The notes under the pieces were generated by a model. It was not told the DNA's origin. It did no database searches and worked only from the letters and a program-made list of their open reading frames with translations. Positions 1 to 64,000 of a stretch of 64,000 nucleotides of DNA are shown one piece after another. Source of the stretch: Selaginella moellendorffii (taxonomy: Eukaryota; Plantae; Lycopodiophyta). Numbering within the stretch: the stretch's first letter is position 1; each line of letters starts with the position of its first letter. The stretch covers positions 186,001-250,000 of the forward strand of contig NW_003314333.1 in the NCBI RefSeq assembly GCF_000143415.4, in the 5' to 3' direction. A program made the position numbers and the translations under genes.

Positions 1-887
1 AGAGTGTCGCAAATGTGACTTCGGGTATTGAAAGATACTTGTCAACTAGTCCTTACAGACACTCTTTCCTTACTGCCATGACAGCAGGAGGTCGGTACTG
101 CTGGTTCCCTTTATTGGCCCCTCTTGTCCAAGTGTTAGTAAACTGGACTTAGCATCTGTACTTGGCCAGATGAGCATAAGGACGGAATTCCTAAGTGTCT
201 ATTTGGCCAAGCATACTTGGCCCGGCTTTTTAATTCTCTTTTGCTCTGTCTTGCACTGGCTTGGCAAGAACCCTTGCGTATTGAGACTAGTCCCTCAATA
301 TCGCCAGATGATAGCTTACCGTGTTTGCCAAACACCCTCGCTATCACACCCTTTGTGTAGTCTCATTTCGGTCCCAAATACTATTTATGGAAAGTGTCTA
401 GATTTGCTCATTTGGCATATTTACAAATGTAGAGGTCGGCCTGAACATAATGGTGTTCGTCCCGTGTCCAAATTTGCAATCTAAGGACATTCCATATTTA
501 GTAAGTTTCGAGCTTGTCCCAGAGACTAACTCTTAGTACTAAGGGAGGTTTGGGGTGAAAGCCCAAAGTGTGTGTTCCTCAAGGGGGGGGGGGGATATGA
601 GGGGTTCCAAATGTATAGTAGGGATAGTGGTTGGAATGCATGTCTGACCATCTGAGACATTAGTTTGGCTCCCACTGGGCTGTGTCACTCCTTGTTTTGC
701 GTTCGGCTTGGGTCTAAGCCCAAGCTCCACGCTGCTCTAGTCGGTGGAGTACCCTCCTCCTCGTGTTAGGCCACCAGTATGCCAAAATTGTGCCAGACTC
801 CGTCTGACACCATTTTGCGTGCAAGTGCTGGATACAGGGAGCTAGTGCTCGTGGGATTGTACCAGACCCTTGTTTCGTAGCGTAACA
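1..887 (+). mobile_element. 3' end of an LTR retrotransposon nested in the gag region of the downstream element (PPT 581-595, putative 3' LTR 598-887)
   Basis: Small hairpin (TTTGGG..CCCAAA), then the purine tract AAGGGGGGGGGGGGA, then TG at 598; ends CGTAACA at 887, where gag-tail-like coding sequence begins abruptly. Related copies lie inverted at ~7.1-8.1 kb. Confidence 0.6.
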
Positions 888-1137
888 GGCTTGGAGTTTG
901 GCTCCAAATTTAGGTGCACTACAAAAGGTAAAGCACCTCAACCTACGGCACGAGTGGTGGAAGTCCAGTCCGACATTGAGAGCGAGGATGGGATCGAGGT
1001 CGAGGCATATGCAGTCACACATGCTTGAAAACAACAAGCCGTGGATGAGGATCGAGATTGGGAGAAAGAGAAGGCTACCGTCCGTCCGTAAGGTATCTTG
1101 TGAATTGAGGAATCTGCAGGAAAAGGTCGTATAGCGA

Positions 1138-2061
1138 TTGTCCCCGAAGAAGTCGGACACGCTGATTACAATCAAAGATGAACCAATGACCAGTGGTTTA
1201 CAATTGGAGGAATCGCAACAGCAAGGCAATCCTCTGAATGAAGAACTGGGTGAAAGACTGGTGGAACTCATCATGGAGAGACCCGTCACGCTCAATGTTG
1301 GAGAATTGATCACAGTAGCACCCTACCTATGTGATCATCTGTACAACACACCAGGTCAGCAAGTTAGACGATTGGCGGAGTTGGAAGTTCACAAGGTTGA
1401 GGTTGAACCGGATTGGGACGAGGAGGTACCCAGCATCACCCTAAACATCAGGAGGAACGAGATCCGCAATGTTCCAATTGACGGCAGATCAGGTGTAAAC
1501 ATTATCACAGAAGAGGCATACCGACGATATGGGCTGGGACCAGCAAATCCAGCACCCTTTTTGGTCCGAATGGCAGATCAAAGTAAGGTACGTCCAACAG
1601 GGATTCTCCGAGGGGTACAACTGAAGGTTAGAGGTTTCCACTATTCAACCAACCTAATTGTGTTGAGGATGAATAGTATGAAACACCCATACCAAATACT
1701 CCTTGGACAACCTTGGTTACGTCAGGCACGAGTCCTACATGACTGGGAAGCGAATGCCTTAACCATTCAAAAGAATGATCAGCGGTTACTGATATCCTTG
1801 AATCCGAAAACACGACTACCAAAATCAAGTACCCCGCGCGACATTGAGGATTACAACTGGCAGTCCGGATTGAGCGACGAGGATGAGGATGCTTTGTTAA
1901 AATGTAATCCTGATCTTGTGCAGATTGCAGAAGTGGATCTGTACCAGACGACGGTGGATTCCACGGATGCCATGAAGAACTTGGGTCTCACAGAGAAGTT
2001 TGTGAAACCAAGTGTGAAGAATGTGCGAGAAGAATCAGTGGAAAAACTGATTGAGCAATGA
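1138..2061 (+). pseudogene. Retrotransposon gag-tail/aspartic protease region
   Basis: VPIDGRSGVNII (degenerate DSG/DTG-type site) and YQILLGQPWL, typical of retropepsins; bounded by in-frame stops. Confidence 0.8.
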
Positions 2062-2073
2062 GACGAGAAGTGC

Positions 2074-5000
2074 TTGGAAGCGTACTACCACATCCACGCT
2101 ATGCAGTCAAGGCAGAAGGCATGGCATGATCGTGCGATGCACAGTCATCAACGGGATCCTATCTGTGTTGGTGACTGGGTATATCACTACCAGGGTAAGA
2201 TCAAACCTATTGGTCATAAGTTTGTGCCCAAGTGGAAAGGTCCGTATGTTGTGCGTGAGGTTAACCTCAACAGCAATGTACGACTTGAGGAACCAAACGA
2301 TCCTGATGCTCAACATAGCACCAACATCAACAAGCTGACCAAGCTGCGACGTAACCCTCCACTCTTACTGCCCGAGACAGATGGTCAGGTAAGTCTGGGA
2401 GAGCCTCTACCAGCGATAGATGAAGAGTCCGAGTCAGAAAAGGAGCGAGAGGAGGAAGAAGCTGAAGTAGAAGCCTGGCGTACGGAAGTACACTGGGAGA
2501 AATCGAGCGATGAAGACACTGGCGAAATGGAAGTTAAGATGAAACTACGGGATACATACGGAAAACCGGAAAAGGAGTTCGATTGGCATTGGATCATGAG
2601 GACACCGCTGCACAAGTATGCACAACATCAAGTCAACATCAATCAGGAGATCACGGAGTATGCGATCAGAGGATTCCACGTGGAGCAAAGGATGTTGTGT
2701 TTTGAAGGAAGAGAAACACCAGTGACCGAAGCAAAAATTCGAAAGGCATTTGACATTCCTCAAGTAGGAGGAGAAGTCGATTCTACACGAGAAATTCCAA
2801 CTGACACCAAGTGGTTGGAACCGTATTTACGGACGAAGGATCTGGGGGGTACAACCCATTTGTCCTATGGCAAGAAGGCGTTGGCACCTGGCTTCCAAAG
2901 ACGGATAGTCACACTGGCACATGCGTTGGATTATGAGGATGGACTACAAGGAGTTAGACTGGAAGTGATGTGGATCTTTCACCACTTCCACAACGAATAT
3001 CCTATTGATTGGGTGAGCATACTTTTAAAGCAGATGGTTAATGCAGTGTAGCGGGTGCAAGAAGCGAGAGATATCGGGGGACGCATCCCGATCCAATCAC
3101 AGCTACTCTACATTATTATTACAACGGAGCCCAAATTAAGACGATTAATTTCACTGCACGGTGGCCAAGATATTAAGTCCCAATTATTTTTCTGTGGGCA
3201 ACCAAAGTGGGACCTCAACCGTTGGCATGGTCAGGATGAATCGTCGTTTATGGGAGGAAAAGCCAAAAGAAGTTCCGACGGAGGAAAACACGATTAGGGT
3301 TTCTAAGTCGGAGCCAACGGTTGCATTTTTGACAGTGTTCACCATCAGAGAAAACACAACCAGGATGACGGCAATCGCAAGTTCTTCTCTCCTACCGCTC
3401 AAGGCGAAGAAGGCAAGGTGCGAGGGGAAGAACACCGACAGTGCCTGGTTCAACGACCGCAAACTGGGAGGTAACTTCAAATTGCTTAGAGAAGGGTTGA
3501 TCGGACCATCTCCGGAGGAAGAGCGGTTTTACTCGCAGATGATGATGGCGATGGATCCAAGCAGGGGAACCATCTGATCCTGTTGAATAACAAGTTCTTC
3601 AGCAAGGTGTTCGAGTTCCCCAATGAGGTGTATGAGATGGAGGAGCCGCTGTCGAAGATCTACAACGAGTATAGGCCATACCTGAAGTAGGGGACGACCT
3701 GGGAGGAACATCTCGCAAGGAGAATGAAGACCAGGGGGCTGCAGCTATCCGAGTTCTGTGCCGAGGTGGTAGCAGTACTTCGCCCTCTTAGCGTGATCAT
3801 GGGTTGCAGGAACAACCCGAAGAGCGTCCCCGTCAACGTGCTGTGGGCGTTCATCGCAGCGGATCGGAATTGGTTCATGAACTGGGCTATGATTTTTCAG
3901 GGGTCGTTTTTCCAAGTAGTCAAGACGGCGAGGAAGTTGATGATGAAGAACAATGGTGGCGACACCATCCTCTACCCATTTCTGGCTCACATGTCTACAT
4001 TCCTTGATCTGAGGGTTGGGGACTACTACAAGTTTCGGCCCTACAGAATGCTGACCGACATCCCGGATCATCGGACAACTATGGCGTTCCTCAAGCGTGT
4101 GGAGACGGAGGAGGATGGCCTGTTCCGACTTTTAAAGCTGGGGGAACCCACAGACCGAGTGGTCACGGGGATTGAAGAGGAAGAGACGGACACAGGTGAA
4201 GAAGATGGACCAGCCGCAGGATCAGGATGGGGTGGACTGTACATCGACACCTTGTCCAAGGAGGGAGTTCAGCTCTACTTCGACGAGACGGCCCGAACAC
4301 ATCCGGTTCCGCGACTGGATACCCCACCACAGATCATCCAGATCATTATGACACGTAAGCAGCAGCATGGTAACCCATCCACGCCAACTCCAAGAACGGT
4401 GTTGATGGACTGGGATTGCCCACGTCAGCAAGTAAATCAAGAAAGGCAACTTGCACAAGAAGTTTGCAGGGCGAGGACAGGAAAAGCACCAGTGGAGCCA
4501 AGGGCCAAGAAAGCGGGAGGCTGAGGAGTAGGTGGTTCAGCAGCAGTGCAACTGCCCGCTACACCCCGAGGAGCTCACATCGAGGTAATACCTGTCCACC
4601 CCGCTTCTGCAAACTCCCCAACTCCCCTATGGAGTTCTGCACCACCTTTCGAGATACCGGTAGTCAGAGCCATGGAGGTGACGGATACGGAGCAAGAGCA
4701 CCACCAGGGAGGACGGGAGGAGGAAGTTCCAGCGGACCCGTGGGGTGGGTTTGCTCAAGAACCGGAACCGGAGCCTGCCCAAGTATTGCTCCATCCAACC
4801 GACCCAAACGCCGAAGAGGAGATGGGACGACATCAGGTGTTGGAGCGTGTACCACCGGCACCACTGCCGGAGAACGGACAGCAGGAGGCTGTACCCAACG
4901 TGCGACCCATGGAGGTGGAGCGCTTGTCAAGTCGGCAGGATGAGACACGCAAGCGAGCACGTTCCCCACCCCACAACGGCAAGGGTGAACACCACAAACA

Positions 5001-5274
5001 CCGCGGTGATGGAGAAGAGGAACCACGCCAAGAAGCTCGACCTTCTCGTCGCCAACCGTACAAGGACACGGCGCAGATCTTACTGACGCTGGCCCACGAA
5101 GAGGAGATCGGCCAGAAGTTGGAAGGAAGACTCCGTACGATGGAGGAGAAAGTGTCCCAGTTCGAGGGGCATCTGATTGGAGTACAGAAGTTCATCGAAG
5201 AACACCACGAACAGCTCCTCACAGCCATCACCAATCTGTCGGAGCGCGAGCGTGAGGAGTTGCGCCAACTCTGA
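2074..5274 (+). pseudogene. Integrase C-terminal remnant fused to a long extra (env-like/plant transposon protein-like) ORF, broken by stops and frameshifts
   Basis: ORFs at 2074, 3055, 3724 and 4546 are in the same frame as 1138; stops at 2059, 3049 and 4522 are TGA/TAG; coiled-coil-like C-terminus. Confidence 0.6.
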
Positions 5275-5547
5275 GAGACCAATGCACGGTATGAGCAGTT
5301 TTTCAGCAACATGCTGCGCCCTCCTGTTCGCACCAAGGGACACTGAGAGGGGGAATTCACCTGGTACAAGCTCACTTCTGTCAGGTCTATCAAGTTCCTT
5401 TCTGCTCGAACCTAAGAGAAATAAAGAAAACTATTTACATGAGAAAATTGCTTCACATAAAAATGAAAAAAAAAGTACAAAAGGAAGGCACATCGATCAA
5501 GCAGTCGACACACTCCGAGGACGGAGTGTCGTTTAAGTCTGGGAGCG

Positions 5548-6283
5548 TGATAAAGGAAAAAGTCGGACAGAAGGAATATTCTGCAGCACAAGTTCAAACA
5601 TCAAAATGCCGCTAAGTCCCAAACAGTTGGACTCAAGGTCCAACTGCCCAAGTTCCAACCCAACGACTCCAACTTCAGTTTCTCAGCGATCTCGGTTCAA
5701 CACTCTACAGCAGCAACTCTACAATAGACTCGAACACCGGACGGGTACAAATGACCTGGAAGCGGTTACCAGGAGTGGTTGCTAGATGATGACATCCGTA
5801 TTGCAGACACAAACCCAAAAGGACCATGGCGATAAGCACGGACACGTTGCCAAGGACTTAGTTGTGAGAGTGAGAATTTTATCCCATCTCTACTCTGCAC
5901 AAAGGAAAGCTCTGTGAAACTTTTCTTTATCAACTGCTTGTGAGATTTGACTTCCTACTCTGTGTTCCGGGATCAACACCGAGATGCATTTAGTTTTCAC
6001 TCAGTTTTACTTTCTGTTGTACTAATGCATTCACTTGTTTTGGGTTTTTGTTAATTCTGTGGCCTATGCCATCCTTACCCACCTTCATTTTTGTTGACGG
6101 CCAAGTTCTTAGTGTGGATCAAGGAGTTGTACGACCGGCCAATCGTGTAGCCTCTCTTTCTATTCTTGTCAGACTTGTAATCCAACTGGCGACCAAATAC
6201 TCAACTGAGCCAACCATTTCGCAATTTCACCATTCCAACCCCTTTTCCCCTTTCCCCTTTGTTTCCTTCTTTTCTTTGTAACA
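5548..6283 (+). repeat. Putative 3' LTR of the host element
   Basis: Starts TG right after the hairpin/PPT; ends ...TGTAACA; the 5' partner is not in the window, so the ends are unverified. Confidence 0.4.
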
Positions 6284-6313
6284 CTTGTTTTTCCATGTTA
6301 ACACCCCAATTTG

Positions 6314-6741
6314 CTCTTTTCTAGTTTTGAGCATATTGAAATTGGACTCTATGGTTTTATAAAGAATAAATAAGTAAATCTTTGTTGACAAAATGTATCT
6401 ATACATTAATAAAGTCACTCGACCCAAACATATCCATTCGAGAGACAAGATTTACACTAGAGGCAAAGCCTATAGTAGACCTTTTGAAGACAAAGGGGCA
6501 CCCTTACTAACCAATGACTTGATCTAGAAATATACTCCTATTAATAAACTCACTCTTTTCCAATTTTGAGTATATCAAAACTGGATTTTATGATTTTATA
6601 GAGAATAAATAAGTAAATCTTGGTTGACAAAATGTACCTATACATTAGCAAGGTCACTCGACTTAGACATATCTATTCGAGAAACAAGATCTACACTAGA
6701 GGTAGGGCCCATAGTAGACATTTTAAAGACAAAGGTGTTCC
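6314..6741. repeat. Diverged direct duplication, ~190 bp units ~240 bp apart
   Basis: 6314-6503 versus 6554-6741 share e.g. AGAATAAATAAGTAAATCTT.GTTGACAAAATGTA.CTATACATTA and TACACTAGAGG. Confidence 0.85.
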
Positions 6742-7079
6742 TGATCAATCTTTCTTTTGTTCCCTCTTTTTGTTAGTGTGTGTAGTGCATGTGGTTTTCA
6801 CCCTTTCTCCTATGGTAATTTACCATAGGATAACCATAAAGTGGAACCTAAACCCTCTATATGCCATGTGTTACATATTATATACCATATATCATGTGTT
6901 CAAAGGACAGTGGAGTGGAACTCGAGTTTCAAGGCTTTGGGCCACTGAATGAAGGAATGGAGCTAAACTCCTAAACTTGTAGCTAAAAAGCGAAAGAACT
7001 AGAGCATGGAGTGACTTTTGAACATTTAGCCCAAGGAGCGAAGGAATAGAATCATGAAGTGACTTAGAACAATTTTAGA

Positions 7080-8060
7080 GTATCTAGCATTCCAATGCTA
7101 AGACCAACATGCAAAATGGAGCTAACCAGAGTTTAGCATTATTTCAGCATATCGATGGCCTAACGCGAGAATGTAAGTACTCCACTGCTAACATGGTGTA
7201 AAACTTGGGCTTAAACCCAAGCCGAACGCAGAACAAAGATAAACACACAAGTGGGAACTAGATTATATCTCAAGTTGGTCAGCCATACCCACTATCCCTA
7301 CTACTATACATTTGGAACCCCCCACAGACCCTTAAAAACAAGGATTTAATCTCCCTAGACTATGCTATGCCTCCTCATATTTTATTTATAATAATACTAT
7401 ATTATTCTTATAAAGACAATGAAAAGATTATAATTATTTTTTAAGTTAAATACTATATCATTATTAAGTATATAAAAAATAACCTGTAATTACTCAATGT
7501 TGCCATCCATACCAGATTTGAAGTGATCATTTCCAATAAAAATATTCCTAAGTGTATAGCCCAAACTAATGTATAGACCAAACTTCTCAGTATACAGCAT
7601 ATAAAACAAAACCAAATATAGTTTAACATAATTTTAATATACTGGTGGCCTAACACGAAGCTATAAGTATTCGAACAACTAATATAGTATGAAATTTAGG
7701 ATTAAACTTAAACTGAATGTAGAACAAGGATATACAAGGTGGTACAAAATAATACAATATCATTCTATTTTATTTTAGAGAAAGGAAACTTGCCAACCAT
7801 ACGTATGTGAAGTTATAATAACCAAATGTGTACCCACTTGGTTCTTTGTGTATACACTAGATAATACTCATTGAAATGCATCCCAACACCAAGATTAATA
7901 TGTAAAACAGAGCCAAACATAGTTTGGCATTATTTCAGCACTTAATACAAAAATATAAATACTCCACTAGTTAATATGGTACAGAAATTAGCCAAATCAA
8001 ATGCAAAACAAATGTACTAAACCCCAAATAATACCCTATCAACCAGACCATTTGAAATGT
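7080..8060 (-). repeat. Three progressively decayed inverted copies of the 598-887 LTR-like sequence
   Basis: 7080-7324 matches the reverse complement of ~598-835 (CTTGGGCTTA.ACCCAAGCCGAACGCA; CTATACATTTGGAACCCC); weaker copies at ~7590-7800 (ATACTGGTGGCCTAACACGA) and ~7880-8060. Confidence 0.7.
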
Positions 8061-8178
8061 CATTAACCTTTAGTTTCAATTGGGTGACTTATCCTAACTT
8101 TTTCTACATAAGTATGAAAAGAAGACTATCATAATGAAAGTTCTTGCAACTTCTTCGGCATAAATAGCATTGCAATAC

Positions 8179-15653
<7,475 letters not shown>

Positions 15654-15891
15654 AGCGCGGGTCCTCTTATCCTATCCTCTTCTTCGTCAATAACTAAGAG
15701 GGACTAGGTTCGCAGGAGTCGAACTCGTCACCTAGGGCATTTTCCTAGGACAAAATATCTGAGCCGCCACGGACGAAGCTGAGCCGTTGATGGAGCATCT
15801 GAGCCATCGGGACCGCACGTTCTTTTAAAGACCAATGCGAGGGGGCTAGGGTTTTAGTGAGGGTTTAGAGAGCGCAGCGCAGGGAGGAGCG
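15654..15891. promoter_or_regulatory. 238-bp bidirectional promoter region with telo-box and three CTGAGCC motifs
   Basis: Lies between divergent ATGs (15653 minus, 15892 plus); TAGGGTTTT telo-box at 15847; CTGAGCC at 15759, 15779 and 15799. Confidence 0.55.
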
Positions 15892-17073
15892 ATGGCGATG
15901 AGAAGGTCGGGTGTCGTGGGGCGGCGTCTCCTGCAGAACGCGCTCCGCTACGGTGGGTATCCCGCATTGTCTCATTTTCTTTCGCTTTCTCCGTGACCAC
16001 CTCTCTTTGTTTGGGTTTTGGCAGAAGAGGAGAAGAGGGTGCTTTTTGGGCCTCTCGCGGCGCCTGGCAAGCTCTTCGCTCTGCGCGGCTTCAAAACCCT
16101 GGGCTACCTCAACGCGGAGAGGAGCTGGCCAAGTCCCGATGACAGCGGCAGCGGCGCCACAGGCGCCACCGGTGGCGCGAGCACCGCCACTGGGCCGGTT
16201 GTCCCCGAAGGGAGCACGTCCAGCCGGGAACTTGATGGTAGCAACGCGGCGGCTGGCAACACGGGTGGCGGTGCCGCTGGAGGGGTGGGGACTTACGGCT
16301 CCACTAGCAGCTGGTCCTCTAAGCCAGGCACCGGCAAGACGTGGCCCAACCCGAATGCTCCCAGGGACATTCCCACCTACACCCCCAGCTCCTACAGCAG
16401 CAGCTCCAAGGGTGGTGGTAAGCTGTGGGACAATCCCAATGGCCTCCCCTACTGGGACTCCAAGTGGGATGATCCCACCAAGCCGGAGCTGAGGGCCAAG
16501 GGATGGACGTGGGATCCTAACCCGGCAAACTCCCACATGGGCACCTGGCCTGCCGATCAGCCACCTCCCAACCGGAGCCCGCTTGGCTTCTCTACTCCCA
16601 GGGGTGGCGGTGGCTCTTGGGACCGAGGGCCGAGGAGTAACTTTGGCGGCGGCGGCGGTGGCGGCTTTGGCGGTGGTGGCGGTGGCAACTTCAACCAGGG
16701 TGCCGGAGGGGGCCAGGGCTTCCCACAGGGTGGCGGTGGTGGTGGCTTCCCGCAGGGTGGTGGTGCTCCGGGCAACTTCCCGCAGGGTGGTGGTGCTCCG
16801 GGCAACTTCCCGCAGGGTGGTGGCCAAGGCGGTAGTTTCCAGCAGCAAGGGGCGGGAGGTGGTTTCCAGGGTAATCAAGGCGGTGGTAACTTCCCAGGCA
16901 ATCAGGGTGGTGGTAACATCCCAGGGAATCAGGGCGGCGCTGGCGGCGGTAACTTCCCGGGTGGCGGAGCTGGAGGCAACTTTCCGGGACAGGGAGGGCA
17001 AGGAGGTCAAGGCGGCGGTGGTAACTTCCAAGGAGGCGGTGGAGGTGGTGGCGGCTTTCCGGGTGGCAGATAG
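15892..17073 (+). CDS. Gly-rich low-complexity protein with Arg-rich putative mitochondrial presequence (exons 15892-15952, 16025-17073)
   Basis: MAMRRSGVVGRRLLQNALRY spliced by a GT..AG phase-1 intron in frame to the 351-aa ORF; Trp/Pro-rich middle; C-terminal FPQGGG/NFPG repeats, including a 30-bp tandem unit at 16746-16823. Confidence 0.75.
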
Positions 17074-17142
17074 ATATGTTTAGCTAAGATATATGTGTGT
17101 TTGCCCTGTGGTTTGCTTTTATTCAACGCGTACACACTTAGT

Positions 17143-19089
17143 TTACACGGGGAGAATGTTAGATAGAAGCACGTAGGACGAGTCATGGAGCAATGGGTCC
17201 ATGCGAATAAGTTGCATAGCGGCTCTAGATCCCCGGCCCGCATCCTTGGATGTTTGACAGGAAGCCAGGAGGGTTTTCCACGCAACATTGTCGGGCGCAA
17301 ACGGCATGCCACGAATGACTTCTTCCGCCTCGGCTCCCACTCCTGCTCGTCCTAGGAGATCTATCAAGCATGCGTAATGCTCGGCAGTGGGTGCCAATCC
17401 AAAGTCATGCAACATAGACAAGAAGTAGTCGAGGCCGGTCGCAAGCAAGCCTGAGTGGCTGCAAGCGTGCAACATAACAGTGATGGTGATCCCATCCGGT
17501 TGTACATACGCCATTGTCATCACTCTGAAAAACTCCACGGCCGTGGCGCCGTGCCCGTGTTTTGCAAGAGCAGCGAGGATGGAGTTCCAGGCGGCCACAG
17601 CCAGCACCGAGTGCCGCTGCATCCTTTCAAACACCGTGGTGGCGTCATCCAAGCGCCCGCATTTGGCATACATGCACACGAGAGCAGTGCCGGACACGGG
17701 GTGGCCGTCGAGGCCGCGAGCAGCTACCTCGGTGTGCACGGCCCTCGACGTGGCCTCGTCCTTGAGCGCGCTGCACGCTGCTACAACCACAGCAAATGTA
17801 GCCGCATCCGGCATCACTCCCTCAGCTCTCATCCGCTGGTGAAGCCGGAGTGCTTCCTCCGCCTCCCCAGCCTCGACAGTGGCAGTGAGCATGGCGTTCC
17901 ATGACACCACGTCTTTGGGCGTCAGCTTGTTAAAGACTGCTGCGGCCTCCAGCAGGCAGCCGCATCGGGCGTACATGCACACCAGAGCTGTTCCAACCAC
18001 GGGGTTTTGGTCGTGGCCAGCAACTCGGATCCGTGTATGGACGCCCCTTCCCACTGCCAGGCCTCGGCCTCGATCCTCAAGCTGGCAGCACGCAGCACAG
18101 AGGGCAGACAGTGTCATTTCGTCCGGCTGCATGCCGTCCAAGTTCATGACCAGGAACATCTTCAGCGACTCGTCACCCCGCTCGTGCTGGGCATAGGCCG
18201 AGATGATCGATGTCCACGACACACGGCTCCTGTCTTGGATGTTGTCGAACACTCTCCTGGCCTCTTCTAGGCAGTGGCACCTTGAGTACATGCTGATGAG
18301 AGCGTTCTGGAGCACGGTTTGGGAGGCAAAGCCGGACGCAGCCGCTCGCGCGTGGACCGCCCGGCCTCTTAAGACGGTTTGAAGTCCCGGTCCCAGCTCG
18401 GACAAGGCACCGACGACCGCTACAAAGGTCACTGCGTTTGGCTGCACGCCTTCCAAGTTCATGCGGAGGTAGATGAGGCATGCCTCAACGTTGAAGCGGT
18501 TGTGGTGGTTAGCGAGAAGGATGGCATTCCACGAGATGAGGTTTCTCGCGGCCATGTTCTCAAACACCTGCCTTGCCACCTGAGTATTGCCCGACTTGGC
18601 ATACATGGTGACGAGGGCGTTTTGTAGCGGAATGTCGAGCTCATATCCACACGCAACGAGACGAGCATGGATGGCCTGGCCCTCTGCGCCTGCCCCTAGG
18701 CTGGAGCACGCGCTGAGCACGCATGACAAGGTGAACGCATCCATGTCTGCCTGGGCTCCCTCCAGGTCCATAGTGTGGAACAAGCAGAGTGCTTGCTCTT
18801 GTTTGCCGTGGTCGATATAGGCAGCCAGCATCACCGTCCACGACACACTGTTCCTTCGCTCTATGCTGTAGAAAGCCTTTCTTGCTCGGTGCAAATCTCC
18901 GCACTTGGCATACATTTGCACCAGCAAGTTCCCAATAGCGGTGTCTTTGTCTTTCTCTATTGCTATCAACCGGGCATGGATGCGTGCACCTCTTTCTAGC
19001 GCCCTTCCACTGATGCACTCCCGTAGGAGCGAAGTGTAAGCCTCACGGTTGTACACTTCTGGCACTTGGCCCCACAGGTCATGGTTCAT
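17143..19089 (-). CDS. PLS-class PPR protein, E domain, no DYW
   Basis: Repeated MYAKCG/VSWN motifs; ends HYACLIDLLGRAG...WKTLLASC...SYVLLSNI; intronless. Confidence 0.92.
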   Translation of the reverse strand: MNHDLWGQVPEVYNREAYTSLLRECISGRALERGARIHARLIAIEKDKDTAIGNLLVQMYAKCGDLHRARKAFYSIERRNSVSWTVMLAAYIDHGKQEQALCLFHTMDLEGAQADMDAFTLSCVLSACSSLGAGAEGQAIHARLVACGYELDIPLQNALVTMYAKSGNTQVARQVFENMAARNLISWNAILLANHHNRFNVEACLIYLRMNLEGVQPNAVTFVAVVGALSELGPGLQTVLRGRAVHARAAASGFASQTVLQNALISMYSRCHCLEEARRVFDNIQDRSRVSWTSIISAYAQHERGDESLKMFLVMNLDGMQPDEMTLSALCAACCQLEDRGRGLAVGRGVHTRIRVAGHDQNPVVGTALVCMYARCGCLLEAAAVFNKLTPKDVVSWNAMLTATVEAGEAEEALRLHQRMRAEGVMPDAATFAVVVAACSALKDEATSRAVHTEVAARGLDGHPVSGTALVCMYAKCGRLDDATTVFERMQRHSVLAVAAWNSILAALAKHGHGATAVEFFRVMTMAYVQPDGITITVMLHACSHSGLLATGLDYFLSMLHDFGLAPTAEHYACLIDLLGRAGVGAEAEEVIRGMPFAPDNVAWKTLLASCQTSKDAGRGSRAAMQLIRMDPLLHDSSYVLLSNILPV

Positions 19090-19111
19090 GAGCTCCTGTA
19101 GCTAAGATAGT

Positions 19112-21994
19112 ATGCCCAGTTGGGGCAAATGCTGGAATTCTTCTGTGAATGGCTATTTAGCGCTTACGGAGCACCGGATGTCTCTTCAAGAGAAGAGACA
19201 TGTGCCCCTTCACGTGCAGCTGAGGAACAAGGTATGTGACCTGATTGCATCGTTGAAGTCGTGTGGCAGGTCGCGAGATTTGGAGGGAGGGCGACGACTT
19301 CACCGGCAAGCAGCTGATTGCGGGCTGGAGCACAACATGTACGTTGCGAGCAGCCTGGTAGATATGTACGCCAAATGCGGTAGCATGGCAGACGCTCGCA
19401 GCGTCTTCGACGGGATGCCCCGGCCTCCTGACTTGGTGCTGTGGAATGCACTTCTGTGGGGATATGCTACCAATGGCGAGGGAGAGATGGTTTTGCTGCT
19501 TCTTAAGGTAATGCACGTAAAGCACCACTGCTGCCCCCTGCCAGATGCCCAAACCTTCACTGCGGGTCTCAAGGCGTGTGCCTCTCTGGCGAATCAAGAA
19601 GAGGACTCTCAGCTAGGGGCTGTGAAGATGGTGTCACTAGAAAAGGCGATGTTTATTTCCTCTCGAGCTTCCAGAATATGCAAGGACGATGACAGGCTCC
19701 TAGCCAACACACTCATCAGCGTCTATGGCAAGTGTGGGAGCCCAGTCGACTCCCACATGGTGTTTGATAGGTTGCTGCGGCCAGATGCTGTGTCATGGAC
19801 CGCGCTCATTCTCAGCTATGCTGACAACGGGGATGGCCAATCCGCCCTCACACTCTTCCAACACATGCAAACAGATCGGAGCTATCCACCACCAAACGGG
19901 CGCACCTTTGTTGCTGTGCTCAAATCGTGTGCCAATTGCCTGGCAGCAAACGAGGAGGTGACGTTAATCGATGGTAAGCTCGTCAAGCTTGCGGCTCTGG
20001 AGGTAGGCATGGCTGTTCATGCCCAGCTGCTGCTCGTCATAAGCTCCAAGCCCGACAGGTACGTGGTGAGCTCACTCATGGATATGTACGTCAAATGTGG
20101 GAGCTTTGCCGATGCCTGTCTAGTGTTTGACGCTGCCTGGTCTAGACGTAACGTTGATCTCGTGTCATGGACCGTGCTGGTGCTGGGCTATGCTGGTGAA
20201 GGCAAGGCAGAGGCAGCTCTCGAGTGTTTTGAGCTCATGACGCGATGTGCAGGCTGTGATTCCATGGCTTTTGCTGCTGCGTTGAGAGCTTGCGCCAATG
20301 TGGCAGCAGCAACCATCGAGCCAGCAGGCAAGTTACGGGGCCTAGAAAATGGGATGGCTCTCCATGCTCACGCAAGAGAGAGGGGCTGCGAGGAAGACAA
20401 GGTTGTAGCCAACGCTCTTGTGGATATGTATGCCAAGTGCTGGAGTATGGTCGATGCTCAAATGGTCTTTGACAGGATGCGGCAACCTGATCTCAACGCT
20501 TGGACTTCACTCATTTTGGGCTATGTTGACAATGGCATGGCTGACTTGGCGCTGGAATCGTTTGCGTCCATGACTGCCACCTTAGATGCGGGGCTTGCAA
20601 CTTATACAGCTGCATTCAAGGCTTGTAGCAGTTTGGCAGCGGCCAAAGTGAATTCGAGGGGTTGTCAGCGCCTAGCAATTCTGGAGAAAGGCATGGCGCT
20701 CCACGCTCATGCTGCCAGCCGCCACACCCTTGCTTATCACACAGTCGTCTCCAACAGCCTTGTCGACATGTACGCCAAGTGTGGCAGCGCTGACGATGCA
20801 AGCCGAGTGTTTTCCACAATGCTGCAACCGGACGTGGTGTCATGCAATGCACTCATGTCGGGAGCTGCAATGCCTCGGGTTGCTCTGCACTTCTTCGAGC
20901 TCATGCTACAGAAACAATTAGATGGCTGTCAGCCAGATGCGTGGACGTTTGCCGCTGCTTTCAAGGCGCTGGCACGTCTTGCGGAAGGAGAACAAGGGTC
21001 GGGCATCTCCGAAACAGGAAGGCCTGGCGGCAAACATGTGGTAGCAAAGCTGGTGTCTCTGGAGCGATGCATGGCCGTTCATGCGCAACTTACACAAACA
21101 AAACTATCGGACACGGTGGTTGCCAACGCCCTGCTGGATGTGTATGCCAAGTGTGGAAGCGTTGCAGACATGCGCCGTGTTTTCGACAGCATCAAATATC
21201 ACACCGACGTGTCTTGGAATTCGCTCATCCGCGGGTGTGCCGTGAATGGCGAGGCAGAGCTCGCCCTGGCGCTTTCACGACAAAGAGATAGTAAGGCGTC
21301 CGATAGTGGGATCCCCGCGGCAAGGGCGTGCGCGGCACCTCTTTCGGCTTGCTCAAGTGTGGGGGACTCGGTCGCAACAAAGGCCATACACGCTCGCTTG
21401 TGCAGGTACCATGATCATGGCCCTCTCGACGATGGCGGGATCCTTGTCACTTGCCTCGTCGATGCGTATGCAAAGTGCGGCCGCATTGCTGACGCACAGC
21501 ACGTTTTTGACTCGGCTGCCTCCGACAGCATTGACATTGCTGGATGGAATGCTTTGATCTCGGGATACAGCCGCTCAGGACATGTGAGCGCCGCGTCCGC
21601 ACTGTTTGATCTCCTGGAGGAGAGCGGGCGTCCTCACCCAGACAGCGTAACATTCATCTGCCTTCTCACTGCGTGCAGCCATGGTGGATGCGTGGACAGG
21701 GCAAGGCACTACTTGCGAGTGATGCGTGATAAGTACGGCGCCTGTGCTGGCATTGAGCATTACCACTGCGTGGTTGACATGCTTGGCCGGGTGAACCAGC
21801 TGGATGCTGCTGTGGAGGTGCTCGAGGCAATGCCCTTTCAGCCCAATGCGGTGACTTGGACGCTGCTGCTAGATGCATCCTCCAGATGGAAGTGTGCTGG
21901 AGTGGGCCGTGCTGCACTCACATCGCTAGTTTCATTGGGATTAGATTATGAGGCTAGCAGCTACGTGCTTTCGGCCAACGTAAACACAGGCTAG
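19112..21994 (+). CDS. PLS-class PPR-E protein with extended L motifs
   Basis: 960-aa intronless ORF; PLS triplets; HYHCVVDMLGR, WTLLLDAS, SYVLSAN; true start may be downstream. Confidence 0.92.
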   Translation: MPSWGKCWNSSVNGYLALTEHRMSLQEKRHVPLHVQLRNKVCDLIASLKSCGRSRDLEGGRRLHRQAADCGLEHNMYVASSLVDMYAKCGSMADARSVFDGMPRPPDLVLWNALLWGYATNGEGEMVLLLLKVMHVKHHCCPLPDAQTFTAGLKACASLANQEEDSQLGAVKMVSLEKAMFISSRASRICKDDDRLLANTLISVYGKCGSPVDSHMVFDRLLRPDAVSWTALILSYADNGDGQSALTLFQHMQTDRSYPPPNGRTFVAVLKSCANCLAANEEVTLIDGKLVKLAALEVGMAVHAQLLLVISSKPDRYVVSSLMDMYVKCGSFADACLVFDAAWSRRNVDLVSWTVLVLGYAGEGKAEAALECFELMTRCAGCDSMAFAAALRACANVAAATIEPAGKLRGLENGMALHAHARERGCEEDKVVANALVDMYAKCWSMVDAQMVFDRMRQPDLNAWTSLILGYVDNGMADLALESFASMTATLDAGLATYTAAFKACSSLAAAKVNSRGCQRLAILEKGMALHAHAASRHTLAYHTVVSNSLVDMYAKCGSADDASRVFSTMLQPDVVSCNALMSGAAMPRVALHFFELMLQKQLDGCQPDAWTFAAAFKALARLAEGEQGSGISETGRPGGKHVVAKLVSLERCMAVHAQLTQTKLSDTVVANALLDVYAKCGSVADMRRVFDSIKYHTDVSWNSLIRGCAVNGEAELALALSRQRDSKASDSGIPAARACAAPLSACSSVGDSVATKAIHARLCRYHDHGPLDDGGILVTCLVDAYAKCGRIADAQHVFDSAASDSIDIAGWNALISGYSRSGHVSAASALFDLLEESGRPHPDSVTFICLLTACSHGGCVDRARHYLRVMRDKYGACAGIEHYHCVVDMLGRVNQLDAAVEVLEAMPFQPNAVTWTLLLDASSRWKCAGVGRAALTSLVSLGLDYEASSYVLSANVNTG

Positions 21995-22040
21995 CGACTG
22001 CAGGTGTCGCCGCAAATGCCCACACAGGTCATCTGCTTCA

Positions 22041-24185
22041 ATGCCAGGGATCTGGACTTCCCTACATAGAAATGGATATCGATGCCGCACCTCCAACGTG
22101 GAGCAGCTGGTGGCGCCAGTGTGGAGCCTAATTGCCGCGTTAAAATCCGCGTGCAGCACAAAGAACCTCGAGTTTGGGAAGCGAGTCCATGCCACAAGTG
22201 AGGGGACGCAGCTCTTCGCCTCCAACATCTACGCCGCCAACACCCTTGTCAGCATGTATGCCAAGTGCAGCAGTGACATGGCCGATGCGCAAGCGGCGTT
22301 TGATGCCATAGCCGAGCAGGAGCGCGACGTTATCTCATGGACCGCACTCGTGCTGGGATATGCATCCAAAGGCATGGGCCGTGTGGCCTTGGACCTCTTC
22401 CAACGCATGCAGCTGGAAGGCGGCTGCGAACCCGATGCCCGGAGCTACACTGCGGCTTTGATGGCAGTGACCAGCCTAGCACGCGACGACGTTACTTGCA
22501 AAAGGTTGTGGCTCGACATCGGCAGAGACCTTCACGTCCAGTCCGTTACCAGCGGATCATGTGGCTCGGACGTGTTTGTGGCGAGTGCCCTTGTGGACAT
22601 GTATGCAAAGTGTGGGAGCATGACGGATGCCCGAGCTGTGTTTGACGCAATGCCGCACCACGATCGCGACGTTGTCACCTGGACGGCCTTGATCCTGGGA
22701 TATGTGGACAACGGGCAGCCTGCTCAAGCTCTACACGCATTTGCTCAGATGCATGATCCGAGTGCTCTGACTTTCGTGGCGGCGCTCAAGGCCTGTGGCA
22801 GCCTGGGGGACCTCCACCGCGGGATGCTTATTCACTCTCAAGTTGCCAAGACTGGTTTGGATTCCAAGGACACGTTTGTCGGGGGCAGCTTGGTTGACAT
22901 GTACGTTAAATGCGGCAGCCTTGCAGATGCGTGGGAAACATTCCACAAGATGCAGCGCCGCGATGTCGTGTGCTGGACGAGCATCATCCTGGGCTATGCA
23001 GAAACTGGAGATTACAAGGTCGCATTCAGCCTGTTTGCATGGATGCAGCTCGAGGGTTGTCAACCGGACGCCCGATGCTTTGTCGCTGCGCTGACGGCAT
23101 GCTCTAGACTGGCAGCCGTGGAGGAAGCACAACCAGCCTGCGTGGTCTCGGATGGCAAGCATGGCTATCTTGGAGATGGTGGTCTAAAGCCTTCAACTCT
23201 GAAGTTGAAGGCTTTAGAGAGAGGGATGGGGCTCCACTCCCAAGCCTGGCAATGCGGCCACGACGGAGATATGTTCGTTGCAAACGCGCTTGTGGATCTC
23301 TACTCCAACTGCGGAAGCCTTTTAGATGCTCGCGGGACGTTCGACAGGATGTTCCACCGTGACGTGGTGTCGTGGAATGCCTTGCTCCTGGGATGCGCGG
23401 AGAATGGACAGGAGCTATTGGCTCTGGATCTGTTTGCGTGTATGAGGCACGAAGGTTGCAAGCCGGATGCTCGAACACACGTAGCTCTTCTCGTAGCATG
23501 CGGCAATGCAGCTATCAGCTATGGGAGGGAAATACACGCAGAGACATGCCGGAGTGGCCTCGAGGTCGAGGCATTCGTTGCAAGCTGCTTGGTCGGGTTC
23601 TATGGTAAATGTGGGAGCATCGGCAATGCCGTGCGTGTGTTTGAGACGCTAGACAGTGTGAGCCTGGTTACATGGAACGCGCTCATGGCTGCTTGCAGCT
23701 GCAACTGTGGCTCTAAGCTCGAGCAACAAGTCACAGTGTTCACCCTGTTTGAAAGGATGCAAGCTCAGGGTGTAAAGCCAGACGGTGTCACTTTCCTGTG
23801 TGTGCTCACCGCGTGCAACCATGAAGGTCTAGTAGACAGAGGCATGGCCTGCTTCGAGTCCATGTCCTCTAAGCACGGCCTCGGCCCAGCCATTCAGCAC
23901 TACCACTGCATGATTGACATGCTTGGGCGAATGAACCAGCTGCATGCCGCCTTGGACTTGGCTAAGACGATGCCTGTAGAGAAAACATTGGTGACCTGGA
24001 CCATACTGCTGGATGCATGCAAGAAGTGGAAGAACTTGGCAGTGGCACAAGAGGCATTTGAGTCACTACTCAAGCTTCCTGGCGGGAACTTGCAAGCGTC
24101 CGCATACGTTGTCATGGCAGGATTGTATGGAAGCCTGGGCATGTGGCAGGAGCAGTCTAAAGTGCTAGCCATGGCTGTCAAGTGA
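22041..24185 (+). CDS. PLS-class PPR-E protein
   Basis: 714-aa ORF; PLS triplets; ends AYVVMAGLYGSLGMW. Confidence 0.92.
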   Translation: MPGIWTSLHRNGYRCRTSNVEQLVAPVWSLIAALKSACSTKNLEFGKRVHATSEGTQLFASNIYAANTLVSMYAKCSSDMADAQAAFDAIAEQERDVISWTALVLGYASKGMGRVALDLFQRMQLEGGCEPDARSYTAALMAVTSLARDDVTCKRLWLDIGRDLHVQSVTSGSCGSDVFVASALVDMYAKCGSMTDARAVFDAMPHHDRDVVTWTALILGYVDNGQPAQALHAFAQMHDPSALTFVAALKACGSLGDLHRGMLIHSQVAKTGLDSKDTFVGGSLVDMYVKCGSLADAWETFHKMQRRDVVCWTSIILGYAETGDYKVAFSLFAWMQLEGCQPDARCFVAALTACSRLAAVEEAQPACVVSDGKHGYLGDGGLKPSTLKLKALERGMGLHSQAWQCGHDGDMFVANALVDLYSNCGSLLDARGTFDRMFHRDVVSWNALLLGCAENGQELLALDLFACMRHEGCKPDARTHVALLVACGNAAISYGREIHAETCRSGLEVEAFVASCLVGFYGKCGSIGNAVRVFETLDSVSLVTWNALMAACSCNCGSKLEQQVTVFTLFERMQAQGVKPDGVTFLCVLTACNHEGLVDRGMACFESMSSKHGLGPAIQHYHCMIDMLGRMNQLHAALDLAKTMPVEKTLVTWTILLDACKKWKNLAVAQEAFESLLKLPGGNLQASAYVVMAGLYGSLGMWQEQSKVLAMAVK

Positions 24186-26222
24186 CGATCGAATTCCATC
24201 ACAATGAGTATGCGCAGTAGCATTGTCACCTCCGCCTCCCTTGCTCATCCCCAGGGAGAACATGTCCGACTTCTCCTTCCACATGCCCACACTGCCGTAG
24301 ATGTTGCCCATGAGAACGTAAGCGGCATCCTCCGAGTCGTCCAGCTTCATCACACAGTCGAACGCCAGCCTTCCCAGCGCAACCTCCTTCCACTTGTGAC
24401 AGGCGGACAAGACGGTCATCCACGTCACGAGCTTCGGCTTGAACGGCATTGCCTTGACCATTGCCACCGCCTCGTGAAGCCGGTTAGCCCGGCCCAGCAT
24501 GTCGATGGCGACGTGGTAGTGATGAACGTCGGGGTCAACCCCATACTCGGCCGGCATGCTGCGGAAGCATTTCATCCCCTTATCTACGAGGCCTGCGCGG
24601 CTGCATGACGTGAGAAGTGCCGTGAGAGACATCTTGTCTGGCTCGACTTTCTCGAACACCATTTGATGAAAGAGATCGAACACTTGAGCCGTGGCTCCCT
24701 GGCAGCTGTAGCCCGATAGCATGGAGCTCCATGACACCACGTCCTTTCTCACCATCCAAGCGAAGACGAGCTCGGCAGCAGTTAGGCTGCCACACCGGCT
24801 GTAGCAGTCCACGAGGCAGTTTGCCACAATGGTGTTGCTCTCCACTCCTTGCCTGCAGATAACGGCGTGAATCCTCTTGGCGGCATCCAGTGCAACGATG
24901 TTACCGCAGGCAACCAACGCCGCCACAAACGTCTGGGGCCGTGGACTGTAGCCTTGCTGCTCCATGCACACGAACATGTGAAGAGCACCCTCGGCTTCTC
25001 CATTCTCGGCATAGCCAAGCATCATGGCAGTCCAAGTAACAGCATCTCGCGCTTGAGTGCTGTCAAACACCTTCTTGGCATCAAGCAGGCTCCCACACTT
25101 GGAATACATGTCGATGAGCGTGTTTGCCACAAACGGGACTGAGTCACAGCCACTTGTTCTCGACTGAGAGTGGACGTCCATACCCCTCTCCAGGCATCGT
25201 AACTTCACAAGCCTTCCATCGACCAGCCGCCCTTCTTCCTTGGTTGCAAGGCTAGCACAAGCCATGAGAGCTGCGACGTAAAGGCGAGAGTTGGGAGCAA
25301 AGTCCTGTTGATCTTGCATGACACTGAAAAGCATAAGTGCTGTTTCGGGCTCCCCATTCTCGACATATCCCAGAGTCAAGACTGTCCACGACACAATGCT
25401 ATGGCACGGAATCCTGTCAAAAACAGCGTGGGCTTGAGGCATGCTCCCACACTTTGACAAGAGGTCCATGAGCGTGTTGGCCACGAACACGTCCAAGCAC
25501 CCGTTAGTTGACGCTTGCCAGAATATAGCCATGCCTCTGTCCATGCACCTCTTTCTGTTGTCAACTCTCTTGCCTTCCTCCTTGGCAACCAAGCTCGCAC
25601 AGGCCACGAGAGCAGCAAGATAGGTGCGCCGGTCCGGCAGGCAGCCCTCGTCCGCCATGCGCGAGAAGAGTTCCAAGGCTTCCCCGCCTCGTCCAATCTC
25701 CGTATACGCCAGGATAAGTGTTGTCCACGACACGGCATCCCGGCGCTGCAACTTGTCAAACTCGGCACGAGCCTCCACCAGGTTTCCACACTTGGCATAC
25801 ATATTCACGAGCGAGTTTGAAGCGTAGCTGTCCTCTCCATCGCCCGTCAGGTGTCCCTTTTCAAGAGCATCAGCCTGGATCCTCTTGCCAGTCCCGAGTT
25901 CCTTGAGAGTGCCACACGCCTTGAATGCAGCTAGGACCGTCTGCCTGACTTGGTAGCAATGCTCCTGTGCAGCTTGCTTTCCTCCGAGCACCAGCGGGCC
26001 GTCATCTCCAGTCATGGGTTGCCTCCAACTCCATGTGTGGATCCGCGTCCACAAAGCCCTTGGCGGCCTGCATCCCTGCTGTGGAGCCAAGTGTGGGCAC
26101 CGAGGCATACACCGCTCCTTCGCCCCCAACAAATAGAAACTTGAGCAAAATATCAGACCCCAAGAGCGGCAGCCGAGGTTCTCCGCCTCATGGCCACCAA
26201 CACCTCGAACTGCTCTTGCCAC
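24165..26222 (-). CDS. PLS-class PPR-E protein (true start probably ~26108 or ~26015)
   Basis: PLS triplets; HYHVAIDMLGRANRL; AAYVLMGNIYGSVGMW. Confidence 0.9.
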   Translation of the reverse strand: MARAVRGVGGHEAENLGCRSWGLIFCSSFYLLGAKERCMPRCPHLAPQQGCRPPRALWTRIHTWSWRQPMTGDDGPLVLGGKQAAQEHCYQVRQTVLAAFKACGTLKELGTGKRIQADALEKGHLTGDGEDSYASNSLVNMYAKCGNLVEARAEFDKLQRRDAVSWTTLILAYTEIGRGGEALELFSRMADEGCLPDRRTYLAALVACASLVAKEEGKRVDNRKRCMDRGMAIFWQASTNGCLDVFVANTLMDLLSKCGSMPQAHAVFDRIPCHSIVSWTVLTLGYVENGEPETALMLFSVMQDQQDFAPNSRLYVAALMACASLATKEEGRLVDGRLVKLRCLERGMDVHSQSRTSGCDSVPFVANTLIDMYSKCGSLLDAKKVFDSTQARDAVTWTAMMLGYAENGEAEGALHMFVCMEQQGYSPRPQTFVAALVACGNIVALDAAKRIHAVICRQGVESNTIVANCLVDCYSRCGSLTAAELVFAWMVRKDVVSWSSMLSGYSCQGATAQVFDLFHQMVFEKVEPDKMSLTALLTSCSRAGLVDKGMKCFRSMPAEYGVDPDVHHYHVAIDMLGRANRLHEAVAMVKAMPFKPKLVTWMTVLSACHKWKEVALGRLAFDCVMKLDDSEDAAYVLMGNIYGSVGMWKEKSDMFSLGMSKGGGGDNATAHTHCDGIRSSLDSHG

Positions 26223-28597
26223 ATCCCAAGGCTGCCGTAGATGTTGGCCATCAGAGTGTAAGTGGCAGCATCGCTATCATCCAGCCTCAAGGACGCCTCA
26301 AACGCGAGCTTCCCCAGCGGCATGTTGTTCCACTTGCGGCACGCACCCAGCACGGTTGTCCATGTCACAAGTGTGGCTTCAAACGGCATGCTGGCAACCA
26401 TGGCAACCGCGTCGTCGAGCCGGTTGGCACGTCCAAGCATGTCTACCATGCAGTGATAGTGCCTGATCTCCGGCTGGATGCCGTATTGAGCATGCATTGT
26501 GGCAAACAATCGCTCGCCATCGTCGACCAATCCTCCATGGTTGCAAGCGTTGAGAAGAGAGATAAACGTCACAGCATTGGGTTGCACGGCTTCGTTCTTC
26601 ATGTCCTCAAAGAGTCGAAACGCCTGCTCGGTTCCTCCTTGGCAACTATAGCCCCCGATGAGTGCGCTCCATATCAGGACGTCCCTTGTTGTTTCCACAC
26701 CCGACGCATCAAACACGAGCTGCGCGTCCAGCAGCCTCCCACATTTGCCGTAAAAGTCCACCAGCCGATGCACCACGAAAGCATTGCCCCTGTCCAGCTC
26801 CTCGCGACAAATAAGAGCGTGAATCTGTCTTCCGGCATCCAGCGCCACCAGGTTCCCGCAAGCCATGAGTCCGGCAACGTAACTCCTTGCATCGGGCGCA
26901 CAGCTCGAACTCATCCTGGACAAGGTCTCGAGTGCCACCTCGTCTTCACCGTTCTCTACGTACCCCAGTAGGAGCGCATTCCAGGACACAAGGCTCCGGC
27001 CCTGCTTCATCGCATCAAACACTGCTCGAGCATCGGCCACACTCCCGCATTTGCAGTACATGTCGATGAGCGTGTTCGAAACAAAGACGTCCGACTCACA
27101 CCCGCTCTCGGCTGCCTGCGAATGAATCCGTGCCCCGGTTTCCAGGCTCTGGGCCTTGACAAGCCTACCGCTGCCAACTTCTCGTTGCCATTCCTCCTTG
27201 TCTGCCAAGGCCGCACAGGCTTTCAGAGCGGCGACGTAAGTCTCGGCACCATGGCCTTGCATGCGCTGATACAGCTCCAAGGCGAGGCCACACTCCCCGT
27301 TGTCCGTGTAACCCAGCATCAGCGCAGTCGACGCTACCACGTCGTGGCTCGGCATGCGCTGGAAGACTCGACAGGCCTCCACAAGGCACCCGCACTTTGC
27401 ATACATGAACACAAGCGTGCTTGCGACATAGACGTCAAACTCGTAGCCACTCGACCTTGCTTGTGCATGGACAGCCCGTCCCTTGCTCAGGCCCTCGTCT
27501 CGTGACGAGTGTTCCGCCACGCTGCAACAGGCCGTGAGAGCCGCAACAAAAGTCCGAGAAGTGGGAGCACAGCCGATGCGAGCAAAGAGGTCAAGAGCAG
27601 CGTCACCGTGCCCATTGTCTGCGTAGCCGGAGATCATCACGTTCCACGACACAACATCGCGGCGCACCATCCTATCGAACACGTTGCGGGCATTGACAAG
27701 GCTCCCGCACCTCGAGAAGACGTCGATCAGAGTGTTGGCCACGAAGGTGTCCGACTCGGCCCCAATCTCCACAGCTCCGGCATGAAGAGCGCAGCATTTG
27801 TCGAGGGACGCCACCTTAACGAGCTGGCCATCCATGAGCCGCCCCACCTCCTTGTCTGCCGAGGCCGCGCAAGCCACAAGCGCGGCCACGAAGGTCCGCG
27901 AGCTTGGTTGGCAGCCCCCCTGCGATGTCATGCTCGCAAACAGCTCCAAGCCCATGTCACCCTGCCCGTTCTCCGCAAAGCCGAGTATGAGGCAAGTCCA
28001 CGACACGAGATCGTGGAGCGCCATCCGGTCGAAGACCGCCCGAGCATCGAGCAGGCTGCCACACTTGGCGTACATGTCGATGAGAGCGCTGCCCACGAAC
28101 AGATCATTCTCCACCAGCTGCCCAGCCTGGGAGTGCAGAGACATTCCCCAGTCGAGGGCATCGAGCTTGGATTTGGTGGCGGCACTGGCAACACAGGCCC
28201 GGAGCGCGGCAAGGAACGTTGGAGCGGTGGGCGGGCAGCCGGAGGACGCCATGCAGTCGAGGAGGTGGCGGGCAGCGGCCGCATCGGCAGTGGCGGCGTA
28301 TCCCAGAATGAGGCTGTTCCACGACGCCTGATCGTGGCAAGGAATGCGCCAGAACGCGGCGCTCGCATCCCTGGTATGCCCACACTTGGCATACATCTCG
28401 ACGACGGCATTGTGCGCGTAGATGCTCCAGCCGCCCCTTTGCTCCGCGCCGCGGTGAATGCTTCGCCCCGCCTCTACCTCGCCTGTCGTGCCACACGCCT
28501 TGAGCGCCGCGATCACGCCCGCCCATCTCACCCCCTCTGCCGCCTCCCGGGCGGTCTGCTGCCTATACGAGAAGAAGCACCCGATCGAGCGGCGCAT
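26153..28597 (-). CDS. PLS-class PPR-E protein
   Basis: 814-aa ORF; PLS triplets; HYHCMVDMLGRANRL; ATYTLMANIYGSLGMW. Confidence 0.92.
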   Translation of the reverse strand: MRRSIGCFFSYRQQTAREAAEGVRWAGVIAALKACGTTGEVEAGRSIHRGAEQRGGWSIYAHNAVVEMYAKCGHTRDASAAFWRIPCHDQASWNSLILGYAATADAAAARHLLDCMASSGCPPTAPTFLAALRACVASAATKSKLDALDWGMSLHSQAGQLVENDLFVGSALIDMYAKCGSLLDARAVFDRMALHDLVSWTCLILGFAENGQGDMGLELFASMTSQGGCQPSSRTFVAALVACAASADKEVGRLMDGQLVKVASLDKCCALHAGAVEIGAESDTFVANTLIDVFSRCGSLVNARNVFDRMVRRDVVSWNVMISGYADNGHGDAALDLFARIGCAPTSRTFVAALTACCSVAEHSSRDEGLSKGRAVHAQARSSGYEFDVYVASTLVFMYAKCGCLVEACRVFQRMPSHDVVASTALMLGYTDNGECGLALELYQRMQGHGAETYVAALKACAALADKEEWQREVGSGRLVKAQSLETGARIHSQAAESGCESDVFVSNTLIDMYCKCGSVADARAVFDAMKQGRSLVSWNALLLGYVENGEDEVALETLSRMSSSCAPDARSYVAGLMACGNLVALDAGRQIHALICREELDRGNAFVVHRLVDFYGKCGRLLDAQLVFDASGVETTRDVLIWSALIGGYSCQGGTEQAFRLFEDMKNEAVQPNAVTFISLLNACNHGGLVDDGERLFATMHAQYGIQPEIRHYHCMVDMLGRANRLDDAVAMVASMPFEATLVTWTTVLGACRKWNNMPLGKLAFEASLRLDDSDAATYTLMANIYGSLGMWQEQFEVLVAMRRRTSAAALGV

Positions 28598-28909
28598 TCA
28601 TCGCATCGCCCTAAAACGCGAAGTGGAGGGAGGACGAGGGCTGACGTGTACGCGTGACGCCACATTCTCCCGCCAGCTGGCGGCGAAATTTTGATTTTTG
28701 TGTGAATGAATCAAAGTCGGACAGGGCGGCTGGGGCTTTCTCCCTTCGATCTCGTGGCTCTAATTCTCTCTCTCACTTGGATTTGTCAATTCGATTCCTG
28801 GCAAGGGCTGCTCCAGCGGCCGCGTGATTGCAACGCGTTTACAACGAGCTCCATGAGTCACGCGAGATCTAAGCTGCCCTGGTGATTGATTAGGGTATCA
28901 TAGGCCGCT

Positions 28910-30994
28910 ATGGCCGGACAAGGTGAGTTCCAGGAGCTGGTGGAGACTCTCATTGGGCTGCTCAACGAGATATCATCCCTGGGGGACTACGCCAGATCGC
29001 ACCGCAAGGAATGCACCAATCTCGCCCGCCGACTCAAGCTCTTGGCCCCGCTGCTGGAGGAGGCGAGGGAGGCCAGCTCGCTTGATTCCCTTCGCCCCTT
29101 CCACGACCTCAAGCTCGTTCTCCACTCGGCCAAGGACCTCCTCTCTCTCTGCCACAAGGGAAGCAAAATTTTCCTGGTAAGCCGCAAAGTTCTCCTTTGA
29201 CTTGCCTGAACTGCGGATGGAAATCTAGATCATGAAAAGAGAAGGAATTGCCAGCAGCTTCCAATCCGTGACCGCGGATTTGGAGCATGTGCTAGATTCC
29301 CTGCCATACAATTCACTGAATCTCTCGGAAGAGGTCCGAGAACAGGTATGTCGACCAAAACCTGTCTTCCTTGGTGAGCTTTCGATGATGATTGTGATCC
29401 ATGCGCAGGTGGAGCTGCTCCATGCGCAGCTCAAGAGGGCCAAAGGCAAAGCAGAAGTTATCGACACGGAGCTGATCGAGGACTTGATGCGATGCAGCAC
29501 GAGTGACGAACGAGACTATGATAGAATGGCAGCGGAGAGACTAGCCGACAAGCTACACCTCAAAACCTGGTCCGAGATAAAGGAGGAGGAGTTTCGTGCG
29601 CAGGAGAGCCTGAAGCTGGACAAAGGTGGTGACCTTGACGCTGCAATCAAGATGGTGCTGGGAAGGCTCAAGGGCATTGCCATCTCGGACGCGGACGAAC
29701 CTTATGTTTCAATCGACAAAGCACGAGTTGACTTCGCTATGAGAAATCCCTTGTCACCGTCACCGCGATCAGACAAGCTGAGCAACCCAGCCATTCCAGA
29801 GGATTTCCGGTGCCCAATCTCGCTGGAACTGATGAAAGACCCCGTCATCGTTGCAACTGGCCAGGTTACGTGCTCTCATCGTGAATTCTTTTATTAATTG
29901 TCGTGATTCCGCAGACTTACGAGCGCTCCTACATCCAAAAGTGGCTAGATGCCGGCCACAAGACATGCCCGATAACGCAGCAGACGCTCCCGCATCTGGT
30001 GCTGACTCCAAACTATGTTCTCCGGAGTCTCATCTGTCAGTGGTGCGAAACCAACGGGATCGAACTGCCAAAGAAAGTTGGCACGAGTCGGGGTGGTCAC
30101 TCGTCCGACTTGGAAGCATGTGGAGACAGGGTGGCCGTAGAGGCGCTACTGCAGAAGCTTTCCAGCCCCCAAGTGGATGTGCAAAGGATAGCTGTGGCGG
30201 ACCTCAGGCTGCTGGCAAAGAGAAGCATCGACAACAGGATTTGCATTGCAGAAGCTGGAGGTGTTCCGCTGCTGATTGGACTCTTGTCATCGACGGACAC
30301 GCGGATACAAGAGCATGCAGTTACCGCTCTGCTCAATCTCTCCATCCACGACCCCAACAAGGCTCAGATCGTCCAGGCAGGTGCTATAAATCCGATTGTC
30401 GAGGTTCTCAAGTCAGGCAGCATGGAGGCAAGAGAGAATGCCGCTGCTACGCTCTTCAGCCTCTCGGTTGTGGACGATAACAAGGTGACGATTGGCCAGA
30501 CGGCTGCGATTCCAGCTCTAGTGAACTTGCTCAGAGAAGGCACTCCCCGAGGCAAAAAGGACGCAGCCACTGCCCTTTTCAACTTGTCCATATACCAAGG
30601 CAACAAGGCCAAGGCAGTGAGAGCTGGCGTGGTTCCGCCGCTGATGGAGCTGCTGGATCCAAACGCAGGCATGGTGGATGAAGCTTTGGCTATTCTGGCA
30701 ATACTCGCAACGCACCAGGAGGGGCGCGTTGCAATCGGCCAGGAGTCAACCATCCCACTTTTGGTGGAGCTCATACGTTCCGGCTCGGCCAGGAACAAGG
30801 AGAATGCAGCTGCTGTTCTCCTTGCTCTGGGCCAGAACGACGCAGCTCATCTTGTCACAGCGCAACAGTACGACGCCGGGGTGCCTTTGGCGGAGCTCGT
30901 GCAAAACGGCACCAGCAGGGCCAGGCGCAAAGCGAGCTTGATCCTGGAGCTGATGCACAAGCAACAGCAAGAACAGTTAAACAAGCAACAATAA
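28910..30994 (+). CDS. U-box/ARM-repeat E3 ubiquitin ligase, PUB13-like (UND-U-box-ARM, about 4 exons)
   Basis: UND ([15 protein letters not shown]); U-box [28 protein letters not shown]...CP; ARM repeats ([37 protein letters not shown]). Confidence 0.95.
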
Positions 30995-32170
30995 CAACGT
31001 AAGACGAAGAAGAGAAGCAGGCAGGACCAAACAACTCAATGTCGTCAACACTTTCTCTACATGCTTGCACACATGGAGGGTGGTGCTCTGTGCTCAAAGT
31101 TGCCCAGGAAGGTCCACCATCAATCAACAACACACGCAGAGCTTGGCGGTTTGTTCATTCACAGTGCTGCTGCGGCTCGGCTCAGAGACAAGATTCAACG
31201 AACGCGAGCTTGGTTTGGATGGAATGTTGCTGAGACATGCGGAGCTCTCGGCTCCTCTTGTTCCAACACAGCCGTGATGACCATGCATTTAGAGGACGCG
31301 GACACCTAATGATTGAAGAGGAACTGCCCTTTTAAGTGATTCACTTTGGCTTCGCTCTTTCACACATGAAGAGGCACAGATACTCCCGACTTCGTTAACA
31401 TCAGGAGCAGCAGAAAGTCCACAATCAAGTAAGAACAATGCTCGTGACTTGGATTGTCCCACTGCCGCAATCGCGGCTGCTTTCTGACTCCTGGAGTTTC
31501 GTTTTCCGTTGGCTCAGGATAAATACTTGTAATCCGTTCCGGAAAACTGCAATGTACGACGAATACGGAGTTACCGTCTTTGTTTGGGACTCCCCAAGCT
31601 CCGTTTCTTCGCACTGTGTTGGAACGGAACTAGAGTTCCGTGGTGCTCGTTTGCTCACGGTGTTTGGGGGACTTGCAACCAAGTCCGCATTTGGCAGCAA
31701 TGCTTCTGGGATGTCGTATCCCAAGTAAGCTGTCGATATGGGTCTGGCACATGCAAATGCCCTCGTCAACCTCACTTGGATACTTACAGCAGCAAATAAC
31801 CTTGGGTGGCAATTGTGTGCCTGTGCTTTCTCCTAGAGAAGCTGCTCCAAAACTAGCGAGATTCTGCTTCTACACGGTCAATTTTGTGGCATGATTGCTC
31901 TCCGTTCTGGTTTTCTTCGAGCTGCCAAGAATCTTTGTGGCTTTGTACGATGGGAGCCTTCATCCTCTTCGGTTCTTGCGTACTTCTCCAGATGAACTTG
32001 CCTGATGAAGACTACATAATATAAATCTGTTGCCGCAGCTTACCTGGAGAGAGCTCAGAAAGAATCGGTATAACACACCTGGAAATTCCATGCGAGGTGG
32101 TGTGAAACAGCTTATAGAGCTGCGAGCAAGATCCAGAGCGACAGTGAAAGCCGCACAATAGTGGGAGCCG

Positions 32171-33683
32171 CTAAGATGGCAGATGGCAGTCTTCTAGATT
32201 AGCGTGGGACGCGATGAGGTCCTCTGTGTAGGCCCATAGCTCTTTGCCCAGCTCCATGTCGCTGGCATACTTGCTGCCTGAGGTTTCCTGGCAGTCTGCA
32301 AAGTATTTTCCGGAAATGCCCTCGACATCTGGGTGTGCCGCCACGTAGCATGTTGTAGCTGCTCCTTGTTCAATCGTCTTCAAGAATGGTTCAATCCACG
32401 AAAATGCCACTGGAACGGGGCAAAGATCAGAATCAATCCAGATGGAATATTCAGGTAAGCTTTCTCACAGCCTGCTGGTTCAGCAAATTTCTCAACGAAG
32501 CTGCTGTTGAATACTCCAGGGTGCAACGCGTTCACGGAGATGTTCACTCCTTGCTCCTGGAGAACGTTCAGACCAGAGGAGCAAAAACAAAGTAAACAGG
32601 ACCAACCTCGAGTCTACGTGCCAGTTCCTTGGCAAACAATATGTTGGCAAGTTTGGTCTGTGCATAAACCGTGGACAGTCCATGAATGCTGCAAATTCAT
32701 TGTAATGTGTAAGTTTTCTTTATAACCATACCATACTATACCTCTGCAAAACAGGGACTGCGAACATCCAACTTTTTCTGTGAAGATTCTTAAAATTAAT
32801 TCCCCGAGCACTCTCGTGTTGGCTGGAAGCAACAACGACAATTCTGCCTCGGTTGCCGGATTGCGTTGCAGTCTCCTCTATCAAGTCGAGCAGTGAGTGA
32901 GTGAGAACGAAATGGCCAACGTGATTCACTGCAAATGTCATCTCCAGGCCATCCTCTGACAGGACGAACTGGCTTGAAGCGATTCCTGCATTGTTACTTC
33001 AGACATAACTTTGTCAACCATGAGCTTTAATTTGTGTGTATGAAGATACTTACATGAGTATGTGAAGTGGCAGGCCCAGAGCTTTGAACTTAGCCACGAA
33101 GTTTCGCACAGAGTACATCGACCCGAGATTGAGATGGAGCACGGTGACCTGTGCATTGGGTGTTTGCTCCAAAATCTTGAGTTTTGCTGCGTGTGCAGCC
33201 TTAAGGTTCTCGGAGGCAATGACGACATGAGCACCTCTTCTTGCGAGCACTCTAGATGTTTCGAATCCAATCCCAGCGCTACCGCCTGTACATGGAGGAA
33301 AGGTATGGTGTCGATGCCGAAACCGATCAATTCCCAGACCTGTGATGAGAACAACTTTGGAATCAAGGGAGATGCCATCCATGACTTCCTCTGCAGTCGA
33401 TTTCGCGCGGCTCCTTGGGCTCTGTTCAACCTTGGGGGAGACAAGGCTCTGGAGCTCCTCTGTATAGCATTCATTCATTTTGCTGTTCGACCATACCCAT
33501 GAATCTAGAACAGCACAACTGCTTACTCAGTGATCCGAGAAGGGCCTCTTGAGGCGGAGCTGCCCGTGCCACAACCTTGGATCTCGCACGTTTGCTGCAT
33601 TTCCTGCTACTTCTGGGCTTCGCTGTTGGTGCAGCTGATGCAACTGGTAACTGGAGCTGGAGTGATGCAAAACGGGTTGCCAT
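32171..33683 (-). CDS. Plastid-targeted short-chain dehydrogenase/reductase, TIC32/RDH12-like
   Basis: Transit peptide (MATRFASLQLQLPV...VVARA); STAEEV, TGGSAGIG, NNAG, FAVNHVGHF, YAQTKLANILF, LHPG, QGAATTCYVA; exons join in frame. Confidence 0.9.
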
Positions 33684-34135
33684 TTGTTCCAATACGCCAC
33701 AGACTCCTACATGGTAACTCCTTAGCACACTCACCATTCATTAGTAACGGGACCACTGGTCCGTGGGTGGCTGGGAGGGATGGGTCACCTTGTCCTTTTG
33801 TTTTTCACGTGAATGAAGGAATTCAAGGGCTGTTAGGGACTGCAGATCTTGGGAGATCGCCATCATGACAATGTTTTCGTGCCTTATGGCGTATATCTGG
33901 CCATTTACCTCGGTGGAACGGAGGAGAGCTTCAAGTTCAAGGAGTGTAATACATTCTAAACACCATGTATCATTATTTTATTCGCTCTGAGCCAAAAGCA
34001 TCCTCGCTGTCTTGCTACATTCTGCCGTTCTTTGCTCGCCTTGCTGTCTGATAGCGTGGCAAGTTAGGATGTAGGGTTATGTTACGTAGGAGACACTTCG
34101 TAGAACAATTCTAAACACAGAGAGGAGAATAATGA

Positions 34136-34969
34136 CTAGTTAGAACTATTAGCTAGAGCTCTCTCTCCTTCGAACAATCTCTTGTGGACTTTAGCAAACA
34201 AAGATGGCTGCGGAGTGCAACTGTTGTCAGTCGTCTTGAAGTTGTCAAAATCCAAGCCGACTTTAGCAGCAGCAAGCCGCAGCTCGGGGACAATGGACTT
34301 GGGGAGGCTTGAACTCCGTGTGTAGACAACAGCCCCACCATAGCCGTCCCATGCATCGTTGGACCCGGTGTAGTACACGAAAATGTAGTCGTCCGGTTGC
34401 TTGTTGAGCCGCGCGGAGACGATGAACCTGCGCAAGAGCCCCCAATCAATCCATTAATTGCTCATGAAGGATTCGCAGCTATGCTGGCAATCGCGCACCG
34501 GACCCACGCACACGGAAGCTTTCCTTATAAGATTCATGGCGGTTGTTGGACGTTTGCTCACCAATCTTCTCTGTAATTGAGGTACTCGTTGTCATGATTG
34601 GAGAGGACTCCCGGGCGTTTGGGATTCTTCTGCACAAAATTTTGTGTTGCGTCGCGTGTGATGAAGCCGCCGTCGGGGGTGGTCACCCTCCACGTCAATT
34701 TTCCGGTGAGCTTGTTGGGGCTGGCCGAGAACTCATGGACTTGGCAATCGTAGAGATCGAACAAGGGATTGAGACCGCTGGTAATATACCATGTGCCTGT
34801 GAAGTCTTGGGTGTTGAACTTTTCCACCAAAGCGCAGTCTGGTACCGGGTAGGTGCCGTCGTTGGCACTTTGAGGGATGCACTTTTTTTTGCTCAGGAGG
34901 CATGTGTTGAATTCCTCTACGACCTTGTTCTGGAAAATGTCTCCACATCTGACCTATATTCGGAAACAA

Positions 34970-35004
<35 letters not shown>

Positions 35005-35514
35005 CAGAAACAGAGTGAAAAACTTGATCCCAGAAAGTCTATAAAATCAAATAATACTTGGCACTTCAAGTCTCCTGGACTGCAAGTTTCCAGACAAACT
35101 AAATTGGCAGCGCATGAAGGATCTCCCACGCATCGAACCAGCTCAGATCTGAAGAACATGCGATCAGCTGGATTCACAAGAAACAACGAATCCCAACAAA
35201 TGAGGAGGTGGAGCACAACAGCACCTGCATCCACCCAAAAGACATTTCCATGTTTTTTGAGCGGTCTCGATGTCCAGAGCCACAGCTTGGTTTGCTGGGT
35301 GCAAGAGCAAACACGTTCCCAGGATCAAGCCCCATGCATTTACTTTGAATCCCGGCCCGGTACTTCTTGTTGCTACATTCTCCACTCTTCGGATTCGTAC
35401 AAGCCGGTGCGGAGCCGTGGTACTGGCAATCTGCTCCTTCTTTACCTGCACGCCATAGAACATCTTGCAACTCTTCTCCTTCAAGGCCCATCCTACGGCC
35501 TTGCAGTGATACAT
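34136..35514 (-). CDS. VDE: Violaxanthin de-epoxidase-like lipocalin, atypical (no Glu-rich tail); start 35514 or 35463
   Basis: Bipartite lumenal-type presequence ending AVA; Cys-rich domain (CLLGGCRSELVRC...[11 protein letters not shown]); lipocalin [44 protein letters not shown]. Confidence 0.9.
34972..35000. repeat. (GA)n microsatellite in a VDE intron
   Basis: Direct read of the GAGAGA run. Confidence 0.9.
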
Positions 35515-35845
35515 TTCAAGAAGCCTCCAAACAAACAAGGGACTGATCGTGAAACACCCGAGGTGGGGGGGCGTCGACACTGATCTTCCCCCTTCTGTAG
35601 GCAGCTCGAACCATGTCCTTTTTCTCAACATGTTGCTTTTGTGGGCCTTCTCAATCTGAGGCCTGGGACATTCCACGCCGCCAAGATTCCAGGCAAAAAC
35701 GCACGTTTCTAGAATTGACACACACAGCTTGGAGGACGCGTGGGATGCCGTTACTTTTACGGAAAAGAAAACGAAATCCTATTGCGCTTGACACGTAATT
35801 GCGCCAGCTTACTGCTCCACCTACCGGCAACGAGTGTGTCAAAAG

Positions 35846-36325
35846 TCCCAAGGACAAACCGTACGGAACGCCGTAAAAAAGATATCTTCTGGAAGTATGG
35901 CACATCGGCCAGTGGAAACCTTTGGTGCACCAGGCCGTCTTGAACAAACATATAGGCCATGCTAAAGATGGTGATGCCCAGGCCCTGCAATTCGAAACTA
36001 CATCCTATTACTTACTGCTCAAAAGCACAAACCAGGAAGGAGTCCGTGGTGGGAGAATTCGCAAGACATGAGAGCTATAGCGGGGACTGCGTTCATTGAG
36101 CTCGAATGGACCTTGGCGATGAGACTGTTGTAGAGAGGCTTGTGGTAATTAACTGTTGGAAATTTGTGTGTGCGTTACCTTGTGCATGCTCGACAAGCAA
36201 GAGTGCCATGGCGCTTTGTGTACCCATCTAGCCCAAAACTCCATACCGAGAAATAGCACAGTTGCACCTAATGCGAAAGACACCGTGCCAAGGATTTCCA
36301 GAGCAGGCAGTTCACTGCTGCCTTT
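35846..36325 (-). pseudogene. BCH: Beta-carotene 3-hydroxylase (non-heme di-iron, BCH/CHY-b) pseudogene, 5'-truncated
   Basis: Manual translation: LGMEFWARWVHKAPWHSCLSSMHK | SHRQGPFELN(frameshift)NAVPAIALMSCEFSHHGLLPGLCF*A | GLGITIFSMAYMFVQDGLVHQRFPLADVPYFQKI...FYGVPYGLSLG; TGA at 36019-36021; His boxes deleted or mutated; introns retained. Confidence 0.9.
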
Positions 36326-36399
36326 CTGGACATAGTTAAAGATTTCTCTTTTGTGATCAAGTCTATGTGTGTCAAAAACATATTATGGCATGCCAAGAA

Positions 36400-39300
36400 G
36401 TACTGAGGTGGGTAGTGTGGCAACAAATTTTATTATACTGCAAAATATATGAAATTAAAACATATGTGTGCTTCAAGTGTTTAGCAAAATAATCTTTTGG
36501 TTGCCACTTTTTTTTCAAAGGCACATTGATTCACGGCCACACATGAATTCTTAATTCACATCAATTTACTTACCACATTATCATCTTCTTCAGAATGGCA
36601 GGAATGCATGATGAGATGATTTGGAAGCACAACTAAACCATACATTGTAGATGCTATCCCCAAAAGACTGTTGGCCATGAGTCTTCACATTCCACATGAC
36701 TGTTGTATATTGTTGGTTGCATTAATTTGGCGCCATGTTAGACCACTTGATTAGGGCTACTGACATTGTAGAGGGCATTGAGCATGCACTCATGGCTACA
36801 TGCATCTGGGTTGATTTAGAGTCTGGCCAATCTCTACCTTAGAATAGGCAAGAATTGCAAATGTCATATGTATTGTGACATGGCACTCAAGCTCTTCACC
36901 AAGAATGAAGTTTGATAAAGAATGGAATCCCATGGAAGAAGCAGACATTGGCTATTGGATGAGACTATTAATGGATTGATAGAGATTGTGCACACTGGAT
37001 GAGCCAGAGTGTGATATCCTGCTGTATTGGGTAGTGTGCTGGACACAACTAAGCATCTTGGGTAGCAGAGTGTTGTGACCACAATCAAGGCACAAATAGA
37101 GATTCTTCTATGTTCTTGTTTCCAAGTTCCATAAATCATCAAATCACTTGTAAAAAAGTAGAAGACATGGTTTCACATGTGGCATGAAGTACATGAAGTA
37201 TCTGTTTATGTGGTATATCCCATTCAAATATTACAATGGATGATTCATGATTGTGTGTATAATATTTTTATGTGCACCTGAAAACAAAATAGTATATTAG
37301 CACCTATGTAAATAAAAGATGCACCCTTGTGAAATCCCACCACTAAAATGCCACCAACTCGCTTACCATTATGATATCTTGTCCCCGTGCTTTTGGTGAC
37401 CAGGGCATAGAGAGGGTTTGTTCTTGAAATATGAACAAGCTTTAGAACTAAATTTATAAGAAAGTGGCCCCTCAAGTTTGGTATATTTGCAAATATACAT
37501 CTTGAAGGTTTGAAATGCAATTCTGAAGTTTAAGAGCATTTCAAAAAAATATTCTAATTTAACCTAGAAAAAATTACCCACTAAATAGATCTTATTAAGC
37601 TTATTTCAGGTAAAGTATGATTCAATTGATGATTTATGAACAACAATGAAAAATGTAGCTATTATTGGGCATTTTGAGTTGATCTTGATTTGATTAGAGA
37701 GGAAATTACTCTAAATGATATAAAGTCAAAGGATTAGGTAACTACATTTTTGGAAGGGTAACAATTTGAACATTTGATAAGTAATATTTTTGAGTGTTTG
37801 AATGTGTGGTTATCTAGAGCTTGAGACATGTCTATCCTTGAAATGCTTCAATGCATTTTGTGCAAACTAGCTAGGTTTTCTAGCATCAATTAAAAGGTGA
37901 TGAGGTATATGGTAAGAGTGGAAAGGCACAACTAAAGTTAATCGACAATGCATAAAAACTTCTTTATGATGCAATTTTATGAGTTTGCTATTATATTTCA
38001 GATCCTATTATATTTGAAATACATATACAAAGCTATACTTGTGTGGTAAGCATACTAATATAGTTTTGCGTATGCTTTGGATAGCAAAAAATATGATTGA
38101 TTTATGGTTATGCAATTTGGTATTAAATAAGTTTTGAGTCTGTCTCTATTAATTGGTTAAGGGAATTATACCACATATTGAGATTAACATTTAGTAATCC
38201 AATTTAGTCAGTGTGGTTGATTATAAACAACCAAAGAGAACGAGTAGAAAATAATCCATAAATATTCAAATATAGATGGAAAAGGCTTATAAACAAAAAT
38301 GCACTTTATTTTCTAATTGGTTAATGGTTTTGGGATATTTACCTACACAACACTCATAACTATATAATATCATTAGAAAGGTGATCAATAAAATGATTGA
38401 GATATACTAAGAAAGTACTACACATCATTTATAAACTTCAACATAAAGAACTTTAGTTATAAAATTTTCATACATCATGAATATGCTTCTTTTATATCCC
38501 CTTTAGATCAAAATATTATCAATAAAATCAGTAGTCACTTTTGACATATCACAAAGAACTATATATTAGAAAATCACCAAAGTATCATTCAACCTAAACA
38601 TTATAAAAAATTTGCACAAACCAAATAATATATAAAAAGTAGTTTTAGGATATCCTCTTCATCCATTGACACTTGCTAGTACCCAAAGGTGATATTGAAA
38701 CATATGAAATCAATTGTCACTTTTGGCATATCGTAAAGAACCTCATTTATTATATATTGGCAAGTCATCAAAGCATCATTTAACCTAAATGACATCACTA
38801 AAAACTCATATAAACCAAATGATACATGGAAATAGTCTTAGAGATATCCTCTTCAACTATAGCACTTATTAGTACCCAAGATCTAATTAATGGCTTCATC
38901 CCAAATGAACAAACTCCGAGAGGGAAAGACAAGAGAGAGATACTCAAGGTCTCGATTTTAGTCTTGATTCTTTTAATTTCCTCTCGAACAAATGCAGCAA
39001 GTAGGAGATTTGTAGTATGCATACACATTTGGCATTGTCATAATATTCAATAGGTAATAGTTGATGCAAGATGCTTCTGTCATCACCAGATGAAGTTCAT
39101 ATACTTAGGGACTTCAATACTTTTGGATAATACCCTTTTCCAATAATTTTTTTGACATTGACTCATAAGATTTTAATCTCATTTGATGATTGAAACTAAA
39201 TAAATTTTTTGATTAAGCATCCTTAGTTACAATAAAATGATACATTGCAATCTTAGCCCTAGAAAATAAGTCAAATTTAAAGAGATTAATATACTCCTTC

Positions 39301-41250
39301 AATTGATTAATTGTTATCTCACCAAGATCATCAAAAGGATTTGAAGAGGAAATAAAAAATCTTGAAGGAAAAATGGAAGGAAATACAAAAATAATTGAAA
39401 TAAAAGTAAAACAATGGGATGGAGTGGAATAAAAGCAAAAGGAATGGAAAAAATATAAATAAGTATGAGATAAGAGGAAAGCCTCATAATTACACTTGGC
39501 ATGATTGTATTTCAATTAATCTATATTAATAATAAAGTTAAAAGCTTGACTTAGCACCACTTACAAAGATTGATCCTTAAACTTGTGATTACCCATGCAC
39601 ACAATCAAGTTAATAGCTATTGCCATAGAGAATGAAGGTTAGCTTTATTATATGATATAAATGCACATGACAACATTTGGCAATAAATTGTCAAAAATAA
39701 ATTTAAAACTATCAGTAAATATGGAAAGGATAACAAAGGACCTTCTATTATATAGCAAATTTAAAAAATAAACACTAAGTGAATTGGTGCCAAATGAAGC
39801 CTTTGATGATACTTTTAAAAGTGTCATTGACATATTCACACAAGAACCCTTTACTACTTGCATAACATTTAATTTCCTGAAAGAACTTTTATATCAAGGC
39901 CTTCTATTACAATAACATTAACATGATGTTATTGAAACTAAGATTTCCACCCAAGAAATGAAAAAAGTCAATCCAAAAAACGTTGATAATGCTAATATAT
40001 ATGGCCAACTCAATAATGAATGTCATGACCTTGTTTACATCTTTGTCCTCATCCTTGAATATGAGTAGAAATAACAACAACCTTTAGCAAAACAAAATCA
40101 TCCCTCACAAAATGTAAAGGTAGAGTATGTGTAATTACAAGTGGGTGAGGTAATGTTTTATAACATTATATCAGCTAAAGAATATAGTCCAAGGTTACTG
40201 AAACACAAGTGTATGTATAAACCCCACAAGATTTTGACAAAGCATTAGCCATAATATGCCTAACTTGATTTACTTTTATATATTGAACTCCTCATAAAGT
40301 AAAAAACTCTAGAAGAAAATACTAATTAACTCAAATAGCCTTTGATGGAGAGAATGTAATTGTTAGAATGCATCATTATAATCATCAACATGTTTAAATA
40401 CAAAATTGAAATATTTAAAAGAAAGTTATAACTTATATAAATAGGTTCACTCAAACTATTATACATACTATTATAATGCCATCCTTTGAAAATAATTGGG
40501 AAAGTTGAATATATACCCAACATTATCACATAAATAATAAATGGTAATCATTGTGATGTGATTAAACCAATAGTACACATCATCTCTCGGATTCCCACAA
40601 AATAAATATAGTTGGACATGAAGATTGGTAAAGGAAACTAAACTAAATGTTGTGAACACCACCATCAATTGTTCAATTGCATTTACATAACATTAAAAAA
40701 TTGCATTAATTGTTGCAAGGCAGGAACAGCCAGCTACTGCCCAAGGCAATTGCCCATCCATGGATGGCAAAGAAAAGGAAAAGGAAAAATGTTCATTAAT
40801 GGCAAACCATGCAAGAAAGATGGACTTAAACAAATAACTTATGGCTATATAAAAAAGAGTATGTAGCCTTGTGCCATTTAGAATATTTCTAGTATCTAGT
40901 GATCTTTACATCAACAATGATAAAACTAAATCAAGCAAAAAAAGCACAAATGCAAGCACTCCTTAGGGACTTAAAGCTGTCTACTGTATAGATTACATAT
41001 ATTTGTACTCACATATAACTTTAGTTTATATACAATGAATGATCCAGATTGAATCCAATCCACTATGCTAGTAATAATATATAGCATCATAGACCTTTCA
41101 AATATTATAAACCAAATATTGCTGTATAGTACAAGGAATTATTATAGAATTGAAATAGAAATTTTAAAATTTAAAGTTTGAAAGTGCACCTTTAAAATGT
41201 CAATGTGAATAGTATTCTGCTAGAAGGATTTCTCCTACTATAAGAGCTTG
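36400..41250. mobile_element. AT-rich, strongly CpG-depleted decayed TE-like block, family unassigned
   Basis: Sharp drop in GC, no long ORFs, internal duplication (38535-38689 versus 38717-38882). Confidence 0.45.
38535..38882. repeat. Diverged tandem duplication, ~160 bp
   Basis: Both units start GTCACTTTTG.CATATC and end GATATCCTCTTCA...TAGTACCCAA. Confidence 0.8.
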
Positions 41251-42726
41251 TGCTGGAACTTGGTCAACTTCCCTTCGTCATGATCAAACTCCAGCGGAGT
41301 AGCAGTGGCAAAGTAGGAAAATTTTGGATCGAGAGAGGATGAGCTTGGACCACTGCAAGTTCAGCTTGAGGTTGGCATAGTAGGCCATGGAGCAGGATGG
41401 ATTGTTGAGTGCTCAATTGTGCATTGACAGGCTTACCTTTGTGAACAGTGCCTGGATTGTTCTTGGAGTATTAAAAGAACAAATCTATAAATTTGATTAG
41501 AACACAATAAAAAGCCTCATTAAAGCTGACAAATACATATCTACATGAAACATTGCATAATGGCTGAATGCATAAATTTGTGTTTTCTAACTTATTAGAA
41601 ATCTCTTATCAAGATCTTGGTATGGTCTTTGGACCACCATGGTTCTCCTCGAGCAGCTTGAGGCTGGCCTGTGTATGATGCTCTTGAGGTCCTGGCAATC
41701 ACCAATATGGTTTCCTGCCGCGAGCTCCTGGACCCCTCCTGAATCATGCATGATCCATCGTCCAGAAGTTATATGTCATGGGATTAGTCATTGATGCTCA
41801 TATAATGGTAGGGTCCATCCAATGAACAATTGCCACGGACATGTCAGTAGCTTGTAGAACTCCCACAAAAACTAGAAAGTAACAGTTGCTGCTGAAGTCT
41901 GCCACAACTTGAAACAATTACTGCTTTTGCAAGTACCCAAAAACACATCACTGGAGACAAATACCCAATCTTGGAAAATGCTGCAATGCAAGCAATCCTT
42001 CCATGTACAAGCTTCTGGTGGTTGCCAAGCAGAGAAATAGCCCGAAAATGTCTCAAGCTGTGCTCCCCCATGAAAAACTAAATTAAACAAAAGTCAGGAA
42101 ACAACACCAATGAGAAACCAGAGTAGAGAGGTGGCTTGGCTGTCTAGAAAGTTGCAGCAGGCTCCCAGCACCCAAATGAGCCTCAGAAATTAGTGCATTC
42201 TCATCTTCCAGGTGGATGTGGAGCATCACTAGCTGGCAAGCATGCGTCGCTTTGCTGCTTATAGCGAATGCCCTCGTGAGGTATTTGTTATAGACTAGGT
42301 AGTGCGGCTTTGGAGACCCGAGCATGCTCTATTGACGAGCTCTCCCATGTTGAGGCGCTAGTAGCAATTGCCGCACATGCACCTCTCTTAATACCCGAAA
42401 GACACACAAAAGCTACAAAACAATGCCTCATGAACATAAGGAGACGAAGGCACAGAATTGTAGCTCAGGGGATGCTGGGGACTTAACCCACTGAGCAACA
42501 TTTGCCCTGTTGCAATCTCATAAGCATACAACTCCTTTGTCACACAACACTCTTACAAGATAACGGGCAAGATACAGAGTGGGGAAGCATAACCTCCACA
42601 GGGTTGTTGCTTGGACCCATACCACTCCATGGGAGGAACGCCACTGATATGCCATCGAGGTATCAGGCCCAGCCTACACCCGCTTGTGCTCTACTGCCTG
42701 GTACGCGTCTTGCGGTGTATGACGAA

Positions 42727-43271
42727 GCTCATATGTTCCGGCTTGGCAAGGAACAAGGAGAATGCAGCTGCTGTTCTCCTGGCTCTGGGCCAGAACGACT
42801 CATCTCAGCAGTACGTGCCTTGGTGGTGGAGCTCGAGCAAAATTGCACCAGCAGGGCCAGGCGCAAAGCGAGTTTGATCCTGGAGTTGATGCACAAGCAA
42901 CAGCAAGAACAGTTGAGCAAGCAAGGAGAAGAGAAGCAAACAGGATCAACAATTCAATGCCGTTAATACGCTCTCGACATGCTTACACAAGCAGGGCAGA
43001 CAGGATGGCGCTTCAAAGTGCTGTGCTGGGCGGTTCACCATCAATCAACGACTGTTCGTCCTCAGGCCAAGCTTGGCGGTTTGTTGATTCACTTGTCTCT
43101 GAGCATGAGCAGAGCCGAAGCAGCAGTTTTACACAGACTTGGTTTGGATTGACAGGGATGGCGCCATGGAATGTGGCAGCTCCTCTCGTTGTAGCGAGCA
43201 TTATGATTCAGCTGCGCAGCCGGATGAATCGCATGCACTTGGAGGTGGATGGATTGGACGCGGACACTTAA
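42727..43271 (+). pseudogene. Duplicated 3' fragment (last ARM repeat plus 3' UTR) of the PUB13-like gene
   Basis: Closely matches 30769-31309 (GGAACAAGGAGAATGCAGCTGCTGTTCTCCT; [21 protein letters not shown]; GACGCGGACAC.TAA) with frameshifting deletions. Confidence 0.92.
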
Positions 43272-43672
43272 CGTGTACTGTCTTACACAAAGCAACGAGA
43301 CGATCTTTAATGCTTGAAAGCAACTTCCCATAAGCCAAAATTTCAAGTAAAGAAGATCTTTTGTTTGTGGCGGTTCAACATCACGGGCACTCAATTCACA
43401 TTCGCCAGGATCAGGCAGGATCCCTGCCGAAAATCCTGGTAGCTAAAGTTCATTGCAACATCCAAGGGCGATGCTTCACACACTGTTCGACAATAAAAAT
43501 TGGCCATGGCAGGGAAAGAAATGACACGAGCTCGTTCGCCGTCCATCCGTCCGTCCTGCTCCTGCATTGCTTGTGATATACCAAGCAAGCTTTTAATACC
43601 ACCAAAATAGCACTCATTGAATTGAGTTTGGTCAATCTGAGCGCTTGCTTTGCTTGCGAGAGATACTTCAGC

Positions 43673-46431
43673 TCAAGAAACAGAGTGACTGCGATGGTGC
43701 TGGCAAGGACGCCTTTGGCCACTGGATAGATTGTTGTTTGGAGTGGCGGGCCTCGTACCGGATCTTGCAGGAAGAGCTTCAAACTCATTAGTACTACTTG
43801 TGAATGTGGAGCGGTGCTGTTCCTCTTCGTCCACGTCGGTGGAGGTGGTGGTGGTATTGCTAACGTCATAGCACGCATTGTATTTGCCCCTCCACAAGCT
43901 CCCCAGCCCGAGCTTTTTAAAAGTCTTGAGCAGCCTGTGACCAAAGTTGATGCCGGCCCGTTGGCTGTGCAACATTTGGCCTATACAGTTTGTCGAGTAG
44001 GAGGCCTTCTTGTGAGCATTGGGGCCGCTTGCGTTTAAGTGCTCCATGCCCGGGCATTTGTTCTGTTGCAGCGTCTTCTTCACCTGCGCAAGCTCCTTCT
44101 CGAGGTGCTTGAGTCGCGACTTGGCTGCTTCAAAGTCACGGTTGACATACAAGGCCCTGGTGTTGTGCTGAGAATCCACGACGTAAGGGAAGTCGGACGA
44201 AGGGCACTTGCTACTATCATCGGGCTGCGCCTGGGTGGAGCCGCTGAACTGCTCGCGGTGGAACCGATGGCTGGATGATCTCTTCGGAGCTGCCTCGGCC
44301 GCGATCCTGCCGTTTGTGTTGGTGGTGGCTACGGAGGATGAGACACGGATGTCTTTGCAAGGCTCGGGACTAGAACAAGCAACAGACGTGTCGTGGCTGG
44401 GAAGCTCTCCGCTGGGGGGCACTGGCGGTGCTGGCGACGAGTGATGGCGGCTCTGAAGCTGCTCCATGAACATAGCTTGCACGATAGTCCTCAGGGGCAT
44501 GAGCTCGTTTTGCACGGCGTGAATGCACGCCTCTTGGGACAGCTTCTGGCAATTGAGGCTCCTACACACGAGCAGTCGCTCCGAGTGTGTTACATGGGGA
44601 TGGGACTGCGCAAAAGCGTTCGCAGTGATGATCATATTGATAGACATGACTTACCTTCAAGTAGACATGGATCGCCTTGTAGAGCTGGTCGTGGCTTGTC
44701 CGAGCACAAGCCGGGAAGACGTCAATGAGGTCAGACAAGGTGACAGGGTTGATCCCTGGATCATATCCCAGATACTCCAAATAACCATCCCAGATCTTGG
44801 AAACGGTATTCACTGCTTCAATGTTGGTGAAGAAAAGCAGTGTTTCGTCCCTGCTGCTGCTAAACACATGACTTCCACCACCACCTTGCTTACGATCATC
44901 TTGTTGTTGCTGCTGCTGCTGCTGCAAAAAGAGCGAACCAATCTGGCGGGCACTCTCCAGCTGAGCCTTTGACGTCCGACCATCCTTGAGTGGCAGCCCC
45001 AGTAGCAAATCGTCCACGCTCGCAAGCTCCAGCTGACAGGCAATCCGGGTCTCTATCTGGAGCCGGCATTCCGTGCTAGCGCCGACTCCCAGTGCATGCC
45101 GCAGAAGCCGGAAGAGGAAGCTCACCGGGAGCAGCTGCTGCTTCTCCACGGGCAGCAAGCGTACCATGGACTCTAGCAGCCGGCACTTGTCGCTCCTTTG
45201 CTCCAGCTTCTCCAGCCTCTGGCTGCCGCACCACAAGTAGTAGTCCCTGTTCTTGTGCTGCTGGTCCGCGTCGCCACGACCAAATATCCACCTCTCCACG
45301 CACTTGATCATGAGCTGCCCGATGACGCGCTCCGCCATCCCTTGCCTCCGGGTGGCAGCGACGATCCTCGCAAACAAGGCATATGGGAGCTCCACCAGCT
45401 GTTGCATCCACCACTCCGGAGCTGCAATGGATTCTTGGTCGTCCACCAGCTGGGTGCAAGCGATGGAGGCGAGTGAATCGACACAGCGGGTGACAATGAG
45501 GAGCTCGTCGGCGAGCGGGAGGAGGCGTTGGATGTCGGCGGCAAGAACACCGATGCTGCCCTCCCAGCTCTGGAGCGCCACTTTGGTGAGGTACATGTCG
45601 CACAGCTCCGCCAGGCTGCCCCGACCCATCTCCGCGCTCATCTCCAGGTACTCGGCAGCGCAGCGCAGCATGGCCACATTGCTCGGCTCCACCACGATGT
45701 GAGCGCCGTAGCAAAACGCCGCCGCCCACCCAAATGCCTCGGCGCCGCCAGGAAAGTCGCCACCCAGCTCCACCTCTACCACCTCTCCGCTCGCTTTCTT
45801 CGACTGGAGCACTCGCCGCAGAAGCCCACTCCTTGACACCAGCGGCAGCTGTAACGGATGGCCATTCGATCAGTATCTCGGTTTTCCAAAGCTTTGGAAC
45901 TGTACCTCGTGGAGCTCAAAGGTCGCGCCTTGGACATGAACTCTCACCCTCGCTACCGCTCCGGTGGCCTCACACCTACATACCATCCAAAGCAATGAAT
46001 CCAATGAATCCAATAAATCAGACCCACCATGCCAAGACGCTCTGCTGGAGGAGGAGTCTGGGCGAGGAGGAGGCAGAGGATGGTGAAGAACAGGATGTCG
46101 ACGACGAGGACCATGTCGATGCCACATTGACATTGCCGTGATCATGCATCACTACCATGCCCACATCCTTGCTCTCCCGATCAAGCTCCTTCTCTTGGCG
46201 GGACGGATATCCCACAGCAGATGATCGATCATCTGCTGCTACCCCAGGGCTGGACAGCATCTCTGGCTCCACCGGCTCGTCTTCAAACGACTCGAAGATG
46301 GTCTCCATCCTCGCGGGCCTTGCGAACTCCTCGATCGCCGCACATAAATCTTCCTCTTCCAGTTGCATCAGCTCCTCCTGTGCCTGTGGATCACAGGAGG
46401 AAGAGGGGGACAGTAGCACACCTCTGGCCAT
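43673..46431 (-). CDS. BTB/POZ-NPH3 domain (NRL family) protein
   Basis: BTB (PLVSRSG, DFPGGAEAF...AAFCYG, NVAMLRCAAEYLEM); NPH3 domain (HDQLYKAIHVYLK, CQKLSQEACIHAVQNELMPLR); coiled coil; ends HRSHSVS. Confidence 0.93.
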
Positions 46432-46560
46432 GGCTTGATTCTTCAATCCTAGAGAAGTTCCTCGTTCTTCTTCAGACACAAAGATGGGAAGGGAGGGAGA
46501 AACACAAACACGTCCATCCCGGGCATTTTCAAGTGTGTGGAAAGCGACTAGCGCTGAGGG

Positions 46561-46591
<31 letters not shown>

Positions 46592-47148
46592 CGATAATAC
46601 GATCACTGGTTAAAAGCAAGTTGGCGTTGGCCCAGTCAAATTATCCAGTCGTCATCGTCAATCGTCATTCTCTCTCTGGTTTCGAATTTAAGAGGTTGGT
46701 TGGGCTCGATGAATCATTAAACTCGAAATCTTCCCTTCCTCTTAACTCTTCCTCGAGCCTCAAAACGAAACAATCCTCCTCGGTCTAGCTAAAACCCGTA
46801 TTTCTTGAGTTGGAATTCCACACATGGAAAGATTACAAGCTTATACTCGCGAATAGCGCATTCAAGAATTAAAAAAACACCGGTCCGTTATTGTTCCATC
46901 GCCCGACTGGAAACTCAAAGCAGCTTCTCGACTGATCGAGCTCAAACGGATCACGGATGGATGAGACCTCGAGCGTCCAGCGGCTAGCTTGGGCTAGCAC
47001 ACTGCGCTTGCTTGTGTATATCACACATACATACCTTGGTTTTTATTCTCGCTGTAGCACCGCCTTTGGTAGCATACTTACGTAGAAGATAGACTCGTCC
47101 GCCGCTGGATGCGAGCGAGATGAGAGGATGGATCAACCACGCCGTTGC

Positions 47149-49790
47149 TCACGATGCCCGCTCCTCCACCCAGCTGCTGCTGAGAACTTGGACTTTCGCA
47201 GCTGCGGCTGGCTGGATGTAAACGAAGACGAGGCTCCCGTGCGGCGACAAGGAATGCAGCCACTCGGGGAAAGTGTAGGTAGTGGCGTCGGTCTTGGTGA
47301 GCCCCCACAGCGGGCCTTGGAGATTGTCAATGCGGAGGTTGAGGCTCGACAGCGTGTGCTTGGATGCATTGGTGGCATTCACCGCGTACTTGTAGTATGT
47401 CTGGCCCTTGAACAGCCAAGATGCCACTGTCTCGTGCGTTAACTCCACCGAGTCATCTGGATATGCAAACGCGGCTGGCAGTGTCAGAGAAAAGAAAAGC
47501 TTCCACCAGCACGTAATTAGCTACCTGGACGGCTTGCAGCACTGGTTGGAGGCAGCGGCAATGCCTCCACTGGGTTTGTGTTCAAGTCGGATCCGGAGTC
47601 GTCGCGGGAGTTGTAGTAGCCGCCGTGGAGCCTGGCGAGAACGCCCATGAGCGGGCCGTTTGTGTAGATTGCTGGTTCCGTTTGCTCAAAGTTGTCCCTC
47701 TCGTCCGCAAAGTTGTCGTTTTGATCCGGTCCTCCCACCACGGCACCCGTGAGAATGTTGGGATCGCGGTCTCGCCTCTTGTACCAGGTTGCATATCCAC
47801 CGCGGCAACTCACGAACGAGGGGTTCACCTTGTACGACACAATGGACGAGGCTCGGTGGTGAACTTCCTGGGGAAAGTTGGCACCAAACCCAACCATGTA
47901 ACTCGTCGCTCGAGGATTGTCTCCCAAGATGTAGTCCACCTGCGTCGAAGAACACATGAAACGTTGATCCAATCCAGGAGAGGGTACTCGACTAGAGTAA
48001 TTTACCTGAGACTGTGCCATCCGAAGCAGCTCGCCTGACCCAACTCTCTGGCCCGGGCACTGGAGTTGCTGCCCGGAGCTTGCTAGATAATCCGAGTACA
48101 CGGTGAGAAGGAACGCTGCGCCCGTCACATATTGCATGTTGTTCCAAGATCTTACGTAGAGCAAGCCACCTGCATGTGAAACGTAAGGTGACATTTGAGA
48201 AGTTGCAAAGAACACTCACCCGGTGTCCGCTGGACGTTTCCTCCGCCGCCGTTCTTTTGCAAGCAGGCGCAGAGGAAGAAATTGGCTTTGGACTGGTAGC
48301 TCCTCAACACCGATGCGTGCTGCCCTCCTCTCCCTTGAAGCAAAACCTGTCCGCATCCAAAGGGAAGAAATTTCAGTTCATGTAGTATAAGAGTCGCTTG
48401 GATACCTTGGAAGCAAGGACTTGCACACCCGCATACTTGACGTCCCAACTGAATTCTTTCATGTCCCAGCCTAGGCCCCCGAGAGTGCCCGCATTGTTGG
48501 CGGCGTAGCTGAGGTAGAAATCGTCGTGAGTTGCTTGGTGAAGCCACAGGGCTGCCCACAGCAGCTCGTCCTGCATTTGATGCATTGCTGTATCAAGTGG
48601 ATCTTTGATGATAAGGGACGCTCACCGCATAGCCACTCTTGGAGTTGTAAAACTTTTGAGCCACCGAAATGCTGGCGTCGTACTTGCCGCGGTGTGTGTC
48701 GGCAAACTGGAAGAGCTGCACGACGCAAAAGCAAAGAAGATAGTAAGTATGCTACTTAGCTGTCATGGAAAAAAGAAAGCTCGTCTCTTCTTTACACTTG
48801 CCTGCTTGGAGTGAGCCAGGAGATTGTTTGCGTATGCCGCATTGTGCCTTCTAAAGACAATGGAAGCGGCAGCGAGAGCGGCGGCAGTTTCGCCCGCCAA
48901 ATCCGACCCTGGGTTGCTCGCATCGATCTTGTAAGCTTTCCGGGGCGTTGTCATGTCCTCGGGCCTTTGCCAGCAGAAGTGATCCGTGAATCCATCACCC
49001 ACCTTAGTGAAAGGAAGTTGTGAGATACACAAGTAGAGCATGGTTAACTTTTTTACCTCGCCCCAGAGCACATTGGGCTGTGGGTGTGCCTTGACGAGGT
49101 AGTCGGCCCCCCATTTGATGGCGTCGAGGGTGTAGCCGAGCTGACCACTCGACTGGAGCTGCTTGTGGAACTCGATGGCGCTCCACGACATCATGGTGAT
49201 GGTGAAGGCCATGGGCAGGCCAAACTTGACATTGTCGCCCGCGTCGTAATACCCTCCAACCAAATCCACCTGGTAGTTCCAGCGCCACCATCAATCACCA
49301 CAACGCAAAGTACTCAATTCGCAAAGGCACATCCGAAAGGGAAAGATATCCTCGAATGCAGCTATCTATAACACGCGAAAGTGCTCAAGCAAGCCAAGAA
49401 GCAACAACTAAGCTACAGCCGCTAGCTGCTGTTGGCACCACCACAACAACGACATCTCAGCCGACATATATATCCACACAAGACTGGAAGATCTAGCATC
49501 CTATCATGAGCTAACGACAACTATATAGATCAATCTCTCGACACCAGCATACCACATTCTCGCGCATTGCTTACCCCCTGAGATTTCCCATCCAAGAGTG
49601 CTGAATCGGAGCGCCAGGCCGCCCTCTGGTCCGTGGGGAGCCGCCCAGATCTCTGCGCCTCGTAAAACAGGATGCTCTTGCTCAGCGCATCCTTGTAATC
49701 AAAGGCCGACTGCCCGGCGCTGGCCAGGAGCAGCACGGCCCACCCCAGCACCCACATTCTGCCCGATCTTGCTGCTGCTGCTGCTGCCAT
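47149..49790 (-). CDS. Endo-1,4-beta-glucanase GH9 class C (signal peptide, GH9, linker, CBM49)
   Basis: [62 protein letters not shown]; C-terminal CBM49-like LWGL..YTFPEWL..FVYI. Confidence 0.95.
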
Positions 49791-50596
49791 CTTTGTGCTG
49801 GAGTGGAGGCTCTTCCTCCTCGGCCCTGGTACTGCGACCTCCACTCAATCGATATGTTACAACTCACAGCAGCAGTAGAAGGAGCATTCTAAGGAAAAGA
49901 GCGATGCGAGATGTGGATGCGCCTCTATGGTTAGCATGAGAGAGCTGCTGCTGGCTGGGTTTGCTGTGTTTCCTTGTTCTGTCTTGAATGCCCAAGCGAG
50001 AATGGGGGCCGAAGCGAGCTCGAACTCGTCAGCTCCAGACCATGGCAGCAGCAGCAGCAGCAGTAGCAGCAGCGGCGGCCAGGCAAAACAACAAAAGAAA
50101 TGGAAAGCGACGCACACTCCTTCCTCTCTCTCTCGCGATGGAGTGTGTGTGTGTGTGGAGTGGCCTCCCTTTAAAAGCTTTAACAGTTAGTTATCCCACA
50201 ATCAAGTTATTCGCCCTAACTTGGATGCTGATTTAAGCCCTAAATCGGCCGGCGGTTACCTCTCGGCGGCTTTGAATGCGGGCGGCATATACCCCGGTTC
50301 CCATCCGACGGCCCACATTCGCCCATCCCAGCTCACTGGTATACAGTCTTCAGACAATGCAGATTTATAAGAGTTGTTGCAAGTTGCAGGGAAGAATCGG
50401 ATCAATCCCTTTGCTTTTCCTGCCCTTAGCGTTTTTCCCAACCAAGATCTTTCGAGCCGACTGACCTAATGTCACCGATTGCCGCCGCGTGTCGCGATCG
50501 GGACGCCAGGGATATTCCTCCCCGCGCTTAAATATGCGCTCTTTTGGCCAGAGAAGCAAGCCCTTCTTCAAGTTCTTCTGACATAAACCAGCAGCA

Positions 50597-50962
50597 ATGG
50601 GCAAGAAAGACGCGGCAAAGGGCCACCACCATCACGGTCACGGTCACGGTCATGGCGGCTATCCCACCGGCTATCCTCCACAAGGTAGTAAGATCTCTCG
50701 AGTTTAGCTGGAGATTTTCCCCCTCTCAAATCCTTTTCTTGGCACCGAGCAGGCTACTATCCACAGCAGCAGTACTATGGTCCTCCGCCAAGGAGGCATG
50801 GAGGCGGTGGATTCCTCCGAGGCTGGTAAGTAAAAGCTCAAGCTTCTATTTCTTCCATTTTGCGGATCTCAGGAGTTTACTTTCATCAGCTTGGCTGCCC
50901 TGTGTTGCTGCTGCCTGGTGGACGAGTGCTGCTGCGATCCATCGTTCCTAGTCATAGATTAA
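50597..50962 (+). CDS. CYSTM (cysteine-rich transmembrane module) small protein 1, His-rich N-terminus
   Basis: Three exons: MGKKDAAKGHHHHGHGHGHGGYPTGYPPQ|GYYPQQQYYGPPPRRHGGGGFLRG|CLAALCCCCLVDECCCDPSFLVID. Confidence 0.85.
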
Positions 50963-51263
50963 GAAAGAAAAAAATGTCGTTTATACGAGCGACTCCACAC
51001 ATCCGTGTAATGTACATAATCATCCATGAACATCAAACCGGCCTATTGAAGCTATGATCCCACCTTTTTGACGCGCAGCGCGCGCTTTCTCTTGCTTTAA
51101 TAGACAATGCGAATCGCATCTTTTTGCTTTAATCGCCCAAGTCAAGCACCCCATTTGTCTCCACCAGTGGCGTCCTTCCACGTAAACCGCCACAAGTCAT
51201 CCGAAAGAGCCATCGCTTTTTAGGCTCCCGTTGGATAGTTTCTTAGAGCAAAGCGAAGAAACG

Positions 51264-51580
51264 ATGGGGAAAGACTACGAGACTCCATATCCACCGCAAG
51301 GTTATCCTCCTCAAGGTACTCTCCAAAATTTCCACTTTGGGTCATCAAGGTCTCCTCCTCTGTGCAGGCTATTACCAGCAGCCTCCTCCTGTTGCTCCTC
51401 CTCCACAGTACTACTCTCAAGCACCGCCTCGGAGAAGCGGTGGATTCCTCCAAGGATGGTAAATCTCTTTCCAGTAGTCTACAGATCGCTTACATTGTGA
51501 TTTGCAGTCTCGCAGCACTGTGCTGCTGTTGCCTGTTGGATGAATGCTGCTGTGATCCCACCATTCTTATCGACTGCTGA
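51264..51580 (+). CDS. CYSTM small protein 2 (tandem paralog)
   Basis: MGKDYETPYPPQGYPPQ|GYYQQPPP...GGFLQG|CLAALCCCCLLDECCCDPTILIDC; same intron positions as paralog 1. Confidence 0.87.
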
Positions 51581-51653
51581 AGCAGTGCCTTCTCGTTGAA
51601 TTCGCACCTGTTCTTATAATACAAGCCAAAGATTAAGGTCTCTCATCGTGTGA

Positions 51654-54446
51654 TCATCGTGTGTGTGCGTCTGAGAGAAGCACATAGGCCGCTCCCTCGT
51701 TAGGATCCATGCCAAGAACATTTGTGGCGGCAATGGCTCCCTGCCGGGTGTTCTTGTGGTTCCTACACGCCGCGAGCAGGCACTTCCAGTCGAGAACATC
51801 GGGTGCGAAGGGCATGCTTGCAAGCAGTTCTCTGGCAGCATCCAAATGCCCCGCTCTCCCAAGCACGTCCAGCACGCAGCTGAAGTGCTGCTTCACCGGG
51901 CGCACTCCGTAGTCTGTAGGCATCGATACCAGGCAGCTGCGGCAATCTCGCAAGTCGCCAGTGTGACTGAGAGCTGCCAGCGCCGACACGAAGCAAGCCT
52001 CGTCCGGAACCTCGCTAGCTTTCATCTCCTCGAAGATCGCCACCACCGACGGGAAGTCGCCGCAATCCGCGTGAGCCGCCAGTACTGCACTCCACGACAC
52101 TGTGCTCCGCTCCGGCATGGTGGCGAAGAGCTTGCGTAGCTCTACGAGACGCCCGCAGGCGGCCAACCCGGTGAGCATAGCATTCCAGGACACAACGTCC
52201 CGCTGCGGCATAGCGTCAAAGCAACACTTGGCATCTTCAAGCTGCCCGTTGTGCGCATAAGCAGTGAGCATAGCTGTGTCGGCAACGACGTCACTATACG
52301 GGATGCTGGCGTGGATCAGCTTTGCCTCCTCCAGGTACCCGGTGTGGGCATACGAGCACAGCAGGCAATTCCAAGACGTCACGTCCCTCTCGGGCATCTC
52401 GTCAAACGTGTGCTTGGCACTCTCCAGGTGCTCTTTCCCTTTGATGGAGTATGCCGACAGCAGCGCGTTCCACGATACGAGATTCCGCTGCTGCATCGCA
52501 TCAAACACCTCCTTGGCCTTTCGGGCATCTTGCTCCCCAGCCGCCGCTAACATCGTATTCCACCACCCGATGTCCTTGCTCTGATTGTCATGCTCGTGTG
52601 GGAGCTCAAAGGTGTGCCGCGAGGAAGACTGGAGATGGAGGTGGAGGTGGAGGATAAGATTCCATGACACACTATTCCATCTCGGCATGCTGTCGAATGT
52701 CTTCTTGGCGTTTTCAGCGTCACCGGCTTGCACATACGATGTCAGCAACGAGTTCCATGACACAATGTCCCGCTGCGGCATGGAGTCAAACAGCCCCTTG
52801 GCATGCCCAGTGTGGGCGTATGCGGCTAGTAAGACGTTCCACGCCACCACATTCCGCTCCGGCGTCGCGTCGAACACCCGCTTCGCAGATTCTACATCAC
52901 CGACGCGGGCGTACCCGGCAGCCATGCTCGCCCAAGACACCTGATTTCTCTTTGGCATCGCAGAAAAGACGAGCTCGGCATCTCGCAGCTCGCCAGCGTG
53001 AACGTAGCCACCAAGCAACGCGTTGTAGGAGATGACGTCCCGTTCAGGCATGGAGTCAAAGGCGGACTTGGCCTCAAGAAGATGGCCCCTGGAAGCCAAG
53101 GCCGAGATCATGGCATTGTGAGACACGAGATCGTGCTGTGGCATGGCAACAAAGCTCTGTCGGGCACTTTCCAGCTGCGGATCATTCAGCTGTGCATAGC
53201 CGGACAGCATCGCGTTCCAAGAGACTAGATCGTGCTGCTCCATCTCCTGGTGAAACAAGAGCTTCGCTCTGTCCATGAGACCATGTCTCGTGTACAATGC
53301 CAGCATCGAATTCCAAGAGACGAGATCTCGCAGTGGAATCTCAGTGGCAAACATTTTCTCCGCTCCATCAACGTCGCCATCGTGTGCTGAAGCCGTGAGC
53401 ATGGCATTCCATGATATCAAGCTCCTCGCGGGCATGGTTCGAAAGAGCTCTTGTGCTTCCTCCAAAAGCCCGAGTTGGGCGTATGCAGCTAGCATGGCAT
53501 TCCAGGAAACAAGATCTTTTGCAGGCATCTGGTCAAAACACTGTCGCGTTTTACTTGTGTCCCCCATTTTCGTATGAGCTGTGAGGAATGAATTCCACGA
53601 GATTATGTTGTGCCGGGGCATAGCGTCCATAAGCTTGCGCGCTTCACAAAGATCTCCGCTTTGGGCATATGCAGAGAGCATGGTGTTCCAGGAGATCAGA
53701 TTTTTAGCATGCATGCGTGAAAACAATCTCTTTGCATCATCGTAGTCTCCGGCTAGAGCCAGCGCAGCCAGCATTGCATTCCATGAGATAAGATCCCACT
53801 CGGGCATACTAGCAAAGACCTGCTTGGCAAGATACAGTTCCCCAGCCTGGGAATACGCGGTGAGCATCACATTTCCAGACGCCACGTCCCGGTCGTTCAT
53901 GGAATCAAACATCCTCCTGGCTTGCTGGAGGCGTCCAGCTTGGGTGTAGGCAGCCAGCATCGTGTTCTTACAGACCACATCCTTGAACTGGACAGGCATC
54001 CTCGCAAAAACGCTCTCCGCTTTGACAAGATGCCCGCTTCGGGAGAATGCCGTGAGCATCGCAGTCCACGACACCAGATTTCTCCCTTCCATCGAGTTGA
54101 ACAGGCGCTCCATCTCTTGCAGTCGCCCATTGCCGGCATACGCAGCCAAGAGCGCATTGCTGGCGGCGTGGTGGTGGCCACGATCACCGGGGATGGCATC
54201 GAACACCTTGCGAGCTTCTTCTACGCTCCCGCATCGGCCATACATGGCGATGAGCCGAGAGGAGAGCTGGCAATCCTGATCATCGCGTAGCATCCCGGAT
54301 CGACCGAGCTGGGCGTGGATCCGGCGGGCCGCGGTCACTTGCGTGCACGAGTGGATGAGAGCAATACATTCCGACCGCGACGGAGGCGGTGGCGACGCTA
54401 CTGCTGCTCCTGCTGCTGTGTGGAAGGCGGCATCACGCTGTGTCAT
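51654..54446 (-). CDS. PPR protein dominated by tandem short (S/SS-type, ~31 aa) motifs, truncated E domain
   Basis: 930-aa intronless ORF; long run of (D/N)xxSWNAMLxAYxxxGxxxxAxxxFxxMP repeats; ends HFSCVLDVLGRAG...AAYVLLSDAHTR. Confidence 0.93.
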   Translation of the reverse strand: MTQRDAAFHTAAGAAVASPPPPSRSECIALIHSCTQVTAARRIHAQLGRSGMLRDDQDCQLSSRLIAMYGRCGSVEEARKVFDAIPGDRGHHHAASNALLAAYAGNGRLQEMERLFNSMEGRNLVSWTAMLTAFSRSGHLVKAESVFARMPVQFKDVVCKNTMLAAYTQAGRLQQARRMFDSMNDRDVASGNVMLTAYSQAGELYLAKQVFASMPEWDLISWNAMLAALALAGDYDDAKRLFSRMHAKNLISWNTMLSAYAQSGDLCEARKLMDAMPRHNIISWNSFLTAHTKMGDTSKTRQCFDQMPAKDLVSWNAMLAAYAQLGLLEEAQELFRTMPARSLISWNAMLTASAHDGDVDGAEKMFATEIPLRDLVSWNSMLALYTRHGLMDRAKLLFHQEMEQHDLVSWNAMLSGYAQLNDPQLESARQSFVAMPQHDLVSHNAMISALASRGHLLEAKSAFDSMPERDVISYNALLGGYVHAGELRDAELVFSAMPKRNQVSWASMAAGYARVGDVESAKRVFDATPERNVVAWNVLLAAYAHTGHAKGLFDSMPQRDIVSWNSLLTSYVQAGDAENAKKTFDSMPRWNSVSWNLILHLHLHLQSSSRHTFELPHEHDNQSKDIGWWNTMLAAAGEQDARKAKEVFDAMQQRNLVSWNALLSAYSIKGKEHLESAKHTFDEMPERDVTSWNCLLCSYAHTGYLEEAKLIHASIPYSDVVADTAMLTAYAHNGQLEDAKCCFDAMPQRDVVSWNAMLTGLAACGRLVELRKLFATMPERSTVSWSAVLAAHADCGDFPSVVAIFEEMKASEVPDEACFVSALAALSHTGDLRDCRSCLVSMPTDYGVRPVKQHFSCVLDVLGRAGHLDAARELLASMPFAPDVLDWKCLLAACRNHKNTRQGAIAATNVLGMDPNEGAAYVLLSDAHTR

Positions 54447-54573
54447 GCCTTGGCCAGTGCCATAGCTGATCGATCACTCGATGAAAAGAAAAACGAGTAA
54501 AAGTGGCAAGTCAAACATCGGTAGATGGAGGAAGGTCCATCGAAGAGCACTATTTGTGGCTCTAGCCTAGCCC

Positions 54574-55650
54574 ATGATTCCCCTCCTCCTCATTCTCATC
54601 TTGTGGGCGATCGCGGGCGACGCTGATCCAGCAATTGCGCCACTGGGGATTCGCCGACATATCTCGAGCTTGCTCGGGGGCAGTAGCAGTGGTCGCCCTA
54701 GCAGCGGTGGTAGCAGCAGCATGGTCATGGATGTGTTCTACGTCTCTCACGGCTCGCCCAAGCTGCCGTTCGAGGAGCTCCCCGTCAGGGATTTCTTGAA
54801 GGGCATGGCCAAGCTGGTGAAGCACAAGCCCAAGGCGATTCTCATGGTGTCCGGCCACTGGGAGACCCGGGATCCGATGGTGAGCACCACAGCGCGCAAC
54901 CCTACCATTCACGACTTCTACGGCTTCCCTCGCGAGCTCTACGAGGTGAGATCTCTTCGCCCAGTAGGAAAAGAAGTCTCACCAGAGGCACGATTGTGGC
55001 ACAGCTCAAGTACGAGGCACCCGGTGCTCCCGACGTAGCAAGGCGAGCCAAGCAGCTCCTCCAGGACGCTGGATTCAAGCAAGCCGGCGAGGATCCCAAG
55101 CGAGGCCTGGATCACGGTGCATGGGTTCCACTGTGGCTGGCCTTCCCCGACGCCGACATTCCAGTCTTCCAGCTCTCGCTCCAGTCGCACAAGGACGCCG
55201 CCTATCACTACCGGCTGGGCCGCGCGTTAGCTCCGCTCACCCGCGAGGGCGTTCTTATCATCGGATCCGGGACTACCACCCACAACCTCCGGCACATGCT
55301 GCCCACCGTCCCGGACTGGGGGAAGGCCTTCGACGACTGGCTCTACGACTGCTTGATCCACCAGAGGTACGCGCACAAAAGCAAAGTTGGCTAGCAATGA
55401 ATGAAGACCTGATGCTCTTTCTCACAGATATGACGAAGTCACGCAGTTCATGGACAAGGCGCCGTATGCCAAGCTCAACCATCCAACACCCGACCATTTC
55501 CTTCCATTGTTGGTGGCATTAGGAGCCGCTGGAGAGGGCGCTACGGCTCAAGCAGTCCACAGGAGCTGGCATGGAAGCTTCTCCATGGCTAGCTATGTCT
55601 TCAAGCCTGCTGTTGGAGCTCCTGGGCCACAACAACAACAAGAGCTATGA
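54574..55650 (+). CDS. LigB-family extradiol ring-cleavage dioxygenase (DODA homolog, non-betalain type)
   Basis: SHGSP, SGHWET, HDFYGFP, RGLDHGAWVPL, GSGTTTHNLR, HPTPDHFLPL; three exons; hydrophobic N-terminal extension. Confidence 0.92.
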
Positions 55651-55791
55651 CTGCTGGTACACAGTTGGGTGTGAGAAAGAATAAAACTCTCTTGACAGGG
55701 CGTTGGGCATTTCTCACCCCCGCAGCTTTTCAGCGCTACTAGACAGTGAAGAAATGCGAGCTCTTTGTTTGTCAAGGAATCGCGTGTTTGT

Positions 55792-57233
55792 CTATCCTTC
55801 CATGAGACCTCTCAAGGTGACGGGGCTGCTAACCGGGGCAGCAGCCTCGGCCGGGATGGCCAGAGACTGCACCAGCAAGTCCGACACGTCCCGCATGGAG
55901 GGCCGGCTTGAAGACTCCCGCTGCGTGCACAGCCGCGCCAGCTCGCAAACCGAGTAGAGCTCCATGGGGCACACGTTGCTCATCGACTTGTCCACCAGAT
56001 CCATCATCCTGTCCCGGCTTTGTAGGAACTGCTGCGCCTGTTCAGCACCACAAACAGCATGAGCTCTTTCTTGCACAAGAGTGTGAGAGAGATTGCGTAC
56101 CCATTCCACAAGCATGCCGGTCTCCTCGGAGAAGGCCTGCTTTCCCGATAGAACCTCGAGCAGCAGCACACCAAAGGAGAACACATCCCCGGCTCGGCTA
56201 TACACTCCCCGGTGCACTATCTCCGGGTCCACGTAGCCACCCGTCTTGCGAACCAGTGCCAGCTCCGAGCTCCCAGCAATAGGCACCCTCCCCAGCCCTG
56301 TGATCTGCTCAGCTTCCCAAGGCATTCTCAATTTTCTCAGAAACTAAAGAAAGGAAAGAGTTCCCTCATTCACCATAGCCCATACCTTTGCGGCAAAGTC
56401 TTCAGTGAGGAGTATGTTGCGAGACCTCAAGTCACCGTGTATGACTGGAGGGTTGCATAGGTGGTGGAGGTATGCCAAGCCGTATGCAGCACCTACGATG
56501 ATGCGCATTCTCTGCTTCCACGAGAGGTTCTCGTCTCCTGAAACCAGGGACTCGGGGGGTCAGTTCTTCCCCCGAGACTAACGTACGTACTTATCGAGTT
56601 GCCATACCCGTATGCAGGTTCTCAAACAGCGTACCATTGGGAGCGTATTGGAAGAGGAGCATCCTGTAGGACACAGCTTTCAGAAAAACGAGCTACAGTT
56701 TCCATGCCTACCTCTCTTGTTTCTCGTCGCAGATGCCCACGAGGTTTGCCAAATGCTGGTGGTGAACGCGTGAGAGAAGCTCCATCTGGAAGCAGCAGCC
56801 GATTTATTGGGCATCTGCGCGGCCGCGGCTGCAAGAGAAGGGAAGACGCTCGTACCTGGAACCGGAAGCTGGCTTCCACATCCGAGCACTCGGCAACATC
56901 TTGCTTGAGTTTCTTGACAGCCACCTCCATCCCATCCGAGAGAATTCCCTTGTAAACCCGGTTGGTGCTCCCCTGCCCGATGAGGTTACTAAACCCCTCG
57001 CTCAGTAGCTCCACTTCCTGGAGCGTGAAGCTCAGAACGTGTCCTCTAACAGCGCCCTTGACCAGGCTCTCCTTCCCCTTGGTGCCGCCGCCGGAAGCGA
57101 CGGGAAGGACGTGGTGCTTGCCGGCCTTGAGCCTCCGGTGGATCATGATGAGCAGCTGGAAGATGGACACGACGAACACTGCCGCGGAGATGACAGACGC
57201 TGCTCCAACAATCCCAAATATCCATGTTGCCAT
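55792..57233 (-). CDS. Membrane-anchored receptor-like kinase/pseudokinase without ectodomain (MDIS/MRH1-like kinase domain)
   Basis: N-terminal TM helix; IGQGSTNRVYKG, VAVKKL, YAPNGTLFENLH, HGDLRSRNILL, ITGLG in place of DFG, GYVDPE, DVFSFGVLLLE, RPSM. Confidence 0.85.
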
Positions 57234-58145
57234 AGCTAGCTCTCGAGCATCCCAGATCTACGTCTCACCTCTCCACATTCCCTGTCTTTTCAAAGCAGGT
57301 GACCATTGCAAATTCTCGAGAAAGAGTGACGTCTCGGCGAGCCTGCATTGCCTTCGCCCCTGTTCGTCACCATGAAAAACATTTAATCTTTTGAGCCATC
57401 GTCCATTCCAAAGATCACAGACCTGGCCGATGCGAGAGCAGCAGCAGCAGCAGCAGCAGCAGCACTGGACAGCACTACTGGTGCGATATTCCGATCATGA
57501 GAGTTATGGATCATGGACCACCAAACTCCCCAGAGGCGAGGCAGTAGTGAGGAGCATCCATCAGTCCCTCTCACTTTGCCTCGCCTTTCTCCACTGTGTG
57601 CCTGCCACTTCCCTTGTTTGCTTTGATTAGAGTATTCGCTAAGGAGACTACCTTGAGAAAAAAATTCCAGGAGACAGCTTCGCTCCATGTGTCCATCACT
57701 CTGGATGACGATGACCCACACCAACGTATAATTTATGAAGTGAGTTGCGCCCTTTCTCTTTCTCTTTCTCTTTGGAGATTTAACTCCATGTCCATGCTTT
57801 GCTTCACTTTTGTTCCAAAAGGAGAAGGGAAATGGCTGTATTGTCTGCTTGTCCGTGTCGTCATCGGCATTCATCCATAGGTGTACGTAGCCACCTTGTC
57901 TATTCCAACTTTTGCCAATGTACCACCTTTGCCTTTTTCCTGCCTCGAAACTTTATTTCCTGTCAAGCCAGCCTCAGAAGAAAAGGATTGAAAACAGGAG
58001 AAACGAACGCACCGAGGACGACGATCTAGTAGCTGGTTAGTTGGAGCAAGCCCGTGCTTTGCTTTGTAGGTGGAGCACGCATAAGTTGCATGGAGCCTGG
58101 CTTTTAAGCAGTAGCCAAGTGAGATAATCGCGCCTCTGGGATGCC

Positions 58146-59272
58146 ATGAACAGCAGGAAAGTAATCTGGTACTCCTACGTGCTCTGGAGCAGCCTGCTCG
58201 GCGACAGCCAAGCACAAGGTGCGTAGAATTTTCCTCCGTTTCCTGGTCTTTGCTTGGTGGAGCCTTAACTTCATTCAAAGTTATGGCAGTAGCTCCTCCA
58301 CAGTTTGGAGTGAACTATGGCCGCGTCGCCAGCAACCTTCCCAGGCCAAACGATGTTGCCAACCTGGTGGCCGGGGAAGGGATCAGCAGGGTGAGGATTC
58401 TGGACATAGAGCCAGCGGTTCTTCGGGCATTTGCACGCTTTGGATCCCCGGTGAGAATGTCCGTCACCCTGCCCACCGAAATGATCTTCGACGTGGCCAT
58501 GAGCGAGAGCTGCGCGCGTGCGTGGTTCTACCAGCACATCTTCCCTTACAGAGCCCAGATCGAGACCATCCTCGTCGGCAACGAGATCCTCACGCTGCAC
58601 CAAGAGATGGCCAGGCTCCTGGTCCCGGCCATGGAAAACTTGCACCGCGTGTTGGTCAGCGTCGGGATGAGCCGAGCCATCCGGGTTTCCACAGCTCACG
58701 CCATGGACATCCTGGACAGCACCGATCCTCCTTCCAGCGGATCGTTTGGGAGCAAGTACCGCGAGACCCTGCGAAGAATGCTCTACTTTCTGCTCGTCAC
58801 AAACTCCTCCTTCACTGTCAACGTCTACCCATACTACGTCTACCAGCAGGACAAAGGCCGCACTGTCTCTCTCGACTACGCGCTTGGAAACGTGAGCGCC
58901 GACGCCATGATGGATCCACACACTGGCCTCAACTACACCAGCCTGCTCAAAGCTCAGCTGGACGCCGTCTACTCGGCCATGACCAAGCTGGGCTACGGCG
59001 GGGTGCGACTCGTGGTGTCCGAGACGGGCTGGCCGTCGAGCGGAGGATTTGGGGCCAGCAAGAAGAAATCCTGTCACTTCTTCTGCAACCTCCTTCAGGA
59101 GGTTTCTAGCGGAGCTGGGACGCCCTTGAGACCACACCACCCTATTCAGGCTTACCACTTTGCGCTCTTCAACGAGAACCTCAAGCGCGGCGCCGTGGAG
59201 CAAAACTTTGGTATCTTCTACCCCAACATGACCAGGGTTTACCCATGCATTTGCTCCGAGGGAGTTGACTAA
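58146..59272 (+). CDS. GH17 beta-1,3-glucanase (signal exon plus large exon)
   Basis: Exon 1 MNSRKVIWYSYVLWSSLLGDSQAQ with phase-1 intron; GVNYGR, VGNE, VSETGWPS, FALFNEN, EQNFGIF. Confidence 0.92.
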
Positions 59273-59484
59273 ATGACCATGCAGTCTACCATGGTCAAAC
59301 GCACACTGATGACTAAGCGTGGAAATGAAAAAGCCTGTGCCCTGCGCGTGTGTGTGCGCTTGCAATGGATGTAGGATCAGCCACAAGGCATGGCCTTCCT
59401 AACAGCTCGCTCGTACACAGAGAAAACTCTTAAAGTCAGCGGCATGAGGAGAGCCAAGAGAAAACTCGCCACAAACTTGTAAGC

Positions 59485-59796
59485 ATGACGGCTGTGCTGG
59501 CATCTTTGGCCGCAGTGGTGGTAGTATCGCTGCTGCTGATGAATGCCGGTGGACAACAGCGTCCGGAGCCAAATTGCGCGACGGGGCGGACGGCGACGAT
59601 TCTGAGCTACTGCCTGCCCACTGTTATTCGCGAGAGCCCGCCAAACAGCACCGTCTCACGCCTCTGTTGCAACACTCTGGCTACTTACACCTGGGACTGC
59701 CTGTGCGCCCTTGGCCCGCACCAGTTTAGATGGTTCCTCGTCTTCATGGAGGACGTCACCACCTTGTGTGGAGCCCCAGTTATCGGCTGCAAGTAA
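59485..59796 (+). CDS. Secreted 8-cysteine-motif nsLTP-like/prolamin-superfamily protein
   Basis: Signal peptide plus C-Xn-C-Xn-CC-Xn-CLC-Xn-C-Xn-C pattern. Confidence 0.8.
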   Translation: MTAVLASLAAVVVVSLLLMNAGGQQRPEPNCATGRTATILSYCLPTVIRESPPNSTVSRLCCNTLATYTWDCLCALGPHQFRWFLVFMEDVTTLCGAPVIGCK

Positions 59797-59983
59797 GTAC
59801 TATACTAGCTCCAGATTCTAGTTTAGTGTGATGCTTCATATTGTATTGGTTGTTTTTCTCAGTTTCTCCACACGCAAGAAAATCACAGGCAACGAGAGTA
59901 CACAACACGAATGATCCGCTCAAAGTAACGCTAGTGCTCTCTAGAATCAAAATAAATTTCGGACTGAGAAGTTAGTGCTTGAA

Positions 59984-61093
59984 TCAGAAAGTGATATCGT
60001 AGACCTTGGACATGTCCGGCCTAAACACCCCAAAGTTCTGCTCCGTCACGCCGGGCTTCTGGTTCTCGTTGAAGAGAGAGAAGATGTAAGCCTGCACGGG
60101 AGTGTTGGGCTTGAGAGGAGTGCCAGCGTTTGCAGCAACACGCTGGATCAAGTTCCTGTTAAAAGTGGCAGCATTGTCGAGCGAGGCACCAAAGTCACCC
60201 GCAGACGGCCAGCCGCTCTCGCTCAGCACGATGCCAACGTCGTCGTGGTTGAGCTTCCGCATGGCCGAGTAGACCGTGTCGAGCTGAGCGTCCAACAAGT
60301 TGGAGTAGTGCAAGCCCGAGTTGGAGTCATCGAAACCCGCGGCTCCCGGCTGGAGCAGAGAGTAGTCGAGCGCAAGGTTCTGTCCCTTGTCATCCCTGTA
60401 GGCGAAGTATGGATAGGCGTTGAGAAGGAGGTAGGAGCCTGTGCGTGCCAAGAAGTCGAGCACCGGTTGCATGACACTGACTCCGATGTCACTCCTAAAC
60501 ATGCCAGCCGACGGAGGGAACGCCGCATTAGCATCCAGAATGTCCATGGCGTGAGCCGTGGACACTTTGACTCTGGAAGCCACTCCCATGTTGACGAGCG
60601 ACGTGTAGATGTTGTTCATGGCCGGGACGAGCTGCGGGTTGAGTTCCGGGTTGTACTTGATCACCTCGTTCCCAACAATGACGACCGAGACGATGGACCC
60701 GTACGGCATGACGTTCCCGGCGATCCATCCGTCGGCAGCGGCTTGAGACGAGGCAACCCCGGCAATCTCCCCGTTGCCAAGAGTTATAGCCACCGGAATG
60801 CCTTGGCGCGCGAAGGCTTGGATGGCAGCGGGATCGGCATCAAATATCCGAACCATGCCAATGTTTTGGGACTTGACCAGCTGAGCAACTGCGTCTGGAG
60901 CTGGAAGGTTGTCGGCGATTCTGCCATAATTGACACCGATCGCTTGTGTTCCTGCAAACACGGAAGAAACATTTGGTATGCCAGGCAGTACGTAAAAGAG
61001 AAATCTAAAATCTATCCTGTCACACACACCTGCGATCTTGCAGCAAAGAATAAACGCGGCCAGCACAAGCTCCATACTGACAGACGGTGCCAT
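59984..61093 (-). CDS. GH17 beta-1,3-glucanase
   Basis: Signal exon MAPSVSMELVLAAFILCCKIA; GVNYGRIADNLP, VGNE, NAYPYFAY, LSESGWPS, YIFSLFNEN, EQNFGVF. Confidence 0.94.
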   Translation of the reverse strand: MAPSVSMELVLAAFILCCKIAGVCDRIDFRFLFYVLPGIPNVSSVFAGTQAIGVNYGRIADNLPAPDAVAQLVKSQNIGMVRIFDADPAAIQAFARQGIPVAITLGNGEIAGVASSQAAADGWIAGNVMPYGSIVSVVIVGNEVIKYNPELNPQLVPAMNNIYTSLVNMGVASRVKVSTAHAMDILDANAAFPPSAGMFRSDIGVSVMQPVLDFLARTGSYLLLNAYPYFAYRDDKGQNLALDYSLLQPGAAGFDDSNSGLHYSNLLDAQLDTVYSAMRKLNHDDVGIVLSESGWPSAGDFGASLDNAATFNRNLIQRVAANAGTPLKPNTPVQAYIFSLFNENQKPGVTEQNFGVFRPDMSKVYDITF

Positions 61094-61476
61094 CTCCCCC
61101 AAAAATCAAGGCTTGCAACTCGAGCGAAAACATCGTGACTCACACGTCTACTTGTCATCGTCAAAAAGCGTGTCGGTGGACCCGGACAAGTTGGTAGCGG
61201 CCACAAATCTCTTTTGGACAGCCAGTGGCTGAAATGCCACGCACTGAATAAGTGCTCCACCGGCATCCTTGAAACTATGATATCAGCCCTGTGCATCCGT
61301 ATAGAATGGATTCTCACTCATCTTGGGCATAGATCTAAAGACTAGATATGGTCTGGCTACCTGAGCAGCAAGCAAGCATCACACCGTTAGACAGACCAAA
61401 GCTCGTAAGTACCTTGAGTGCGGGGGGACCGCACAAAAACTTTTTAGAAAGACCTGGAGTACGTAGAAGACTGGAG

Positions 61477-62780
61477 CTACCAGTGCAAACTGGAGCTCCC
61501 CAAGCGAAGCAACGGGTGCGAGAAATACGCCCCCAAAGTCAGTGCTGTGATGATCAAGTAAGGTAGCCTCAGGAATTCTTTGTAGAAATCCCGTGGCAGC
61601 TTCTGTCGGCCTTGAGCTATAGCCACGAAGGGCACTACACTCGTTCTCTGCTTCACGGTCTCGAAGGCGTCGCCGTAGCGAAGGGAAAGTCGTCTGTCAC
61701 CGTTCCACACTCCGAAAAGGTGGTGAGCGAGAAGCCCGATGGACGTGGTCAGCGTGAAGGAGCTGCCAATCCATAGCGTGTGAGCAAAGCACCACATGAA
61801 CTGTCCAACCATCTGCGCGTCGAGCAGAGGAAAGGATCCATTTACAACATGAATTCGAGCTTGGACTGTGTAGCATACCTGGGGATGCCGTGTGATTCTC
61901 ATGATGCCAGTCTCCCACATATGAAGCTTGGGCTTGTCGACAGCAGCAACTTCGAGCAGATTAAACGTGGACGGATAGAGGAAGAAGAATGACGTAAACG
62001 AGAGAAGCCACACCAGCTGATGAACTCCAGGAACGTCTTGGACGTGCCATAGCTGGGCACCTTCGTATCTATGGTTGATAAAATACACCTGTGCGAACAA
62101 GTGGAGCGTAAATAAGCGCACGACTGGAAGATGTTTCGTGCTTGGTGACTGACCACGGCAGAAACTGCCAGCGGAAGCGACAGTCCAGCAAAAACAACTC
62201 GGTACGCCCTCTCGCCGATGAGCTGCTCGCCTCGGTCGCGAAAACTGGCCAGGCCACTGTGGACCAGAGCGAAAATGGCGAGCATAGCGGTGATCACGAG
62301 CTGCAAAGACACTTATCTCATGAAGAAAGAAACAAGAAAGATAGAAGAAAGATGTACCTCGGGAGAATTGTTGGTGAGCGTGGAGAGCCAGTCGACGTAA
62401 GCGGTTCCATAGCCCGTGGTTGGATCGAGCCACGCGAAGTAGAGCACCACGGTGACGGCGGCAAGAATGGCTGTAAAGTAGAGCCAGGACGAAAGCTTCT
62501 GGCTCTGGAGCTCAAACACCGCAGAGTCTTCACCCACGAGCGGAGGAGGACTTTGGTCATCGGCGCTCGCCGACGGTAGCACCTCGGACTTGTTGGAGAC
62601 GCGAGCAAAGACAAGAACTCGTCCAAGCCCATGGTAGCGTCGTGATATCGATGTTGGTGCTCCACCGATGCCAAAGCCACGAGCACCACCTCCTAGGTTA
62701 TTTACCTTTGTGATGCGCTGTTGGGCGATGGAGGGGCGAGCTACAATGGGGCAGCGCAGGCACTGCGCAGCCACGGCCAT
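61477..62780 (-). CDS. Z-ISO: 15-cis-zeta-carotene isomerase (NnrU family)
   Basis: Transit peptide; LVGEDSAVFEL, VHSGLAS, YFINHRY, FFFLYPSTFNLLEVAAVDKPKLHMWETGIMRITRHPQ, HHLFGVWNGD. Confidence 0.95.
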
Positions 62781-63115
62781 GGCCTCCTCGCTCCTCCTTG
62801 CTCAGCTAGCCCGTGTTTAGCTCATTATTCCACTCACCACATTTTCTGGTGATAACATTCCAGCGCAAGAGATTCCTGGCGAATCGGACGAACGCGCCGC
62901 GAAGGGTAAAATAGTCGCCGTAAAAACTCTCAATGTTGACGTGGTAATTTCTCCCACCGAGAATTGCGGGAACATCCCTTCTTCTATCCAGGACAAGTAT
63001 CTTCTATCCAGTTATCTCCTTGATGAGCAACATATGAGCTAAGTAACGCGGCATTGGCCGCGACCCTACAGCAACGTGCAGCCTGTTTGACTAGCCTCCT
63101 AGGCTTTTTGGATTG

Positions 63116-63208
63116 GATCCCAAGTTTCCGGATTACTCATCATTTTCTCCATCGCATCGATCCCAAGTTTCCGGAGCTCTACTCATCATTCTCTCCATCG
63201 CATCGATC
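63116..63208. repeat. ~43-bp tandem duplication upstream of the last gene
   Basis: GATCCCAAGTTTCCGGA...TACTCATCATT.TCTCCATCGCATC occurs twice. Confidence 0.85.
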
Positions 63209-63239
63209 ATTCCATTCCACTCCATAGCTTGGGTCGGTG

Positions 63240-64000
63240 ATGGTGATCGAGCACATAGATCTGGTGGCCGATGCGCTCAAGCTCGCCTATCGCATCGTGA
63301 GGAACTACCAGGATGTCCCCAAGCAGAGAGGTAAATGCCGGGAGCTGATTGACCAGGTGTGTAGGCTGGCTCGCCTCCTCCAGGAGCTCCAAAACTCGCG
63401 AACGCCGCAAGCGCCACTCACCCCTCAGGCCAAGGCATGCTTCGAGGGCCTCAACAAATGCCTCGAGGACGCCTACAGGTATCTTTCTTCCATCCGCACT
63501 CAAAAATCGCAAGCTCGAGTGGCTTGGCAGGGTTTTGGAGAAGACATCGAGGGCCAGCATTCTCCGCTACATTTTCATGAGCAAGGAGGTTAACGAAGAT
63601 TTGAGCGTCGTGTCCGGCAGTATAGATGGCTTCCTCAAGTCCGTCCCGCTGGTGTGCTTGACGGTGACTGTACGAATACTAAGAACTGTGTGTTTGCAGA
63701 TCCAATTCACGCAAGCAACGGCAATCCAAACCGACGTGAAGGAGCTGGCGAGCGCATTCTCCAAGCTGAGCACGGAGCTCCAGCATAAGAGCGCGTACAC
63801 GCAAGAGCAGCAAGACCTTGCGGACGAGGTATGTTTTCCTGCCAAGTAGCGAGCGAGAGTGTTCGAGCTTTGGTTGCAGGTGTTGTCGATATTGCGGAGC
63901 AGGAGGACTGAAGATGAACAAGAGAGCACCTTGGACAAGCTTCTAGCGTGGCTCGCGGAGAAATTCGAGTCGGACATGGAGACCGTGCGCAGGGAATGGC
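63240..64000 (+). CDS. 5' part of a gene with an N-terminal MLKL-NTD/MCAfunc/UND-like helical bundle (runs off the window)
   Basis: MVIEHIDLVADALKLAYRIV...KCRELIDQVCRLARLLQEL...LNKCLEDAY..., followed by helical exons with GT-AG introns; downstream domains not visible. Confidence 0.55.

Follow-up and report, generated by a model that had tools for sequence, protein, structure and literature searches.

Four PPR genes in the window

Four intronless open reading frames, here called genes A to D, lie in the window, that is, the whole 64,000-nucleotide stretch of Selaginella moellendorffii DNA that was analysed. Each ends at the E2 motif, and together they form a tandem cluster of PPR genes that belong to the PLS class and are of E type (DYW-less).

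19112–21994, + strand: gene A, intronless PLS-class PPR reading frame, 960 aa, five extended L1 motifs, short E2 tail, without DYW
22041–24185, + strand: gene B, PLS-class PPR reading frame, 714 aa, two extended and two canonical L1 motifs, E2 end
24165–26108, − strand: gene C, PLS-class PPR, 647 aa, two extended L1 motifs and a canonical last L1
26153–28597, − strand: gene D, PLS-class PPR, 814 aa, four extended L1 motifs and a canonical last L1

The start of gene C, an ATG at 26108, is identical in the allele on the other haplotype scaffold. The NCBI model of gene D from the other haplotype (P0001) is 99% identical and of equal length, so that no intron is modelled there.

All four proteins match PF13041, PF01535 and PF12854 in Pfam far above the cut-offs and also match TIGR00756; the structural model is an all-helical solenoid, and the top matches in the PDB are PPR proteins, which places A to D in the PPR superfamily, a family of proteins built from ~35-aa helix-turn-helix repeats in tandem. 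The motif parse gives P1-L1-S1 triplets followed by P2-L2-S2, as in the PLS class, and is colinear through L2 and S2 with the PDB entry 9kfx; the alignment to 9kfx then crosses E1 into E2, up to chain residue 462, as in the E subgroup. Scores for the Pfam E_motif are slightly under the cut-off (26.5 and 25.3 bits, against 27.3), and E2 of gene A is truncated. Pfam returned no match in A to D for PF14432, the C-terminal DYW cytidine-deaminase domain with its HxE and CxxCH motifs; the reading frames stop in E2, and the proteins fall outside the DYW subgroup. Judged solely by class membership, they are most likely putative site-recognition factors for organellar C-to-U editing, in which DYW-less members would require a deaminase in trans. 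A specificity factor of this kind recognises a cis-element ahead of the edited C, and editing depends on it.

Extended L1 motifs in genes A to D

The canonical L1 motif of PLS proteins is 35–36 aa long (Lurin 2004 and Cheng 2016, cited in PMC12548569 and PMC13324415). On a ruler that opens two residues ahead of 'TFVAALKAC', with which L1 starts, and closes where the next S1 motif begins, canonical L1 motifs measure 36–38 aa. Thirteen internal L1 motifs are 43–69 aa long on this scale, the additional residues (+6 to +32) all falling at the turn between helix A and helix B. These depart from the canonical form (35–36 aa, short turn), to which the last L1 motifs of genes B, C and D conform. The motifs listed below were delimited with the ruler, and those of gene C were also modelled with AlphaFold2, from which the predicted hairpin is taken.

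19547–19699, + strand: gene A, extended L1, 51 aa, degenerate insert
19898–20062, + strand: gene A, extended L1, 55 aa, consensus type, ...EEVTLIDGKLVKLAALEVGMAVH
20261–20404, + strand: gene A, extended L1, 48 aa
20594–20746, + strand: gene A, extended L1, 51 aa
20939–21118, + strand: gene A, extended L1, 60 aa, long Gly/Ser-rich loop
22437–22577, + strand: gene B, extended L1, 47 aa
23070–23276, + strand: gene B, extended L1, 69 aa, the longest; Gly-rich loop, then LKLKALERGMGLH
25485–25631, − strand: gene C, extended L1, 49 aa, degenerate
25131–25289, − strand: gene C, extended L1, 53 aa, consensus type
25203–25238, − strand: predicted loop and β-hairpin (EEG-RLV-DG-RLV-K) of the preceding motif
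28097–28225, − strand: gene D, extended L1, 43 aa, short insert
27743–27901, − strand: gene D, extended L1, 53 aa, consensus type, ...KEVGRLMDGQLVKVASLDK...
27428–27559, − strand: gene D, extended L1, 44 aa
27083–27247, − strand: gene D, extended L1, 55 aa, consensus-like, ...KEEWQREVGSGRLVKAQSLETG...
22764–22877, + strand: gene B, canonical internal L1, the 'normal' example of the first-pass annotation
23469–23576, + strand: gene B, canonical last L1, ahead of P2-L2-S2
24828–24938, − strand: gene C, canonical last L1
26777–26890, − strand: gene D, canonical last L1

The ruler missed the last L1 of gene A, in which no loop insert is visible by eye. Four copies (19898–20062, 25131–25289, 27743–27901 and 27083–27247) are near the consensus and length of the ~51-aa L1 subfamily described below. 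Nine of the 13 are degenerate and about four retain the hairpin consensus. The first-pass annotation had reported extra residues at the helix turn in many L motifs of the four genes, and all the strings that it quoted are found in the reading frames.

A conserved 51-aa variant of L1

Family-wide, the extended motif is a sharply defined variant with a modal length of 51 aa (35 + 16). Exactly +16 residues are carried by 70 of 234–239 S. moellendorffii L motifs, and 139 of 234 fall in the 50–58 class. The 70–72 S. moellendorffii copies with exactly +16 residues give the family consensus TFVAALKAC.sLAAKEeG..VDGKLVKv.SLEkG.aIHSqA, with which the consensus proposed earlier from the window, A.KEEG...DG.LVK...LE(K/R)GM..H, agrees. 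Ahead of helix B the subfamily consensus reads (A/E)KEE-x3-VDG-x3-K-V-x-SL, in internal triplets only. The most conserved insert columns reach 2.8–3.5 bits, inside the range of the core columns; conservation is highest at the Glu that ends helix A, at the Gly of the turn and at one Val and one Lys, and other positions vary freely.

The insert is conserved across paralogs, being present in most internal L1 motifs of 62 of the 64 S. moellendorffii paralogs sampled, and its placement follows a rule. The last L1 is canonical in all 24 scorable paralogs, and upstream L1 motifs are extended in 23/24, 22/22, 17/19 and 9/9. The earlier observation that the last L motif before the C-terminal block lacks the insert therefore extends from genes B, C and D to the paralogs, and the proposal of a distinct L-motif class with an insert between its helices is borne out. 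The copies in the window are degenerate members of this ~51-aa variant, several having drifted in length.

Isolated L motifs, extended or canonical, gave no Pfam match even at an E value of 10, so that general libraries neither cover nor exclude the extended form. Recent papers in the field keep L at 35–36 aa (PMC12548569, PMC13324415, PMC13041630). We conclude that the 51-aa L1 is a variant form of the known PLS L1 motif, of which no prior description was found in the accessible full-text literature.

Reading frame and selection

All 13 inserts are in frame and free of stops over 197 extra codons. For unconstrained inserts, the probability that all lengths would be multiples of three is ~6e-7 and that of encountering no stop ~7e-4, so that the inserts are not due to chance. 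The insert is also retained in the reading frames of Pteridium and Nothoceros transcriptome assemblies. We conclude from the frame, the lack of stops, the conservation and these fern and hornwort reading frames that the insert is translated and conserved.

Between haplotype alleles, gene D has 17 synonymous and nine non-synonymous codon differences (estimated dN/dS ~0.18), and gene C has 23 non-synonymous versus 12 synonymous differences (estimated dN/dS ~0.64). The spread of lengths from 43 to 69 aa, the small number of consensus copies and the gene C ratio indicate that part of the A to D cluster may be under relaxed constraint. The 24 runs of S. moellendorffii reads, whose RNA origin was a guess, give contigs that span genes and spacers at even depth, with allele bubbles, and are therefore probably DNA; exact-protein look-ups matched two genome scaffolds only, and no transcript contigs.

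Predicted structure and origin of the insert

In AlphaFold2 models of Selaginella and Adiantum proteins, helices A and B of the extended motif are predicted to be longer, by ~4 and ~3 residues, respectively, and to be joined and capped by a two-stranded hairpin, xLV-DG-xLV. The Selaginella model has a pLDDT of 96.5 and a pTM of 0.90, with strands at residues 203–205 and 208–210; in the Adiantum model (pLDDT 90.1), two of three extended L1 motifs have the hairpin. The protruding hairpin put forward in the first-pass annotation is thus predicted with high confidence in both. The degenerate gene C motif at 25485–25631 is modelled as two long helices and a loop, with no hairpin and a pLDDT of ~79 at the loop, and the canonical last L1 of the same protein (24828–24938) as a 13-residue helix, a three-residue turn and a 13-residue helix.

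In phmmer alignments, either half of the extended loop pairs with the canonical 'LxxGKQIHxxxIK', leaving a gap of exactly 16 residues. Scored against a canonical-L1 matrix, the first copy in Selaginella scores ~2.9 SD higher than the null, and the second copy lies beyond the 99th percentile every time (100%); Selaginella gives a moderate duplication signal and ferns a weak one (z ~0.8). These results suggest that 16 codons, spanning the loop and the beginning of helix B, were duplicated in tandem to give the insert. The first duplicate would then have been remodelled into the hairpin, and the second would serve as helix B.

Comparison with known PPR structures

The best structural and sequence matches are 9kfx, a synthetic PPR-DYW protein with RNA, and 5iww, a designer PLS9-PPR protein with MORF9. 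They are the top Foldseek matches (9kfx_A, E 1e-31 with TM 0.72; 5iww_D, E 1e-15), and phmmer aligns 9kfx through L2-S2-E1-E2 with E 4e-122. Both are colinear with the window proteins over P2-L2-S2-E1-E2, and their L1 motifs are 35 aa long, so that the extended L1 is aligned with a gap of exactly 16 residues. The window proteins end at E2, without a deaminase. Canonical and extended L1 motifs occupy the same slot in the P1-L1-S1 triplet, share a helix A consensus (TFvsvLKAC) and a helix B consensus (LexGkxIH...G.esD), and have equally conserved fifth and last residues; the extended form alone has ~16 extra turn residues, helices that are both predicted to be longer and a predicted β-hairpin, and it is confined to internal triplets, never the last L1.

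The S-type (SS) arrays of Selaginella (PMC8809517) are likewise an abundant motif-level oddity of editing-factor-like PPR proteins. In these the motif order is altered to monotypic 31-aa repeats with no L, whereas A to D keep the P-L-S order and enlarge L. An S-type (SS) PPR gene is also present in the window, at 51654–54446. The 'L' repeat of THA8 (PDB 4leu; PMC13041630) has an elongated helix A, like the extended L1, but its helix B is shortened and the hairpin is missing, and the review does not count it as a true PLS-class L motif (PMC13041630).

Distribution and phylogeny

The ~51-aa motif, in the same protein architecture, is found in the ferns Adiantum, Ceratopteris and Pteridium, in the hornwort Nothoceros and in one Diphasiastrum PPR-DYW protein (P0118), and the insert consensus is common to Selaginella, ferns and the hornwort-associated clade. 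These fern, hornwort and Diphasiastrum copies contradict the earlier suggestion that the motif is lineage-specific. None of the 101 gymnosperm L motifs sampled has it. Only canonical L1 motifs are found in 34 of 35 Diphasiastrum proteins, and the same holds for some fern proteins that nest among the carriers. Liverwort and Sphagnum matches have canonical L1. A FastTree phylogeny of the C-terminal 200 aa (200 columns, insert excluded) puts 162 of 163 carriers on the same side of a branch supported at 92–93, in a taxon sample biased by similarity searches seeded with motif carriers; A to D sit inside the Selaginella carrier clade. The extended L1 defines an old PPR subfamily of hornworts, lycophytes and ferns, with the architecture (P1-Lext-S1)n - P1-L1-S1 - P2-L2-S2-E1-E2(-DYW).

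Most sampled carriers are DYW-less (56 of 62 in Selaginella and 31 of 31 in the named ferns Adiantum and Ceratopteris), and full-length DYW carriers are P0118 and six Selaginella paralogs. Because fern non-carriers are equally DYW-less (28 of 28) and the sampling is biased, a link between the insert and loss of DYW is not claimed.

Function of the hairpin

The best explanation, to which we assign a probability of about 0.6, is that A to D form a cluster of DYW-less PLS PPR genes of the old ~51-aa L1 subfamily, encoding putative editing factors in which a duplication-derived hairpin acts mainly as a brace. The hairpin is most likely a structural brace or surface on L1. Conservation of Glu, Gly, Val and Lys amid variable positions fits an element that fixes the geometry of helices A and B in L1, and this would be the geometry that MORF adjusts in seed plants. 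The hairpins would form a regular ridge on every third repeat, which could act as a contact surface. A basic hairpin clamping the RNA backbone is unsupported, the Selaginella consensus being approximately neutral and the fern consensus acidic.

An unlikely alternative is that a permissive helix turn, tolerant of indels, has gained neutral loop expansions that have no function of their own and are carried by a fast-duplicating family. It would explain the range of lengths with some Gly/Ser-rich stretches, the modelling of degenerate copies as loops at lower confidence, the gene C dN/dS and the nested fern proteins with canonical L1 only. Such a drift would not be expected to give a length mode at exactly +16, a consensus shared by Selaginella, ferns and the hornwort-associated clade, insert columns as conserved as the core, a position rule without exception in 24 paralogs or a confidently predicted hairpin in two distant lineages.

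Two further readings involve MORF. As the first-pass annotation had presumed, MORF genes are missing from lycophytes, being restricted to seed plants (PMC13386178, PMC8809517). MORF9 acts by re-orienting helix B of the L motif (PMC13041630), the orientation of which has a role in RNA binding (PMC13041630, PMC13324415). It is conceivable, if distinctly unlikely, that land plants ancestrally used the hairpin-capped L1 to set L conformation or to bring in editing partners in cis, that hornworts, lycophytes and ferns have retained it and that the line to seed plants lost it at about the time of the appearance of MORF; if so, the hairpin and MORF would be two ways of solving one structural problem. 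That the hairpin is a built-in MORF/RIP substitute, as the first-pass annotation suggested, keeping L1 competent for RNA binding in plants lacking MORF, would agree with the occurrence of the motif here in non-seed plants only and with the insert directly preceding and lengthening helix B. This idea is weakened, and we regard it as improbable, by the canonical L1 motifs of 34 of 35 Diphasiastrum proteins and of the liverwort and Sphagnum matches, all likewise without MORF, and by the L1 nearest the C-terminal block, which is never extended. Moreover, moss editing factors whose L motifs are of the ordinary kind reportedly function without plant cofactors (PMC8809517), and a consensus PPR-DYW protein with a 35-aa L1 binds RNA without MORF9 (PMC13324415).

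Quite improbable is a role of the hairpins as a docking ridge for a partner such as a trans-acting DYW deaminase, or an adaptor, serving DYW-less members. In Salviniales ferns, PLS proteins are reported to far outnumber DYW-bearing ones, and trans-acting deaminase domains, without a known recognition signature, have been proposed (PMC12548569). The prevalence of DYW-less carriers points the same way, but the queries bias the sample towards such proteins, the insert-free fern proteins are DYW-less to the same extent, the motif also occurs in full-length DYW proteins and several hairpin positions are poorly conserved.

We reject as practically refuted the reading, raised in the first-pass annotation, that the inserts are short unannotated introns, or else assembly artefacts, missing from the mature protein: introns of S. 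moellendorffii can be very short, and a few in-frame GT..AG pairs of roughly fitting size occur in some copies, but consensus-type copies have no such candidate, frame and stops are intact in all 13, conservation holds at the amino acid level over hundreds of copies, the insert persists in the fern and hornwort transcriptome reading frames, both haplotype scaffolds are concordant, and contigs of four runs, possibly DNA, are colinear with no short GT..AG joints seen.

Implications

In plant organellar RNA editing, specificity is provided by PLS-class PPR proteins, on which designer RNA editors are also based. Of their repeats, the L motif is the least understood, and it is also the site of MORF cofactor action in seed plants; hornworts, lycophytes and ferns are hyper-editing lineages. 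Motif models of 35–36 aa may mis-parse a large share of the PPR proteins of these lineages. The 51-aa L1 would serve as a phylogenetic marker of an old subfamily of editing factors and as a natural experiment that sets L-motif geometry against cofactor-free RNA binding, and it may give synthetic PLS proteins an L module that works independently of cofactors.

Architecture of the PPR gene cluster

The window, on Selaginella moellendorffii scaffold GL377637.1 (GCA_000143415.2), contains five intronless PPR open reading frames (ORFs) within 17143–28597.

17143–19089, minus strand, gene E, PPR ORF
19112–21994, plus strand, gene A, PPR ORF
22041–24185, plus strand, gene B, PPR ORF
24165–26108, minus strand, gene C, PPR ORF
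26153–28597, minus strand, gene D, PPR ORF

In the nomenclature of the field (P1, 'WNALIxGY...'; L1, 'TFVAALKAC...'; S1, 'xFVxNxLVDMYAKCG...'), A–D each consist of (P1-L1-S1)n followed by P2-L2-S2-E1-E2, the ORF ending in E2; no DYW deaminase domain was found in A, B, C or D. Packing is extremely tight. E and A are divergent, with 22 nt between their start codons (19089–19112), and 46 nt separate A from B (21994–22041). B and C, on opposite strands, overlap by 21 nt at their 3' ends (24165–24185), and 44 nt lie between the D stop and the C ATG (26108–26153). Tree analysis (see below) reveals B, C and D to be one another's nearest relatives and therefore local duplicates, places A, a more remote relative, within the Selaginella clade of insert carriers, and groups E outside this clade with canonical PLS proteins. 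Gene E, a PLS/E-type PPR adjoining the cluster, has two L1 motifs enlarged by only 4 residues (41 aa, on a ruler in which canonical L1 spans 36–38 aa).

Gene D has a 99% identical allele on GL377630.1, the scaffold of the other haplotype, which NCBI names as a PPR protein. The two gene D alleles differ by 17 synonymous and 9 non-synonymous codons (dN/dS ~0.18, from a rough site count), and purifying selection acts on this gene. For gene C, comparison with the allele on that scaffold (L002:4490–6433) gives 23 non-synonymous and 12 synonymous codon differences (~0.64). These differences, together with variable insert lengths, suggest relaxed constraint on part of the cluster, and gene C may be on its way to losing its function. 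Public annotation of the other haplotype also has a 763-aa product across the D and C genes (L002:2763–6445), probably a read-through or mis-spliced model.

Elsewhere in the window, a 930-aa PPR ORF (51654–54446, minus strand) is almost entirely tandem 31-aa S-type repeats (DLVSWNAMLxAYAQxG...) and ends in L2-S2-E1-E2; S-type arrays of this architecture are reported to be characteristic of Selaginella (PMC8809517). The neighbouring genes, for a plant U-box/ARM-repeat protein (29903–30994, plus strand) and, across two ORFs, a split NPH3-family protein (43673–45839, minus strand), appear unrelated to the cluster.

Extended L1 motifs

Thirteen L1 motifs of A–D measure 43–69 aa on the 36–38 aa ruler, the extra residues always lying between helix A and helix B. 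The first-pass annotation had described L motifs enlarged at the helix turn, and every sequence string that it quoted is present in the A–D ORFs. It was also correct that the insert is absent from the last L1 before the C-terminal block: this motif is canonical by the ruler in B, C and D and, in A, where it fell outside ruler scoring, is free of the loop insert by eye. About four copies (19898–20062, 25131–25289, 27083–27247 and 27743–27901) closely match the +16 consensus given below; the other nine have drifted in both length and sequence.

We measured the distance from the start of L1 to the core of the next S1 in 305 homologues from three word-index searches, a canonical L1 giving 39–40. 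The S. moellendorffii paralogues display a sharp second mode at 55, equivalent to +16 residues. Exactly +16 is found in 70 of 234–239 motifs and the 50–58 class in 139 of 234, and one or more extended L1 motifs are present in 62 of the 64 proteins. The +16 class has the consensus TFVAALKAC.sLAAKEeG..VDGKLVKv.SLEkG.aIHSqA.k.G.dsD; its most conserved insert columns, Glu16 (3.4 bits), Gly23 (2.8), Val26 (2.3) and Lys27 (3.5), hold information equal to that of core columns. The window copies are members of a sharply defined motif class. Position follows a strict rule. Anchoring of S2 was possible in 24 S. moellendorffii carriers; the L1 adjoining P2-L2-S2 is canonical in all of these (24/24), and the L1 motifs that precede it are extended in 23/24, 22/22, 17/19 and 9/9. 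Papers from 2025–2026 define the L motif as 35–36 aa (PMC12548569, PMC13324415, PMC13041630), and a full-text literature search found no description of an extended form, though one may already exist.

The insert is translated

All 13 window inserts are in frame and stop-free, over 197 extra codons; without constraint, the chance of every length being a multiple of three is ~6e-7 and that of stops being absent ~7e-4. We conclude from these statistics, from amino-acid conservation across copies and from the presence of the insert in ORFs of Pteridium and Nothoceros RNA assemblies that the insert is translated. The NCBI model of gene D, which retains the entire ORF, the dN/dS of this gene and the absence of an in-frame GT..AG pair of matching size from the consensus-type copies lead to the same conclusion. 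Splicing out of the inserts as introns, a possibility raised in the first-pass annotation, is contradicted by the frame and stop data, the missing splice pairs, the conservation and the RNA-assembly ORFs, and can be dismissed with near certainty. Contigs of runs guessed to be RNA are colinear with the genome, lack short joints and resemble genomic DNA.

Predicted structure

AlphaFold2 modelling of the gene C residues that span S1 to E2, on an alignment of 71 rows, gave a pLDDT of 96.5 and a pTM of 0.90. In the canonical last L1, the model has two 13-residue helices separated by a 3-residue turn. In the consensus-type extended L1 (pLDDT 93–98), a 17-residue helix A (SRLYVAALMACASLATK) is followed by a loop, EEG, a strand, RLV, a turn, DG, a second strand, RLV, one Lys and a 16-residue helix B (LRCLERGMDVHSQSRT). 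The degenerate extended L1 of this protein, four residues shorter, is predicted to form two long helices linked by a loop (pLDDT ~79). In an independent model of the Adiantum protein P0212 (pLDDT 90.1), two of the extended L1 motifs also form the hairpin; a third, which lacks the DG turn, is a disordered loop. The hairpin proposed earlier is predicted in both proteins. The best PDB matches are 9kfx, a synthetic PPR-DYW protein with RNA, and 5iww, a designer PLS-PPR with MORF9.

Origin and distribution of the insert

When gene C is aligned with 9kfx by phmmer, SLATKEEGRLVDGRLVK pairs with SLSSLKEGKQIHGHVIK, the canonical sequence, and a gap then covers exactly the 16 residues that follow; in a second alignment those residues, CLERGMDVHSQSRTSG, pair with SLEMGKQIHGYVIKSG. 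Extended motifs scored with a matrix from canonical L1 positions 14–29 of non-carrier taxa give two peaks, spaced by 16 residues. The second copy exceeds the null 99th percentile in 100% of Selaginella motifs. The first lies ~2.9 SD above the null in Selaginella (51% of cases beyond the 99th percentile; both sub-blocks at z 2.3–2.5) and is diverged in ferns (z ~0.8). The paired peaks and alignments are suggestive of a 16-codon tandem duplication, spanning the loop together with the beginning of helix B, as the most economical origin; the first copy would then have been remodelled into the hairpin.

The first-pass annotation inferred a lineage-specific motif class, a view that has to be abandoned. 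The +16 motif was also found in Adiantum capillus-veneris and A. nelumboides (46/159 L motifs), Ceratopteris richardii (18/54), Pteridium aquilinum transcriptome ORFs (EukProt EP00250), the hornwort Nothoceros aenigmaticus (P0282; EukProt EP00246) and one of 35 Diphasiastrum complanatum proteins, the full-length PPR-DYW P0118. None was found among 101 gymnosperm L motifs, 10 L motifs of the liverwort Calypogeia or a Sphagnum cluster. The architecture, extended L1 repeats followed by canonical L1 and P2-L2-S2-E1-E2(-DYW), is identical in P0212, P0282 and P0118. The groups have a common insert consensus, which reads LAEKEe.....G...K..aLeIGqALHADA in ferns and LAEkEe.v.VDGq..Kv.SLqkGKAiHA in a hornwort-associated clade.

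In a FastTree phylogeny of the C-terminal 200 residues, insert excluded, which is short, unrooted and drawn from a sample with carriers as queries, a branch of support 92–93 separates 162 of the 163 carriers (those of Selaginella, the ferns and the hornwort, and P0118) from the canonical Diphasiastrum, gymnosperm and liverwort proteins. The trait changes 13 times, and a few insert-less fern clades are nested among carriers. This pattern favours one old origin, before the hornwort/vascular split or at least before the lycophyte/fern split, with later losses. A 1077-aa PLS-like PPR of the amoeba Balamuthia mandrillaris (P0166; E 3e-254 against a lycophyte PLS query) has three scorable L motifs, all canonical.

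Possible function

According to published structures, the orientation of L-motif helix B decides whether a base can be read by the 5th and last residues, and MORF9 acts by rotating this helix (PMC13041630); MORF is unnecessary for a consensus protein in which L1 adopts that conformation from the outset (PMC13324415). The insert would lengthen both helices and tie them by a hairpin directly before helix B, which could fix L1 geometry in cis and would produce a regular protrusion on each third repeat, except that adjoining the C-terminal block. The conserved positions of the insert are a Glu that closes helix A, the Gly of the turn, hydrophobic residues in the strands and a single Lys; several of the others are free to vary, and net charge is not constant from lineage to lineage. 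On this basis, the insert looks like a self-contained structural element and not a conserved ligand surface or RNA clamp. We assign a probability of about 0.6 to the overall account, in which it serves as a structural brace or surface.

Neutral expansion of the inserts seems unlikely. The first-pass annotation suggested that the hairpin may replace MORF. Only seed plants have MORF (PMC13386178, PMC8809517), and the motif is missing from every seed-plant protein sampled, a complementary distribution that is worth testing but is not evidence. Against this, canonical L1 suffices without MORF in 34 of the 35 Diphasiastrum proteins and in the hits from liverwort and moss, and editing by moss factors is reported to proceed with no plant cofactor (PMC8809517). 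Absence of MORF thus cannot by itself make the hairpin necessary, and its role as a specific MORF substitute is improbable. We consider it doubtful that the protruding hairpins form a docking ridge for trans factors. The canonical form of the L1 beside the C-terminal block may be due to steric or functional constraints in the vicinity of E1/E2 and the deaminase.

What the first reader, a model, noticed from the sequence alone, without database searches (positions are those of the whole stretch)
32171..36325. Candidate specialised xanthophyll module: BCH pseudogene, atypical VDE and plastid SDR in tandem
Seen: three adjacent minus-strand loci within ~4.2 kb, gaps under 0.5 kb: a beta-carotene hydroxylase relic, an intact but atypical VDE, and an intact plastid TIC32/RDH12-type SDR with an altered cofactor site. 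Known: BCH and VDE both produce zeaxanthin, and plant carotenoid genes are normally unlinked. Some Selaginella species redden with the retro-ketocarotenoid rhodoxanthin; a BCH variant has been reported to make rhodoxanthin in honeysuckle; VDE-like paralogs in algae catalyse non-de-epoxidase xanthophyll rearrangements; a vertebrate SDR (BDH1L) oxidises 3-hydroxy-carotenoids. Inference: the VDE paralog could open epoxides toward retro-carotenoids (eschscholtzxanthin type) and the SDR oxidise 3-OH to 3-keto, forming an undescribed clustered pathway whose BCH member has decayed here.
Basis: partly seen in the sequence, partly recalled or inferred. Interest (0 to 1): 0.85.

Follow-up and report, generated by a model that had tools for sequence, protein, structure and literature searches.

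The report
Tail-less VDE paralog beside dead BCH
In the spikemoss Selaginella moellendorffii this locus is one of four copies of a lineage-specific gene pair (a carotene hydroxylase followed by a violaxanthin de-epoxidase lacking its acidic tail); here the hydroxylase is dead, the de-epoxidase is intact and transcribed, and the neighbouring dehydrogenase is just a neighbour.

Summary
The window is S. moellendorffii scaffold GL377637.1. It carries, on the minus strand, a beta-carotene hydroxylase (BCH) pseudogene, an intact spliced VDE without the Glu-rich C-terminal domain, and an intact SDR.

- The BCH-VDE pair is real and recurrent. The genome has four paralogous loci, each on two haplotypes, with a diverged BCH ("BCH-S") directly upstream of the tail-less VDE ("VDE-S").
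- BCH-S is intact at two loci and decayed at two, including this one. VDE-S is intact at all four, with dN/dS about 0.2.
- A canonical VDE and a canonical BCH also exist, both on this scaffold and neither beside the other.
- The SDR adjoins VDE-S only at this locus, so it is not part of the unit.
- With true splicing the SDR has TGGSAGIG, NNAG and YxxxK. Its only oddity is Glu where protochlorophyllide reductase has the NADPH-site Arg.
- BCH-S lacks the three residues that make honeysuckle BCH a rhodoxanthin synthase.
- VDE-S keeps the ten Cys, Y198 and W179. The window copy alone has D177E, as algal VDL/VDR do.

The scan had already noted the BCH-VDE pairs on other scaffolds. I rate this a new variant of a known kind, of moderate interest.

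The parts
35800..36376 (-). BCH-S pseudogene (5'-truncated relic of a beta-carotene hydroxylase paralog). It lacks exon 1, has a frameshifting 17-nt deletion, an in-frame TGA at 36021-36019, His box 3 H>Q at 35942-35940, and His box 4 deleted.
   Evidence: blastn to intact BCH-S at L003/L004 gives 76-77% identity. Five-locus DNA alignment. Weak Pfam FA_hydroxylase hit. tblastn with canonical SmBCH P0415.
36125..36178 (-). Intron of the BCH relic that is still spliced in rare transcripts.
   Evidence: a CT..AC joint in run X1 (contig depth 9). A second low-depth contig in X8 covers 35807-35989.
34136..35514 (-). VDE-S coding region (locus A copy; XP_002986217.2 / P0264). Exons are 35514-35225, 35148-35058, 34953-34562 and 34427-34136. 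It encodes a bipartite transit peptide, a Cys-rich domain and a lipocalin domain, with no Glu-rich tail.
   Evidence: Splice joints in 4 runs. Spliced ORF. Pfam VDE. PDB 3cqn E 2.6e-73. Identity to P0264.
34567..34569 (-). GAA codon giving Glu at the position of catalytic Asp177 (Arabidopsis mature numbering). It is Asp in 106 of 106 canonical VDEs and in VDE-S at loci B, B' and C.
   Evidence: The role of D177 is taken from PMC13181403.
33772..34135 (-). VDE-S 3' UTR, running to within a few tens of bases of the SDR 5' end.
   Evidence: Contigs X8 record 16 and X1 record 1.
32171..33737 (-). SDR gene of the TIC32/RDH/POR-like classical SDR type, 408 aa from the ATG at 33737 (an alternative ATG lies at 33683). 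Exons are 33737-33527, 33459-33339, 33284-33054, 32996-32742, 32688-32606, 32555-32469 and 32409-32171. Motifs: TGGSAGIG, NNAG, YAQTK. Glu replaces the Arg at the end of beta2 (IASEN).
   Evidence: Six joints in all 4 runs. ORF. Pfam adh_short. Alignment to POR structures. Annotated 408-aa product.
36377..42000 (.). AT-rich, ORF-poor repeat-laden stretch that replaces the 5' part of the BCH relic. It is not homologous to the upstream flanks of the other BCH-VDE loci.
   Evidence: Composition. blastn. ORF list.

Best explanation
The locus is one degenerate copy (locus A) of a Selaginella-lineage tandem unit: a diverged beta-carotene hydroxylase (BCH-S) immediately followed, on the same strand, by a diverged violaxanthin de-epoxidase without the Glu-rich C-terminal domain (VDE-S). 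DNA-level duplication copied the unit, introns included, to four loci.

Shown:
- At locus A only about 2.3 kb is shared with the other loci, running from BCH intron 1 to just past the VDE stop.
- The BCH part is a non-functional, barely transcribed relic in both haplotypes.
- VDE-S is intact, correctly spliced, transcribed from both haplotypes and under purifying selection.
- The SDR downstream is an ordinary neighbouring gene, found next to VDE-S only at this locus.

Inferred mechanism:
- VDE-S enters the thylakoid lumen through its S/T-rich plus hydrophobic/AxA presequence.
- It folds with the five N-terminal disulfides and binds an epoxy-xanthophyll in the lipocalin barrel, using W179 and Y198 with ascorbate.
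- It then de-epoxidises or otherwise rearranges the xanthophyll.
- Because it lacks the acidic tail, its membrane association and pH gating should differ from canonical VDE and be closer to the tail-less algal VDLs.
- The window copy, with Glu at position 177, may have altered kinetics or substrate use.
For: - Identity of the window: 100% over 13 kb to GL377637.1.
- Paralogous BCH-VDE loci and their alleles.
- Extent of shared DNA.
- Relic lesions shared with allele L006.
- All seven VDE-S mature ORFs are intact.
- dN/dS is 0.19-0.27 between loci, with dS 0.15-0.20.
- The locus-A stem has 10 synonymous against 6 nonsynonymous fixed changes, giving omega about 0.17.
- Spliced RNA contigs come from four runs, and their variant letters match the other haplotype.
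- VDE-S forms one clade with 100% support and a stem of 0.74 substitutions per site, against 0.21 for canonical SmVDE.
- Ten Cys, Y198, W179, D98, D117, H121, H168 and D206 are retained. The tail is absent, while all 106 canonical VDEs have it.
- No SDR homolog lies at the other loci.
- The review states that VDLs lack the tail and that VDL/VDR carry D177E (PMC13181403).
Against: - No enzymatic or localisation data exist.
- D177, called essential in the review, is Glu in this copy, so this particular protein could be weakly active or do something else.
- About 40 otherwise near-invariant positions in the Cys-rich and lipocalin domains are changed in all VDE-S copies, so 'de-epoxidase' is an extrapolation.
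- Contig depth cannot rank expression.
- A prior of about 2 x 40 / 22,000 for a random neighbour being a carotenoid gene (my estimate) argues that the BCH-VDE adjacency is not pure chance. The explanation is deliberately silent on whether linkage is selected.
Confidence: 0.68

Rival explanations
1. BCH-S and VDE-S form a selected, co-regulated two-gene xanthophyll module. BCH-S hydroxylates beta-carotene and tail-less VDE-S de-epoxidises violaxanthin. Together they raise zeaxanthin (or make a lineage-specific xanthophyll) independently of the canonical, pH-gated cycle. Locus A is a copy that has lost one member.
For: - Both members are fast-evolving lineage-specific paralogs of enzymes that yield the same product, while canonical copies sit elsewhere.
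- They are tandem and same-strand, with an intergenic gap of about 140-430 bp, at all four loci.
- Both are under purifying selection.
- Chance adjacency of two pathway genes is a priori rare.
Against: - The four loci descend from one ancestral adjacency, so recurrence counts as one event, not four.
- BCH-S decayed at two of four loci, and a premature-stop allele exists at a third, while VDE-S persisted. Cis-linkage is therefore dispensable.
- Co-expression was not tested.
- No ortholog pair was found outside S. moellendorffii.
Confidence: 0.22
2. One reading: VDE-like, SDR and formerly BCH form a three-gene retro-ketocarotenoid (rhodoxanthin or eschscholtzxanthin type) pathway.
For: - The three genes are adjacent with short gaps, and the VDE 3' UTR abuts the SDR 5' end.
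- The SDR has a plastid-like N-terminal extension and an unusual Glu at the NADP-site Arg position.
- A variant BCH can make rhodoxanthin (PMC7176425).
Against: - The SDR is absent from the other three BCH-VDE loci.
- BCH-S has A72/F102/A103, not T/I/P.
- The BCH here is dead in both haplotypes.
- No literature links S. moellendorffii to rhodoxanthin.
Confidence: 0.03
3. The window copy of VDE-S, with Glu177 and no tail, works like an algal VDL. It would be an epoxy-xanthophyll isomerase or tautomerase, for example forming neoxanthin-type allenes, rather than a de-epoxidase.
For: D177E and the absence of the Glu-rich tail are the two features the review gives for VDL. Both are present here. 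The E177 lineage is under purifying selection.
Against: - VDE-S nests among land-plant VDEs, not with the heterokont-algal VDEs used as outgroup. No VDL sequences were included in either tree.
- The three sister loci keep D177.
- D to E is conservative and could be neutral.
Confidence: 0.1
4. VDE-S is a non-catalytic, lumenal carotenoid-binding lipocalin, or a decaying duplicate.
For: Many conserved positions are changed, the stem branch is long, and the tail is lost. The ratio between the two locus-A alleles is 0.84, although it rests on very few substitutions.
Against: Catalytic Y198, W179 and all ten Cys are retained. All seven copies keep intact ORFs and omega is about 0.2. The gene is spliced and transcribed.
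Confidence: 0.08

Closest known systems
Plant violaxanthin de-epoxidase (NPQ1 / VDE; PDB 3cqn, 3cqr lipocalin domain)
   Same: VDE-S has a Cys-rich N-terminal domain with all 10 conserved Cys and a PF07137 lipocalin domain (about 60% identity). Y198, W179 and the pH-sensing D98, D117, H168 and D206 are kept. It has a bipartite presequence and is placed within land-plant VDEs.
   Different: VDE-S has no Glu-rich C-terminal domain (about 70 residues missing) and a 2-residue deletion plus charge loss in the NNRPDETEC loop. About 40 near-invariant positions are changed, and the stem branch is about 3.5 times longer than that of the canonical SmVDE. The window copy carries D177E. The family is multi-copy and sits next to a BCH paralog.
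Algal VDE-like proteins (VDL1/VDL2)
   Same: Both lack or have a reduced acidic tail, both have Glu at position 177 (window copy only for VDE-S), and both retain the Cys-rich domain and Y198.
   Different: VDE-S is a recent land-plant offshoot of VDE and not a member of the VDL clade. Its three paralogous loci keep Asp177.
Non-heme di-iron beta-carotene 3-hydroxylase (BCH / CrtR-b) and its variant LHRS (rhodoxanthin synthase)
   Same: The intact BCH-S copies (266 aa, 7 exons) keep all four His boxes and 104 of 113 conserved columns. The relic in the window derives from them.
   Different: The window copy is a pseudogene. BCH-S has HKSHH instead of HESHH and a few other changes, but A72/F102/A103 are BCH-type rather than the LHRS T/I/P.
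TIC32 / RDH11-14 / DHRSX / POR branch of classical SDRs
   Same: The SDR has TGxxxGIG, NNAG and YxxxK. The best solved relatives are protochlorophyllide oxidoreductases (E 3e-13 on the N-terminal third).
   Different: Glu replaces the Arg that follows strand beta2 in POR (IASEN against MACRN). From general SDR knowledge this predicts loss of NADPH preference. The SDR also has an N-terminal extension of about 80 aa. Its substrate is unknown.
Plant biosynthetic gene clusters
   Same: Two non-homologous enzymes that both yield zeaxanthin lie in tandem, and both are lineage-specific paralogs of primary-pathway genes.
   Different: There are only two genes. Co-expression is untested. The recurrence comes from duplication of a single ancestral adjacency, and one partner is repeatedly lost.

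Membership tests
Plant VDE (NPQ1 type) | Lipocalin domain PF07137 | tested here: met
   (172 and 83 bits on two exons). (3cqn E 2.6e-73).
Plant VDE (NPQ1 type) | Ten conserved Cys in the N-terminal domain (C9, 14, 21, 27, 33, 37, 46, 50, 65, 72) | tested here: met
   The alignment shows all ten present. Only the non-conserved C7 is Trp. The Cys list comes from PMC13181403.
Plant VDE (NPQ1 type) | Catalytic Asp177 and Tyr198 | tested here: not met
   Y198 is present. Position 177 is Glu in the window copy and its allele, while it is Asp in 106 of 106 canonical VDEs and in VDE-S loci B, B' and C.
Plant VDE (NPQ1 type) | Glu-rich C-terminal domain of about 100 aa | tested here: not met
   The ORF stops about 17 residues after the lipocalin domain, and RNA shows no further splice. 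All other land-plant VDEs inspected end in ...EKLFG..P.RKLR.
Plant VDE (NPQ1 type) | Ascorbate-dependent de-epoxidation of violaxanthin at acidic pH | not testable with these tools
   Needs an enzyme assay.
Algal VDL | Membership of the VDL clade | not tested
   VDE-S groups inside non-seed land-plant VDEs with 100% support. The outgroups were heterokont VDEs. No VDL sequences were included, so clade exclusion rests on nesting within land-plant VDE.
BCH (di-iron beta-carotene hydroxylase) | Four His boxes and an intact ORF | tested here: not met
   The window relic has a frameshift, a TGA, H>Q in box 3 and box 4 deleted. The features are met in the paralogs L004, L007 and L008.
LHRS-type rhodoxanthin synthase | T72, I102 and P103 in place of A, F and A | tested here: not met
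   BCH-S reads ...RWAHKALWH... and ...NDVFAIVN.... The determinants are taken from PMC7176425.
Classical SDR | TGxxxGxG, NNAG, catalytic YxxxK | tested here: met
   The spliced ORF has TGGSAGIG, INNAGI and YAQTK. Pfam adh_short.
NADPH-dependent TIC32/POR-type SDR | Basic residue after beta2 that binds the 2'-phosphate | tested here: not met
   query IASEN aligns to POR MACRN. The role of the Arg comes from general SDR knowledge and was not tested here.
Plant biosynthetic gene cluster (three genes, as proposed) | The same gene set linked in paralogous or orthologous loci | tested here: not met
   The SDR is absent at loci B, B' and C. The BCH-VDE pair alone is conserved among the paralogous loci.
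Plant biosynthetic gene cluster (three genes, as proposed) | Co-expression of members | not tested
   Read laying returned contigs only, which cannot rank expression.

The most novel reading that the evidence does not exclude
Selaginella evolved a dedicated two-gene xanthophyll unit: a BCH paralog together with a tail-less, lumenal VDE paralog, amplified to four loci. This unit would supply zeaxanthin, or a lineage-specific xanthophyll, outside the classical pH-gated cycle. The Glu177 copy in this window would be a further specialisation towards VDL-like chemistry. If true, it would be the first carotenoid gene cluster in a land plant and a natural experiment on the function of the VDE C-terminal domain.
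Probability: 0.2. Interest if true: 0.75.

Novelty: new variant of a known kind. Interest (0 to 1): 0.55.

Why it matters
A 2026 review of VDE (PMC13181403) lists two open questions: what the N- and C-terminal domains do, and whether VDEs of different lineages differ functionally. This locus bears on both.

Here a land plant keeps a canonical VDE alongside a multi-copy, transcribed, selectively constrained VDE family that has naturally lost the acidic tail. One member also carries the D177E change typical of algal VDL/VDR. That gives ready-made natural variants for testing pH gating, membrane binding and substrate range.

The tandem arrangement with a BCH paralog is a rare case of physical linkage between two xanthophyll genes in a plant. 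I found no description of either feature in the searchable literature. Subscription journals were not covered.

Tried and rejected
- Reading the SDR Gly motif as altered was rejected, because the apparent change is an intron.
- A further VDE exon encoding the tail was rejected. No joint leaves the last exon, and contigs run contiguously through the 3' UTR.
- A brute-force intron search for the BCH-S model gave too many solutions. It was replaced by anchor-based exon definition, which reproduces the annotated 266 aa.
- Searching PDB with a 75-aa SDR exon found nothing. The 142-aa read-through piece worked.
- The Atlas search of an SDR exon gave only generic SDR and DHRSX-like clusters.
- Looking up the genomic place of canonical BCH P0415 and of Diphasiastrum VDE P0003 failed. 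The longer Diphasiastrum isoform showed no BCH or SDR within the locus.
- No long direct or inverted repeats bound the AT-rich stretch upstream of the relic.
- Accession order (EFJ numbers) does not follow position along the scaffold, so it could not place P0415.
- Full-length BCH and SDR homolog searches were not possible. Spliced proteins have no reference, and I did not type long sequences. The BCH search therefore saw only proteins of 78-246 aa.
Full report
**Identity of the window.** The 13 kb around the finding is 100% identical to Selaginella moellendorffii v1 scaffold GL377637.1, about 210-232 kb (locus L002). The gene order there is NPH3 ... [7.7 kb without called genes] ... VDE (393-aa model) - SDR (408 aa) - U-box/ARM (opposite strand) - PPR genes. 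The other haplotype (GL377630.1, L006) has the same order.

**Gene models from RNA.** Contigs of four public runs (studies P1, P2, P3 and P5), all from the coded 'organism A', were laid on 31800-36700.
- They remove six GT-AG introns from the SDR: 32410-32468, 32556-32605, 32689-32741, 32997-33053, 33285-33338 and 33460-33526.
- They remove three introns from the VDE. Written with canonical ends these are 34428-34561, 34954-35057 and 35149-35224.
- They remove one intron from the BCH relic (36125-36178). This joint appears only in run X1, at contig depth 9. X8 has a separate unspliced contig at depth 4 over 35807-35989.
- Variant letters in the VDE contigs match the allelic haplotype L006 at 11 of 11 positions, so both alleles are transcribed.
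- The tool warns that contig depth cannot rank genes, so I claim only presence and splicing.

**The SDR.**
- Spliced, it encodes 408 aa, which equals the annotated length.
- It carries TGGSAGIG, INNAGI and YAQTK, a complete classical SDR signature. The Gly motif looks disrupted only if the 54-nt intron is read through.
- The closest solved relatives of its N-terminal third are protochlorophyllide oxidoreductases (E 3e-13). There the query's ...HVVIASENL... aligns with ...HVIMACRNL....
- Glu therefore replaces the Arg that, from general SDR knowledge, contacts the NADPH 2'-phosphate.
- tblastn with the SDR finds nothing within 10 kb of VDE-S at loci B, B' and C (including the allelic loci of B and C), nor around the canonical VDE locus. 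Their downstream neighbours are A_deamin and RCC1 genes or nothing. The SDR is a neighbour peculiar to this locus.

**The VDE.**
- The first ATG inside the transcribed region is at 35514.
- The product has an S/T-rich stretch, a hydrophobic segment ending in A-V-A, the Cys-rich domain and the lipocalin domain. It stops at ...[12 protein letters not shown].
- Every other land-plant VDE inspected, including the lycophyte Diphasiastrum and ferns, continues for about 70 more residues to ...EKLFG..P.RKLR.
- S. moellendorffii also has such a canonical VDE (P0007, 438 aa, and allele P0273) about 620 kb away on the same scaffold, between a pyridoxal decarboxylase gene and a BRX gene.
- The window protein is 58% identical to that canonical VDE and 88% identical to a cluster of ten S. 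moellendorffii entries.

**Four loci.** Fetching those entries' loci shows four sites per haploid genome, each represented on two scaffolds or haplotypes where found:
- A is the window, with allele L006.
- B is L003, with allele L007.
- B' is L005, on the same scaffold as B and 176 kb from it.
- C is L004, with allele L008.

All seven VDE-S copies have intact mature ORFs with the same intron positions and no tail.
- Between loci, dN/dS is 0.19-0.27 and dS is 0.10-0.20. Alleles differ by dS 0.01-0.05.
- On the branch leading to locus A there are 10 synonymous and 6 nonsynonymous fixed changes, giving omega about 0.17.

**Placement and residues of VDE-S.**
- On the Cys-rich plus lipocalin columns, VDE-S is one clade with 100% support inside the non-seed land-plant VDEs. 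Its stem is 0.74 substitutions per site, against 0.21 for the canonical Selaginella VDE.
- A Selaginella-specific duplication is not rejected (AU p = 0.26).
- Against 106 canonical VDEs, 188 columns are at least 93% conserved. VDE-S differs at 58 of them in all copies, and about 19 of those lie in the missing tail.
- Retained: the ten conserved Cys, W179, Y198, D98, D117, H121, H168 and D206. The roles of these residues are taken from PMC13181403.
- Changed in all copies: Y180F, F116Y, K102T, and the NNRPDETEC loop, which is shortened by two residues and has lost its acidic residues.
- Asp177 is invariant in the 106 canonical VDEs and is called essential in the review. It is kept at loci B, B' and C but is Glu in the window copy and its allele (YREDW and YKEDW).
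- The same review notes that VDL and VDR carry Glu at this position. It also notes that VDLs lack the acidic tail, and it suggests the tail may keep VDE off the membrane at neutral pH.

**The BCH relic and its relatives.**
- At loci C (both haplotypes) and B (haplotype L007), a 266-aa, seven-exon BCH lies directly upstream of VDE-S on the same strand. All four His boxes are present.
- Haplotype L003 of locus B has a premature stop at codon 50.
- Locus B' has lost exons 1-2 and His box 4.
- The window and its allele lack exon 1. They share a frameshifting 17-nt deletion, a TGA and the H>Q change, and they have lost His box 4.
- The window shares only about 2.3 kb with the other loci, from BCH intron 1 to just past the VDE stop. 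B and B' share about 10 kb. B and C also share the downstream genes.
- The relic is therefore the upstream flank that travelled with VDE-S. Either it was truncated at duplication, or the AT-rich repeats now upstream truncated it later.

**Canonical BCH and BCH-S.**
- A separate canonical BCH exists on this scaffold (P0415, EFJ12773.1). It lies in none of the fetched loci.
- BCH-S is its sister in the tree (SH-aLRT 88), on a longer stem of 0.99 against 0.28.
- BCH-S changes only 9 of 113 conserved columns. It is under purifying selection, with omega about 0.2 between B and C.
- At the three positions that convert a BCH into the honeysuckle rhodoxanthin synthase (T72, I102, P103; PMC7176425), BCH-S has the ordinary A, F and A.

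**Reading.**
- The specific model fails. The SDR is not part of the repeated unit, the BCH-S sequence gives no hint of retro-carotenoid chemistry, and the BCH here is dead.
- Whether the BCH-S/VDE-S adjacency is selected remains open. All four pairs descend from one ancestral adjacency. BCH-S has been lost repeatedly while VDE-S persisted, which argues that cis-linkage is not required.
- On the other hand, two lineage-specific, fast-evolving paralogs that both yield zeaxanthin sitting side by side is unlikely a priori.
- I commit to VDE-S being a lumenal epoxy-xanthophyll enzyme whose regulation by pH and membrane binding differs from VDE because the tail is gone. The Glu177 copy in this window is a possible further functional variant.

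**Prior notes and literature.**
- The scan had already flagged BCH-VDE pairs on other scaffolds (s1-375051, s1-420019, s1-385098) and this VDE itself (s1-399011). Those notes gave me the lead, which I then checked directly.
- I found no paper describing the VDE-S family or the pair.

**Limits.**
- No plant-genome collection was available for cross-species synteny.
- Homolog searches saw no VDE-S-like protein of intermediate identity outside S. moellendorffii, but coverage of other Selaginella species in the database is unknown.
- The BCH search was restricted to proteins of 78-246 aa.

Noticed in passing
L001:4596-5359 (GL377637.1, about 5 kb upstream of the canonical VDE): A partial duplicate of the canonical VDE N-terminal exons (77-84% aa identity to P0007 residues 40-207) lies between two BURP genes.
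   Followed up: no
L003:8618-8620 versus L007: Haplotype-specific premature stop (CAA>TAA, codon 50) in the BCH-S of locus B. The other haplotype encodes an intact 266-aa protein.
   Followed up: partly
P0277, P0392, P0400 N-termini (L003, L004, L008 about 10000-10450): The transit-peptide region of VDE-S at loci B and C contains two or three tandem copies of an S/T-rich unit of about 37 aa (MFASTTTPHRLVRRVATTSTGPNVKS.KLLCGKK.E.). The window copy has one.
   Followed up: no
window 36400-42000: AT-rich (28-37% GC), ORF-poor stretch. The part at 39090-40284 is a dispersed repeat that is also found near loci B and C (about 64% identity), and 38522-38879 holds a diverged tandem duplication.
   Followed up: partly
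window 31800-32170 and 29903-30994: RNA contigs of the SDR run on for more than 2.9 kb past its stop, towards the convergent U-box/ARM gene. The 3' ends of the two genes probably overlap.
   Followed up: no
window 34399-34589: Contigs in two runs retain VDE-S intron 3. In run X2 that contig carries the other haplotype's letters at 34453 and 34455; the X5 contig does not. This could be intron retention or contaminating DNA.
   Followed up: no
window 33527-34428: One contig (run X1) is continuous from the last VDE-S exon through the intergenic DNA into the spliced SDR. This means either read-through or overlapping UTRs. The tool warns that such a contig does not show a single transcript.
   Followed up: no

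Follow-up and report, generated by a model that had tools for sequence, protein, structure and literature searches.

We asked whether a violaxanthin de-epoxidase (VDE) gene of Selaginella moellendorffii that ends before most of its Glu-rich C-terminal domain, and that reads Glu at the position of the catalytic Asp177, still encodes a working enzyme, and of what kind that enzyme would be. The gene lies in a 64,000-nucleotide stretch of contig NW_003314333.1 (positions 186,001 to 250,000 of the forward strand), referred to here as the window, whose sequence is identical to scaffold GL377637.1 at about 220 kb; we call this place locus A. The gene consists of four exons on the minus strand (35631-34136) separated by introns that are all GT..AG, and the RefSeq protein XP_002986217.2 (P0381, 393 aa), annotated simply as VDE, is built from exactly these four exons and ends at the same stop. 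Exons were searched individually, full-length comparisons were made with P0381, and codon counts were summed exon by exon. No second VDE copy was found anywhere in the window.

All features described here are on the minus strand. Exon 1 (35225-35631) encodes a presequence and the start of the Cys-rich domain; in the presequence, a segment rich in S/T, a hydrophobic stretch that may direct the protein to the lumen, and an AxA motif (cleavage-type AVA/LD) are visible. It contains both the RefSeq start codon (35631-35629) and a Met common to all paralogs (MF..., 35463-35461). The allele of this gene (L003) does not conserve the far-upstream RefSeq start, its frame being different there, so translation more likely begins at the conserved Met at 35463. 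A Trp codon, TGG, occupies the position of Arabidopsis and spinach C7 at 35248-35250. Exon 2 (35058-35148) continues the Cys-rich domain with C21, C27, C33, C37 and C46, with two residues deleted between C37 and C46 compared to canonical VDE. Exon 3 (34562-34953) completes this domain (C50, C65 and C72) and encodes the first half of the lipocalin barrel, including D98, D114, D117, Q119, H121, R138 and H168; it ends in the REDW motif, with an Asn codon (AAT, 34576-34578) at the H174 position and a Glu codon (GAA, 34567-34569) at the D177 position. Exon 4 (34136-34427) encodes the second half of the barrel (W179, Y198, D206, Y214 and C249) and 26 further residues before the TAG at 34138-34136. 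An AATAAA at 33977-33982, about 155 nt past the stop, may serve as the polyadenylation signal.

Membership of the VDE family was established with the Pfam PF07137 profile for the VDE lipocalin domain, which matched exon 3 (E=4.1e-49) and exon 4 (E=2.8e-23), with exon 2 just under the cut-off; exons 2-4 jointly span profile positions 12-242. Exons 3 and 4 align to the lipocalin domain of Arabidopsis VDE (PDB 3CQN) at about 60% identity, with only single-residue indels, and at this identity to a solved structure the fold is not in doubt. The ten conserved N-terminal cysteines and the C118-C249 pair are all kept, and only the nonconserved C7 is replaced. Literature on VDE assigns pH sensing to H121, Y214, D98, D117, H168 and D206, dimerization to D114 and R138, ascorbate binding to D114, Q119 and Y198, and carotenoid binding to W179, F123, F155 and Q153 (PMC13181403). 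The pH-switch and dimerization residues are all kept in the locus A protein, as are the catalytic Tyr198 and the substrate-contact Trp179. T112 is replaced by Leu, a change that is tolerated according to the same review (PMC13181403). Of the residues given a function in the literature, all but D177 are kept.

The preliminary description of this DNA had reported that the protein stops with no Glu-rich exon downstream, and both the frame scan and the RefSeq model agree with it. The protein ends 26 residues past the last lipocalin cysteine, whereas the full Glu-rich domain of plant VDE is ~100 residues long. These 26 residues, two of them Glu, share an EGE motif with the canonical C-terminal domain and are homologous to its beginning; of the roughly 100 residues of that domain, about 74 are missing. 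Between the stop and the start of the next gene (33737), no acidic frame was found in any of the frames, the maximum acidic fraction in any 30-aa window being 0.2, and a six-frame scan of the entire window found no Glu-rich frame downstream on the minus strand. It had also been raised that transcripts might splice to an unseen acidic exon. The short C-terminus would then be an artifact of annotation or reading, with true transcripts splicing within exon 4 to a distant acidic exon. We found no support for this other than a weak GT at 34147-34146 (ATA/GTTCTA) right before the stop, and we consider it extremely improbable: the window holds no Glu-rich frame downstream on this strand, the coding sequence of the next gene (SDR; adh_short, 408 aa; 32171-33737) begins 398 bp past the VDE stop, the canonical gene has no intron at the corresponding point, all seven sequenced copies of the tail-less family described below have their stop codon at the corresponding nucleotide, and the RefSeq models of its four loci terminate at this same stop.

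Comparison with the canonical gene indicates how the tail was lost. The tail-bearing canonical VDE of S. moellendorffii (P0007, 438 aa) is encoded at 839 kb of scaffold GL377637.1 (L001), 618 kb from locus A, and a single last exon codes for its residues 280-438, tail included. Since the canonical tail sits in the same last exon, we rejected loss of an exon as the cause; instead, a premature stop inside this exon in the ancestor of the family cut some 70-75 residues from the Glu-rich C-terminal domain. Sensitive tblastn searches with the canonical Selaginella and Diphasiastrum tails against ~800 nt past the stop at loci A and D (window, L003, L007 and L008) returned only chance matches to a tail remnant, and the deleted sequence is therefore gone or unrecognizable. 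The locus A C-terminus is a further 3-4 residues shorter than that of its sisters owing to an in-frame 9-12-nt deletion right before the stop. Reportedly, 71 C-terminal residues can be removed from VDE without loss of activity. The literature is conflicting on the Glu-rich tail, which one review terms "essential" (PMC13181403).

The tail-less gene is not alone in its genome. With the 393-aa P0381 as query, a sister cluster was retrieved at 88% identity, and its ten members led to six further places in the assembly. Shared neighbors group these places and the window into four loci, with two haplotypes each where both were found: locus A (the window, L002, and its allele L003, both with VDE, SDR, U-box and PPR genes), locus B (L004 and L005), locus C (L006), and locus D (L007 and L008). 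The sister copies XP_002987036.2, XP_002985534.2, XP_002990454.2, XP_002987881.2 and EFJ11875.1 are 81-92% identical to the locus A protein, with the same stop site and exon structure, and most lie directly downstream of a carotene hydroxylase gene (BCH). Tail loss, Trp at C7 (C7W), Asn at H174 (H174N), an extra linker Cys (PDC) and the two-residue deletion between C37 and C46 are common to all tail-less copies. The sister copies differ from the locus A protein in having Asp177 (codon GAC), 3-4 more C-terminal residues, and two or three presequence repeat units. The extra Cys, we note, brings the count back to 13 cysteines after C7W in all tail-less copies.

The preliminary description had reported its unusual features for one paralog. 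Of these, only the change of Asp177 to Glu (D177E) is confined to locus A; tail loss, C7W and H174N proved to be shared by all four loci. The motif is REDW in the window, KEDW in the allele L003 and KDDW in the other copies, so that D177E corresponds to a single GAC-to-GAA step present in both locus A haplotypes. These comparisons show that the truncated VDE gene spread to four loci, usually beside a carotene hydroxylase gene, and that locus A later lost its hydroxylase partner and changed Asp177 to Glu in both haplotypes. Among 5.8 billion clusters no protein of 60%-88% identity was found, and the tail-less family has so far been seen in S. moellendorffii alone; a limited literature search found no description of the family or of its Glu177 copy. 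The locus A gene is a variant within a known enzyme family, not a novel kind of system.

To judge how unusual the individual changes are, we drew on the 224 VDE-family proteins that could be aligned over the Cys-rich domain, at position 177 and at the last cysteine. The median tail length was 96 residues, and tails of <45 residues occurred only in the tail-less family, two conifer paralogs and a handful of divergent representatives whose origin is unknown. Asp occupied position 177 in 221 of the 224 proteins; the three with Glu comprised the locus A protein and a pair from a single divergent Logan cluster, and in a wider set beyond the 224 a partial Araucaria paralog also had Glu177. The locus A codon 34569-34567 aligns to Arabidopsis D177 (3CQN chain residue 101 is mature residue 177). 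The alignment to 3CQN thus bears out the earlier statements that YLNYREDW stands in place of YLHYQDDW, with GAA at 34567-34569, and that the first Asp of QDDW is the catalytic D177 of Arabidopsis VDE. Whether Asp-to-Glu changes might be common among such enzymes had been left open there; we find D177E to be rare (3/224), and the other three tail-less loci of S. moellendorffii keep Asp. D177 is thought to donate a proton to the epoxide, and its mutation inactivates Arabidopsis VDE (both from the review PMC13181403).

The remaining changes were rejected as meaningful. The reported replacement of the first N-terminal Cys by Trp is real, KTWKC taking the place of KTC(A/S)C, but C7 was variable in our survey; it is the only free cysteine of spinach VDE, its replacement by Ser (C7S) leaves the enzyme fully active, with activity no lower than that of the wild type, and algae do not conserve it (PMC4412432). 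H174N was present in 16 proteins of the 224-protein survey, including the full-tail VDEs of Lupinus, pea, Erythranthe and Perilla (P0375, P0406, P0416, P0436 and others), and we regard it as ordinary variation. Because it occurs in canonical full-tail angiosperm VDEs, this histidine is less conserved than the older mutagenesis literature suggests. H124S was likewise set aside, as H124 is variable and canonical Selaginella VDE has Thr there. Of the changes listed, only tail loss and D177E are judged to carry weight. Two 326-aa Logan proteins that had been considered as candidates were discarded as intron-retaining angiosperm transcripts.

We placed the family by a maximum-likelihood tree of 43 proteins (LG+C20), with no verified VDL sequence among them. 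The tail-less copies formed a clade (100/100) on a long stem, with 1.21 changes per column compared to 0.52 for canonical Selaginella VDE, and locus A was sister to the other three loci. The clade was nested in a 100/99 clade of bryophyte, lycophyte, fern and seed-plant VDEs that also held the unassigned representatives P0018, P0019 and P0030. The tree does not settle the sister group of the family, and the AU test does not reject its grouping with the canonical Selaginella protein (p=0.27). In detail, the locus A protein resembles canonical VDE (Arabidopsis NPQ1/VDE, PDB 3CQN/3CQR; P0007) in its Cys-rich plus lipocalin architecture, with 58-60% identity, in its intron positions where these were compared (split Trp179 codon), and in its disulfide cysteines, pH-switch and ascorbate-contact residues, Y198 and W179. 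Besides the truncated Glu-rich domain, it differs from canonical VDE in Glu177, Trp at the dispensable C7, the extra linker Cys, the two residues deleted between C37 and C46, an insertion of six residues at the N-terminus of the mature protein, and the long stem branch.

Two other groups of proteins share parts of this combination. Chromalveolate VDL1 and VDL2 also have Glu at the D177 position and keep Y198, and their Glu-rich tail is absent or replaced (PMC13181403, PMC2483416); Glu at 177 is the natural state in both VDL and VDR, and VDL often lacks the acidic tail (PMC13181403). The diatom enzyme PtVDL1 converts violaxanthin to neoxanthin without ascorbate and has about 20% activity at neutral pH (PMC7056318). 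VDL proteins differ, however, in their enlarged lipocalin domain (PMC2483416), in their ~20% identity to plant VDE, and in being known from chromalveolates only. The locus A protein thus has the Glu177 and the non-acidic or absent C-terminal domain of a VDL but not the enlarged lipocalin domain. The gene is a recent derivative of plant VDE, and any VDL likeness would be convergent. The second group comprises conifer short-tail VDE paralogs from Cryptomeria (XP_059072759.1, P0011), Taxus (KI387_016046, P0155) and Araucaria (A0A0D6QU20, P0203), which are independent duplicates with a non-Cys residue (Tyr) at C7 and tails of 37-53 residues (37-43 in Cryptomeria and Taxus). The Araucaria fragment combines its short tail with Glu177 and so represents a second, independent pairing of the two changes. 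Unlike the Selaginella genes, the conifer paralogs stem from a separate duplication within conifers, show milder tail shortening, and have no known BCH linkage.

We further examined the genes next to VDE. Directly upstream at locus A lies a BCH remnant (35844-36376), of which only positions 287-996 of the 1117-nt locus D gene align, at 77% identity and with 102 gap columns. The first about 286 nt are missing, one His of the iron-binding HDGLVH motif reads Gln, and both haplotypes (window and L003) are in the same state. Loci B and D, by contrast, have an intact BCH partner. At locus C (L006), BCH is likewise only partial. A new observation, not made in the preliminary description, is that D177E is restricted to the locus whose BCH partner is dead. 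The SDR gene that follows VDE is present only at locus A and its allele. Loci B and D lack it, and BCH-VDE-SDR is therefore no conserved module.

Rates of substitution were used to assess whether the VDE gene is maintained. Between locus A and the other loci, dS was 0.14-0.19, dN was 0.030-0.043, and dN/dS was 0.17-0.26, and comparisons among the other loci fell in the same range. Intron divergence was 0.13-0.17 and thus equal to dS, which therefore reflects the neutral rate. These values show purifying selection on all tail-less copies, and the locus A gene looks maintained by it as well. The branch that separates locus A from the rest carries about 14 synonymous changes against about 11 codons with a replacement, once four final events around the in-frame deletion at the C-terminus are discounted as alignment artifacts. 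In both haplotypes, exons 2-4 and the mature part of exon 1 have undisturbed reading frames and splice sites, and the splice sites of all other copies are intact too. The neighboring BCH, which decayed heavily over the same period, serves as an internal control and argues that VDE has been kept by selection.

A few features call for caution. The two locus A haplotypes differ by 2 synonymous and 6 nonsynonymous changes and a 3-nt indel, while the synonymous-to-nonsynonymous counts for loci B and D are 5:3 and 8:5, respectively. This hints at a recent relaxation at locus A, but the contrast is not significant (Fisher p=0.11). The indel is a deletion in the window haplotype that removes one Pro (PVPDC, 34836-34838 region), which is present in L003 and in all paralogs. 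The presequence also varies: its repeat, an S/T-rich unit ASTTxPxxLVRxV...STGP in exon 1 (window 35300-35463; about 5700-6300 in L004-L008), is present once at locus A, twice at loci B and C, and two or three times at locus D, making the locus A presequence shorter than those of the sister copies.

Taken together, these data suggest as the best reading that locus A encodes a selectively maintained, working lumenal enzyme of the VDE type with altered regulation and a modified general acid, and we think this probably, though by no means certainly, right. The protein would be imported into the thylakoid lumen and fold into a disulfide-locked Cys-rich domain and a lipocalin barrel. It would still sense low pH via H121/Y214, D98, D117, H168 and D206 and dimerize via D114/R138, and it would bind an epoxy-xanthophyll and ascorbate (D114, Q119 and Y198), with Glu177 protonating the epoxide. 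As the protein is tail-less, its pH-dependent membrane association and oligomerization should differ from those of canonical VDE, and the longer side chain of Glu177 probably alters rate or substrate preference without abolishing activity. Within this reading, the change in membrane association and oligomerization would probably be a trait of the whole family, brought by tail loss, and the modified general acid, held with the same measured confidence, one of locus A. The preliminary description had proposed altered pH regulation or neofunctionalization. The part of this that concerns membrane binding and oligomerization is a fair inference, as tail loss was kept in genes with a dN/dS of about 0.2, but C7W and H174N, which it had also invoked, carry little weight. 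D177E may represent neofunctionalization, tuned activity or incipient decay, among which the sequence does not decide.

In favor of a working enzyme, VDL and VDR normally have Glu at 177, and VDL1 shows activity on violaxanthin (PMC13181403, PMC7056318). Against it stand the near invariance of D177 (221/224), the report that its mutation is inactivating (PMC13181403), the 2 synonymous versus 6 nonsynonymous haplotype differences, the shorter presequence, and the dead partner BCH. The same observations would fit early decay, in which the family is functional but locus A was first deprived of its BCH partner, next replaced its catalytic Asp, and is now drifting as an inactive or nearly inactive gene that is still free of disabling mutations. 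D177E at this locus and its allele only, next to a BCH that is a pseudogene in both haplotypes, would be expected from such a course, and so would haplotype differences that are mainly nonsynonymous, with a 3-nt deletion in the window haplotype, a shortened presequence with an upstream frame that is not conserved between haplotypes, and the loss of a residue reported as essential (PMC13181403). We nevertheless consider decay unlikely, since long-term dN/dS at locus A is about 0.2, like that of the other copies, the branch leading to it carries ~14 synonymous changes against ~11 replaced codons, and VDE frames and splice sites have stayed intact in both haplotypes beside a BCH with 102 gap columns. 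All other functional residues are kept, and Asp to Glu is the most conservative change, leading to the native state of active VDL enzymes.

It is also conceivable, though we rate this lower again and regard it as rather improbable, that the gene has undergone a convergent, VDL-like neofunctionalization. The enzyme would open the epoxide without reductive elimination, or act on another epoxy-carotenoid, and would be largely independent of ascorbate and active over a wider pH range, like diatom VDL1. Glu177 together with the lack of an acidic tail is what separates VDL from VDE (PMC13181403, PMC2483416), PtVDL1 has no need of ascorbate and keeps ~20% activity at neutral pH (PMC7056318), the stem of the tail-less family is long (1.21 versus 0.52 changes per column), and the short-tail Araucaria duplicate P0203 has arrived at Glu177 too. 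However, the ascorbate contacts D114, Q119 and Y198 are kept, as is the whole set of pH-switch residues, and the lipocalin domain is not enlarged, unlike that of VDL (PMC2483416). D177E is moreover absent from the three sister loci and so is not the adaptation of the family. To our knowledge, S. moellendorffii has no unusual pigment. That a land plant convergently re-created the VDL recipe, and that the locus A copy is an ascorbate-independent or broad-pH epoxy-carotenoid isomerase or de-epoxidase instead of a xanthophyll-cycle switch, is a more specific proposal that we find slightly more doubtful still. If it were true, then together with the Araucaria Glu177 paralog it would mean that tail loss and D177E are functionally coupled and recur when VDE is recruited to a new role.

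For the maintained VDE-type enzyme that we favor, the genome itself offers a natural experiment, as it contains canonical VDE, tail-less Asp177 copies that purifying selection has kept, and one tail-less Glu177 copy. These three kinds of VDE, natural and coevolved, could separate the effect of the tail from that of D177E. VDE is an enzyme of photoprotection whose regulation is a target for better crop photosynthesis, and natural variants with a different pH response are of practical interest. As a minor feature of the locus, intron 2 of the VDE gene contains a (CT)n microsatellite at about 34970-35005 of the window (minus strand).
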